Positions 1 through 64,000 of a DNA stretch of 64,000 nucleotides are shown piece after piece; within the stretch, counting starts at the first letter, position 1; each line of letters begins with the position of its first letter. A program made the position numbers and the translations under genes. Below the pieces are notes generated by a model. The model was not told where the DNA came from. It was given only the letters and a program-made list of their open reading frames with translations, and searched no databases. Where the stretch lies: positions 11,718,001 through 11,782,000 of the forward strand of contig NC_135256.1 of NCBI RefSeq assembly GCF_964204865.1, in the 5' to 3' direction. This DNA comes from Styela clava (Eukaryota).

Positions 1-88
1 TTATGAACAAATATATGACAGGGGATAAAGCTCCACAAACATTTTTCACAAATAATTTCATATCAAATGAAACCATCGCTTCACTTAC

Positions 89-817
89 TTTTCCACCCAT
101 TCATCCTTCAACTTTAAATCGACTATTTGATCATCCGTCAATCCCTGCATGTTAGGTGGAAGTGTTGTGCCATGTTTTGCAAGAAATTCCATCTCTGAAA
201 TAAGCGAAAAACATTTTTATATCATTGTATACCCCTGTCAATTGGCAAATAATTGTTGGGTTTTCAATTTTCCTGGTTTCTTTCTCAATTTTTAAATTTC
301 CAATTGATGATGACGAAATTTGTTGTTTTCCAAACTAACGTATATTTTACAATTTTGATTATTGACTCTATAACACATGCTGGAAGCTAATGATCAATAT
401 TACTGCTACATCTCAAAAAAATGTAACATAGCAATGCGGATATCTTATTTTAATATGAGTAGTTGGTATAATTTAACAGATTACTAAACTCATAAAATCA
501 GACATTTGAACCATGTGAAAGTTGCTATAAAAACAAACAACAGTGAGTTTGAATCTGATCATACAACTCATTCTGGCACAATTGAAATACACAGTTTTCG
601 ATTTTTCAGCAAGAAGTTAACTAATTTCACAGAAATATATTCACTTGATAATATAAAACATATATCATACATCCATACCCTGGCATATTCTATCAATTTT
701 CAGACGTGCATTGTAAATATATATTAGCTTCGATAACAATTCTTCAATATCCACCGCCACCGCAGTTTCATACAGAAATTGACTTTCATCTCCATGTTTG
801 ATATGTATGCGAACCAT
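89..817 (-). CDS. CFAP298: Cilia- and flagella-associated protein 298 (C21orf59/Kurly), first two exons; gene continues beyond left window edge
   Basis: Manual translation: exon 817-679 MVRIHIKHGDESQFLYETAVAVDIEELLSKLIYIYNARLKIDRICQ; exon 194-89 EMEFLAKHGTTLPPNMQGLTDDQIVDLKLKDEWVEK, matching the conserved LPPNMQGLTDDQI motif. GT-AG boundaries. Not in the ORF track. Confidence 0.92.
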
Positions 818-1530
818 GATGTGAAAATAATAGTTGAGCTGTGTGTTCTACATTAAAAAATCAAAAAAGAATCAATCTCATCTGCTTGAACTGGATTAAA
901 TTAAAAGTTTGGTATTACAACAGCAGACCAGTGATTGAGTTTCATTTGATCCAAAAATATGCAAAGTAGGTATTCAAGAAAAACAAATGATATAGCCAAT
1001 TTGAGTTGAAGTCGTGTCAATAATATTCATTATGCCCATATTACATTGAGACTATACCACAAAGACGTACGATTCTAATTGTCTTGTCTATTTATTTATC
1101 TTTATTCATAAAAAACATTGAATGGAACAGAAAGTATTAAAAATATATAGTTTTTAAGGGTAGTTAATACAGTAATACTTTGTAAGTATCTAGTAGTACC
1201 GTACTATTCGAATATGTTCTTTGCGTATAGTCTATTGAAAACTCATTTCAATGAACTAACTATTCGTCCATATTCCTGTATTCAAAGTACTGTGACACTA
1301 ACGGCCGGAATAATAACTATACCCGACCAAAACCCCCGACTAGGTTTATTTTTAACGAATCTGACTGAAGTGAACAGCCCAAATTCTCGCATCACGAATA
1401 ATTTTATTACCAATATATTAATCATAAACATTTAGAACTATATTCCAACATAAATCAAAATTTTAAATACGTCATTGTCATTGCGTTATTTTACAATTTA
1501 TGCACGAGTGCGCAGCATGAATAACACAAC

Positions 1531-1544
1531 GTTGCTATGGCAGC
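1531..1544. promoter_or_regulatory. RFX X-box in divergent CFAP298/SPATS1 promoter
   Basis: GTTGCTATGGCAGC is 1 mismatch from the X-box GTTGCTATGGCAAC. It lies ~100 bp upstream of the SPATS1 ATG, between two head-to-head genes. Confidence 0.7.
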
Positions 1545-1639
1545 GTTCACACAGTATGTGGTCGCATTGTGCTTTTCCTATGATTCGATTAATTTCGTGA
1601 TTATGGGGGAAATACAAAACAAATTGTTCGCCTAATTGC

Positions 1640-3586
1640 ATGATGACGCAAGTCGAAACAAGAAACGATGAATTGGCTAAAGTTGAAACAATAAGTGGTG
1701 AGATAGTTCTTACTTATTATTATTATGACGATGCTATATTTTGAGGCCGATAAACATACAATATCATACAGTCATACACACGCGAGTACTGAAATTACTG
1801 CGAGTAGTACAGTATGTACAATACAAAAGATATATTGTGACGGTTTAAAACAGGTTCTGGTTTATTTGACAGACGTGAAGGATGTTCAACCACAGGAAAA
1901 CCGCAAAGGTCATGGACGTTTGTACATTCCTCATGGAAGGGGGGAAGAAGATGTTTATAAACCACATGCTCAGCACATTGATGTGGAATACTCCGAGTAA
2001 GTCTTTAAAAAGATAAATATATTACTAGATAAAATTATAATTGGTATTACGAATCATGAGTATCAATCTTGGAAATGTAGTTTTGAGATATAGTATTGTT
2101 GAAATCATTAATTGATGGTGGAGATGATAAATATCTTGAATTCTAATGAAAAACCTAAGTCTTAACATTGTGTTTTATTATATGATTTATCTGTCAATAC
2201 TGCCATGCATATTTTTCTTCTACTGTAGCTGCAAATTATGGTTGTACGTGATTACTATGTTCGCAAGAATATATATTACAGCTGGTGACCCTGCGAATAT
2301 TACAAATGCTACGTAATGCTAGCAGTGACCAGATTCATCTGTTAATGTCAGTTATTTTATTTATGCTTTTAATTTTTCACAGATGCGGTCCAGATTGGAG
2401 TTCTATGATCAGATGGCTACCACCCCCTTCACCTGGCAAAAAACCGAAAGAAACAACGTTTTATCCACCACTTGAAAGACTTCGCCGTTTTCCAGATAAA
2501 TCCAATGTAACAACATCAAAAGAATATCAGTTTTATCCTCCCCATGGTATTCCACTGGTTTACAGCAAAGGAAAGGTCACCACTTTTGATAGTGTGCATC
2601 TTGCAAGTCAAAGAACTTACAATGAGATTACAGATATAGAACAGTTTGGTAGAAAAGGCTTTGTGTTGGACACTCGTGACGGATATCCTTCTGCATCAGC
2701 AGGAGACAAACCATATAGAATTCCAGAATATTCACCTAATTTTCACAAATTTGGATCAACAAGACCAGTAGTCAATTTTGGGTAAGATGTTCAATAAGTA
2801 ACATATTATAACCTCATTTCACAGTGAACACATGTGGATAACATTTTGTGATCAACTATATAGAACAAATCACAAAATATGTTAAAAAATTCATTTAAAA
2901 AAAGGATTTAAAGTACAGGGAGTCCTCGACTTACGACGTTGTTCCGTTTTCGAGACGCGGTGTAACCCGAATTTCAGTGTAAGTCGGAACATTATACTAT
3001 ACAGTACATAAATTACTCTATACATATCGTCCTGTATTGGTGTATTGGTAAATATGGTACTGTAATAAAATGTACAAATACTGCAAAAAAAGTACTTAAT
3101 TAGAAAAAAAGAAAACAACATGAATATCACATGAATAAAAGCAAATACTGTACAGTACAGTATTATCTTTTATATTTTTCATGGAGTGCGTTCGTAACAT
3201 CGAAACAACGTTATGGAGTGCGCGTTCTTAACCTCGAAACAGCACAAGTCGCGGCTGTCATAACCCGAGAACTCCCTGTACTTGAAAATTTAACTCCTTG
3301 AAGCCTCATCCTTTTCACATTTACAGTGGTTTCAAAGCAGAAATGGCAGATACATTCATACCGCTGCAGGCACTCTCGCCCACACCAGTGTAAGTAAATG
3401 TTTTTTAGTAAATGTTTCCAACTCAACCATTGGAAATTTTAACTTATTCAAATTGAATTTGATAGGAAACCATATACGGTTGTGGAAGCAGAAAAAAAGA
3501 AGCAGGAAGAGGTAAATGAAGTGGAATCTCTAAATCAATGGAGACCTGCATCACCCCTCCAAGTCCCAATAGCAGAATGGCGATAA
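1640..3586 (+). CDS. SPATS1: Spermatogenesis-associated serine-rich protein 1-like (5 exons)
   Basis: Phase-consistent exons 1640-1697, 1873-1996, 2383-2781, 3327-3389, 3466-3586. C-terminal GDKPYRIPEYSPNFHKFGSTRPVVNF...DTFIPLQAL...EVESLNQWRPASPL resembles the SPATS1 C-terminal domain. Confidence 0.8.
2916..3278. mobile_element. Tc1/mariner (Tigger/pogo-like) MITE in SPATS1 intron
   Basis: TIRs CAGGGAGTCCTCG ... CGAGAACTCCCTG flanked by TA on both sides. Confidence 0.75.
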
Positions 3587-4481
3587 TTATCAGTATACAT
3601 CCTGTGATTTTTTTTTCGTGGCATTGCGTGCAATTAAAAAATATTGTTTTTCAAATCAGTCTATATTGCTAAATAAATAAGTTCTGGAAAAGTTCAGCTT
3701 TTTCTAACTTGAGAATACTTGAACCTAATTGTGTTTATGATTTCGAATATTATTGGCTGTTATTTGTTTGCTCGAGTGAGAAAAAAGTATTCAAAGTGTT
3801 CACCTATGTGGCACTTTTAAGTCTTCTGCACTGCACTATTTGCTGTAATTCAAACCTCAACATAAATTGAACTCCTGTCAGGTATGGAATAAATAGGTAC
3901 ACAGATTGTACAGACATTTAACAATGAAAGATTCATTCGAGAAGCATTTTCTGCCTCCAGAGGATAATTGACTGAACCGCTTTGTCTGCTACACACTGTG
4001 ATGACGCAAAGCTCCAATCCATAGTATTTTAATCTTTAAATAGTTGCAAGCTTTATATATAAAAAAAAAACTAATATTCTAGGCACCATTTTAAATCACA
4101 ATGATAAAAATACGAGTCAACCATGAACCTTTACAGTGAAATGCTAACGAAAAGAGTTAAATGGAATGTAAAAATTATAAGGTTTTACATATACAGTACA
4201 CAAAAATTATACACCCTGCAGTGGATGACATAGTCATCATTTGACAGGACAAGATGTAATTTTTATTTTGGCAAATATATTCTGGGAATTGGAAGATGAC
4301 TAGGTATAGGTGACTAATTAGGCTCAATAATGCACAGTGATTCTCTAGACTAATTTTTCAGATAATAGTGTACTTGAAAATATATTATAATAGCTTGTCA
4401 AGAAATGCGGCTTGCCATGGATATTCTAGTATCAAGTTGAAACACTTTTTGCCATTTGTACAATTGGGCAATCTTTTCTAA

Positions 4482-7400
4482 TCACCTCCAGACACGACAA
4501 GTATTGTCTTTGCTTCCAGTTATTATGGTGTCACCTTCATAATTAAAAGCACAGCTGAAGATTTCATCAGTATGCCCTTCCAATGTCTGTTGACATTCAC
4601 CTAGAAATGATAAAACAATATGTATGCCAATAATGTTCTAATCATAATAAACTCTATTATAGTCAAACTGAATATTTATATACTGGTGCCCTGGGAGATG
4701 TACAAAAACTTTTATTTAATAAAAAATGTTTTCACATTATTCAAACATCTTGTGAGCTATGCAAACATACAATAAACTTCCCATGACATAGATAACATAT
4801 ATTATTCTCCTGCTGTGGAGAGAATGTCTAACCTAATGGTCTTTTAATAGTTCACATACAGCACACTGGAACAGGAAGTCTACATATTATTTTTGAAATT
4901 TGACATTGGGTAAACGAGGAAATTAAGTTTGAGACTTGAGAACACCTGTGCTGGGATATTAATTGCCCAGAATTCATTCATGCACTTGCACTGACAACCC
5001 ACAAGAAGAGTGTTAGGATACTAACCTGTAACAGCATCCCATAATCTTGCAGTTTTGTCGGAACTTGCAGTTAATATCCTACTTCCTTGAGGATTAAAAC
5101 AAATTTTTGATATTTCGCCTTCATGTCCCTCTAATTTAGCAATACACTTCTGCGTACCAGCATCATATAATCTACCGGTACCTGAAAAAATAACAGACAA
5201 ACTAAAAAACACAGCTAACACTTCATAATTTCCTCCAATTCATTCAAGATTACATTTGACCTGCCCTTATGGGGGCCATTTTGCTTGAAAGTCCCCAAAC
5301 TCATTATAAGCTAAGGACATGTTCTTGAGAAACCAAATCCCAAGAATATTAGTGATTGCGGCTGATCTTCGGTGAAACTGTGTGATATGAAATTCAAACA
5401 AAGAAAACAACACAATTTATTTTTGAAAAATGATGGTGTCATTATCAGTATAATAATATTTAGAACCGAATATATTGAACTCACTATCAGCAGATGCACT
5501 AACGATGTTTTGACCAGTGTAATTAAATCCGACATCCAGCACTTCATCATCATGTCCACGCAGAGTACCAACACATTGACCAGTTCTAATATCCCATAGC
5601 TGGAAATTTTATAAGATAAATAACATATCAAATTTACGAAGGCATAGTTACAAAAACAATACGTGGGTTCGCCAGTACAGCTGCAGAGCAGTGCAGTTTA
5701 TGGAAAAGTGGATTGGTTACAGCTTCCTCTACTATTCCAATCATGTTAAAAATGAGTGAACTCATTCCATTCAAAACACAAGAATATAACAATACATTTC
5801 TTTTGAATTATAACAAAACGCATTGAGAAAGATTGTTTTAGATATTTAGGTTGGCAAAGCTCCTGCAGTTCTATGTTCATGTAGAGATGAAGGAAATAAT
5901 TCTTTTACCTTGCATGTTTTATCCATAGATGCAGACACGACAAGAGAACAATCCCAATTGAATTGTGCGGTTGCTATTTCCCCCCTGTGCCCAATCAAAG
6001 TGTTCATACGTACGCCGGTATTAACATCCCAGAGAGACACCGTGTGGTCAAAACTGCCAGTTAAAAGGTGGTCGCCTCCAGTGTTGAATGACAAAGAAAT
6101 TATCTCGGCAGAATGACCCTAAATAAATCAGATTGAATAAATTAACACTGGTATCAAATCAATATATTACATTATGTCTGTTTGATTGAATCTCACCGTC
6201 AATGTAGAAAGCTCAGCACCAGTTTGTATATCCCACAATTTAGCTGTAGTGTCCATAGACCCAGTTGCAACAACTGTACTTTGTGGATTGAAAGAAAGAC
6301 ATACAATTTCTGACATATGTCCGCGATAAGTGAAATAACACTGACCGGTTTCTGCATTCCATAATTTACAAGTTTTGTCAAAACTTCCAGTGGCGATTTT
6401 ATCACTGCAAAGAACAAATAAAAAATGATGATTAACATAAAACCTGTTATTAGTTAGACAATATGATTTTATTTTTATTTATCATGAAGATATTTGTTGT
6501 TTGGGCATGTCATTGTAAACTCACATTTGCTTTCCTATGGAGTGTTTCGAAAATTGATATTTTTGAAAAAATGATATTTTCGCACCCTGGGAGAACATGT
6601 GGATGGGTCTCTTCTAATCTGAATCAATTCACTTTTGTTAAATAGATGAAATCATTTTTAACATCATTCATGGAGCATTAATGGATCTCATGATAGCCCA
6701 GGAGAACATAGCAAATTTGATTTTTTATATTTAAAATACCAACCTAGCAATATCATAAAGTTATATGTGGGATGGGAGATTTTAAAGAGTAGGCTATATT
6801 ACAAAGAGAAGTAGTTATCGATGAACTAATACTGACATAATAAATTTGAATCTTATACTAAGAGAAGCTCCTCTTACCCGTATGGATTATTGAAGGCAAT
6901 TGCATATACTACATTTCTGTGTCCCTCTAAGGTTTGCAACTCTTCGCCACTCGATGTATCCCACACTTTACAAGTGCGGTCATAGCTTCCGGTTATAAAA
7001 CTAAAATACAAAAGATCTTTTTCTTCATAAATCCATATCCATAAACCTATGGATTTTTTGTTTAAATGTAAAATGAATAACTTTATACTTTGTTTTATTA
7101 TTATTAAGTACATGAGTTATATATATACAATTCTCCGCATATTTGAATGTAAAAACGTACTCTTTAAACTCAATAAATCCGAGTAGCGTAACACAAGGCT
7201 ATCTTTTTCTATGCCCATATTCAATTTTTGGATAGGACAGGACTGTTTTTTTTTTGGAAAATGATTTCTTCTACTAAGAATAATCATCGGAAGTATAGAT
7301 GACTCGAACTCATTCTTACCAGGAGCCTGATTTATTGAAGGCAACATTGGTCAATGGAAGTATATGTGCTCTCAATACTTTGAATAAATAGAAATGGTGA

Positions 7401-7995
7401 TCTCCGATCTGAGATAATTTAGACTGCAGTTCTGCAAAAAAATATGATTATTATAAAAACACAAATGAAATACCGGGAAATTATAATATCCAAGGATTTT
7501 TATCAGACATTTCAATTCTGAATTTTTTATTATAAGGCAAACTTGAATTTGCTAATCATATCAATGTCTTTCCCATTATCAAGCTGTCCTCCCTGGCCCC
7601 ATTTGCCATTCAAACTCCTTTCCTTTTTTATACAAAACCTGTGAAGACAAACTGGTTTCAGAATTTAAATTTGCATTTTTAGACTTTAGACAAATTATTT
7701 ATTTCACCTTACTCTTTATTAATAAAAAATTATCGTGAAAGAAGTAAATAGATTCCAACCTTTAAATTGTAAAACATAGATTGGTCTTACTTTGTAGTAG
7801 TTTATGTACTTGTGATAGTCTTGACTTTGATATCAATGGTTCTGATTCGAAGACATCACTTAAGATTTTGTCAATATTTGAGTCCGGTTTTAAATCCAAC
7901 AAATCAACCGATTTTGTTTTTGTAACTCCGCCTTTCTCATATTCCAATATGATTCCAGGTGGATAGTAACGTAAAAGAAACCTTTTCAGTTTCAT
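4482..7995 (-). CDS. DAW1: Dynein assembly factor with WD repeats 1 (WDR69/ODA16), multi-exon
   Basis: N-terminus [23 protein letters not shown]; WD40 exons [45 protein letters not shown]; ends KDNTCRVWR* at 4482. Confidence 0.96.
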
Positions 7996-10339
7996 TATAT
8001 CACAAAATTATTGAAATATGAAATTCAGTATTTTATTCACATCAGCTAAACTATTATTTGCTGATCCTGACAAAAGCAGAAACAAGATAATTTAAAAAAC
8101 ATGTACTAAACAATAACTATGACAACTTCATATTACTGCTCTAGATGCTCCTAAAAAACTACAAAAAAAAAAATTTGAAACAAAAAATCATTTTCTTATT
8201 CCACAAAACTGTTATATTACAGTATCATGCATGTATGTGAAAATATGGATACTGATATTTTCGTTCTCCGATTACAGTCATATGCATAAATCTGTAAATG
8301 AACGATTCTTTTTTTCGCACAAAATAAAATCACTTATAAAAATCATACCTTTCCGTATAATATTCAAAAATTTTCATTTGCAATTATGAGAAAATCTAAG
8401 TTGTATGAGTACCGTAGTGTACCACAATGGACAAGTTACACATAATAAGTCCGATGCCCCCCCCCCTTTTTTTCAGTTTTAGATTATAAATACAGAAATA
8501 AAATTTTCTAATATTCTTGTTTCAGAACCTGCTGAAAATAACCAAACTGCAGAACTGGCTATTTAAACTGACAGATATTACCCAAAAGACAAATTTTCGC
8601 AAAGAATAAATGAACGCAATATCAAAATATACGTCCTGGCGTCGGGCATAACTACGATTGTACGACGACCACAAGCAGCCAAGTTGATTTTTGTCAAAAA
8701 TATGAATAACTGCAATCGGGCACTTGCACATTTATATAATGAATAAGTTCAGAAGTTTGACAGCTAACAGGCTAACGAGAACTTGAAGGCTCGGCTAGTC
8801 TCGAATATGGTGAACAATTTCTCACTAGAAATTCAAATGAATGTTTTCCGTACTACAGAGATTGGTTATTATCTATTGCTATGAATCTCTCACTTGTATG
8901 AATTCTGATGTGTATATTTAATTTTTTACGATTGTCATTATACACGTTTGTCAATTTTTCGTGCTTTAATTTTTGTGTTGATTCTTGCATGATAGAAATA
9001 AATTATCTGAATCTGAATCTGGTTACTTTCGTAGAATTTCGACCGGTACAAGCATATATTATGGATGTTTCCTCGACCTTTGAACTCAAAAAATTCTTTT
9101 TTGATGCAACGGAAAGCAGAATGACCATTGAGGTATTTCGACTCCATAATCAGTATAAAAGACGATATAGTAATTGATGAAAACGAACAAAAAAACTGAT
9201 CACATATTCAGGAGATCAATCAAAACTTCAAGTAGGGTCCAGGTCTTCTGCATTTTGTCTGCCCGTTTGAAAAACTCTCCCTTTCTCTCGGTTGTTTTGT
9301 TTCTTTCAGAGTTGTATGTTAGTCGTTGTTTCAAAGTACCCAAAATCAAATTGATCGAAACGTATTTGAATTGAAAGGTGTTGCCAAACAATGAGGTACG
9401 TGTTCCATAAATCTAAAAATTCTAAAAACACAATTTGCAATTGACAAATAGCATGTAAAACTGAGAAAATGAACTAATAACGTCATCGTAACTATTCGTA
9501 TGTTTTGTTTTTATTTTTATAAGTGAGAGAGAGATCATTTCATTTTGTCAAACCAAGAAAACAATATATACATACATACATAACAAATAAACAGATGTTT
9601 TCGGTACATGACTGGGAGGCAACGATACGACCTTTGGAGGTCAACAGTCATAAGTTTTAATGTGGGGCTCTGTGAATAATAGTCAACCTCTTCGCGGCCG
9701 CCATGGCACCAAAAGTTTGAGAACCCCTGGGTTAGGCAATGCTATATTTAACGACGTGCCCAAAAAATACGTGTGATATATGTGCACACGACTCAGTTGT
9801 GCAATTGATGAGCATCGAAATGGCCACGATTGAAATGAAATTAGAAAATAAAGATGGAATTCGTGAAAATAGTTGCGTATTCAGAAATTGATTATTGCCC
9901 AAACTTATTAGTTTTGAAATTTATGAAAAAAAGAACAATTAGCATAACGATTCATAGTTACATTTCGTGCATACAATTATCGGATCCCTATGAATCACTG
10001 AACGGAAAATACATGAAACGATCTTCTCTCTCGTTTTGCGTTGTCGCAGCGCGGGACAATTTGATCGCCGCCATCTTGACGTTTATGCTTCCAAAGTTTC
10101 TTCGTGTTGCATCTGGTTTTGGACAGTTTTTCGTCTATTTTACTATCCAGCGCCACATATGGATCTATATGCGACTTTTTGTGGGTATTCAAACATAATT
10201 ATACACGAGTTGGGAATTTATAGCCTGATGTGGATCTCGTTCTTGAAAATATTTGGTTGTTCAAACGATTATAGGCCTACATTAGATATAAGTGGAAACA
10301 ATTGTTTTTGCCATATATCATAAAAATGCAATAACCTCC

Positions 10340-10610
10340 ACGGGGAAGCTTCCACCTAAGTCTTCGGCAGAGGGCGAAGCGCAGTTTAGTTGGTACTCCC
10401 GTAGACTGTGTACCAGATTGGGGTTAGGCCATAACTTTATTCCGACTTTCCTCATTCTAGTTGTATTACGTGTTCGGGGATTGTGTGTGTGTTAGCCAAG
10501 TGAATATATCCTGTGTCCATGGGTTTCTGTCCCTTTACACAACTTGGTGTAGAGTAGGCGAACAATATTAGTTACCTCCATATTGGTACACGCACACGCT
10601 CTTCAGTTTT
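10340..10610. repeat. Dispersed non-coding repeat (second, partial copy at ~25530-25650)
   Basis: Shared ttag(c/t)caagtgaatat...gtccctttacacaact...aggcgaacaa.attagttacct.catattggtacac between the two loci. Boundaries approximate. Confidence 0.6.
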
Positions 10611-11683
10611 ATTTATATGTACAGCCTGGGTACTACGGAACCAGGCCACGCAATGATTCGCTTTTGACTGATACGTTGGCCATGTTATTGACCCACGACC
10701 TTCGCAAATTTATAAAACTGCCAAAATTAGCACCGTATGGTGGGCAGGGATATACTAGCGTTTGATACATAATGAGACACGAATCAAGATCAGGAGAATA
10801 TGCGAGAAAAATCGACGCAAATGATTGATTTCTACCAAATCGCATAAGAAATGCATTACGCTCCTCGCAAAAGTTGGAAGTCTATCGACAAAACGAGAGA
10901 GCATTCAAATGGTCCCGCGGAAACGAGAGAAAAGCGCACTCTATTTATATATCTCTGTGCTATGAATCCATAAGAAAGCTTTCGTCATCCATGCACTCAA
11001 TAAGTGATGTCATAATTGAACTCGTGAGATACTTTTTCGTGCGCACAGAATTTTGGGAATCGGTGTAAACATTAGATTGTTTTCAGTTGTGCTTCTGAAA
11101 TTTATGTATAAATAAAATAACTCAATGGTCAATTTCTGGAATCAAGGATGCGGGATACGTACATTGCCACATGCCAGCCTGATGCAAGGCATCTGGGGTT
11201 AAAGGTCAAATGAACTCGTGCCAAAGTTCATGCTGTGTAATGTAATTACTTCAATCGTGTTTTTATTTTATTTTAAGTCAGTACCGGTATGTCCGAGTCT
11301 GTGAAAATTTGCTTCCTAATCTTGGACACCACACAGCAGTACTATAAAGGTCTATTACCAGTGCTGTGACGGTATTAGACTACTAGTATAATATTTGTGT
11401 TATCTAGCTCTTTCTGCAGTCCTGGTGCCAAGTTGTCAGTGATTTGACAATTGCTTTATTTCGTTATTGGCACAAAATAGGTTCACTTTTATTTGGACTC
11501 GCAATAGCCCACTGCAATAAAACGCTGGAGAAAGCCTAAACTTATCTTTCTAGGTTTAACTTATATTAAAATCTTTTTTTTTTTTCAAATCAGATATTTG
11601 AATTAATCTATAACCTTATTTCATAGCGTTTTTGAATCGTAAGTACGGTTTACAGCTCGAGTTCAGAAGTTGCTGTTCACTGA

Positions 11684-15339
<3,656 letters not shown>

Positions 15340-16603
15340 TTCATTGAAAAATAAATAACTTCCGAATTGCATGCAATGTTCAGTGAATTTTTGGTCAGGT
15401 TAGAGAAATAGGAGAGTGTTGGCTATCTTGACCACCGGTCACTGTAGTTTTTATGGGCCTTCCAGAAAATCTGAATTTGCTCCATTTCTTATATGAAATT
15501 TTCTTATTTGAATGTAAAACGTTAGGGATGGGAAGTCGTGGTTATTCATGTATGTGATGTTACTGCTATATAAATATAATATACCAGTAGCAGAGTTCTT
15601 AGGATCTCATTGACGCCCGTGTCTGCTAAACGACGGACGTCACCCCCTGGCCCATTATCTTATATGATATCAAACAACTGTCACATAAGTTGTAATATCA
15701 ATATATTGAAGTAATTCCACGAATACCATGCATAAAGATTTCATTGGGATTCGACAACATCATGAGCTGATTAGAATTTTTAAATGGTCATCAACTTGGG
15801 ACATAATAGCATGTTTTTATACAATATTTCATTGCATTCTTGCAGTCTGATAGGTCAAGAGCCACTCACTGTATACATGGGGGAAATGTTTAACGGTTGC
15901 GCCATATCATATAATATGGCCGAAACATGTTTAAAATTGTCGCCAACATTTTAGCAGTATTATTCCCCCGATTGCTAATGTTTTATATTCAAAAATGCTG
16001 CAAACCTGGGAAAATGTTAGCTGGCGAATCCGGACTGCAGCTAGATTTTAATAAACTATTTTTGCTCTTGAACTTTGTTCCGGTTACGGTCCCGCTCGCA
16101 AAGACATGAAAAATACTGAGAGAGAACATGCATTTTATTCCTTCAGTGACAAATTACCATGAACATGGTTTCAGTTAGCCGCATTAAAAAAGCAAAGATA
16201 TTAATATATATATATACCAGTTTTTATAAAAAACTTGAAATCACCACACTAATCAGGAGACTTCACTTCTGTGGGTAATTTTGACGTTCAGCGCAGACAT
16301 ACAATACCTACTAACCATACTATCTCAGTTTTCCCCCAAGGCTCAAGCGTCGGCCCAGACTCGATTGGAGGTAATAGACAGATTATTTGACATGGCAATA
16401 AAATTTCCTAAGTAGAATTCACCGCCCATTCAAACATTACATTGCAAACGCAAAAATCCAAGGCAGTTGGTGCCTACAACATCTGATTCAATCCTATCGT
16501 TCCCAGATGACAATGTATTTTATTGCAGGGAAGAATTTTGAACTCCCATCTTCGCGTTTTGGGCAGCTGTGACCATTCAGATACCAACACTGCAGTCTAC
16601 CTA

Positions 16604-19600
16604 TCATTTTCTATCTAAACTCTTCTTGTATAAAATAATATTCATCTCCTCCCGAACATCGTGAATCTTATCTTCAAATTTGTTTTCAAAATAAATATTC
16701 ATGAAAAATTTTGCTGATGAGGCTGTTTCAGCAATCCATGGCAAACGCTTTTGTACCAATAACTTCTTTTGCTTCTGAGATAACCTGCAAAAACATATAG
16801 AGTAAACAATACCATTTAATGGCACCACAACCACAAGTTCCAAAACCTGTTCACAGATGAGCTTGACTGAATCTAGTATCGTTAACGTGCTTGATTCACA
16901 GTTTAAGGCAAAATGACAATAGAATGTACATTATATGAGATTCTATTTACAAAATTTTTTCATTACATGTATGCATACTCTTATCGATGTAAAATTTGAA
17001 ACTATGAATGGAAAAAAATGGTCAAAATTTATTGGCACATATTTAGAATCCTAAGCACTATAAAATGAGTGTATGAAACATGTTTCTAATCCTAATGCAA
17101 AGATGAAAATAAATATAAAGCAATTCACATTGGTGTTAAGTTAAATAGCCTACATCAGGGGTCGGCAACCTTTTGTCGCTAGCGGGCCAAATTTAGGGGT
17201 TGCAACTTGCAAGTCATTGTTGGGCCGCAAATATTTTGAGAAAGTTGAAAACCGAGTGGATGATACTTTTTATAATAAGAAACAAGCAGTGATACATCTC
17301 TCGAATAGAATATAGATTTATTTCCTCATTGCATCGCAAAAAATTTCATCTGAATATTTTCGGCGCCATTGAACCCTTTGCACTTAGCATCGACTTTTCT
17401 GCATTTCGCCTAATTATAATTAAATTATGGGCTCATTAAACGAGTAATTGTGAATTTTATACTTGTTAAATTATAATATAATTCAGTCTACACTCGTCTC
17501 ACAATAAATTCTGTTACGTAAAAAATATAATCGTCAAAACAGCTTTTTTGTTAGTATAATCCAGTGAAGCGCTGCGGGCCGGAATATATATTACCGGCCC
17601 GCGGGTCGTAGGTTGCTGACCCCTGGCCTACATAGATATTGAAATACTGCTGTAAGACCAGGTAATTCCATGCAAAATGGCAGAAAAGCAAGGCGGCCAC
17701 TAGCTCATCTGTACAAAATTATATGATAAGGTTTCGCTTGTTGCAGAAAAAATAATTTTCAATTTTTACTAAACCCAAATTTACCGTAGATCCTCGCATA
17801 TAGGCCGAATTTAAACCCGAAAAAAAGTTGCCAAACTAAGGGGTCAGCTTATACTTGCATAACTCTAAAACGCACTAAAAATTCTGCTTATACGCACATA
17901 GTAAGTAAAACATAACCAGGGATGGCCAATTCGAATAAAGTATTCGAATGTATTCGAATATCTCATTATTCGAATATCGGAATTCACGTTCATAAGAATA
18001 TCGGATATTTGTGTGACGTCACACATTTTCGACGCCGCTTTCAAGACGTTTCCGTTGAATGAAAACATTCTCGATAGAAACTTGCGCGCGATTGTTTTTA
18101 TCACTCATCAGCGTAACGTGTTATTTAGGCCCGTGAACGCTATTACGATTGTGTTATTTTCTCTAAAACGAAAATTTTCCACAAATTTGTTCCACGATAA
18201 CGATAACATTTATTTTATTTTTGTATGCGCACGGAATTGTGAATCTGGTAAATACGTTCATAGGCGGCGAGTTTCTAAAGACAACGCAACTTTTTGATTG
18301 AAAAGCGGCAATTTAAAATACTGAAAACAAAACCGTAAACAACATAAGTTTTATTGAGTCCCGCGAAAATTTAAAAAACGCTTTTCTAGGCAGTGAAAAT
18401 CACAAAATTTCGTGTGCCTCTGGCACACATTATGTTTGGTCAGCGTTTAGGAACGTATCGTCACTGAGGGCGGGATTTGCCTGATTATCCATTACTTTAA
18501 ATTGCCGTCAAATATTTTCGGGTTAACACGATACAAGGTTTGAAACGCGACTTTTTCCCTGGTTGTGAGAATGTTATATTATAATTATTCTGAGGTATAT
18601 TCAATCAATTTTATTGTGATGAAATAAATTTTACTCTGAGATATTTTACTCTGAGCATTTCGATCGAGCGGAGTCACTGTTAACAAGTACATCTAAATAT
18701 TTGCCGTATTCGCAAAATACGGATAAAAACAATATTTAATCGGACAGTTTACCTCACGTTTTTATTTTTATGGCCGCGGACTGGTATATAAGAGTGGTGA
18801 GGATTTTATTTTGTCGACGCAACCGCAGTTTAAATTGAAGACAATTAAATTAATAAGAGCAAGACATTTTAAATATGCCCGTGTTGGTCACGAATTCATC
18901 ACTTTGCACAACAGAAAATTATATATTTGTTGTTATATTATTTGTTGTAAAAGTCGACTCTTTTAACAGGTGGCATAATCGCGGCGATGAATATGTATTT
19001 TTAATTTACTGCTAAACTTTATATGTATATTCATTGTATGAAATGAATTATTCTCTACACTTAACAGGATTTTATATAATTGTTTGAGATTTTTCTAACG
19101 GCAATAACGAGTTGGCAAGATTGCAAAAATACATATTAAAATTAAATACATCAAGCAGTTTATCTCGTAATTTTAGGTCACAGATTGCCGTGGACCGAAT
19201 AGTAATGTTTTTTTTGACGTAAGAAGAAGCAACCGCGAGTTATGTTGGACACATTAAATTAATATACAAAGATATTTTAGAATCTCGTAGTTGTCATGGA
19301 TTGAATATTTTACGTAACAGAATGATCATTATACGCTGACAAGACGGCTCTTTTAACAAGCGCGGAATCGCGGTGGGTGTTACAGGCGGCAATGAGAATT
19401 TCCGATTTTGAAAATCCCGGCTGCGCGCTGGCAGTGGTGGTCATCTATTCTCTACTAATTTATTTCTAACTCCAAACACAACAATATGTTACACATAATA
19501 ACAATAAATATACTGGTAGGTAGTAGAATACTCTGGGCTTAAATATTAGAATTTTTAAAGGCAGAATGGATTTTCGATTGTTGTTGCCTGTATTGCCAAT

Positions 19601-22033
19601 AAATTTTATTACTCTCAGAAAATTTTCACAATTATCTGAATACAAGTAGTATTTTTGTCAATTGACTCGACTGTTATCGTAATATCATGGTACCAATGAT
19701 AGAAAGCGTCAGACAACTCCTTGGCTATCTTTTCATATGGTCATTTGTACAAAGTGAATAATTTTAATGAACTGACTGTGTCACAAGTTGCTATTATTTT
19801 TTAATAATAGCTATAAACTATCAATTACTTTGTGTACATATACTGTTGGTCTGTGGCTTCATTCTCATATTTCTATTGAAGCTTATTTCCTAATTTACTG
19901 GGTTTTAATCAACTAAAACAAAAATGTGTTATTTTCGATTTTAGAATGTATTCGGAATTCCAGATTCGAAAACATTATTTTAGAATGTATTCGGAATAGT
20001 TTAGTATTCGGAAATGGCCATCCCTGAACATAACAATGATGGTTATCATTCTCATTAATTCTCTTCTGCAATTTGCTGTGGTGATAGCTGCGTACAATGT
20101 ATAGGGCCGGCTTATATGTTTTGTTTTTAGGAGGTCGGCTTATATGTGATGACGGCTTACTAACCTTACAGGTCCAGCTAATGCGGCTAAGTAACACATC
20201 GGTAGTCGAGTTTGTAATGCTTCAAACCATTTTACAACTATTTCACCCAGTATATTAGTTGGTTGATCTGAAAATGAGCATGTCAATAAGTCACTTTAAT
20301 AATTAGAGTGGTTATTATGTGTCCCGTATTTAACTTCCAGCTGAATAAAGTGATCTAGTTAATCGATAAAGGGATTTGAATTACCATATTTGTGTGGCAC
20401 ACAAGTTGCTGACATTTAGATGATACATGACATTTGATGGTCAATGTTAAAAAAGGATCGCTGGTCTCTTTTACCAGAGTAGAAATGTTGTTTTGATAGG
20501 CTTATCCCTGAGTTCACAAGGCATCTAGGACCGAGATTTGGTTTATGTAAGACTGCTAGGTAGAACATCAGGAATTCCATGTGGAGGTCCTTGGTGAAAA
20601 AACTTTCAGCATCAAATTTCCTTTCTATATCAATGAGAAACACACTCACTCAATAGAAGATGATTGAAATCATGAACTTCTCTGTATCTTTGCATAACAT
20701 AAGCCAGATTTTCATCATCTACAAACTTCACAGGCATCCTACTGTCTGGTGTAATTTTCTAAAATAAATAAAAAAAGAATTGTTTATGACATGCTCTCTC
20801 AAGAATATGTTCCAAATTTTTATTTTTTTGGGGGAAGGCCCCCATTATATTTGGAGTAATATCCCTGTCGTTACAACAGTTCAAAGCGTAAATACAAAAT
20901 TGTATGAGGCACTCACAAATCTATCAAGAAATTCAACATATTGTTTCCCAAACGTATCGTCTTTTAAAGTCCGCAGATGATTCATATCTACTGTTGTGCT
21001 GTTTATTCTAGGTCTGGTTTCAAGTATTTCTCTTCCGACAGGATCTTTTTGCATTCTACTCAGCATGTATTGAAGAGCCTTAGTTCCTGTCACCTCACCA
21101 CATACAGCAACCATGTCTACAATTGAAAATTTTTTTTTTTTTCAAAATAGTCCAATACATACAAAACTAATAAAATGATTTATCTTCATCTTTACTTGTT
21201 CGCTTAACGACAGTTGCACGTGTATTTAATATGAATGGATTTGGTTGACATGGCTCGGCGGTGTGGCGCATCGTGCCAAGCGTTAGGAATACCTTCACCA
21301 CTGATTACCCTGCGTAGGTTCGAATTCTGTGCAGGATTAAATACGTGTGAGTGGATTGCTGGACTCCTCCCCGCCATGGGGTGGTTCACGGCTTCCTCCA
21401 CCACAAAGTTCATGCTTTCAAAAAAAAATAACTGGCTAACTAATCACATACCTGACATGGACTGGTAATCAAACGACAGGCCATGGTTTGCCATATAACT
21501 GAGCCTTCTTATAGTCGATAAATATGTAAATCCTATATGCTATGGAGACTGCCACTCATGAATAGGTGGCTCACATAGAACCTTTTTGGCCCATCATTGC
21601 CTGCTAAATTTTCTATACCTCAACGAGATGGATAATATGAATCAATTAAAATAATTTTTTCAAGCATTCATTGAAATTAATACATTGCTACTGATGGAAG
21701 ACCAAAAAAGCAATTAAAATAATTTTTTAAGCATTTATTGAAATCATTACATTGCTTCTGATGGAAGACCAAAAAAGCTATAGGATGGCTTAATCATATG
21801 TTATATTACATCTTTGTGTGTTGTTTCATGAAAATGACCAACTTTTTACCAAAATTGAACAGTTTTCAGACCCGTGTTGATTAATAAATACCCCAAATCT
21901 CAAGCTGAAATATAAAAATTGAATGAATCTCACCATGTCTGTAAGGATTACTCAATGATGCAACGGCAGATCCAACAGCAAGTAACGACTTTTGAATATA
22001 TGATGTAGTTATATGACCAGTATACAGTGACAT
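16604..22033 (-). CDS. COQ4: Ubiquinone biosynthesis protein COQ4 (5 coding exons)
   Basis: Exons ~22033-21934, 21116-20917, ~20758-20652, ~20267-20165, ~16785-16604. Motifs [41 protein letters not shown] (HDxxH), [18 protein letters not shown]. Confidence 0.93.
17156..17625. mobile_element. hAT-type MITE
   Basis: TIR CAGGGGTCGGCAACC ... GGTTGCTGACCCCTG; perfect 8-bp TSD GCCTACAT (17148-17155, 17626-17633). Confidence 0.9.
17917..20026. mobile_element. 2.1-kb non-autonomous hAT-type element
   Basis: TIR CAGGGATGGCCA ... TGGCCATCCCTG; subterminal ATTCGAAT repeats; 8-bp TSD AACATAAC (17909-17916, 20027-20034); no transposase ORF. Confidence 0.88.
21247..21530 (+). mobile_element. Putative tRNA-derived SINE in COQ4 intron
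   Basis: A-box-like TGGCGCATCGTG and B-box GGTTCGAATTC (21317-21327), followed by a non-tRNA body containing GGCTTCCTCCACCA. Ends approximate. Confidence 0.55.
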
Positions 22034-22711
22034 TGTTTCATATCATACCTATTTAAAATTTGCTAATTTCTATATCAATCAAAATGTAACAATTATTGCT
22101 ATGTTATAATTCAAGTTAAATATTTCATTTAAAAAAAAACTCCGAACAAAAACTTGAATATGAATAATATATGAAATATATACTAAAGAGTATGAGATGG
22201 GACAAAACAATTGCAGAATTTCACACACAGAAATACCAGTAGATGCAAATTATAGAAATAATTTGAAACAGTAAAGTGATATTCTACAGTTATTGCACCG
22301 TTATTTATAGGTAAATTATTAACACTCATAAATTTGCTGATGTATTTGTTTGATTATAATGTATGCAACGATGCTTACAATCTGCATCATAAATCAATTG
22401 ATTATTCACATGCAGTTCAAATATGACCTATCACACAGACAATAGCTCAGATTTGAAATGATATTCCTGTATGATGTTAGGAACTTCTCACATGACTTCT
22501 TTACTTTGAACTGCTTTATATTCCATTTTACAAAATTTATCTTCAACAACTACGTGTTACGAAAACCCATCTAATATATAAGTCTAACAACTTCTAATTA
22601 TTAATTTTGATTAGAGAACTTTTTGATAAATATTATGATTCGAGCAGTATTTTAAATCATACATATCCAATAACATTAATTATAATAGAGATAGACAGTT
22701 GAATAAGATAA

Positions 22712-24201
22712 TCAATCAGTTGCAGTTTCGTTCAAATGCTTGTAATACATTTCTATTGCTTTTTCTTGCTCGACTGTTTCAACAGATCCTGGCCTCAATT
22801 TCCTGATTTCGTCCAGCGCTTCTTTAGCAGATATTCTTTTTTGTTTTAATAAATAGCATGCCAACATTGTTCCAGTTCGTCCATTGCCAAGAGCGCAGTG
22901 TGTAACTACCGGCTGTCAGGTTTAAAAAATACTCGGATTAGAACTCATAGGTGTTTTTGAAGAAAAGTTTGCAAGTTTGTATAATAAAGTTAATTTTTGA
23001 GTTTGAACAGACACATTGTTACAACACTACCAGTCTACTGTGTAGATGACTCCATCCCTATTTGAAAAAGCTATTTTTTCACATAAAAATTTTGTACTCT
23101 GAAAAATCCAGAAATACAATGTCCAAATACTTTTCTTCACAATATTGCAGTAATTGGCTTATTTAATTTCGCAACTAGGCTTATTTAGGGGGTCTGATCT
23201 GCGATAAAATTATTTCAACATTTTGCATTCCATGCCATTATACCATGTCAACAAAACTGCTCTGGAAGCAAAAAACTAGAAAAGAATTTTACCTGATTAC
23301 ACTTTTTCCCTTCGTCGACAAGTTTTAAAAACTCATCTATCTGATCAATTGTCGGAGGATGAAAATCTTTTATTTGAATCTTAGATAATTTCAAATTCAA
23401 TGATTTACTATTTTCCTCAGCTCCTGGTGGATATTGTTCCTTCAATGAAATAACATGACGAATTCCAACTTCAGTGAAGTATTTGTAGTGATCTATTCAA
23501 AATAGAGTGAATAGAAATGATCAATAACTTAATAATGCTGAACCATACATGCATTTTAGGGAAAAAAATTGTTAAATTATCTCTATTATCTACGCAACAC
23601 AGGCATGACAAGGGAGTAAGAAACGTAGTGAATGGTTTTGGAAAACTTTTGTGTCATGTGCACATTTTGGTGCTCGTAGTATGTGTACCAAGTTAGGCAA
23701 TAATTTTATTCCAATTTTCCTTATTTTAGTTCTATTACGAGTTCAGGGACTAGCCAAGTGACTCCCATAGTTTTTGTACCTGAAATTATGGCCTAACTCT
23801 AACCTGGTACACATACTACGTTCCGGTGTCTGTCATCTTGGTATGCATACTTTAGGAGTACCCACATTTTTACTGAATTATGTTACGACTGCAAAAAATT
23901 TTTTCTCTCATTTCTATACGAGATGTATGCCCATTTTGCAGCTGAAAATAAATACCAAAACATACTTTATCCTAGGAATATAAGCACCAATGCAATGCCA
24001 AGCAAGTACGTTCCCAATATGGTGAACCTTACCCCTAGCAGATCACAGAGTCATCATCATTGACATTTTCAATTTTTTTTATAGTTGTCGCAATCCTTAT
24101 TTCTTACCTAAATTTCCTGGGCATCCACATCCAGCCAGAAAACCTTCATCGACCCATGAGAAGTTAGGAGGTGGAGCATTTTCATGATTGCGGAATGCCA
24201 T
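22712..24201 (-). CDS. DUSP23: Dual specificity protein phosphatase 23-like (3 exons)
   Basis: MAFRNHENAPPPNFSWVDEGFLAGCG; IKDFHPPTIDQIDEF; catalytic HCALGNGRTGTMLACYL; IRKLRPGSVETVEQE. Confidence 0.9.
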
Positions 24202-24783
24202 CAGATGATTAGATTGTATGATGTCAGTAGAAAATATTACTCAATGCCGAAGGCCACAAGATATATTTACATATACTATTAAATGACTATGATATACCTT
24301 AGAACAAAAGAATTCAACAAATGAGACTTGCTTGAAATAAAAAAAAGCAAGAGCAGAAAAAAAGATGAAAAACTGTACAATAATTATGATTTAAAGATCT
24401 ATAAGATGGTAACGGCTTCAAAAAGTACTAGCATATATGACTGTTGATCTGTATTGAATCATGAATTAAACATGGACACATAATGTGTAATTGCTCTTCT
24501 AACAAATTTCCTAGCAATATTGTGATATACAGTGGACGAAAAGGGGTCAAATTAGCTAATTATGCTTTAGTTAGACCAGGGCTCTTCAAACTGGGGGTGG
24601 TCACTAGCTGGCTCAATGGGGTTTGCGGTAAAAACTTTTTTGACACCAACTTAGGTTAAAACAAAATATTGATCAAATTTGAAAGATTTGAAACCAGTAT
24701 GAAGACCCACAATCACCGAAATATAGCAAAAACTTGATCTTTTTTGCGAGAATATTAGTCTCAACGATATTGTAAATTTGGGT

Positions 24784-24888
24784 GCTTCTGAAGTATGCGC
24801 ACCAAGATGTCGCATAACCTGAACCCTAACCTGGTACACAACCTGAGTTCAGGTTGGGCGCCATCTTGGTGCGCATACTTCAGGAGGT
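24784..24888. repeat. Short palindromic MITE-like repeat
   Basis: CTGAAGTATGCGCACCAAGATG ... CATCTTGGTGCGCATACTTCAG inverted arms; related sequence at ~23670-23860. Confidence 0.6.
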
Positions 24889-25850
24889 CCTAACTTGTTT
24901 ATTCATTCTCAATATTTTCTGTATTATTGAATAATACTGAATTAGTGAATAGTAAAATTTGACCATGCCAAGATGAAAAAAGTATTGAGTATTATGTTTG
25001 TTTTAAAACAAACAACCATATTAAGACCTCAAATATTATTTCCAAAGATTATTGCTACAATATGCACAATCAAAATTGCCTTCAAAAAAATATTTAATAC
25101 AAAAACATGTTTTCTGCAGCAGCAAAAAACTGAAAAATAATTGTCTTCCGTTGAAGGATTTCAGTTCTATTGCAAATTACTTGATTAAACCAAAAATTTG
25201 TGTCCTTAAGTTTAATTAAGCAGCTCCAAGGATTTAAATAGCTAGTTATCAAGAGCCTTGCTGAGGACAAGCCTTGTTCTGCTTCTGTGATGACTAAATT
25301 AATTGAATTATTCGAGGCATAATGGAAAAGTAGGGATTATTTTTCAAATAAGAAAAGAATTACAGTAAAATACAGTAATCATATCCAATTTCAAATTTGA
25401 ATAGCATACACATACTTCTATTAAAAGTGAGACAAGTATTGCACCGTAATCTAAAATTCAGCGTAAAATTGAGGTCACGCCATAATTATATTCTGATTTT
25501 CCTTTTTTATTACAAGTTCAAGGACTGTCTGTGTTAGTCAAGTGAATATACCCCCTGCCCATAGATTTCAGTCCCTTTACACAACTTTATGTAAATTAGG
25601 CGAACAAAATTAGTTACCTTCATATTGGTACACACACTTCTGGAGCCCCCAATGATATACTCTATTAGTATGACTGTGAAATACCTTATTTCAAAAAAGC
25701 TAAACATCAAATTTGAATACACAAAAATATATGCCAGGAGAGAAAATCGAAAATATTACTTGAAGGTATTGGTAACAGAGTTCAATTCATCTGGATTTTC
25801 TCGGACTCATTTGACAATACATTTACTATGTAGTGACAGTCTGAACAAGA

Positions 25851-28800
25851 TCATATATCATCCATTTCCTTTCTTTTTCTTCTGTATGCCTTTTCTGAAA
25901 ATCTACATTTGGTTGCACCACATTCACATGTGAAATTTTCACATTTTTCATCCCAGAATCCAGAACCATAATCAAAGCACAGCTGTTCACCTACTGCAAT
26001 ATCTTTCATGGCAAAAAAGGCAATTCGAGGAAAATTACTATCTTGATGATCGAAAAAGAAACGAACTGGAACCAAATTTGGCTCACAGTGATGATTGAGG
26101 TAGCGTGATACATTTCCATAAGATCGTCCATCGATACAATAAGAGCCACCCGGTTTATTATCAAGATCAAACAAGTAGAAGTCATCATCACGAGCGTCAC
26201 CATCAGCAATGACCTCACCAATGTATTCACAAACAAATGATCCACGTGGGATTGGTTCTAATGCTCGAACACCCCAGCCAATATTAGGAGTTCTAAATAC
26301 TTGAATGCGGAACCTTACACCACCATTTTGAATTACCCGATTCCTGCAAGATCGGGAGCACTTACATAATGGGTTACATTCATAAATAAAAGGTGGATTT
26401 TTGAAATTAAATGAAGGCAATAATCGACCAGATGCATCATACCAACATTGTCCACTTTGTTTTCCACACTCACATGATGTGCAATCCTGTGTGCATTTGC
26501 ATGAAGTCATGGTAGGCATAATAGCATTTACATTTGTGTATTTGTAAATATTTTTGGAAATGTATAAAAATTCATGAGGTGGACTGACAGGACATGGAGC
26601 TTCATCAACAGCATTAATGCATGAGATTGCTATATTTTCTTTTCCTCTTGATATATCAGCTGAAAGTAATCGTTCACGATCAAGTGGTTCAAAACCTTTG
26701 TGATCTGTAATTGCATTTCGCGTAGCCGCGTTCATGAGAAGTGCAACTTGGCATAATGAAGGTTCTTTTGCACATTGTGCAGGGAAGCGACCTTCATTAT
26801 TCTTGATGCGGGGATTGGCACCCCATGCAAGAAGCAAAACAACACATTCACGATTGTCTTCACGAGCAGCAATATGTAATGCAGTATCACCAAGAATATT
26901 TTGATGATCTATATTGCAATTTTTTTTCAAACACATCAGTAAAATCTTTTTGTTTCCTGCTAAAGCTGCCCACTGCAAGCAAATATTACCTTCTTGGTCC
27001 ACAGTATGCATATTGGCATTATAATACATCAAGCATTGAGCGGTAGATGTACGTTTATGCTCCGCTGCCCAAACTAAAGGAGTCCATCCCCCTTCATCCA
27101 AGCAGTTTATTTGATTTTTGCTGCCATATTTCATTAATGTTAGACATGACTCGAGTCTCCCATTTTTGGCGGCATGATGGAGTGGCACCATTCCTTCAGA
27201 GTCGCTATGCACCAAACTTGTATTACAAGTAATTAGATATTTGACGATGTCAAGTCTGTTTTGCTGTTCTGCATAAAAAAGAGGAGTCTTACCATCTTCA
27301 TCGTGGACATTGACATCTGCACCAGCAGTAACAAGCAAATGAACAATTTCCAAGCTATCACGAGCAACAGCTTCATGCAGTGCTGTCCTCTGGTTGGAAC
27401 TGTTACGAGCATTTGGGTTGCCACCTGTTCCACACAACAATTGTAGAACTTTAACAGCATCTCCTTGTTTTACAAGCTGAATTAAATTTTTCGCTTGAAA
27501 TCGAAGTTTCTTTGGTAAGTCTGTTTCTAAGCTTTGAATCAAAATATCCAAGTTCTCACGATCTGGCATTAGTTTAGTATTGTCTTGAAAAAGCATAAAT
27601 TCAGGAAAAGGTTTTGTGATTCCCGGAATACGAATAACACAATTAGGATAACATGATTGTTTCAACTTTTCAGGCGACTTTTCAATAATTTCTGACTGCT
27701 CTTCTTCGTATTTTTTCAGAAAATCGGCACTTGGATTAACAGAGACTTCCTGAACATTCGACATAGGGCAACCACAATGAGGACAATCCATGCTATGTCT
27801 CATTAGCACTAGACAATTTCGATGAAATCGGTGTTGATGTTGGGGAGTGCTGTTGCATACAAGAAATGTGCCACCTGCACAAAAAGTGCCACAGCCTGGA
27901 CAACACTCATGTTGTAACATGCGAGCTCGATGTTCGCTGCACAATCCATGAGCAGGAAGATTTTTAGAAGCTCTCATCATGTACGGCTCAGAAACATTAT
28001 TCATGCAACCAGTTAATCTGCCATCAATGTTATCGATTGCCATACATGTAATTTTGTGATGTGATGGATTAAGAACATACTGGGACTTAACAACACAAAT
28101 ACAGAGTGGAGTGGCACCAAGCATACTCTCCATATCATGATATAGGGTTTGCATATCAGCAGATAATGATGCAGTTCCACGAACTGTTTTATAAGTTATT
28201 TTACTGGATGGTAGATTGCTTACTTTATCAACAACACTTCCATTGTTTGGCTCTGGTGTGTTCATTTCATTCTGCAGTGAATTGCTTGAAAACATAGACG
28301 TATTTTTTGAAATGTTTTCAGATGAGAAATCAACACTAGAAATTGAATTACCGATATTATCCTCTCGACGTCTCTTAATCTCCGATTCTTGATTTGAAGA
28401 ACTTGTAGCGTGTTTGCGCTTTGACTCTATCGATGATACTTTTATGTCCGATCTTTCATCGGCCTCGTTGATGTTCGAATTTGGTGTTTCTGGCCTCTTA
28501 TCGCCATCAAAATCGGCTATATCAGGACTTGGAGTTATTAAATGTTCTGAGCTTCCGCTGATTTCCGAAATGGCAATTTCAGCACTGTTTGTGTGAATTG
28601 GACTATTCTCCTTTTCAGACAAACTTATATCGCTGTTCTTTGTAATATCATCATCATCATCTGAAGATATGACTATAGCTTCACTCGTGTTTGCATTTTG
28701 CAGCTCATGCAAAGATTCTGACTTAACATACAATGGGGAATTAGGATCCTTTTCAGCTTCTTGTTTGATTTTCATTCTAGCTTGAACCTGGGTGAGATCA

Positions 28801-29306
28801 GAAATATACTTGGTGCATTTCATAAGTTGATCATTACACTCCATTCTTGAGAGTTCAAGAAAAACTGAATCCCAGTCAACTTTGCGTTCACTAGCAATAA
28901 TTCGAACTATTGTGCGAAACTTGGACATTTGTTTATTACTGATTGGATCATCAGCAGGTATAATTGACAAGCGGCGATTTGCAAGTTCCTTGGATTCTGG
29001 ATCGAAATAAGGGGTCGGATGAGATGAACTTTGCATTCCGCATAGTTTTCGTATTCTTCTTGCAGTCTGAACATCAGTTGTCACCCAAATTACAGGACAT
29101 CCCCTGCTTACATATCCTTCCAAAAGCTGGATACCACTTGTCGGAATAACAAATTTAATAGGTTCATTTCTTTTATGCTCCAGGACAACTTTGAATTTCA
29201 TTGAATATTTGGTAAATTTTAGATTTGAATTAGATATTGCAGCAGGAAATGATTTCATTGATCCAATTCTTATTGTTCGAAATGGAATTTCAAATTTCGT
29301 CTGCAT
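25851..29306 (-). CDS. G9a/GLP (EHMT1/2)-like H3K9 methyltransferase, single-exon CDS, with SENP6/7-like N-terminal domain
   Basis: EHMT Cys-rich region ([22 protein letters not shown]...HRFH...CPHCG), ankyrin repeats ([24 protein letters not shown]), pre-SET, SET ([27 protein letters not shown], FDYG), post-[11 protein letters not shown]. Confidence 0.95.
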   Translation of the reverse strand: [1151 protein letters not shown]

Positions 29307-30774
29307 GGTTCAAGTATTCTATCTAGAGTAAAAAATAAATAATTCACTATAGTTACTGTTTGACTGTGTAATAAGGTTTGAAATTTTAGTATGACACTAA
29401 TAAATGTACAAAGTTCTTAGCCTACAAATAAAGTGGAAGGATTTAATCATGTAGTCTACTTTATGGCATCCATTTCAACCAGGGTAACGCAATTTCTCGA
29501 TAGCGTGGAATTTAGTTGTTTTGAGGAGGAAATACTAAGCATTACTTTGTATCCGAATAGTTTTACTGCTGTTTTTTACCTTTTTACTGTTATTGTGATA
29601 TATATTTATAGACACTTTATGAACCATTCATATCGAGGAAAAGACAGAGTGAAAGCTGTGTGTGACACTAGCTAACGATCCTTTAAAGATTGAAAAAACA
29701 GCAGTTTTTATGCATAGTAATGAGAAAATAAAAAGATTAAAAATAGGCGTGAGGAATAAATAAGTGTGGAATGTATCCAATAAAGATAAATGCAGCCTGT
29801 TACAATAGGGCACAGTTCTTCAATCCCAAGATGTCCTAACATTTGGTTCAATAAAACAAACGCTCAATTTGACATGACCATAATACTTTCCCGCTGAAGT
29901 TTTTTGCTTAAAACTGAGGTACAAATTTATTCTTTCGATAATTCTGGTTATTTTCTCCAAAGAATACAATGATGACGCTTTCCGATTGCGCTTCCTATAA
30001 GTTAATTGAGCAGCGCCAGTTTGTGCCGATATGGAGGCCCAGATTGTATTGTGAAGGAGGGGTGTGCATTCACTGTTATAATTGATGTCTTTTATTAATG
30101 CGAGAGACATTTTTGAAATCGGAGAATTGCACCGTACTGTGGTATGCGTGTCGGAATAAAGCTTTATATTTAAGAATTTTTCCGAATGTTTATTAAAAAG
30201 TGATAATTGCAGTTATACTGTATGTATAATAACCATTTTTTGAGCAAAAAATAAAAATCTTTACTTCAATGATCGAGAAATAATTCTTAGAATTAGTTAA
30301 TTACCTAGGTCCTAGATGCTTAGTTAAAAATAAAATTGTTCTAAATTTTTTCCTATCATTATAAAGTTTATGCTATTTCAGTATACAACACTTGGCATTG
30401 GCAATTTGCATTTCGTTCCAAATTATTTTTTATGATTTGTTAAAACAAGTCAAATAGCAATATTTATCATAATATACTAGATGTTACCACCCAACATTGT
30501 TTCCATTGACATCATACATTCCATGAATTTAGGATCGTTATTACAGTATTACCCATTTGATTCAGATTGTTAAGATCATACAGACATAAGGTTCTTAAGT
30601 TATTAGATATGACTACTAAATTAAGTTACCATCCAGCCATCTGCAGATCTGACATTAAAAAACAAAATAACTATTACAGTATTAGTGAATGAATATTTCA
30701 CACTATTATTTATAGCGTCAGCGTCAAAACACTGGCACAATATATTTAACATGAAATGTCATACAGCCATATTT

Positions 30775-31677
30775 GGGTCTGGTATAGTTTAGTACCACAT
30801 GCACTTCTAGTTGGCCTGGCTCAACAATTTTTGCATATGCCAATCCTAACCCCCACCTGACTACGTCACCGAAAAATTATGTCATTTCGACGTCACATTG
30901 GCGTAATAAGGCCCACCAAAGTATGCGGATGGTCGTCCAAAACGCGCAGATGATCACCCGAAATCGAGCAAGCTATTTCGGGTCTCATGTAGTTTCGTAC
31001 CTAACATACTTCCAGTGGGCGTAGCATGACAATTTTTCCACGTATCAATCCTAACCCCCACCTGACTACACCATCCAAAAATTACATCATTACGACGTCA
31101 CAGTGACGTAATAGAGCTCTTCAAACTATATGAACTGCCATCCAAGACGCCCAAACGAGCACCCGAAATCGAACAGTTATTTCTCTCGCTTCTCGTCGCA
31201 ATGATTCCAATAGGAATGAGATCGATAACGTCAGTCAGTTCTTTATCGTCGGCGCCAATGCCATTTCGGGCAATCGTACGTATATTTGACAAGCTCTATG
31301 ACGTGATTGTGATGTCGTAGTGACGTAATTTTTGGATGGCGTAGTTAGATGGGGGTTAGGATTGACATATCAAAAAATTGTTATGCTACGCCCACTAGAA
31401 GTACGTTAGGTACGAAACTACACGAGACCCGCTATTTCTCTCGTTTTCCCGTCACGATAGGAGAGAGATCGCCGGCGTTACGAGTTCGTTATCGGCGGCG
31501 CAGATGCCATTTCGGGCGATCGTAATTATACTTTTACAATCCCTATGACGTGTTTGTGACGTCCTATTGACGTAATTTTTGGATGCCATAGTCAGATGGG
31601 GGTTAGGAATAACATATGCAAAATTCGTTTTAATACGCCAACTGGAAGTACTTGTGGTACTAAACTATACTAGACCC
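30775..31677. mobile_element. GGG...CCC-ended MITE (outer copy), superfamily uncertain
   Basis: Long TIRs GGGTCTGGTATAGTTTAGTACCAC ... GTGGTACTAAACTATACTAGACCC; 8-bp TSD CCATATTT. Related fragment at ~12410-12500. Confidence 0.85.
30980..31430. mobile_element. Related MITE nested inside the 30775-31677 element
   Basis: TIR GGGTCTCATGTAGTTTCGTACC ... GGTACGAAACTACACGAGACCC; 8-bp TSD GCTATTTC (30972-30979, 31431-31438). Confidence 0.88.
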
Positions 31678-32579
31678 CCATATTTGCTATCATTCCCCTT
31701 CATTTTCTGTTCTGGAAGCAGTTTTGTGCAATACTTTTATGTTTCTTTCACGATTCCGTGGATTTTATGGCTAGTGTTTTTTCAGTCAGACATAAATAAT
31801 AACTAATTCATTCGAATAAGCTGAAATTATCATTGCATAAAATTATTACACTCTTTTATGATACGAATTATTTACTGGCAAGTCAAGCTTCCTCGGGTTC
31901 AGCACTGCGCGCATATGCAGCAAAGACGCCAATGGACAACGGAGCGGCTCAAAATGCCATCTGGTGGTTAGCGTTTAAAGATTTTCTAACGCAAGCGCGG
32001 TCGCAATTTTGCCATGTTTTAGGTTAGGTATGTATTCTGCCCGTAACACCAAGTGCAGTTTTAAGTATTTCGCGGCATCTGAAGCTGCCGCAAAACCATG
32101 GCGGAATCTCCAAACCTTGGCCACAATGACCAAACCACGGCGGCTAACTTTCAAGCTGCCACAAACAATGGCGTGAGGCGGGGTACCACGGCAGCAAATT
32201 GAAAACCACGGCAGGTGAAATTATACTGCCATGAACCGTAGTTACGCTGCCGTAACCACTGCAAGAGCTGCCGTAACCACGGCAGGAGCTGCCGCGGTTA
32301 CGGCAGGTAGGAATAACCTGTGGTAGCGAAAGATTGCTCGCCATGAACAGTGGAAGATAGTGGGGAACCTTGTGGTTAATTGCGCATTACCACGGCGGGA
32401 TAACGGGGAGCGCGGCGACAAGTTGGTTGCTGCCATCAACTGAAGAAGCGAGATTAGCATTCAGTGTTGTTTGTTGTTTTGTTTGCATTCAAGAGTAATA
32501 AGGAAATGATTTGGCGTTACAAATGAAGTCAGCCTTGGGTGTATATTGCTTTGAAGTACCGTTAGGGTGCAGTTGGAAG

Positions 32580-33303
32580 CAGAGTTGGATCATTTGTAAT
32601 TATTTACAGTTTTTTATGTAATTGTAATGACTGAATGGAGGCATTTTCATTCTGTGTAATCGTAACTGTAATTTGCTAAAATTCTGGCTCAATTACACTT
32701 TCAATTAGACTAAATCTTAGTATTTTGAAAATGGATGAACATCAAACAAACTCTTCCGAAACATGTGTTGAACCACTTCTTGCACCATTGTCAGAGTTTT
32801 TTAAATCTTTGAGCAGCACTGAGGCAGGCTGTAACAACTTAAAAAAAGGCTTCATCAAACACACTTGAAGAGATGTTCTCCCCATCTATATCTATAAATC
32901 TGTAAATAGAGGAAAGGACCAAGAAAATCAGAAAGTGATGTAAATAGCTATTTGGGGGAAGAAATTTTGCGACCAATTAATGTATTGGAAGAAGAAATCA
33001 GAAAAATTTCCCACGCTGAATTACAGCAACATCAGCCCCGTCAGAAAGAGTTTTTTCAATTGCGGATAACTTTTATACAGCATGAAGAAATTTATTGGGT
33101 TCAGAAACTTTTCGCAGCCTAATCTTCATCAAGTGCAATCCAACAGTTCTTGAGCAAGGGAAAATGTAAATACGAACCAAAATGTTATAATTGTAAATGC
33201 AGTTTGATATTTTTTGCACGGAGTAATTGTAATGTAATTGAAACATTTAAGGGAGTAGTTGTATTTGTAATTGAACTGAATTAGTGTAATTGATCCAACT
33301 CTG
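32580..33303 (+). mobile_element. Deleted hAT element nested in the Zisupton 3' region
   Basis: TIR CAGAGTTGGATCA ... TGATCCAACTCTG; degenerate hAT C-terminal dimerisation motif (SERVFSIAD...LIFIKCN, ~33040-33140); TSD imperfect (GTTGGAAG / GTTAGGAAG). Confidence 0.75.
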
Positions 33304-34089
33304 GTTAGGAAGTAATGGCTGGTTGGAAGTAAGGTGCCATTACTTCCTCTGGCAATAAATAATGTTGTATATCATTTGCGCTGTGTCTTTTTTAGTCATA
33401 TTGATTCAAATTAGATCGCAGTACTACCAGAGTAAAATTGTGTCGGTTGGGTTTGATTAAAATTGCATTTACTCTGCTAGGCGATTCATCTACAGTAGGG
33501 GTTCTCAACTTTCTGCGAACCGGTACCACTTGAATTTTTCCTTTACCCCGAAAAAGCCACTCTATGTAAGAAAACGGGAATGGAAGTATTTTATAATGTG
33601 GCACTACATCCATTTTTTCTGGGACAAATTATAACCAGTTGCATTAATTATATGCAGTAACAACATATTATTTTCTCTTCGTTTCTGATTTCCCAATACA
33701 GACAGATAACTTTTAACTTAAAATGAAAACATGCCAGTCTCTCTCGTTTTAGGGGTGTAGGGGCGGGTGAGGGCAATCCGTGAAAACAAGAAATGGATTG
33801 CATGCGATAAAAAAGAGAGGGTAATGCTCTCATAAGGGTTTGTTGTTGCAATAATTTAAAGCTGATTGCGTACCACAGCTCTACAGTTGGCCCCTACAGC
33901 TTCTTGCACACTCACTATCTCCATCGTTGACACTGGAATCCTTTTATGACAAAGCCACTTATCGAATATTTCTATAATATTTACAGGCAGATGAGGAACC
34001 TCAACTAGCGAACTTCAAATTCCAAAAAAGAAGGTATGACATTGTGCATGTTATTAAAGTTTAAAGAAAATTACACAAAAACTTAAGTT

Positions 34090-37000
34090 TTATGTGCAGT
34101 GTTCACAGAAAAACTCTTCGTTACCCGCAAAATCTGCGCAATATTGGTGGCACCACCTTTCGCATCCATCACATTCGACCTACAACAAAATTATTACTTT
34201 ACTTTATCCATCAAAACTGCATCCATAAGGAAAATGTTTGACCTTACCCAAAGTGTGCCACCATCAGGGGCAGTCCTGCCATTACAGCCCACACAAAAGT
34301 GTGCCAGCTCATCAACATCTAAAAGATGAAGGAAAACAAATGTAGGATTGCAAATACCTAACTAATATAGTCATGTATATTCCTCCTCAGATTCTAACCA
34401 ACCGCAAAAATGAGTAAAATTTCTTTGCATACACGATCAATATTGACCTCAATCCGATACTTAATTAACTTCCTTTTCCATTCCATTTTTCAATGTCATC
34501 AAATTAAGCTCTGGGCTCTGAGTTTTATAACCCACTTAGCCATGTTCAAAAGAAAGTTCTAAATATCATCAAAATATAGCTGTGTGCTACCAACATATCC
34601 GTGACCGCATAGATGTTATGGTGCTAGTTGTTACTTGACTTCCAGCACTGCTCTCCACACTTGAATAAAAATGACTTATGCTTAGACCTAGTTAATAAAA
34701 TAATAATGCACCTGTGGCTTCCAACAGAAGGTCTCCAAAATGGATTCTGTAGACTTTACAGATGCCTGTCGAATGATTGAAATCCGTTGTACAACCTGTT
34801 ACGATTGCTTCGGCAGCCTAGAATGTAAAAAAATAAAACAACTCATATTTCTATAGATTTGCACCAATGAGATGATTTAAAAACAAGGTTCCAGTTGAAT
34901 GGTGGTGGTATCAATATAAGGTACTACTAGTAGTAAATGTTTACTCACAAATATAAATGAAAATTTAAAGATCTACCGTAATGAGCCTGTGTGCATCCTT
35001 ATCAGTTTAATAATACCACTATAAAAACAAATTGGACCCGATGTACCTTCACAACCAAAATTCCACAATTAAACCCATCTTCTTGTTCACTATGCTTGTT
35101 TGTTAACAGTCTCCAATCTCTTTTGTCACCTCCATGGTATTTCCAAAATTTCCTGGGAGAAAACGTAAAAAAAAGAACAGCCCTGATTAGTCCCACAACA
35201 CATCCTTAACTTTTTTTTTAAGTGTTCTAAGAACTGCATATTCTTGCTAATATGAGCTTTCATACCTAGCTTGCAATCTCAGTGCAAAAAACTTGTACGA
35301 TCCATACAGTTTTGGTAATCTGTTTTTGATGTTTTAAAATTCAGATAACACTAGTAGAGATTTAAATGCATGACTAAAACATTGATGTTCTATCGTTGAA
35401 CTCAATAAGGGCATGATAATTTAAAATGAATCTGTGAGTGTTTACAAGCTAATAATCATTTAGTCAAGCAGAAAACCACAAACCTCCAATTCTCCATCAG
35501 CGTTTCAGCATAACTCTCTTCATGGCCAACAGGGTCATAAATAGTGACACTCCCTTGAGATGGATCTGTAATCTGAAAACATGAAACTTTGTTCACAAGA
35601 GTAGAAGAATTTCTGGTTTGAAGAGCAATACAATACAGAATATGCCATATTTGTTTTGACGTGATATATTGAAACATTTTGTAATTGCATTTGAGAAGAA
35701 AATTTTCCAAAAGAATTTCATTTAAATTAACAAAGATCTAGCAATTTACCTACCATTAGAGTCCAGTGATTGCCATGGTTCACAGCACTCATAGTTGGTT
35801 TTTCAATAGTCAACTTGGCCTGGATGTAAAATAGGATGGTAACGAAAGCGAATAAACGATGATCAAAAATAATAAACATGTTATTTTACCAAACTTTTGT
35901 ACTTTCGACGATAAATCCCCTCCCAAAACCACATTGTGGAATATAATGCAGACAGAGCGCTATATTGAGTATGACTGGTCCACTAAAAACAAGTTGATTT
36001 AGAAAGTGAGTCACTGATAAGAAATTTCGGACTGAAATATAATTTATGAAGATGTCACAGTTCCACATGGAATACAGAGATGAACAATACTAAAAGACAT
36101 ACCTTATGACAAAGAGCTGCAATTATTCCATCTATTATCTTCAGCAAAGTTGGTAGCATTTGAAATAAAAATAATTATTGAAAAACGTTAAAGTTCAATT
36201 TTATAAACAATCTTACACAAACTAGAAATGATGGTTACATTCTGATGGTAATACTCCTGTATAAATTAGTACTTGTGTACATGCATAACATCTGAGTGAT
36301 TTCCAAACTATGAACATGGCTGTACAGTTCCTTTGTTATGTACACACTGAGTTCTTAACAGCTAAAAATCATTTTATATAAATATTCGTTCAAAATGTTC
36401 CTCGGTATATTACTTCTATTGGCAGGGTTAGCGCTGCTGCTGAATTTCCTTGCAAGACAAAGATTAATTTCTGTTCAATGGTTAACCTAATCTATGGCTA
36501 ATCCCCATGAAATTTGAATTCTTTATTTATCGCGAATGTATAGATTGTTTCTCTCACTAGGCCTCAATGACGGTTAAACACACATAACTCTACAACGGGT
36601 GGAACAAATTCGATGAACACTTTTAAAGGAATTTTCACGTTCTATTTTCTCACTTTATCATCAAGATAGCTGTCACCCTCAAGAAGGCACATACACTCCT
36701 TGTCTAGCCCTTTCTTTGTATCTCCAACTACACACTCAATCCTATTCCTATGAGTTGACTTCCATAATTTCTGTATGTCTGAAGATAATATTATGCATAG
36801 CATTATCAGTAACACGTAATTGCAACGCTATGACTGATAACAAAACTGAATCATTCATGGAATAATAACGCCTCATAAAATCAAAGTATTGTCATATAGA
36901 AGGAGATCAGCTATTGCTCAAAAAACTATCATTCAGACAATTACCAAAATATATCAAATTTTAAAGAAAAATTTAATACAATGAATATTATAAAATTTAC

Positions 37001-40000
37001 CATTAAATTTGGCAGGCAGAAAAAGACATTTTCTTGATTCATCACTATCTGAAAAATGTAAATGAATAATTAGAGATAAGTATCATACCAAGACATCTTA
37101 ACGATAAACCAAGTAACTCCCACCTTTATTCTCGGAGTCATAAATATTACCATCACTGCATGAAGTTGATTTCATTTTTGCTGAACTGCAATGAAAAGTT
37201 TGACCCATAAGTATGAAGATAAAGTAAGAAAGACTGAAAATTGTGGATGACATTTAAATAGAAATATGAACTTCTTTGAAGGCTTCAGCATATTATGAGA
37301 TTGAAGAATGTACCATATAAAGCATCGTTAAATATTCATTTTAATCATTACATCGTTGAAACACATGGTATACTCATCCTCATATACTCATAAGTGCAAA
37401 TACTTACCAAAATGTCTGATCTTCTTGATATTGTGACACTGTTCCAGTAGTCATTCCACTCTGCTTTAATAGGAAGTAGGAATTTGAAAAAAATATGACA
37501 CAATAAATTAACTTTGCGAAGCTTTCTTTGAACACAATTATCTGACCGAAACTCGTTTATTTCGTTATAATAAATAATGCAGAATGAAATTCTTGAATTT
37601 ACAAGTTAATTAAAACAATACAATGAAATATGAGCGCAATAAAGTGGAATAGGGGGGAATGTTTGTTTCACCTATTATAGTTTGTCAGGCCAGACTCCTG
37701 ATGTCAAATAACATGATAAAACTCACTCATAGTGAACATCGTACTATTTCAGTTTTGTGGAAAAATCTCAACCGTGACGCAGGCCGAAAAATTGCCTCAT
37801 GGGCAGCGTTTTGGAGACTCCTGGCATAGATAATTTGATCAATACCATCATGCAAAAAATTCATTATAATACAAAAGCGGTAAGAGCAAGAAAAAAATTA
37901 TCTCACTATATTTTCAGAGTACACATTGTCTTCAGGGTTGGCAACTACCTCATTCATAGCTTCATCATCTTCGTCGATGAGTAATTCTTCCTAAATTTTC
38001 AAACCTCAGGAGATATAATCGATGTAGGTAGGTAGTAGCATGAATTATAAGACACATATAATAGAATTCTGTTTAATTCCTTCCTAAATCTTATATTAGA
38101 AAAAAGCATTCCATAGTATAACTAAGAAATTTCTACAATTCATTTACAGGTTTGTACATTTACGATAACTCGAAAGAATGGGATAACATAAAGCCATTAA
38201 CATTTTAAAGATATCTTTTATATTTGATTAATGATATTGTCGGAAACCGCAAAAGCAGACCTTTATAAATTGTAAATGTCTTATTCTACTTTTATTTTAC
38301 AATACTATGCATTCACATGAAAACAAATTTAATAATACATGCATACCTCTGTGACCGATCCACTGGTTCCATCCAAAACGTTACCTAAAATGAGGTGTGT
38401 AGTGAGAAAATATATCCACATTACTCAATAACATGAAAATCATGTACCTTTAACATCTGGTATAGCAATTCCTTCATGATTCCTCCGAATTTTATTTCCA
38501 AATTGAGTCTTCATTTTTTTTTCATATCTTGAGTTTATGTCTTTATTACGCAGGTTAATGCTAACTCGCGAAAGCCAAAGGAAATTGGTAGTGTCCATAG
38601 AGCAAACTGAAGATCTACAAGTAAGGTTGTAAAGCATTTTACCAAACATATTCGCACAGCATGAACTCTTAAAACATGTCAATATTCAAGCGATTCATCT
38701 CAGTAAAATATCAATTTCCAACTATCTTGAGTTTTTTTATACGTGTCATAGCATCAAATTAATTTTCTGCCTATTAACATTAAATGGTCATGCTTTATTG
38801 CCTCAAAATAATCGACAATGTACATCACAACATGAGTTAAATAGTAATATGATCCATCTACCATTAACAATATTTTTTCAATAAGCAAACTATCAATACA
38901 TCCTCGATTGAAGCATTTGTGTAATAATGGCCAATCACTGAATAGTATGAAAAATGTCAAATACGACATGCCACAATTGGTATCTGAACTGGAGAAATTT
39001 CCCATCTAGCAAACAAACAAACCCTCTGGACAAAAAATTGGTTTGTTGAAAGATATTCCTCGAAAACCTCAGTCATCAGTTTTCTAAATATTGTGCATTG
39101 ATTTAGGTCACATATACAACAGTGTTTCGGAAGCTCTTGTACTGTCATTTCGAGGCCACCATACCCTGGTTCACTTCACAATATAAATATATTAAAAAAA
39201 AGAGGGGTGGTTGAATAAGATGGAAGCTTGCCTATCTTTTGCCATGTGAGCATTTTCCTGCTCTGCCACACTGGTATTTATGTTCAAATCAGAGCAGTAC
39301 TTCAAGTTGCGAAAAGAATTTTCTGCGGTCTTTTTCTTCGATCTTGTATGGAACCTATCACAGAGGCTGTATTTTTTATGAGCATCCAGTTTAACCTGTG
39401 GTAGAGAGCCATGTTTTTCCAATTCAAGATTTTTGTCAGTATATGCAAACAGCATTCCTTTATCAGGCCCAAAAATACCCCTTTTTCTAGCCTCGCCATG
39501 ATGGGCTACCTGAAAACAGATAATAGTGTTTGAAGAGTATTCTGACCAAAGTTGGAGGAATGAACAAAACATATTAGTGAAATGATCTCTTTCAACGAAA
39601 CAGTAAGTATATTTGTGAGCTTTCGTTAGATCATGGTCTAACTTCTTCAAACAATACAAGAGATAACTTAATCGAATAGCGCATATTCGGAGTACCACAT
39701 ACGGATCCGAAGTAGAAAGTAAACAAGGAGAAAGGACCTGCAGTTCAATACACAGTATCAAAGTTCCCTTAATATTAATATAAATTACACATTATTTGTG
39801 AATACTTTTGTATATCAAATATACAATATTTAAAATTATGTATATCCACAGTGACTTAAACTAAAAAGAACTCACTTGGGAAGCAATGTCAGATATTATA
39901 GCATGAGGTTGTCTCTTCAGGGACAATATTCCGTCAATATAATCTCTAGCACTTTCCTGTCTTAGAAGATATTTCATATAATAGCATATCCCATGTGGGC

Positions 40001-43000
40001 AACGAAAATGTACAATCCCTCCTAAAAAATAATGATGAAAATCTCTTTCAAGCCATTTGATCATGCAGCAAAATCCCAAAACATTGTCAGCTGCACAAGA
40101 TATAAATAAGAGCAAGTTATTCATTCCTCTTTAGTATTACATTGTAATAAATCATAGCGATAATGTAGAAAAGATAAATACAGCAAAAATGCAACCATTG
40201 ACATTAGACCTAGTAAGATAAACATTTCTTTAATAAAACAATAATACCAACCACCGCAATGTTTTATGCTTTTGTACATCTTAGGGCATACATCCTTAAA
40301 CAGAACCAGCTCATTCAAAGTATTAACAAGGTCTTCTGAACTCCCTTTGCTACTTATACCCAAGACTTCACACAAGTCTATCAAACGAGAATCAGATGTC
40401 TGCAAAATAAGAGCAATTGCCTCAAATAATAGTTTTTAAATATATAGCTATAGTTTTAAAATATATATATCTGTACAGTATAAACACCAAAATTAAAACA
40501 AAAACTATTGTAATTATTGCAGTGTCAAATTTTTGTTTTCAAATCGAGGCATTTGGTCATTTTTGACTATTTGTGAGACAAAAAGGTAGAAAAAAGTATG
40601 CCTACAAGAGGAGAGTTTATAGCTTGAAGAATATCTTCATGAGAGACTTTGGAGTAGGCTAGAGGCTTTTCAACAACTGGCTTGTTAAGAATAAATCCTT
40701 TCCTATGCTCTGTATTTGGGACTTCACTTGAAAATCGGCATTCTGGAGATATCCAAGGTGCAACTGTGTTGTACATTATTTCCACTTTCCATGGATTCTC
40801 CTTACAGCCTGGTTATTCATAAGGTTGAGATCAGTGAACTGGATACATAAACTAATACAGAAACTATCAAATAACATGTGAAACGTGAACAAAAGCAAAG
40901 AAAAATTTAAAATAAAAGCTAGGTAAAAACCAAATAAAGTTAATCATTGTCCACGAGATAGATCTGTACGCATAATTCAAGTACCGGTATGTAAATGTAT
41001 TCCTGACCATAAAATCCTCTTCCTATAATTTCCATCTGATATTTTTCCCAAGTTGCGTCTACATCAACGAGGTCACAAGTATTTTGGGTTTTGTCAACGG
41101 CTTCAACTGTATGTAAACGAAATACCAAATTTACAGCTTGTGATATTTCATCAGCTATGTTTTAAATGCGCAGCCAAATAATGTTGCTAATGTTACCTGG
41201 TCTTCTGCACGTGTTTTTCCAATTACCATCACATATCAGCACTGTTGGATATATTCCACATTTCAAGCAACAAAAGTCGTATTGATAGTCTTGGAGAGCC
41301 AAAAAATGCAAGAACGCATTCCTGATCTTATTATAAGGAATAGTTTCGATGAACAACATTTTTAGATTGCTCTCGATTGAGATATGATTCTAAACAGTGG
41401 AATTAAAATTGTATTTTATAGTATAACCTTGCAAACCATATTTGACCAGAACTAATAATGCAATACAACAAATATTTATGTGAATTTAGCACACGCCTTT
41501 GAGCTGCTTTGTCCATAATAGACCAGTAAACGGCAATAATCAATAACTCACTTTCAGTCCACGCAGTAAATAACAACACAACTTGAGACTCAATAAAACA
41601 CTATTGTCAAAATTATGAAAACCTTCTTCATATTCTTGATATCTAACTTCCATTCCACATTCAGCACATTCCTTGATGAATAATTCAGTTGCTGTGCAAA
41701 CATTTATAATAACTCGTAAAAATAGTTGTTAAGGAATAAAACATAGAAGCATGATTTAAATATCTTGGTATAATATCACAGGCTATTATCTAACGTTTCG
41801 ACTTCGTATTTTACAAAATTCGACAAAATTCGTATTTTATACCAATAAGAAGTTTAAACCATACAATGACAAGCATTCATACTTTTCCAAATGTGGCCCA
41901 TTCCATATGCTACTGTTCGTTTTTTATTCTTGATGCATAAATCCTCGTCGCACTTAAGACATTTTTGTTCAGAGGGAGTCAGCAAAAGCGGAGGAGAAAT
42001 GTCACGCAAAAGACGCTGAGGTATTTCAGCTGGAATTCTTTTTTTTGTTAAAAAATACTTCATCATATAGTCCATATTATCAGTCAGTGTATGACAAATA
42101 CTGTAAAAGATGTGAAGCATTGTAAATGAGAAATATCAGAAAATGCATCTTGCCAAAGCAAGTTCTACTATGTTAAAAAATACCTAATCCAAATATTTAT
42201 AAAAAAATATTGAATAGGCTACAACAGAGGTGGCCAACCTACTTGCGACCGCGATCGACTAAAATCTAGTTTTCAGTCGTAAGTGTTGAATTTCTCAAAA
42301 AAAACTTGCTTAGTATCCATGTATTATCTAAATAGCAAAAAATAAATATTCGCAAACCATAACAGTTACATGATTGTTGAAACTTCCTGATATCCTCTTA
42401 GCTTGCCTAGAATTAGGAAAAATTGGCATTCTGATGCGACTGCTACAGTTGAGAATAAAATTTATCACACTACTCCCGGAGTGAGACAACTACTTTCCAC
42501 AGAGCGCAAGAGTTATCGTACGATCCTACGTTAGTTCAGGCAATATTCAATACTCGATTCAGGCGACACGACATTCGGAATGCTCATTTTCTTACTTTTG
42601 GCAGCGGCAAAACTTTCTTTCGTTGCATATCGCATAATAATTTGTTCAGTCGGTCTCGCTTGGGTTCAAGGACTATATCTGTATATCGTATTTAACGCTT
42701 GCGCAGTACTGCGTTATTTCTATTATAAAACACACAACATGCGCTGCATGAAACTGGTTAAACGCAATTTTTTAAGCTATGTTACCGAATTTTCTAAACA
42801 TCAGACGAGATCGACCACTCAGAACGTGGCGATCAACCGGTCGATCAACGTGTTGGCCACCCCTGGGCTACAACATAAAAATGAAATAAAAAATTAGGCA
42901 TTCAACCAATCTGTCCAATAAAACAAGGAAGCACACATGCTACTAAGTAATATTGCTGGTAGAAAGGAAAGATGAGGTGAATATTTTGGATTATATAACT

Positions 43001-44809
43001 AATACTACTGCAGAATATAATTCATTATAAAAGAAAATACACCTATTATGTATAAAAATGCTTTAAATAAACCTGGAAGGGCGCTTGATCCATTCAGGTT
43101 GTTGCTCCAATAAACACCACTTCGCTACAGCCTCATGGTAACATGTCGAACTCATGCCCGAGGTTGGACAAAGGCACGAAAATTCCCCATTATCTTTATT
43201 GAAAGAAACTCTTACCCTCTTCAATGGTGCAAAATATTGAATTTTTTCAGTGTAAACGGAAAAATAGATTGTTCTTGTTTCAAAACCCATTGTTGAAAAA
43301 TCAACAAGGGCTACAAGAGTGCAGCAATCCTTTTCACTGATTTCCTTCATATTTTTGCACCATTGAACCGACGAATCATTCAATATATTAAATTCCCTTA
43401 GTCGGTTTAGCGATGACAGTTGCAGTTTGTTTGTCGTTAAAATTGAAGATTCAGAGATAGAGTCCAAATGTCGACATTGGATTCCTGGATTGACTGTTGA
43501 AATGGCTTTGATAATTGAAATACAGTCGTCATCAGTGCACATAATTTTTTGGTTCAATGTGTGCTTTTGAACATGAATTGGAGCAAGTGGGCCAGAATCA
43601 CTTTGAGCAACCATATAGATTCCATTGAATGTGTCAACGCATACGCTCGGTAAAAGCTGAGTTGCATTGTGTTTAAGTTGAGCATGTCGCATCAATGACG
43701 ACTGATGCCTAAAGCGCTTGTCACAAGGTATGCATTGAAAGTTGAAAGTACCTGTAAAGTAAAAGTATGTAAACGAACAAGGTCTAAAAATGTGAAAAAA
43801 ATATCGAATGAAAATGAATCATGTAAAAGTGGTAAAGAAATAGATACAAATCACAAAATTTCAATGCACGAGTTTTCTTGACATACAATAAACAATTATT
43901 TATGCTCTCATATCTATAAGCGGACACCAACTCAATACCTAATACTTGCTAAATATCCATTAGAACATCTTTTCAATCATTAGCTTACCTTCACATAGAC
44001 TTTCTGAACTTTTGTTATTAGAATCTATGTCCATATCCCTGACTTCTTCACTTTCAATCACACCCAAACAATCTACACAAAACATTGAAATTCCAAAGTT
44101 ACTGTGTTATAGCTAGGTACTCTATTTGCAAGAAATAAGCCACAAAATAGTTTTAACCCGAACAACAGCCCGAAAGTTTATTACTATCGTGTATTTTGTT
44201 TTTTAAGTTTGGCCCAAGCCTCATTTAATTGGGCTTGTGTTTTTGTGTGCGTGCTGGTGGGCAGGCACATGAGATACTTCATGTTTTAAACTTTTTTGTA
44301 GGTTTTGCTTGCCCTCCAGAATTCTCCATTTTAAATTTAGGTTTGTTATGGAGTTTTCGAAATAAACTATCTATCTATCTAACCCTTACTCTTAGTAAGC
44401 CTCCTGTGGTCAATCATAGAATTTCTCCGTCCAAATATTTTTTCACAGGAGGGACAATGATAGTGACTCCTGGTCAAAGCACTTGTTCCTCGCTTCATAC
44501 AATCTCTTCTACAAGGCATAATGAAAGCTAAAATATTTGAAGATATACCGACTTATAAAATGACCAGTCATCACAACGAAAATATTCAGTATTCATAAGC
44601 TGTACCAGTAATACTGTATACATACCTCTTTCATCCCCATTGATGATATGAACAGCATATTTGATATGTTGAGTTTTCAGGTGGTGTTGAAAGCCACCTG
44701 GTGTTGTAAATGATACTCCGATACATAGTATGCATTGGTAAAAATCATTCACTTTTATGCACAAATCATCAAAATTTTCTGATTTTGTCTTAAAATAAGT
44801 ATCTGCCAT
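34090..44809 (-). CDS. Zisupton multidomain transposase (C2H2 fingers, SWIM, CxC, SAP-like, KDZ/HMGXB3-like core, Ulp1/C48 SUMO protease, PHD), many exons
   Basis: C2H2 CILC...HHLKTQH; SWIM FSCLCP...CYHEAV; core CLKCGIYPTVLICDGNWK, CPHGICYYMKYLLRQESARDYID, IISDIA, LCDRFH, NTSVAEQEN; Ulp1 triad GNHWTL / IYDPVG / QEDGFNCG; PHD CVGC...VECDGCERWCHQYC...FFCEHCT* (stop at 34090). Full exon chain not verified. Confidence 0.85.
42225..42865. mobile_element. hAT-type MITE in an intron of the Zisupton gene
   Basis: TIR CAGAGGTGGCCAAC ... GTTGGCCACCCCTG; 8-bp TSD GGCTACAA (42217-42224, 42866-42873). Confidence 0.9.
44162..44380. repeat. ~220-bp repeat ending in (TATC)n; other copies at 44986-45201 (inverted) and 46738-46953 (direct)
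   Basis: Near-identical sequence ACAACAGCCCGAAAG...AAACTATCTATCTA in three places. Confidence 0.9.
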
Positions 44810-44985
44810 TTATTACTTAATAAGGTGTTTCAAGATCTAAACATATATGAAGTTACTGGTAGATACTTCAGTACACAGTCTACACAGCCAAATTAAAATA
44901 GGTAATTCAACTTATCGTAGGCTACCTCGTGAATACTAGAAATTTGGAGATACCGGTACAGAAATAGATAGATAGATAGATAGTT

Positions 44986-46953
44986 TAGATAGATAGTTTA
45001 TTTCGAAAACTCCATAACAAACCTAAATTTAAAATGGAGAATTCTGGAGGGCAAGCAAAACCTACAAAAAAGTTTAAAACATGAAGTATCTCATGTGCCT
45101 GCCCACCAGCACGCACACAAAAACACAAGCCCAATTAAATGAGGCTTGGGCCAAACTTAAAAAACAAAATACACGATAGTAATAAACTTTCGGGCTGTTG
45201 TACTCTCTTTCAACAATTACGTTGATAATGACCAATACCTACAACCTAATGCAAAGATAATGTGGGGAGTGGAATGTAATAAATTTGCGACGATAGTCAT
45301 ACTCATGAAGCCATGAAAGCTTTAAGAAAAACCAAGCCATGAAAAACTACACTGATTGCTAGATTGGGCATTGCGGAAAAGGTGATAAGTGGTTTAATAT
45401 ACAAACAAACGCAAAACCATGGCGGCAAATTCGGTGTGCGGACACTCATAAAAGCAATTATTAGGAAAAACACTAATCACACGTGAGCAGGTCTGTAGCC
45501 TAATTGATACATTGACGTGGCCAACATTGTTAAAACAGTACGGTACCGGTATACACACAGAGAGAACAAATCAAAAATATGCCACTAAATGAATGTTTAA
45601 AAATGTTACACTGCAAACTATTTACACATATATAGTTGAGTACTCAGTATTCAAGCAGAATTTCTAGAAATAGCAGTATATCATACTCTTTGTCACAAAA
45701 TAAAATATCTGAATCAATCCCTGTTGTATTCATCTTTCGATTCTGTTATGATGTCCGTATGTTGCCTTTATGCTGCCATGTAATTTCATATTTCGGCCTT
45801 GTTGATATTCCTTAAGTGCTGGTTCATTGTTGTCAATCTAATCTTTCTGCGCCGTTCAAAAATGCGACCGCACCCGGCGACTGCCAAACACAAACTTTAA
45901 ATCCAATCTTTTATCCATAAACTTCTTTAATTCCGGTGGATGGGCCTTGATCATGTTGATATCACGAGATACAAATCTAATAGTAAATACCGAAACACAC
46001 AGCGCGTAGCATTCTCAGTCCAACAGCATTGATTGATCTTTCATCTAACAGAGCAACAAAAACACGTCCGACCCAGACGGCAGTCTGAAGAGTGCTTGTA
46101 TCTGTGTAAATGAACAATGAACCAGCACTTAAGGAATATCAACAAGGCCGAAATATGAAATTACATGGCAGCATAAAGGCAACATACGGACATCATAACA
46201 GAATCGAAAGATGAATACAACAGGGATTGATTCAGATATTTTATTTTGTGACAAAGAGTATGATATACTGCTATTTCTAGAAATTCTGCTTGAATACTGA
46301 GTATTCAACTATATATGTGTAAATAGTTTGCAGTGTAACATTTTTAAACATTCATTTAGTGGCATATTTTTGATTTGTTCTCTCTGTGTGTACACCGGTA
46401 CTGTTTTAACAATGTTGGCCACGTCAATGTATCAATTAGGCTACAGACCTGCTCACGTGTGATTAGTGTTTTTCCTAATAATTGCTTTTATGAGTGTCCG
46501 CACACCGAATTTGCCGCCATGGTTTTGCGTTTGTTTGTATATTAAACCACTTATCACCTTTTCCGCAATGCCCAATCTAGCAATCAGTGTAGTTTTTCAT
46601 GGCTTGGTTTTTCTTAAAGCTTTCATGGCTTCATGAGTATGACTATCGTCGCAAATTTATTACATTCCACTCCCCACATTATCTTTGCATTAGGTTGTAG
46701 GTATTGGTCATTATCAACGTAATTGTTGAAAGAGAGTACAACAGCCCGAAAGTTTATTACTATCGTGTATTTTGTTTTTTAAGTTTGGCCCAAGCCTCAT
46801 TTAATTGGGCTTGTGTTTTTGTGTGCGTGCTGGTGGGCTGGCACATGAGATACTTCATGTTTTAAACTTTTTTGTAGGTTTTGCTTGCCCTCCAGAATTC
46901 TCCATTTTAAATTTAGGTTTGTTATGGAGTTTTCGAAATAAACTATCTATCTA
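44986..46953. repeat. Large inverted repeat: arms 44986-45831 and 46113-46953, 281-bp spacer
   Basis: Arms are reverse complements apart from one 5-bp indel and a few substitutions. Confidence 0.93.
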
Positions 46954-47576
46954 TCGGGCAGTAAGGTACCTAGATTACCGGTACCGCATTCTGGCATTAC
47001 CCTACTGCTGTACTGGCAGACTATCTAGCTATCAAAAAGTCAGAGTGATTGTTAAAAGACAGAGGCTTGCATGGATAACAGCTCACAAATCTTACGACTC
47101 TGTAACTGAAATTACCAAAGTCGCAACGCACTAATGAGGCACATTAATATCATACTCACCTGCCATTATCCATAGTACAAAAACCCCAGATACTGCAACA
47201 TACATGGTAATAAGGCATACCGGTAAATATTTTCCGAAGCTGCCCTGAAACCATGGCAAAGCTGCCGCGGTAACGGCAGTACTTTTTGCCATCGCCGCGG
47301 TATATACACACTTGCCACGGTTTGCTAATAACCATGGCAAGAGACGGCGTGGTACGCTCGTGGCAGGAGCTGCCATGAAGTGGTAAGAACTGCGCCTCCG
47401 TAACACAATACCGGTACTTGATGCTGCTGTTTTCATTTTATCTAATGTCTATCGATTTAGGTACCTGTATGACAGTCAAAACGCTTGCATCAAGTTGAGC
47501 CTTTCTAATATATCTATACATCAATCAAACGTGGGTCGATATTTTAGTTAAAGATTCTGGTAAACAAAAAGCAATC

Positions 47577-50468
47577 ATGTCAAAAAGACCCATTGATGAC
47601 CAGCCGTCTACTGATATAAAGAAAGTAGCAATAGGTAAAGTAAAAATGCAGGTAATAAAATATTTTTGAAGAACCAAAAAATAAACAATGCAGATCTGTT
47701 ACAACTGTCAGACTGTTCAATACACTGATACAAGCATTCTTCCGTCCAATTAATATTAATAACAAGTTTGGGAATCCTATGTCTGTATCAATAAGCCATT
47801 GTGATTGCATTTTTATTATATTTTTAAGAAAAATTTGAAGGGTAATTCCATAGGAATGTATGAGTAAGAGCATTTAATTCAAATCTTTCTGCATCCTTTT
47901 AGACATTTCAGGAACTGTTTCAATTTTTTTCGATCAGGGTTATCCACATTGAAAGGATATGTTGCAGAAAGAAAAGGAGAGCGAGCAGATATGCAAGATG
48001 CTCATGTAATATTGGATAATTGTACTGCAGACTTCACACAATTTGCGGATAAAATGTATGTGATAGGCCCTAGTTAGATAAAAAATATGGGATTTTGATA
48101 TTTTTAAAAAAAGATTAAAATTAAAACATTCTGGGGAATACATTGATAAAAACTTGTTCGACTCCTGTTTTTAATTGGTACATTGATTTAGGTTTAAATT
48201 TTGATTCATGTGCGTCAATGTTTGTAGTAATTTTTTTGTCTGTTTTTTTGTTATTTTCATTGTCTTCTTTACGGGTAGGCTACTGCAGTACTGGTTTATT
48301 AAAAAATTTCCCAATTTGTTTGTTGCCTTGATAAAGAATAGTTAATACTAGTTCAGTATACTTGAGCAATATTTCTAATTCGACTGTTAATGAGGATTAA
48401 CTATTTTTGTTTTACAGTCAAAGAGTTGCATATTATGCTGTATTTGATGGCCATGGTGGTCATCGTGCTTCAAAACATTGTGCAAATCATTTACATCAAC
48501 ATTTGATGCAAAAATTACCTAAATGTAAGTTTAGTTATGGTTAAATTTAATGGAAAAAATATGGGATCAACTGAAGAATCTCTCCCCGGACCCGCCTGGG
48601 GAGGAGATTCTTCAGTTGGAATACAACCAAACTAATCTGCCAATGTAATGATTTTGGGGGTATTTATGCGTAATATTTGGCAAATAAAGTAATGGATTGT
48701 TACCTGTTTGGATATAGTCTTTGTATATCGTGAGTATTAATTTCCCGATCTGCTCTGACACATTCTATTTTCCATCTCAACTGGACTAACTGAATAATCT
48801 GGTATTTCCAAGTGGAATTTATGAATTCATAACAATCGAACTGATGCTGTATTTTATATTTTTAGATGAAGTTAACAATTTTCCGAAAGAAATGAAAAAA
48901 ATGATTTTTCAGTCGTTCAAATCAGTTGATGAAGAATTCTTAAAAGAAGCTTCTGCTCAGTAAGTTGTATTCACATGAATATGTGGACGAATTTTTCATG
49001 ATTCCAAGATGTTTTAGCTCAAATTCTTAGTGAATTTAGTGAAATAGAATAGGTGAACTGCATGTGAACAAGCTAAATATATATTTTTTCTTTAGGAAAC
49101 CTGTTTGGAAAGACGGAACCACAGTCTGTTGTATTTTATTGTTGGATGACACCATGTACATCATGAATCTTGGTGATAGTAAGGTTGAAGTTATAGCTTT
49201 AAATGTCAAAAGAGGACCATCTGATTAAATTCAGCCAAAAATGCCGTAATTGCTCATGATGACGTTTCAACGTAATATGTTCCATCAGATGGTGTTATTT
49301 TGACTCATTGAGGTTATTGGAAATGTATGATAATTTCAATGATATTTATTGTTCTTAACAGGCCATTTTGTGTAGATATAATTCAGAACATAAAAAACAT
49401 GTATCAGTGTCTTTGAGTAAAGACCATAATCCTACTGATTATGATGAGAGGCAGAGGATACAAAAACTAGGAGGTCAAGTCAGGTATGAACCTTTACCAC
49501 TTACTGATTGTAGAGTTTATTTATAGTTGATTCTAGAATCTTAAAAGCGAACACTTTTGAACATATCTTCTCTGTTTCAGGAATAATCAATCTTTTTCTC
49601 ATGTGTGAGCTCATGATAATTTTCAAAATATTCATTTCTAATAGCTCTGTGAGCTGTCCAATGCATTGTTACTTGCTATGAATTATTAGTTCCATCAGAC
49701 CTGACAAAGATGATTGCGCTAGAATATTTGATGTTTTACTCTACTCATAGTCTTGTGACTCTCACCCAATTAATGCAAACAAGGTTAAATATAAAGCTGG
49801 AACATACAAGCCTTATAGGTTATTAAGTAAATCTAAATATGCTTGATGCTGTAATTTCTGGTTTTTCAGGGAAGGGAGGGTTATGGGTATCTTAGAAGTG
49901 TCAAGATCAATTGGAGATGGTCAGTATAAAAGATGTGGAGTAATCAATACACCTGATGTTAAACGTTGCCAATTAACTTCAAATGATAGATTTTTATTGA
50001 TTGCGTGTGATGGATTGTGGAAAGTTTATAGTCCTGATCAAGCTATAGAATTCATTCTTAATGTACTGCAGGTCAGTTTCTGTTTTGTTCGCTTTATTCC
50101 GGAGTAAGTAAATATTCTCCATATTGCCAAGAGGTACATTTGTCTATTCATATATGTTTCGTCCTTTCACTGCTTTTGTTAAGAGTGTTTGAATCGACTA
50201 ATCATAGTGATATCTATTTCATCATTTTTATTAGAATTACAGTGATAACATAGATATCCTTTTGTCAGTTTTTAGTGATTTAATTTAATTTTAATAAATT
50301 GCAATTTATCTATTTCAGGATAACTCTGTACAAATTCCAGAGGGATCAACAAAAACTCTTGAAGAGACAAGATTTGAAGCAGCATGCAATAAACTAGCTA
50401 GTGAAGCAGTTCGGAAAGGAAGTGCAGATAATGTGACTGTTTTACTTGTGTCTGTTTCGAAACTTTAA
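47577..50468 (+). CDS. ILKAP: Integrin-linked kinase-associated PP2C phosphatase, multi-exon
   Basis: LKGYVAERKGERADMQDAH, AVFDGHGG, WKDGTT, NLGDSKA, GILEVSRSIGDGQYKRCGV, IACDGLW, EAVRKGSADNVTV; stop TAA at 50466-50468. Start codon uncertain (N-terminus shorter than vertebrate ILKAP). Confidence 0.92.
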
Positions 50469-51339
50469 TGAACATGTTCCATAGCAGTACTGTGAATGGC
50501 TCTGTTCAGAGTTTCAAAATGCACTTTTTTCATCATTCCATTGAAAAGTAAAACTCATTGTGATGCCGATAGGAACAGGATGTTTTAATGTCTTTTCACG
50601 AATAAGGGCAATTTTTTTGTTTGGTTTTTCGGGAAATAAATGGCTTTATTGCAATGATGTTGGGGGATGGCCGACGGCGCACAGGAACTTTGGAATAGTC
50701 TGATCTCAGCATTTCGTTTAATGTTTTCAAATACATCTGGCCTTGACTCTTATCATGTGTGTGTTGGACTCACAATAAACGTCGATGATCAAACACTCCC
50801 AGTAAAACATTTTAGGGTTTTATATTCATGTATGGTAATATGAATCTCTGCAGATAGAAGATATACCTGAAGTGTATGTTCAGTCGCCGCACCTAGCCGG
50901 TCATTAAAAATCTGGTCAATAAATCACGCCGGAAAAAAGTAATATGTTTTTAAAAAAATTTCCTGTAATCAGTATGGCCGTGGTGTCATTTCATCTTCAA
51001 TACACTCTGAAACGCCACATTGAAACGTTCATCACAGGTCAAAACTTTCCACAAAAGGCTTGCGATATTTATTCCTTGCATGTTTGAACGGGAAATAAAC
51101 GGTGGCATGAACTCGTTGCCCATGTTTAAGAAAAGTTGTGAGCCGCAAAAAAAATTTTCTTAATAAGACTGTTGGTGAACTAAGAGTATGACTTAAAATA
51201 AATAACATTTCACGGTCAAACAATGCTTTTGGAAAATCCATTTATCTGCAACATTAAATGGTCCTTTCACGACCATTACGCAGAGCGCTATTTTGCAAAG
51301 AAAGAGTGCGAACCTAATCACGTAAACTAATAATGCTAG

Positions 51340-54300
51340 TATAGGGAGAAAGAGATGAGCTGCTGATGATGGGATAAAGACTATCACCCTATATGTTTAA
51401 TTTCGATTCCCGCGTTATTGTTTTGACACGCGTTATGGAATGTGACTCCAATCTGGACTCCTTCAGACGATAATAAGCACACAGTGTTGATGCTAATCGT
51501 TGTTGTATATTATAGGAAGATGCACAATCCAAATTCCGAAAACAGATAAAATTGAGACACACTTAACTCTTAACACAGTAAATCAGGAGTGAATCAAAAC
51601 CCATCACACTTAACGCAGTAAAACAGAAGTGGATCTAAACACAATATTATGCAGCCCTCTCGGCAAGCCGGAACGATACGTCATCAAATTGGTCGATACG
51701 AGAAAGGCAGTACATGTAATCAGTAATCAGTGTTGCTACAATAAAATGACCTATTGTGGGAAATGGAACACACTATTAAAATGAAAGGGTTATATACATT
51801 ATAATTCATAGTTAAACAATGCACATTCGCTACACAATTCCCCCTCGACAGTAAAAAAAATTAACTTGATAATTTTTTAAATTTTGGAGTCCGGCCGCCG
51901 AGAGATGAAGTGAAAGAAAACAAAATAACACGAATTAATAAAAGATATTAGTACGATATGATGAGTAATGGTCAAGGTATACAAGAGAATATACGCCGTT
52001 TACGAGAGAAAACAAAATACGAGAAAAAAAATTCAAAGGGTCTCTCTCTATGTTGCTTAGAAATGCTGAACATTTTAAAATGGAATTGTAACGAAATAGT
52101 AAACAAAATGGCGACAATACTTGAAAGAAAGGACCTAAAAGAATGTAAAACACTTTGATGTTTAAAGGAAGGGCACGAGAATAAACAAATGGCGGATTTA
52201 GTATCTGATAATTACACCGAAATTGGTTTGGTGTTTGAGATTGTAAAATTGGCGTTAGAGGTTATTTGAAATAAAATAATAAGAAAAAATCCTGTAACGT
52301 GAATAATGAGAAATTTGACAGATTATTGAACCATTGCATCCCTGAAATTGAACCTGAATCAAATTCTGTATGAAGTAAAAGAACTCGTGTTATCTAAAAA
52401 ACAAGGCATTGATTAATAACGGGTAATTACACAGAAAAGAAAACTGACACTGCACAATTATTTTATTTGTATGTTTTTTTTTTTTTTTTGTTATATTCAA
52501 ATTCTTATAGTAAGGTGTTTTGATGTTTTATAGTGGATAACAATAAGAGAAAAGTAATAAAATACAAAACGATTAAAGTGATAAAATACAAGATGGTTAA
52601 TAACGAGGCGACACATTGCGAGATACACACCATATACAATTCGCAACGACCGCCGGAATCGAGTTGACTTAATAGGTTGGGGATAAATTGAAAGGTTGTT
52701 ATAGTCAAACTTTCGACTCCATTTGAGCTTGGGCGCTCGCATCTGAGAAGTTGTTAGCATTTTCCATCGATTCATCGTCAATTTCGACATCGGATAACTG
52801 GTGTATTTCTTGTTGTTCGTTGAATTGTACTACGGTTTGTCGTGATATGCTGAGAAGTCGTTGTATTGGTTGCAGCAATCCATTTGTTAATGTACGGCGA
52901 ACGGACATTCGGCAGTTTGGCAAGCTTCGATAGATGAAATAAAGCAGGGGTACAACGAATAAAGCGTAAATGAGGCCAAATAGCGACCACGCCTTTATGA
53001 CGCAATCTGACAATGACTTGGCAGTTGTCATTTACGTTTAAAACAAAGCCACTGTATGCACAATAGACTTCGTTTGATTCAATGCAATTTCGTTAGTTGA
53101 GAACAAGTTTCGAAGGTTTGCAATGATCGGTATTTCCAATCGGTAAGATTGCCCGATGCATTGTAATATAACAAGAATTCGGTAGTGTTGAATTTCGGAA
53201 AGTTGCGAGCTCTACAAGCTTTCGTATCTTCAACAGCCCAAACAAATGTAAACACACCTTTCCGGCAAAAACCAGAGTTGGGTGCGCATTGGCTGAGGTA
53301 TTTGAACGTGTTTTTGGTTGCGCTTGACGAAGAACAGCCATGAAATGGTTCGCCAGTAGGTCGTTGTACGTTTACAAATCTTGGTATCAACATTTGTAAG
53401 AAGGGTAGATGCCTCGTAGATGTTTGCTGAACAATTCTTCATTGTATGAAGTTTGTGTCGATTACAAATAGCTAGTTTGCGTATGTCGTAAGTCTGTCCA
53501 TGTAAGGATTTGTGACATAATTTCAGTGGTACCTCAACGGCTTGCGTTCTCATACAAAGCATGACAAAGCAAAGTAAAGTGTAGTGAAATATGGTCATCA
53601 GATATCCATCTGAAATTCGCTTGATAGAATAAAGTCTTTGCTTAAATGGCGTGGGAGTTTTCTCAGCCTTCGCGGCCGATTTGATTATTGCTGATTTGAC
53701 ATTTGCGGAGACGGTCCCAGACGATGCGCTGAATTTGGAAAGGCTGCCGTCTTCATTGTTGAATTACTGAATTGCCATCATGAAGTTGATTTTCCAGTGA
53801 TTGAATTGATTTTTTCAATTTGTTAAATAGAATTTCCCAGCGGTTGCGTGTCTTTACACGTCGGAGGTCATCAAAATATAGGGATAAAGAGATGCTGCTG
53901 GTTGTGGGGATAAAGACTATCACCTATATATGTTTAAGTTCGATTCCCGCGTTATTGTTTTGACACGCGTTATGGAATGTGACTGCAATCTGGACTCCTT
54001 CAGACGATAATAAGCACACAGTTTTGATGCTAATCGTTGTTGTATATTATAGGAAGATGCACAATCCAAATTCCGAAAACAGATAAAATTGAGACACACT
54101 TAATTAACACAGTAAATCAGGAGTGAATCAAAACACATCACACTTAACGCAGTAAAACAGAAGTGGATCAAAACACATCACACCTAACGCAGTAAAAACA
54201 GAAGTGGATCCAAACACATCACACCTAACGCAGTAAAAACAGAAGTGAATCTAAACACAATATTATGCAGCCCTCTCGGCAAGCCGGAACGATACGTCAT

Positions 54301-54450
54301 CAAATTGGTCGATACGAGAAAGGCAGTACATGTAATCAGTAATCAGTGTTGCTACAATAAAATGACCTATTGTGGGAAATGGAACACACTATTAAAATGA
54401 AAGGGTTATATACATTATATTTCATAGTTAAACAATGCACATTCGCTACA
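51340..54450 (-). mobile_element. Non-autonomous LTR retroelement (LTRs 51340-51834 and 53877-54450)
   Basis: Two direct repeats of 495 and 574 bp; 4-bp TSD CTAG (51336-51339, 54451-54454); minus-strand PBS TGATGACCTCCGACGTGT (53873-53856) resembling the tRNA-Trp PBS; PPT GAGGGGGAAT next to the left LTR. Confidence 0.9.
52705..53781 (-). pseudogene. Decayed envelope/viral-type membrane glycoprotein in three frames
   Basis: Hydrophobic signal-like segment FHYTLLCFVMLCMRTQA; Cys-rich ectodomain pieces with N-glycosylation sequons (NCS, NTT, NAS, NLT); TM helix WSLFGLIYALFVVPLLYFIY followed by a basic then acidic tail; frameshifts and an early stop. Confidence 0.65.
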
Positions 54451-55212
54451 CTAGAAATCTTGCCGATGCCGCAAATCTTGCCGCAATAGCACAAATAGAT
54501 AATTTTTTAAGTTCCACTTTTGTAATGTGGCACCAAGTTTACTCTCAATTAGCCTACAGCCATGACAAATCCACCTCTCTTCCTATCTTGCTTTTAGTCG
54601 AGCTTAGAACGGAATATCATATTTACCAGGTGGTAAGAAAAGATAGTAGGAAGGCTTAATAGTGACGATTTCCCATCCGATTACTAGTCCAAGTCGAGTT
54701 ACCAACCAGTTACTTGTTCAGAAAGCAAGACACGAAATTAGACCATCCTACGAGTCACTGCAAACGGCAATTTGCAGGGGTTATGCCCTCTCCCCTAAAA
54801 GAAATTTCAACATTTTTTATTCCGATTTTCTAACATTTGCAGTGAAACGTAAATTCGTACGCATCTACCGACACCATTTTTTGCACAATTTGCTGAAACT
54901 GACTTTTCCTGGCTTGCTATCAATATTCCTTTCACCAAATTAACCAACCAAAATAGATGAAAATGCGCGCATGTATAAATCTTGGATAACTTCAATAGCA
55001 AAGTACGATTAAGTCTATAGAGAGATATTTTTAAGATATTGGTAGATATCAGTGAGTGCTTTTATCTATTCTTGTTCGTAGCAAAAGGCACGTGCATCGT
55101 ATTACGTCAAATTGCCCAGTCAGAATTGTCAAGTTAGATGCATGAAGATGTGGGTTAGAGAGAGAGAGAGAGAGAGATCCAAAGTGAAATAACAGTCATC
55201 GTAATAATAAAA

Positions 55213-55460
55213 AACAAGAGAGATATGCTCAAATATATGGGCACGTAGCGCCACCCAATGGCAATAATTTTGATGACGTCATAGCGAGAAAAAAAGTAAT
55301 AGCCTTCTGGAGAAAAATTTTATCTTTAACCACTGAAAATTTCAAAGCAATTGGTCCAGTATTCGAAAAGAAAAGCGATTTTTTAATGATAATGACGAAA
55401 GAAAATAACATTAACAACAAAATTTTGAAACGATCGTTAGTGCCACTAAACGTGTCCAAT
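55213..55460. mobile_element. Short Helentron-associated (HINE-like) element
   Basis: Begins AACAAGAG; subterminal IR GGGCACGT ... ACGTGTCC; internal AAATTTC...GGTCCAGT motif; A-rich flanks. Confidence 0.45.
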
Positions 55461-55947
55461 AATGACAATTATTTATTTTGGTACAGACAGGAGGGAGTGA
55501 TACGACCAGGCGGTCTTGGAAGTGAAAACCCATCCCTTCACGCTATTATGTTTAAGATTCACAATTTCAGATGACTAAATATAAAGGTGGAACATACTAG
55601 AATTTAATAAACGGAATGGTCATTTTTTTGTTTGCAGAGCAATGTCAAAAGTAAGATATGAGACAATTAAATAACAGATAAAAATTGTAAGCAATTATAA
55701 CAGTATGAGTTGTTATAACATCAAAATACAATGCAGGGTTGAAGTCTAGCATTTTCGTTATAAAAAAATATGAATATAAAGATAAAGAGAACCACTGACA
55801 AGATGAGTGGTACAGAAATATATGTATATGAGAAAGATTTGTAAAAAATCTCGAATACAAGTGCTAGAGAAATATATCAAGTCAAAGGATATTAATGCAG
55901 AACAATTTGGCCTAAACACAAATACAATGTTAAAGTATGATTTAGTG

Positions 55948-58900
55948 CTGGATGGGATCCCGCCGTCTCTTTCAATGCAGCGATAGCTGCCACAAAAACC
56001 AGGCACCACGGGCCAGGATGATTAGGTTGTGTATACAGAATAGGGGTACAACAGGGTATGTTACGGAGTTCCGCAAGTGCTAGAGACTCGCCGGTGGTGT
56101 CAAAAGATGGGGGACGATCCCAAACTACTAATTAAAATTTTTCAGCACGATCGGGCCAGAGGAAGTTGGTCAAATAGGGCATTTAGTGGCCCAAAATCTA
56201 GGATGTGTGACATTGCTATTTCCATGCTGTCAATCAAGTCACGCTAGAGTGATTTTGGGGTTTAGAAGCCGTTTAGCTGCGTTTCCGGGCCGGGAAACGG
56301 TTTGCCCGGGTATTGGGAATTTTTCCAAACATGTTTGGGGGTGGGGGAAGTGCCCCCGCCCCCCCAGTGACGAGAAAACGTGTAGAAAGCCACGCCCACT
56401 TAGGTAATATGGTTTTTGGGCGATTAGGAGCACTTGGAATCGGTTTTCGGGCAAAGTGATGCATAAATATCGAAGGGACTAATTAATAGAATATATTACC
56501 ACCCCAACTTTGGGGATTCCCCTACCACGTAACGGTCCAGTGACTTCGGAACGTTGCGCTTGGGAATTGAGATATTGAGAAAAAAAAATACATAGGTAGG
56601 TTGAGAAAGTTTAGTTTAATACTTTTTTCAAGGAATTTTTTTGCTCCCGTGCCTCCGTCACGGTCTAGTGATTTTGGCCTTTTGCCGGCTGTTGAGAGTT
56701 CCTATCCAGAATCTAAAGGCATGGGCATGATCAGAAAAATTATTCCAATCAGGTATTAGCGGAATTTTTTTTCCCGTAGGCTTCAGTTACGGTCCAGTAA
56801 TTTTAGGCCATATCTCGAGAACGGTGATAGATAGGGGTCTCGTATTTGGGTTATAGAAGCTAGTTGGAGTGTAGTTTATGCCTATAAAATTTCGTCACGG
56901 TCGAGTGATCACGGACCTTAAAATTGATAAAAGTAGACTCCCGGTCATACAAACAGTACTGTTTATGTTAGGGGGGGGTAAATGGCGTCGGTCGGATCAT
57001 GCCGCGATCCGTCCGACGCAACGGATGGCGGCCAGAGCGTCACGGACATACCCGTCATGGTCCCGAACCAACCATTTGTGCGCCCGCGGCCCCCTCGCGG
57101 CTGCCGCAGGCAGACGTCTATTCTGGATGTTCTCCCGCCCACGTCTCGTGATGGGTGGCGATAGCCACAACAAAAAACAAAAGCCAGCGGCCAGAGATAT
57201 TAATGGAAGGTCTATTACACGAAGCGTTTCATCAGGGTATGTTACGGAGAACCACAAGTCCTAGAGACAAGCGGGTGGTGTCAAAAGATAGCTGAGGGTC
57301 CCAATATACCAAAGAAAATTTTTCAGAAAAATCGGGCCAGAGGAAGTGGGCCAAATCGAGATTTTAGTGGCCCAAAAGTAAGGATGTGCGACATTGCCAT
57401 TTCTAGGCTGTCAATCAGGTCACGCAAGAGTGATTTTGGGGTTTAGAAGCCGTTTAGCTGCGTTTCCGGGCCGGCAAACGGTTTGCCCGGGTATTGGGAA
57501 TTTTTCCAAACATGTTTGGGGGTGGGGGAAGTGCCCCCACCCCCCAGTGACGAGAAAACGTGTAGAAAGCCACGCCCACTTAGGTAATATGGTTTTTGGG
57601 CGATTAGGAGCACTTGGAATCGGTTTTTGGGCAAAGTGATGCATATTTATCGAAGGGACTAATTAATAGAATATATTACCACCCCAACTTTGGGGATTCC
57701 CCTACCCCGTAACGGTCCAGTGACTTCGGAACGTTGCGCTTAAGATTTGAGATATTGAGAAAAAAAAATACATAGGTAGGTTGAGAAAGTTTAGTTTAAT
57801 ACTTTTTTCAAGGAATTTTTTTGCTCCCGTGCCTCCGTCACGGTCTAGTGATTTTGGTCTTTTGCCGGCTAATGAAGGGTTTTATCGAGAATCTAAAGGC
57901 ATGGGCATGATCAGAAAAATTATTTCAATCACGTATCAGCAAAATTTTTTTTCTAGTAGCCTTCAGTTACGGTCCAGTGATTTTAGGCCATATCTCGAGA
58001 ACGGTAATAGATAGGGGTCTCGTATTTGGGTTATAGAAGGTAGTTGGAATAAAGTTTATGCCTATAAAATTTCGTCACGGTCGAGTGATCACGGACATTA
58101 AAATTGATAAAAATAGACTCCCGTCCATACGGACAGTACTGTTTATGTTAGGGGGGGTCAATGGCGTCGGTCGGATCATGCCGCGATCCGTCCGACGCAA
58201 CGGATGGCGGCCAGAGCGTCACGGACATACCCGGCTTGGGCCGAACCGACCATTTGTGCGCCCGCGGCCTCCCTCGTCGTATGCCGCAGGCAGACGTCTA
58301 CACTGGATGGGATCCCGCCGTCTCTTTCAATGCAGCGATAGCTGCCACAAAAACCAGGCACCACGGGCCAGGATGATTAGGTTGTGTATACAGAATAGGG
58401 GTACAACAGGGTATGTTACGGAGTTCCGCAAGTGCTAGAGACTCGCCGGTGGTGTCAAAAGATGGGGGACGATCCCAAACTACTAATTAAAATTTTTCAG
58501 CACGATCGGGCCAGAGGAAGTTGGTCAAATAGGGCATTTAGTGGCCCAAAATCTAGGATGTGTGACATTGCTATTTCCATGCTGTCAATCAAGTCACGCT
58601 AGAGTGATTTTGGGGTTTAGAAGCCGTTTAGCTGCGTTTCCGGGCCGGGAAACGGTTTGCCCGGGTATTGGGAATTTTTCCAAACATGTTTGGGGGTGGG
58701 GGAAGTGCCCCCGCCCCCCCAGTGACGAGAAAACGTGTAGAAAGCCACGCCCACTTAGGTAATATGGTTTTTGGGCGATTAGGAGCACTTGGAATCGGTT
58801 TTCGGGCAAAGTGATGCATAAATATCGAAGGGACTAATTAATAGAATATATTACCACCCCAACTTTGGGGATTCCCCTACCACGTAACGGTCCAGTGACT

Positions 58901-61900
58901 TCGGAACGTTGCGCTTGGGAATTGAGATATTGAGAAAAAAAAATACATAGGTAGGTTGAGAAAGTTTAGTTTAATACTTTTTTCAAGGAATTTTTTTGCT
59001 CCCGTGCCTCCGTCACGGTCTAGTGATTTTGGCCTTTTGCCGGCTGTTGAGAGTTCCTATCCAGAATCTAAAGGCATGGGCATGATCAGAAAAATTATTC
59101 CAATCAGGTATTAGCGGAATTTTTTTTCCCCGTAGGCTTCAGTTACGGTCCAGTAATTTTAGGCCATATCTCGAGAACGGTGATAGATAGGGGTCTCGTA
59201 TTTGGGTTATAGAAGCTAGTTGGAGTGTAGTTTATGCCTATAAAATTTCGTCACGGTCGAGTGATCACGGACCTTAAAATTGATAAAAGTAGACTCCCGG
59301 TCATACAAACAGTACTGTTTATGTTAGGGGGGGGTAAATGGCGTCGGTCGGATCATGCCGCGATCCGTCCGACGCAACGGATGGCGGCCAGAGCGTCACG
59401 GACATACCCGTCATGGTCCCGAACCAACCATTTGTGCGCCCGCGGCCCCCTCGCGGCTGCCGCAGGCAGACGTCTATTCTGGATGCTACCCCGCCACGTC
59501 TCGTGATGGGTGGCGATAGCCACGACAAAAATCAAAAGCCAGCGGCCAGAGATATTAATGGAAGGTCAATCACAGACTCCGATCCAACAGGGTATGTTAC
59601 GGAGAACCGCAAGTCCTAGAGACAAGCGGGCGGTGTCAAAAGATAGCTGAGGGTCCCAATATACCAAAGAAAATTTTTCAGAAAAATCGGGCCAGAGGAA
59701 GTGGGCCAAATCGAGATTTTAGTGGCCCAAAAGTAAGGATGTGCGACATTGCCATTTCTAGGCTGTCAATCAGGTCACGCAAGAGTGATTTTGGGGTTTA
59801 GAAGCCGTTTAGCTGCGTTTCCGGGCCGGGAAACGGTTTGCCCGGGTATTGGGAATTTTTCCAAACGTGTTTGGGGGTGGGGGAAGTGCCCCCACCCCCC
59901 CAGTGACGAGTAAACGTGTAGAAAGCCACGCCCACTTAGGTAATATGGTTTTTTGGCGATTAGGAGCACTTGTAATCGGTTTTGGGGCAAAGTGATGTAT
60001 AAATATGGAAGGGACTAATTAATAGAATATATTACCACCCGAACTTTGGGGATTCCCCTTCCCCGTAACGGTCCAGTGAGCTCGGAATGTTGCGCTTGAG
60101 ATTTGAGATATTTAGAAAAAAAAATACATAGGTAGGTTGAGAAAGTTTAGTTTAATACTTTTTCCAAGGAATTTTTTTGCTCCCGTGCCTCCGTCACGGT
60201 CTAGTGATTTTGGCCTTTTGACGGCTAATGAAGGGTTTTATCGAGAATCTAAAGGCATGGGCATGATCAGAAAAATTATTCCAATCACGTATCAGCGGAA
60301 TTTTTTTTCCCGTAGGCTTCAGTTACGGTCCAGTGATTTTAGGCCATATCTCGAGAACGGTGATAGATAGGGGTCTCATATTTGGGTTATAGAAGGTAGT
60401 TGGAGTGTAGTTTATGCCTATAAAATTTCGTCACGGTCGAGTGATCACGGACTTTGGAATTGATAAAAATAGACTCCCGTCCATACAGATAGTACTGTTT
60501 ATGGTAGGGGGCGTCAATGGCGTCGGTCGGATCATGCCGCGATCCGTCCGACGCAACAGATGGCGGCCAGAGCGTCACGGACATACCCGGCTTGGGCCGA
60601 ACCAACCATTTGTGCGCCCACGGCCCCCCTCGTCGTGTGCCGCAGGCAGACGTTTTCTTCTGGATGGGATCCCGCCGTCTCTTTCAATGCAGCGATAGCT
60701 GCCACAAAAACCAGGCACCACGGGCCAGGATGATTAGGTTGTGTATACAGAATAGGGGTACAACAGGGTATGTTACGGAGTTCCGCAAGTGCTAGAGACT
60801 CGCCGGTGGTGTCAAAAGATGGGGCACGATCCCAAACTACTAATTAAAATTTTTCAGCACGATCGGGCAAGAGGAAGTTGGTCAAATAGGGCATTTAGTG
60901 GCCCAAAATCTAGGATGTGTGACATTGCTATTTCCATGCTGTCAATCAAGTCACGCTAGAGTGATTATGGGGTTTAGAAGCCGTTTAGCTGCGTTTCCGG
61001 GCCGGGAAACGGTTTGCCCGGGTATTGGGAATTTTTCCAAACATGTTTGGGGGTGGGGGAAGTGCCCCCGCCCCCCCAGTGATGAGAAAACGTGTAGAAA
61101 GCCACGCCCACTTAGATAATATGGTTTTTGGGCGATTAGGAGCACTTGGAATCGGTTTTCGGGCAAAGTGATGGATAAATATCGAAGGGACTAATTAATA
61201 GAATATATTACCACCCCAACTTTGGGGATTCCCCTACCCCGTAACGGTCCAGTGACTTCGGAACGTTGCGCTTGAGAATTGAGATATTGAGAAAAAAAAA
61301 TACATAGGTAGGTTGAGAAAGTTTAGTTTAATACTTTTTTCAAGGAATTTTTTTGCTCCCGTGCCTCCGTCACGGTCTAGTGATTTTGGCCTTTTGCCGG
61401 CTGTTGAGAGGTCCTATCCAGAATCTAAAGGCATGGGCATGATCAGAAAAATTATTCCAATCAGGTATCAGCGGAATTTTTATTCCCGTAGGCTTCAGTT
61501 ACGGTCCAGTGATTTTAGGCCATATCTCGAGAACGGTGATAGATAGGGGTCTCGTATTTGGGTTATAGAAGCTAGTTGGAGTCTAGATTATGCCTATAAA
61601 ATTTCGTCACGGTCGAGTGATCACGGACCTTAAAATTGATAAAAGTAGACTCCCGGTCATACAAACAGTACTGTTTATGTTAGGGGGGGGTAAATGGCGT
61701 CGGTCGGATCACGCCGCGATCCGTCCGACGCAACGGATGGCGGCCAGAGCGTCACGGACATACCCGGCATGGTCCCGAACCAACCATTTGTGCGCCCGCG
61801 GCCCCCTCGCGGCTGCCGCAGGCAGACGTCTATTCTGGATGTTACCCCGCCACGTCTCGTGATGGGTGGCGATAGCCACAACAAAAATCAAAAGCCAGCG

Positions 61901-64000
61901 GCCAGAGATATTAATGGAAGGTCAATCACAGACTCCGATCCAACAGGGTATGTTACGGAGAACCGCAAGTCCTAGAGACAAGCGGGCGGTGTCAAAAGAT
62001 AGCTGAGGGTCCCAATATACCAAAGAAAATTTTTCAGAAAAATCGGGCCAGAGGAAGTGGGCCAAATCGAGATTTTAGTGGCCCAAAAGTAAGGATGTGC
62101 GACATTGCCATTTCTAGGCTGTCAATCAGGTCACGCAAGAGTGATTTTGGGGTTTAGAAGCCGTTTAGCTGCGTTTCCGGGCCGGGAAACGGTTTGCCCG
62201 GGTATTGGGAATTTTTCCAAACGTGTTTGGGGGTGGGGGAAGTGCCCCCACCCCCCCAGTGACGAGTAAACGTGTAGAAAGCCACGCCCACTTAGGTAAT
62301 ATGGTTTTTGGGCGATTAGGAGCACTTGGAATCGGTTTTGGGGCAAAGTGATGTATAAATATGGAAGGGACTAATTAATAGAATATATTACCACCCGAAC
62401 TTTGGGGATTCCCCTTCCCCGTAACGGTCCAGTGAGCTCGGAATGTTGCGCTTGAGATTTGAGATATTTAGAAAAAAAAATACATAGGTAGGTTGAGAAA
62501 GTTTAGTTTAATACTTTTTCCAAGGAATTTTTTTGCTCCCGTGCCTCCGTCACGGTCTAGTGATTTTGGCCTTTTGACGGCTAATGAAGGGTTTTATCGA
62601 GAATCTAAAGGCATGGGCATGATCAGAAAAATTATTCCAATCACGTATCAGCGGAATTTTTTTTTCCCGTAGGCTTCAGTTACGGTCCAGTGATTTTAGG
62701 CCATATCTCGAGAACGGTGATAGATAGGGGTCTCATATTTGGGTTATAGAAGGTAGTTGGAGTGTAGTTTATGCCTATAAAATTTCGTCACGGTCGAGTG
62801 ATCACGGACTTTGGAATTGATAAAAATAGACTCCCGTTCATACAGATAGTACTGTTTATGGTAGGGGGCGTCAATGGCGTCGGTCGGATCATGCCGCGAT
62901 CCGTCCGACGCAACAGATGGCGGCCAGAGCGTCACGGACATACCCGGCTTGGGCCGAACCAACCATTTGTGCGCCCGCGGCCCCCCTCGTCGTGTGCCGC
63001 AGGCAGACGTTTTCTTCTGGATGGTCTCGCAACCTGTCGCACTTTAGTGCGAAGGCACAGTCTGAATCAGAAAACGTTGCACGTGAGGTGGAAGTTAAAA
63101 TTCTATGCGTGGGAGACCGATTGATGAGCATTTCCACTATGTAGGGTAGGGCTGATGAGGTAGGTGATTAACACGTTAGTAAGGTATCCCTGTCCGCATG
63201 ACGCAGAAAATTTTTGGGAACGATCGGGCCAGAGGAAAGGGGTCAAAACGGGGTTTTTGTCGCCCGAGGCTGTTCATTGGTCAATCAGCTGTCAATCAAG
63301 TCACGCTGGAGTGATTTAGGGGTTTAGAGGCCGTTATGCTAAGTTTCCGGAGCCGGAAAGCGTTTGCCCGAGTATTAGGAATTTTTCCAAGTCTTTTTGG
63401 CGGTGGGGGCTGTGCCCCCACGCCCTCTGTGGTGAGAAAACTCGTGCAAAGCCACGCCCACTTAGGTTATATTGTTTTTAGGGAATTCTGAGGCATGTGA
63501 ATGGGGTTTTGGGCCAAGATTTGCCTAATTCTCAAAGAGTATAATTATTTGAAATTTTCTTTACTGAAAAATCGGTGTTTCCCCCTCCCAATCGCCCTCC
63601 AGTGGCGTAAGAAGGTTGCGCACTTAAAAATGGAGCTATTGAGAAATGAAATAGATAGGTATGGTTGGAAAAATTAGTTTAACATTGTTTTGAAGAAATT
63701 TTTGTTCTCTTACTCCCCAGTCACGCTTTAGTGATTTTGGCTTATTGCAGGCCTCTGAAAGGACATATTGAGAAAGTGAAAGCATGGGCATATTTGGAAA
63801 AATTATTTGAATCCATTTTGAAAGGAATTTTTTTTCTCCAACTCCTCAGTCATGCTCCAGTGATTTTACGTTATATCTCGAGAATGGTAATAGGTAGAGA
63901 TGCCATATTCGGGTCATACAAGTTAATTGAGGTCTAGTTTATGTCAAAAAAAATTCGTCACAGTTGAGTGATCACGGGCCCTAAAATTAATAAAACTTGA
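55948..64000. repeat. Tandem array of ~1.18-kb units with 2.36-kb A/B higher-order period; probably Helentron/HINE-derived
   Basis: Units start with CTGGATG at 55948, 57123, 58303, 59479, 60660, 61835 and 63017 (order A B A B' A B' C); the array continues past the window end. Confidence 0.92.

Follow-up and report, generated by a model that had tools for sequence, protein, structure and literature searches.

SWIM and SAP domains are features of the Zisupton family, and HMGXB3 is a Zisupton-derived gene whose frame is kept by host selection. The fish Zisupton described by Boehne et al. in 2012 reportedly encodes zinc fingers, SWIM, SAP and a SUMO-protease domain. According to the published accounts, Zisupton elements have 8-bp target site duplications (TSDs) and terminal inverted repeats (TIRs) (PMC12730594) and are multi-exonic, with a protein of up to 1400 aa (PMC9297572). 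Multi-exon or active KDZ/Zisupton copies are reported from nematodes, algae and fungi (PMC9297572, PMC9977147, PMC12810828), so that the statement in a preliminary description of the present locus that intact copies are best known from fish is overstated. Here we describe an element spanning positions 32050-47398 (~15.3 kb) of a 64-kb stretch of Styela clava DNA (the window), which is a complete element of the known Zisupton kind and mostly ordinary. It is with high probability a full-length, probably autonomous cut-and-paste DNA transposon of the animal type (KDZ superfamily, CxC4 clade), its activity being predicted.

The element is flanked by two identical 8-bp TSD copies, CGTAACAC, at 32042-32049 and 47399-47406 (+ strand), an identity that would arise by chance at two fixed positions with a probability of about 2.7e-5. 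The flank identity extends to 9 bp, CCGTAACAC being present at 32041 and 47398. Imperfect TIRs lie at 32050-32080 (+; left end, 3' relative to the gene) and 47368-47398 (-; right end, 5' relative to the gene) and match at 20/31 positions in the register of the 8-bp TSD, against 6-7/31 in three shifted registers; the score of 20/31 is the single best among the 63,969 minus-strand positions of the window. Because the TIR appears only in this register, the TSD is 8 bp and not 9 bp, and a 9-bp, Mutator-like TSD, with which the TIR drops to 7/31, was ruled out. GC-rich subterminal repeats in both orientations occupy 32078-32400 at the left end, including a 21-bp tandem at 32246-32294, and the same motif recurs at 47233-47380 at the right end. 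These repeats correspond to the window repeat families D2, D3 and D17, and six of the ten window matches (at least 10/13) to a 13-mer from the left end fall inside the two ends. The two termini, the exact TSD and the subterminal repeats reported at first are thus confirmed. No second copy of the element was found within the 64-kb window.

Sequence features of the flanks place the element apparently in a 5'-UTR intron of a host PP2C phosphatase gene (47577-50469, +; PF00481, E 3.5e-21 on one exon), which we take to be ILKAP-like and whose start codon lies 170 bp from the right TSD. The putative host intron spans 32028-47460 (+), and an empty site would leave a 76-nt GT-AG intron. The CpG observed/expected ratio left of the TSD is 1.19, as compared with 0.45-0.70 in gene bodies. 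This nearer gene on the right side had been overlooked in the earlier reading. On the left, a host EHMT1/G9a-like gene (25851-29306, -) with an uninterrupted 1151-codon frame starts 2735 bp from the left TSD. It had been proposed to link SUMO reading to H3K9 methylation: the G9a/GLP-like character and the distance stand, but the SUMO link comes down to one SIM-like motif (aa 212-222) with no tie to the insertion. That distance and that motif are what speaks for a functional rather than a chance position beside this gene, a reading we consider extremely unlikely, as a protein acts in trans, the PP2C gene is far closer to the element and another palindromic element sits in between. For the N-terminal domain of the EHMT-like protein, Pfam gave nothing credible, PDB sequences gave 0 matches and the S. 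clava protein itself was the only homologue among 271 candidates; the language-model atlas (0.79-0.80) points to a PH-like cluster, and the single-sequence fold has a pLDDT of 35.

The transposase gene (34090-44809, -) is predicted to comprise 27 coding exons (3744 nt, 1247 aa). On the minus strand, exons 1-7 lie at 44809-44626, 44527-44390, 44072-43989, 43751-43073, 42100-41883, 41691-41552 and 41389-41197, exons 8-14 at 41106-41008, 40808-40606, 40399-40252, 40021-39876, 39509-39232, 38614-38448 and 38384-38347, exons 15-21 at 37990-37907, 37460-37408, 37185-37124, 37048-37001, 36778-36654, 36138-36103 and 35982-35890, and exons 22-27 at 35819-35754, 35572-35484, 35152-35047, 34817-34712, 34318-34248 and 34179-34090. 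The introns are 25 GT-AG and one GC-AG, and the spliced frame of 1247 codons has its sole stop at its end; a spliced model with a continuous ORF could therefore be built. A candidate upstream exon with a strong donor at its end may lie at 47160-47200 (-), and splicing it to 44802 would keep the same protein start.

An independent Styela clava model, P0001, supports exons 2-19 (99% identity over 960 aa). The element differs from it by seven listed substitutions in the 960 aligned residues and one extra residue; one of the seven falls at the position at which P0001 runs on into intron 19. P0001, the one named model retrieved for the transposase family, goes no further than exon 19: it is an annotated shorter product ending in intron 19, without the protease active site and without the PHD finger. 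Since this short product is annotated, the Ulp1-PHD module may be optional through alternative processing. The junction of exons 20-27 with the core is predicted from reading phases and relatives. Clavelina lepadiformis P0004 matches the six C-terminal exons in order (tblastn); its identity to the element is 43% over 895 aa for the core, and for the Ulp1-PHD part 33% over 300 aa (E 3e-41). The termination of P0001 inside intron 19, with an AATAAA 127 nt downstream, would also be expected if the Ulp1 and PHD exons formed a separate gene or transcript. However every exon phase joins with no stop, P0004 carries the same order in a single chain, in P0011 exon 18 is followed directly by exon 20, and neither a start nor a promoter was seen for these exons, and we hold a separate transcript to be very unlikely.

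Exons 1-4 (43073-44809, -) encode C2H2-type zinc fingers and a SWIM-like C328/C330/C339/H341 motif, exons 5-6 (41552-42100, -) the CxC4 cysteine cluster, and exons 7-13 (38448-41389, -) an RNase H-fold DDE core with an inserted SAP domain (exon 10). The core residues are D535 (exon 7), D740 (exon 11), D795-x-x-H798 and E827 (both exon 12), and the homologue rows retain D535 in 46/52, D740 in 42/46 and E827 in 35/40 cases; the SWIM ligands are retained in 42-44 of 43-45 aligned rows. CxC4 (PF18717) was matched with an E of 5e-6 on exon 6 and of 4.7e-8, above cut-off, on P0001. The C2H2 fingers scored below the Pfam cut-off, as did SAP (E 0.0019), for which the P0001 model gives a fold match with a Z of 4.7. 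This AlphaFold model (mean pLDDT 78.7), used as a 99% identical proxy, aligns with ISCth4 (Z 9.7, rmsd 5.4, 269 aligned) and with other DDE enzymes (Tn5, Z 8.2; PFV integrase, Z 8.1). In the language-model atlas the best clusters for P0001 (0.92-0.89) carry KDZ/CxC5/CxC6 families, and all 10 of the 10 best family-labelled matches share a KDZ-type family.

The Pfam KDZ profile (PF18758) matched neither P0001 nor the exons nor any of 37 long homologues (0/37), indicating that this profile misses a whole clade of animal Zisupton relatives. Foldseek with the whole P0001 model returned nothing at E 0.001, and the sequence profile against the PDB matched only zinc fingers, SAP and low-complexity regions. 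The hAT dimerisation and MULE Pfam profiles gave no match on P0001 or the exons, and membership in hAT or Mutator, the alternatives with 8-9 bp TSDs, was rejected as no such transposase profile matched. Named fish Zisupton and HMGXB3 were absent from the homologue-search matches; the Zisupton assignment rests on features and on KDZ-cluster likeness, not on alignment to either of them. The KDZ core motifs of the preliminary description are accordingly upheld by the DDE triad, CxC4, the DDE fold and the KDZ atlas neighbours and not by PF18758, and of the profiles it had named, CxC4 (on P0001) and PHD (PF00628) were recovered, with KDZ unmatched. The ends, the 8-bp TSD, the DDE fold and CxC4 together support a Zisupton/KDZ identity in an invertebrate host.

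The element is not pristine, and three nested insertions, without which it would measure ~12.5 kb, qualify its earlier designation as recent. Intron 4 holds a MITE, presumably of hAT type judging from its terminus and TSD length, at 42217-42873 with TSDs (MITE proper 42225-42865; 641 bp, 13/14 TIR, own 8-bp TSD). Upstream of the start codon lies a foldback of 1968 bp (44986-46953) whose arms (846 and 841 nt) differ by 3 mismatches and one 5-nt gap; it has a 281-nt loop and microsatellite tails facing outwards, and this 2-kb insertion may disturb transposase expression. In intron 2 there is a 218-nt copy of the end of the foldback arm (44154-44385), truncated at its 5' end and flanked by a 6-bp direct repeat. 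No hammerhead core was found in 44100-47200, which leaves a Penelope-type origin for the foldback without support. Rfam over 29300-48500 gave one match only (E 0.24, below gathering), and Pfam on 14 stray frames (foldback, MITE, intron 12, 3' region) gave nothing credible.

The nested insertions imply some age, as would be expected if the locus were a Zisupton-derived gene present in a single copy and either immobile or domesticated, its frame kept by host selection and its ends relics. P0001 differs at ~0.6% of residues and the EHMT neighbour at 4/1151; since these differences are small and the heterozygosity of Styela clava is reported as 1.72% (PMC7540406), both could be alleles of one locus. 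Against this, the perfect TSD, both ends and the subterminal repeats have all survived, 43 members fall in the P0001 cluster as compared with 2 in that of the EHMT gene, P0011 provides a third variant, and KDZ elements that are still mobile have been described with fixed nested insertions (PMC12477816). We consider a relic improbable and retain the reading of a mobile transposon.

Exons 19-25 (34712-36778, -) encode an Ulp1-like (CE clan) protease with H1090 (exon 22), D1107 (exon 23), the oxyanion Q1147 and C1153 (both exon 24). A profile built from 8 Pfam-C48-positive relatives without P0004 scored 56.8 bits, the best of 500 shuffles reaching 3.9. The His/Asp/Cys triad was described as intact, and H1090/D1107/C1153 are indeed aligned in an element that keeps 98 of 99 strongly conserved columns. 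From sequence likeness we think it reasonably probable that the protease cuts SUMO; otherwise it would act on another ubiquitin-like tag. The relatives P0003 and P0056 match Ulp1/SENP best (Ulp1, E 6e-7; SENP2, E 1e-4), which argues against a same-clan deubiquitinase or deNEDDylase, a possible but doubtful alternative drawn from P0004, the closest full-length relative, which matches deubiquitinase/deneddylase, SENP8 and SENP1, all weakly (E 0.04-0.3). A UCH ubiquitin hydrolase replaces or accompanies Ulp1 in 4/37 long relatives, and P0010 has Ser at the catalytic Cys position.

The C-terminal C4HC3 PHD finger (aa 1203-1246; exons 26-27, 34090-34318, -) is present as first described, with a PF00628 match (E 1.7e-4 on exon 27 alone) and complete zinc ligands. 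By alignment, its aromatic-cage positions are F1202, W1218 and W1227. In the PDB, exon 27 comes closest to KDM5B, KDM5A, SHL and PHF13 (E 0.03-0.4, weak), and the alignment of the relative P0056 with MLL1 PHD3 (E 8e-4) pairs the two at F, M and W; the cage positions are Y/F, M/W and W in five of nine homologue PHD domains, with Trp in eight of nine. The PHD fingers of JARID1A, MLL1, TAF3 and RAG2 are reported to bind H3K4me3 via an aromatic cage, and acidic residues before the first cysteine are given as a feature of unmethylated-H3K4 readers (PMC3241642). The acidic D1195/D1197/E1198, which precede the first cysteine, count against H3K4me3 reading, and it is with slight confidence that we favour H3K4me3 as the most likely ligand. 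The pair of Ulp1 and PHD is not special: P0004 has both, the PHD pattern occurs in 8/34 homologues, and the literature describes the combination in Ginger1 and Mutator transposases (PMC2836005). In a quick, effectively unrooted tree of 50 of the 56 rows (6 rows of <250 aa dropped), PHD-bearing proteins are spread over several branches, and the order of gains is not given.

The preliminary description suggested that the protease and the PHD finger could mainly serve to free the element from SUMO-dependent silencing. The intact triad and the Ulp1 and SENP2 matches of the relatives would suit this role, and the TET/JBP genes reported in fungal KDZ elements have been proposed to act against silencing by methylation (PMC12730594). 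But the PHD cage residues suit an active mark and not a silent one, the UCH domains and the Ser of P0010 suggest a looser role, and PMC2836005 proposes DNA-repair control instead; we regard an anti-silencing function as unlikely, if worth keeping in mind.

If the element follows the usual mechanism of DDE transposases, its zinc fingers and SAP domain would serve to bind the subterminal repeats, and the D535/D740/E827 site would carry out both the cutting of the ends and their joining, with an 8-nt stagger, to target DNA; the 8-bp duplication would then be filled in through repair by the host. The Ulp1-PHD module would be an accessory that acts on donor-site or target-site chromatin, and the protease could strip SUMO or another ubiquitin-like tag from the transposase, repair factors or silencing factors. 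The position just before a host gene hints that the PHD finger may steer the element to active promoters, and we tentatively suggest that H3K4me3 binding would bias insertion to promoter-proximal chromatin, which would fit the single site seen; targeting cannot be demonstrated from a single site, and insertions in non-coding DNA are the ones that selection tends to let survive. More speculative still is the general proposal that in animal Zisupton transposases a built-in H3K4me3 reader aims insertion at promoter-proximal chromatin while the linked protease removes SUMO there. Equally speculative is that such a protein would be a one-chain, still-mobile analogue of RAG1 and the RAG2 PHD. In the literature searched, with the two founding papers outside its scope, no paper stating H3K4me3-reader targeting by an animal Zisupton was found. 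If targeting is real, the ascidian copy downstream of a CpG-rich host promoter makes it directly testable in ascidian embryos, histone-reader target choice and the role of a transposon-borne Ulp1 become testable, and a route of large elements into promoters and 5' introns would be explained; without it, the element is one more repeat-library family. In either case this invertebrate Zisupton is cleanly and completely modelled, has its two ends and all of its catalytic residues, and belongs to an animal branch that the superfamily's own Pfam profile fails to detect and whose members are labelled 'uncharacterized protein'; it offers a substrate for asking why unrelated DNA transposons retain Ulp1-like proteases and whether transposon PHD fingers choose targets. 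Repbase/Dfam may already contain its family.

The fish Zisupton (Boehne et al. 2012) is described as likewise having an 8-bp TSD, inverted ends and a multi-exon gene for a protein of ~1250-1400 aa; the present element differs in its ascidian host, in the nested insertions that enlarge it to 15.3 kb and perhaps in its C-terminal PHD finger. The tunicate relatives P0004, P0003 and Ciona intestinalis P0005, P0007 and P0008, compared as proteins, share 42-53% core identity with the element and form a clade with it in the quick tree of 50 rows (SH-aLRT 99); Clavelina lepadiformis P0004 has Ulp1 then PHD in the order of the element, whereas Styela clava P0003 has Ulp1 and no PHD. The fungal and algal KDZ elements (Cryptococcus KDZ1, Chlamydomonas Zisupton-3, Ectocarpus KDZ) have a DDE core that is alike by language-model features and are reported to share the 8-bp TSD, with a size of 10-30 kb (PMC12810828, PMC9977147, PMC12477816). 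However they match Pfam KDZ and have CxC1, whereas the animal clade has CxC4 and misses the Pfam KDZ model, and their TIRs are reported to be long (241 bp in KDZ1) in contrast to the 20/31 TIR seen here. Ginger1 and Mutator, as reported in PMC2836005, bear the same C-terminal pair on DDE transposases of other families. RAG1/RAG2 couples a DDE recombinase to an H3K4me3-reading PHD finger and provides a model for that of the element (PMC3241642); it is domesticated, belongs to the Transib family and has its PHD finger in a separate subunit, and the H3K4me3 binding that is proven there is predicted here within a single transposase chain.

The element, a Zisupton (KDZ) DNA transposon copy, is well bounded at 32050-47398 because it is flanked by a target site duplication (TSD), the 8-mer CGTAACAC found at 32042-32049 and 47399-47406, has an inverted repeat specific to this register and carries GC-rich ends, each with a repeated motif that the two ends share. 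With the boundaries set at 32050 and 47398, the two ends pair as an inverted repeat at 20/31 bases, the top value among 63,969 positions. Nine bases are in fact common to both flanks, and the three shifted registers, including that of the nine-base identity, were rejected with inverted repeats of 6-7/31. Six of the ten window matches to a 13-mer from the left end lie within the two element ends. These counts and the 20/31 repeat confirm the termini, exact 8-bp TSD and subterminal repeats of the preliminary description.

The exons of the transposase gene were found by reading the three minus-strand frames and were then joined in a script. The predicted gene runs from 44809 to 34090 (-) in 27 coding exons (3744 nt, 1247 residues); of its introns, 25 are of the GT-AG type and one is GC-AG. 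Its frame, whose continuity the earlier reading had left to be checked, passes through the Ulp1-like and PHD domains and the only stop is terminal. Using the largest exon as a query we retrieved P0001, a Styela clava protein model with 99% identity, which matches exons 2-19, then continues into intron 19 and terminates, an AATAAA lying 127 nt downstream. The protein of the host gene next door was likewise matched to one of S. clava, which places the window in this ascidian. Read-through of the exon 19 donor (36654-36527, -) with this nearby AATAAA would give, as in P0001, a transposase without protease active site or PHD. The C-terminal exons of the predicted gene are supported, as far as sequence comparison goes, by two relatives. 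P0004 of Clavelina lepadiformis has the core, Ulp1 and PHD on a single chain, its C-terminal part matches at 33% over 300 residues (E 3e-41) and tblastn with this protein matched six C-terminal exons in order; in P0011 exon 18 is joined to exon 20. A candidate first intron (47159-44803, -) is flanked by an 8-bp direct repeat containing the start codon, the sole junction among 27 sharing more than 5 bases, and gives the identical protein start whether spliced or retained. It may have been gained through insertion or repair; introners have been reported from S. clava (PMC12130899).

In Pfam scans of the element exons and P0001, CxC4 passed the cut-off, SAP and C2H2 fell short of it, and KDZ gave no match. 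Among 37 homologues of at least 900 aa (39 of the 150 listed reach this length; one was scanned separately and one omitted), 31 contain CxC4 and none matches KDZ. The KDZ profile miss is common to the whole clade and not particular to the element. We modelled P0001 with AlphaFold from a 56-row alignment (mean pLDDT 78.7). A wide structural search with this model led to DDE enzymes, namely ISCth4 (Z 9.7, rmsd 5.4, 269 residues), Tn5 (Z 8.2) and foamy virus integrase (Z 8.1); Foldseek gave no match at E 0.001. The language-model neighbours were KDZ-family clusters, with 0.92 for a cluster in which 25% of members have CxC5 and 23% KDZ. D535 (46/52 homologue rows), D740 (42/46) and E827 (35/40) are inferred to form the catalytic triad; the model puts the two Asp residues on strands 1 and 4, respectively, and the Glu on the final helix of the core. 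The element matches the alignment at 98 of the 99 columns with strong conservation, and at 154 of the 158 that do not vary among eight tunicate relatives. Membership in Zisupton is well supported, in a comparison set without a named fish element: the element shares with the family, as published, TSDs of 8 bp, inverted ends and a gene split into many exons (PMC12730594, PMC9297572). The copy is very probably complete and potentially autonomous, and its DDE enzyme would move it by cut-and-paste with an 8-nt stagger.

The Ulp1 His, Asp and Cys residues noticed at the outset were recovered by alignment as H1090, D1107 and C1153, together with Q1147. Eight Pfam-C48-positive relatives, P0004 not among them, were combined into a profile that scores residues 1014-1193 at 56.8 bits (best of 500 shuffles, 3.9). 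Relatives' proteases matched Ulp1 (E 6e-7) and, for the homologue P0056, SENP2 (E 1e-4); that of P0004 matched a deubiquitinase/deneddylase, SENP8 and SENP1 near-equally and all weakly. SUMO is the somewhat likelier substrate of the protease. At Pfam cut-offs of 0.01 and 0.05, Peptidase_C48 is present in 8, ubiquitin hydrolase in 4 and PHD in 4 of the 37 long relatives (PHD in 8/34 by pattern search), the PHD-bearing relatives being spread over several branches of a quick tree. Neither Ulp1 nor PHD is peculiar to the element copy. P0019, P0032, P0070 and P0105 are the relatives with a ubiquitin C-terminal hydrolase (UCH), which is accompanied by Ulp1 in three of them and by a PHD in one; P0010 has Ser in place of the protease Cys and P0031 has two PHD fingers.

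The best structure matches of exon 27 alone were KDM5B, KDM5A, SHL and PHF13, all weak (E 0.03-0.4). P0056 aligned to MLL1 PHD3 (E 8e-4) at positions equivalent to F1202, W1218 and W1227 of the element. Readers of H3K4me3 have an aromatic cage including an invariant Trp, whereas readers of unmethylated H3K4 lack the cage and have an acidic cluster ahead of the first Cys (PMC3241642). Since the element has both the cage residues and three acidic residues ahead of the first Cys, H3K4me3 is the mildly favoured, not proven, ligand. The full cage pattern occurs in 5 of 9 homologue PHD domains and the Trp in 8. The accessory module of protease and PHD most likely acts on chromatin; that it counters silencing is a tentative idea.

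Removal of the element and one TSD leaves a putative 76-nt GT-AG intron, and the right TSD lies 170 bp upstream of the start codon of a host PP2C gene. CpG o/e is 1.19 left of the insertion (0.45-0.70 in gene bodies), in a stretch that faces the divergent EHMT-like gene and holds what we take to be a CTCF-like motif (31957-31968). This is the kind of site that a promoter-seeking element would give, although it is a single site with an inferred intron and other possible acceptors; the position would also follow from survival in non-coding DNA, which is favoured anyway. That the PHD finger steers the element to promoters is doubtful and is kept as a testable side hypothesis; no statement of PHD-guided targeting was found in the literature searched, the two founding papers being outside its coverage.

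The EHMT-like gene (25851-29306, -), 2735 bp from the insertion, had been suggested to link SUMO reading to H3K9 methylation. Its G9a/GLP domains were found by Pfam, its SUMO side amounts to one SIM-like motif, and no link to the insertion was found. It has 1151 codons in one unbroken frame amid heavily spliced neighbours, suggesting a retrogene. A homologue search with its first 215 residues found no relative except the S. clava protein itself, and neither Pfam nor a search of PDB sequences gave this N-terminal region a credible assignment. These residues give a weak PH-like lead with the SIM-like motif after them, a pattern that may resemble the PH-like domain of SENP6/SENP7; if true, this would be a chimeric SENP-G9a gene. 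A degenerate palindromic element of 915 bp (30769-31683; 67% self-inverted, internal repeats of 200-250 bp) lies between this gene and the insertion site. The host genes at 2252-23500 include one with a SASRP1 domain and, presumably, by eye, a WD40 gene, a RIO2-like kinase, a COQ4-like gene and a dual-specificity phosphatase-like exon.

The copy had also been called recent. The perfect TSD, the open frame and P0011 as a third variant point that way, and the P0001 cluster has 43 members versus 2 for that of the EHMT-like gene. Against it stand three nested insertions, the finding of no second copy within the 64-kb window, and the divergence of P0001 from the element, for which allelic variation could account (S. 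clava heterozygosity is 1.72%; PMC7540406). KDZ elements with nested insertions can still be mobile (PMC12477816). The nested insertions are a near-perfect foldback (44986-46953; arms 846/841 nt, loop 281 nt), an identical, 5'-truncated copy of its arm (44162-44379; 218 nt, 6-bp direct repeat) and, in intron 4, a hAT-type MITE (42217-42873; 641 bp, TIR 13/14, 8-bp TSD). The foldback arms terminate in AATAAA and a CTAT microsatellite, ends which we take to resemble the 3' ends of non-LTR retroelements; neither a coding remnant nor a hammerhead was found in the foldback, which may be an assembly artefact. A GC-rich tandem array occupies 55948-63030. Its period of 2.36 kb consists of two 1.18-kb halves that are related to each other; the periods agree at 98% and the halves at 89%, and a 72% diverged copy lies at 63.2-64 kb.

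A SUMO-protease domain is reportedly a founding feature of Zisupton. The pair of Ulp1 and PHD that the element carries is shared with Ginger1 and Mutator transposases, for which Ulp1 with PHD has been published (PMC2836005).

Follow-up and report, generated by a model that had tools for sequence, protein, structure and literature searches.

The closest described relatives of the locus considered here are intact gag-pol-env Ty3/gypsy elements with an envelope of the herpesvirus glycoprotein B (gB) type, found in the ascidians Ascidia, Aplidium, and Clavelina (Chary and Hayashi, PMC13524379). Members of their Tunicata_C3 group of errantiviruses are approximately 8-9 kb long with gag, pol, and env in open frames, and Clavelina element 1 carries an exact tRNA-Trp primer site (PMC13524379). 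For Styela clava, the available part of the same report gives 3 pol and 10 env matches in pol-env order, with no intact copy and no statement of the envelope type, and the string "splic" is absent from its main text. The screen of that study accepted only loci in which pol neighbors env and the LTRs stand 5 kb or more from each other (PMC13524379). As described in that part of the paper, it could therefore not have reported a 3.1-kb form lacking pol.

Multicopy deleted proviruses that need a helper are known from birds (EAV-HP/ART-CH). In bovids, the consulted portion of one survey counted 82 LTR-env-LTR proviruses in cattle, 30 in zebu, and 27 in yak (PMC3879100). These avian and bovid forms belong to the Retroviridae and have class I envelopes, whereas the Styela element described below has a class III envelope and its parent was likely a Ty3/gypsy element. 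TRIM, LARD, and TR-GAG elements, as summarized in the accessible text of bioRxiv 10.64898/2026.03.01.708851, share with it LTRs, primer site, polypurine tract, absence of enzymes, and mobilization in trans; they are mostly from plants and either non-coding or gag-bearing, while the Styela element is from an animal, contains an env remnant, and at 3.1 kb lies between TRIM and LARD in length. The Tor elements of Oikopleura are likewise tunicate LTR elements with env, and some of them make an env mRNA from the 5′ LTR, according to the portion of PMC4402516 consulted; Oikopleura elements are listed with an F-type envelope in a table of PMC13524379, in contrast to the gB type of the Styela element. 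Mosquito BEL/Pao elements with a chuvirus-like glycoprotein (cited in PMC13524379) also combine a class III glycoprotein with an LTR element, but in another superfamily and another host, and the only reverse transcriptase (RT) tied here to a Styela-type envelope follows a protease (P0035, see below). The literature searched, which consisted mostly of titles and the first lines of abstracts and included few subscription journals, listed no LTR family reduced to env, either in ascidians or among gB-type errantiviruses.

The window analyzed, a stretch of 64,000 nt from S. clava, contains a 3,111-nt LTR element on its minus strand with an interior of 2,042 nt (Table 1). A preliminary description had reported paired LTRs, a target-site duplication, a primer binding site, and a polypurine tract around approximately 2 kb, with a coding region that starts at an upstream ATG, meets one in-frame stop, and runs through frameshifts to a transmembrane helix and tail. 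Coordinates could be assigned to each of these features, and both parts of that anatomy hold; the frame that follows the in-frame stop is open from 53763 to 53233 (177 codons).

Table 1. Features of the Styela clava LTR element and its flanks, in window positions.
Feature	Position	Strand	Basis
Target-site duplication, 5′ side, 4 bp	54451..54454		sequence
5′ LTR, 574 nt, TG...TA ends; a 41-nt unit repeated 3.8 times at 54105-54259	53877..54450	-	sequence
Degenerate tRNA-Trp-type primer binding site	53857..53873	-	comparison with the 12-nt tRNA end tabulated in the consulted part of PMC13524379
Leader, 261 nt	53596..53856	-	upstream ATG 53781 in frame with env, stop 53766-53764
Env piece 1: signal peptide, first strands, first fusion-loop hairpin	53300..53595	-	profile 6-105, E 1.1e-19
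Env piece 2, second frame, after ~75-residue loss	53090..53310	-	profile 175-207, E 2e-4
Env piece 3, third frame	53000..53090	-	profile 256-281, weak by score (E 0.14; E 0.047); collinear
Env piece 4: membrane helix and acidic tail, after ~270-residue loss	52705..53000	-	hydropathy, order, by eye
AT-rich 3′ non-coding region, 858 nt	51847..52704	-	sequence
Polypurine tract	51838..51846	-	purine run preceding the 3′ LTR
3′ LTR, 495 nt, TG...TA ends	51340..51834	-	sequence
Target-site duplication, 3′ side, 4 bp	51336..51339		sequence

The two LTRs are identical in 480 of 490 aligned columns, differ in length mainly by two extra 41-nt tandem-repeat units in the 5′ copy, and both end in TA rather than CA. 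The tetranucleotide CTAG stands at both outer ends of the element and coincides exactly with the ends of the LTR alignment; the 4-bp match alone would arise by chance once in 256. Eight of the ten LTR mismatches fall within the last 155 nt (p 0.002), a stretch that also holds three small indels (53877-54030 vs. 51340-51495), and because of this clustering the divergence of the LTRs was not converted to an age. The mismatch-rich end adjoins the degenerate primer site and a patch of leader unlike the high-depth contigs described below; the mismatch cluster and the leader patch may together reflect conversion from another subfamily. Three nucleotides past the 5′ LTR, the stretch resembling a primer site differs from the tRNA-Trp complement by one mismatch and one extra base over the 12-nt end tabulated in the available text of PMC13524379. 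Among 1.84 billion proteins searched by phmmer, the leader had no credible homologue. Past the tabulated 12 nt, we presume that the primer site continues to match tRNA-Trp.

Coding capacity for RT and integrase is lacking, as the preliminary description had noted, and the features expected of a non-autonomous LTR retrotransposon are present: LTRs, a primer site, a polypurine tract, and a target duplication. None of the gag, RT, or integrase families was found when 29 frame pieces of the element were compared with Pfam (4 plus 25 pieces, the latter from 35 stop-to-stop frames of at least 30 aa, where the 10 left out were the shortest plus-strand frames or had already been scanned). The protease-RT part of P0035 had no tblastn match in the window, and an Rfam scan found nothing. 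P0035 itself joins a protease and RT (E 9e-32) to the same envelope family; it is a single 871-aa frame that passes from protease-RT straight into the middle of a gB-type envelope, and is another internally deleted derivative in the gB-type group.

The envelope remnant is a class III (herpes gB/chuvirus-type) glycoprotein, a conclusion on which profile matches, cysteine spacing, a PDB match, and the structural model of a relative agree. The search by phmmer, over the same protein set, returned five rows, of which P0001 (627 aa, E 7e-9) and P0003 are relatives, while P0002, P0004, and P0005 were dropped as repetitive chance matches; follow-on searches added P0006 and 24 more rows, including P0030, named from the ascidian Phallusia mammillata. 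Identity between the remnant and its relatives is 22-36%. A profile of 15 relatives was run on each frame separately, and in a six-frame scan of the whole window its two best rows were env pieces 1 and 2. Alignment of piece 2 to the profile by hhalign covers 178-230 (E 5e-4, probability 31%). In a shuffling test of piece 2, 0 of 200 shuffles scored as high. The cysteine spacing of piece 1 (16, 10, 18) is the same in six of the seven relatives listed; the corresponding values are 6, 16, 36 for piece 2 (6, 16, 39 in relatives) and 7, 12 for piece 3 (6, 11 in relatives). Judged by eye, the cysteines of nine Tunicata_C3 rows, in the part of PMC13524379 consulted, follow the order found in P0001, P0030, and the window pieces. 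Piece 4 was not aligned to the relatives by HMM or hhalign, and its placement is one of order and hydropathy; its membrane helix (mean Kyte-Doolittle 2.1) spans 52989-52933, and the tail extends to 52705.

The fold assignment comes from the relatives. Positions 285-472 of the family profile find herpes gB among PDB sequences (E 7e-8), the Atlas relates P0001 to fusion proteins of Monjiviricetes (0.97), and the P0001 model (pLDDT 63, pTM 0.32) matches both HSV gB (E 7e-19) and mononegavirus glycoproteins of rhabdo-like viruses and a nyamivirus (E 8e-22 to 2e-19), with whole-chain TM scores that are low for all of these matches (approximately 0.2-0.35). The window's own env pieces gave no matches in Pfam, in a PDB sequence search, or in the ESM Atlas; a two-sequence fold (pLDDT 31) was too low for use, and none of five candidates for a longer relative of piece 1 turned up in a word search. 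In a tree of N-terminal regions, piece 1 pairs with P0001 (95/92), on a long branch flagged as unsure. The guess of a class III glycoprotein with internal deletions, made in the preliminary description from pattern recall, is thus well founded. A host-gene origin of the peptide, or a peptide with no likeness to a fusogen, was considered there as a way the guess might fail; both are ruled out by the profile match and the gB-like model of the relative.

Relative to full-length envelopes, approximately 350 of approximately 600 residues are gone: about 75 are missing behind the first hairpin, and a further stretch of about 270 separates piece 3 from the membrane helix. Mapped onto the P0001 model, the first loss would deprive the fusion domain of its return strand, a helix, and its second loop, and the second would remove the long helix at 295-340 and the beta region behind it, which includes the region matching gB by sequence. 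The naming of the fusion loops in that model is our assumption from class III anatomy. The reading frame breaks after approximately 95 residues and changes three times, once at each loss and once between them, and the frame of piece 1 continues out of register to a stop at 53232-53230, giving 121 aa in total without an anchor. Two fusion loops, a central helix, and a membrane anchor in one frame, as class III fusogens have, are not found together in the remnant. It is predicted to be incapable of membrane fusion because the second fusion loop and the central helix are missing and the frame is broken after about 95 residues. The envelope is accordingly predicted to be a passenger, from which at most a secreted fragment of approximately 100 residues could be produced.

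Set beside the Tunicata_C3 errantiviruses, the element shares their host class, envelope type, cysteine order in domains I-II, and LTRs of several hundred bases, and with Clavelina element 1 a Trp primer site, as far as these are given in the accessible part of PMC13524379. Of what characterizes an intact errantivirus, it has paired LTRs with a tRNA primer site and homology to a gB-type envelope, and it lacks gag, a Ty3/gypsy pol with RT and integrase, and an env that runs unbroken through domains I-V and has both fusion loops; in contrast to the published elements, it has an env that is both deleted and frameshifted. The helper type is therefore not an undescribed one, and the Styela element is likely a non-autonomous env-remnant derivative of a published group. 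The suggestion of an undescribed infectious retroelement family is not supported: the portion of the literature consulted already describes gag-pol-env elements of ascidians that carry an envelope of this type (PMC13524379). Overall, the feature is real, and the preliminary description read its anatomy and fold class correctly and over-read its function and novelty.

Read depth bears on whether the deleted form is a single insertion or a family, and four sequencing runs were compared with window positions 49800-56000. In the genomic run (X1), among the matches listed, three contigs have depths of 230 (52770-53216), 210 (53187-53519), and 231 (53490-53741), which is 8.6-9.5 times the median of 24.4 in seven bins of the left flank; low-depth branches without the deletions may lie among 915 loose ends and 86 joints beyond that listing, which the high-copy repeat at 55182-55600 dominated. 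The depth-210 contig spans the first deletion and the first frame break without a gap, and the depth-230 contig spans the second deletion with only two small indels, which lie elsewhere. Because high-depth contigs cross them, both deletions and the first break belong to the common form, while the middle frame break, near 53090, is not common to these contigs. Compared with these contigs, the window copy has 5 differences over 447 letters and 6 over 333. A contig from a second run (X6, contig 20) extends in one piece from the primer site to 53655, and the depth-231 contig of X1 likely also continues to the primer site, as deduced from depth sums (231.3 + 54.6 = 285.9). Just beyond the LTRs the depth drops to that of the flanks, with 24.5 and 36.1 in the adjacent full bins of X1.

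Raw reads of a further run (X21) gave a mean depth of 28.7 over env, compared with 0.8-1.8 in the flanks or an expected 4.6-5.6; this is an enrichment of 26-fold over ten flank bins and of 5-6-fold over the depth expected for a genome of 340-407 Mb, the range of S. clava genome sizes in the consulted part of PMC7540406. Depth over the LTRs was 2.7 times that over env in X21 and higher in X1, and because this exceeds two LTRs per env copy, some LTRs likely belong to solo LTRs or to other interiors. With contigs across both deletions at about nine times flank depth, the deleted form probably represents a family, of approximately ten copies by depth, that multiplied once the losses had occurred; contig depth is not a copy number, the raw-read estimate spans 5-26-fold, and Hi-C reads are biased by cut sites. 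These runs showed no second insertion with a target duplication of its own. The identical layout of the high-depth contigs argues against a one-off deletion after insertion, the event that the preliminary description had set against its satellite model.

Some other observations were made on these runs. X6 carries the label of another organism but is not read as horizontal transfer, as it also holds the unique flank 54482-54838 with three differences. Expression was considered from X5, where contigs of the LTR-leader and of env have depths of 11-20 and flanks are near 0, and was set aside, as traces of multicopy DNA could explain the pattern. Contig 10 of X5 (1285 nt) runs from LTR through primer site to leader, and its remainder may be a different interior or a chimeric transcript. 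Viral contigs and metagenome contigs contained no such locus, and the LTR motif was absent from the metagenome contigs.

The explanation that we favor, with a probability of roughly 60%, is that an errantivirus of the ascidian Ty3/gypsy kind, with gag, pol, and env, was reduced by successive internal losses to a non-autonomous env-remnant element, which a helper then spread to approximately ten copies. A gag-pol-env parent of about 8 kb would have lost gag-pol and two stretches of env, probably by template switching during reverse transcription, leaving a short RNA that kept the signals acting in cis (LTRs, Trp primer site, leader, and polypurine tract). Helper Gag and Pol would then have packaged this RNA, primed it with tRNA-Trp, reverse-transcribed it, and integrated it with a 4-bp duplication, and it would have been copied in trans about ten times. 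The anatomy, the identity of env, its deletions, and the high depth of the deleted form are observed; copy number, the order of events, the helper, and the mechanism are the parts of this account that we infer. The degenerate primer site weighs against it, as do the TA ends of the LTRs, which an integrase may or may not accept. No helper was found: the relatives are only 22-36% identical, and the published screen, in the part of PMC13524379 consulted, gives no intact S. clava copy. Of the env-only satellite proposed in the preliminary description, mobilization in trans by an enveloped Ty3/gypsy helper is retained as the best reading, and envelope as working cargo is given up, with a family form that has neither second fusion loop nor trimer core and leaves its frame after about 95 residues.

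The founder might instead have been a reverse-transcribed spliced env mRNA, in which LTR, primer site, and leader had been spliced to env, followed by the two env losses and spread in trans. Such an origin would fit an env that begins 261 nt past the primer site, retains its full signal peptide, and has an upstream ATG in its frame; the absence of gag and pol without trace would also fit, as would the env mRNA that some Tor elements transcribe from the 5′ LTR in the accessible text of PMC4402516. The upstream frame is, however, interrupted by a stop in the window copy, and the two further losses need a deletion mechanism anyway, so that a third deletion is equally simple; we regard this origin as possible but rather unlikely. 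Multiplication of one deleted insertion at the DNA level, by tandem array or segmental duplication without retrotransposition, would agree with a multiplicity that is evident from depth and not from separate sites, and the clustering of LTR mismatches hints at recombination or conversion between copies. It is made improbable by the single-copy flank depth right outside both LTRs and by the target duplication that the window copy has of its own.

Two further readings would give the envelope a function. Truncated endogenous retroviral envelopes block envelope or receptor in cats and primates, with Refrex-1 as a precedent (consulted portion of PMC9245640), and by analogy the family could be kept for a secreted first-frame env fragment that blocks the helper's envelope or receptor. 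The first frame, open for 177 codons, encodes a signal peptide and the first fusion loop without an anchor, as such a blocker would need; at 1-2% divergence, however, an open frame of this length requires no selection, the fragment would, judged from the model of the relative, amount to half a fusion domain whose strands lack partners, and the Refrex-1 precedent concerns class I receptor-binding domains, which together make this reading very unlikely. That the satellite supplies its helper with a working mini-fusogen is barely tenable: although signal peptide, one fusion loop, membrane helix, and tail are present in order, and one of the three breaks (near 53090) is absent from the high-depth contigs, the gap-free crossing of the first break by the depth-210 contig places the family form out of frame there too, and that form lacks the second fusion loop, the central helix, and the crown. 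A composite of these ideas strikes us as a long shot: a gB-type errantivirus would have given rise to a satellite family from a spliced env mRNA, the family would have shrunk as defective interfering genomes do, and a retained signal-peptide frame would yield a secreted piece of the fusion domain that hinders the helper. If true, the interfering satellite would be an invertebrate, class III counterpart of Refrex-1 on a mobile element.

Under the favored account of an internally deleted derivative spread by a helper, the findings suggest that ascidian gB-type errantiviruses spawn non-autonomous derivatives that are missed by pol-based screens. They also suggest helper activity in S. clava so recent that the copied elements differ by 1-2%, in a species whose reference assembly has no intact copy in the available portion of PMC13524379. 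Should the joint between leader and env prove to be a splice joint, the element would be a fossil record of how gB-type envelopes are expressed. The idea that the element supplies a working fusogen, or stands for a new infectious family, does not survive.

Within the window, a PP2C phosphatase gene ends in a stop approximately 870 nt short of the element, which faces it in opposite orientation. The exons of this gene, which we take to be ILKAP-like from its motifs, extend over approximately 47900-50982 on the plus strand, and a contig of X5 skips the intron 50069-50315 and is thus spliced. On the minus strand, positions 25851-29306 hold an uninterrupted EHMT1-like frame of 1151 aa, identical at 1147 of 1151 residues to a named Styela clava protein. 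Upstream of the phosphatase gene, 44986-45831 and 46113-46953 form an inverted repeat that is close to perfect, its arms about 850 bp long on either side of a 281-nt spacer; a further 218-nt copy lies at 44162-44379. Beyond the 5′ LTR, 55182-55600 is a very high-copy short repeat with poly(A) loose ends, at an X1 depth of 450,000 compared with 24 in the flanks. It is followed at 55941-63644 by a tandem array of approximately 6.5 monomers of about 1.18 kb (GC approximately 47%) in two alternating types, with 84-88% identity between types and 94-100% within them; this array is a dimeric higher-order satellite.
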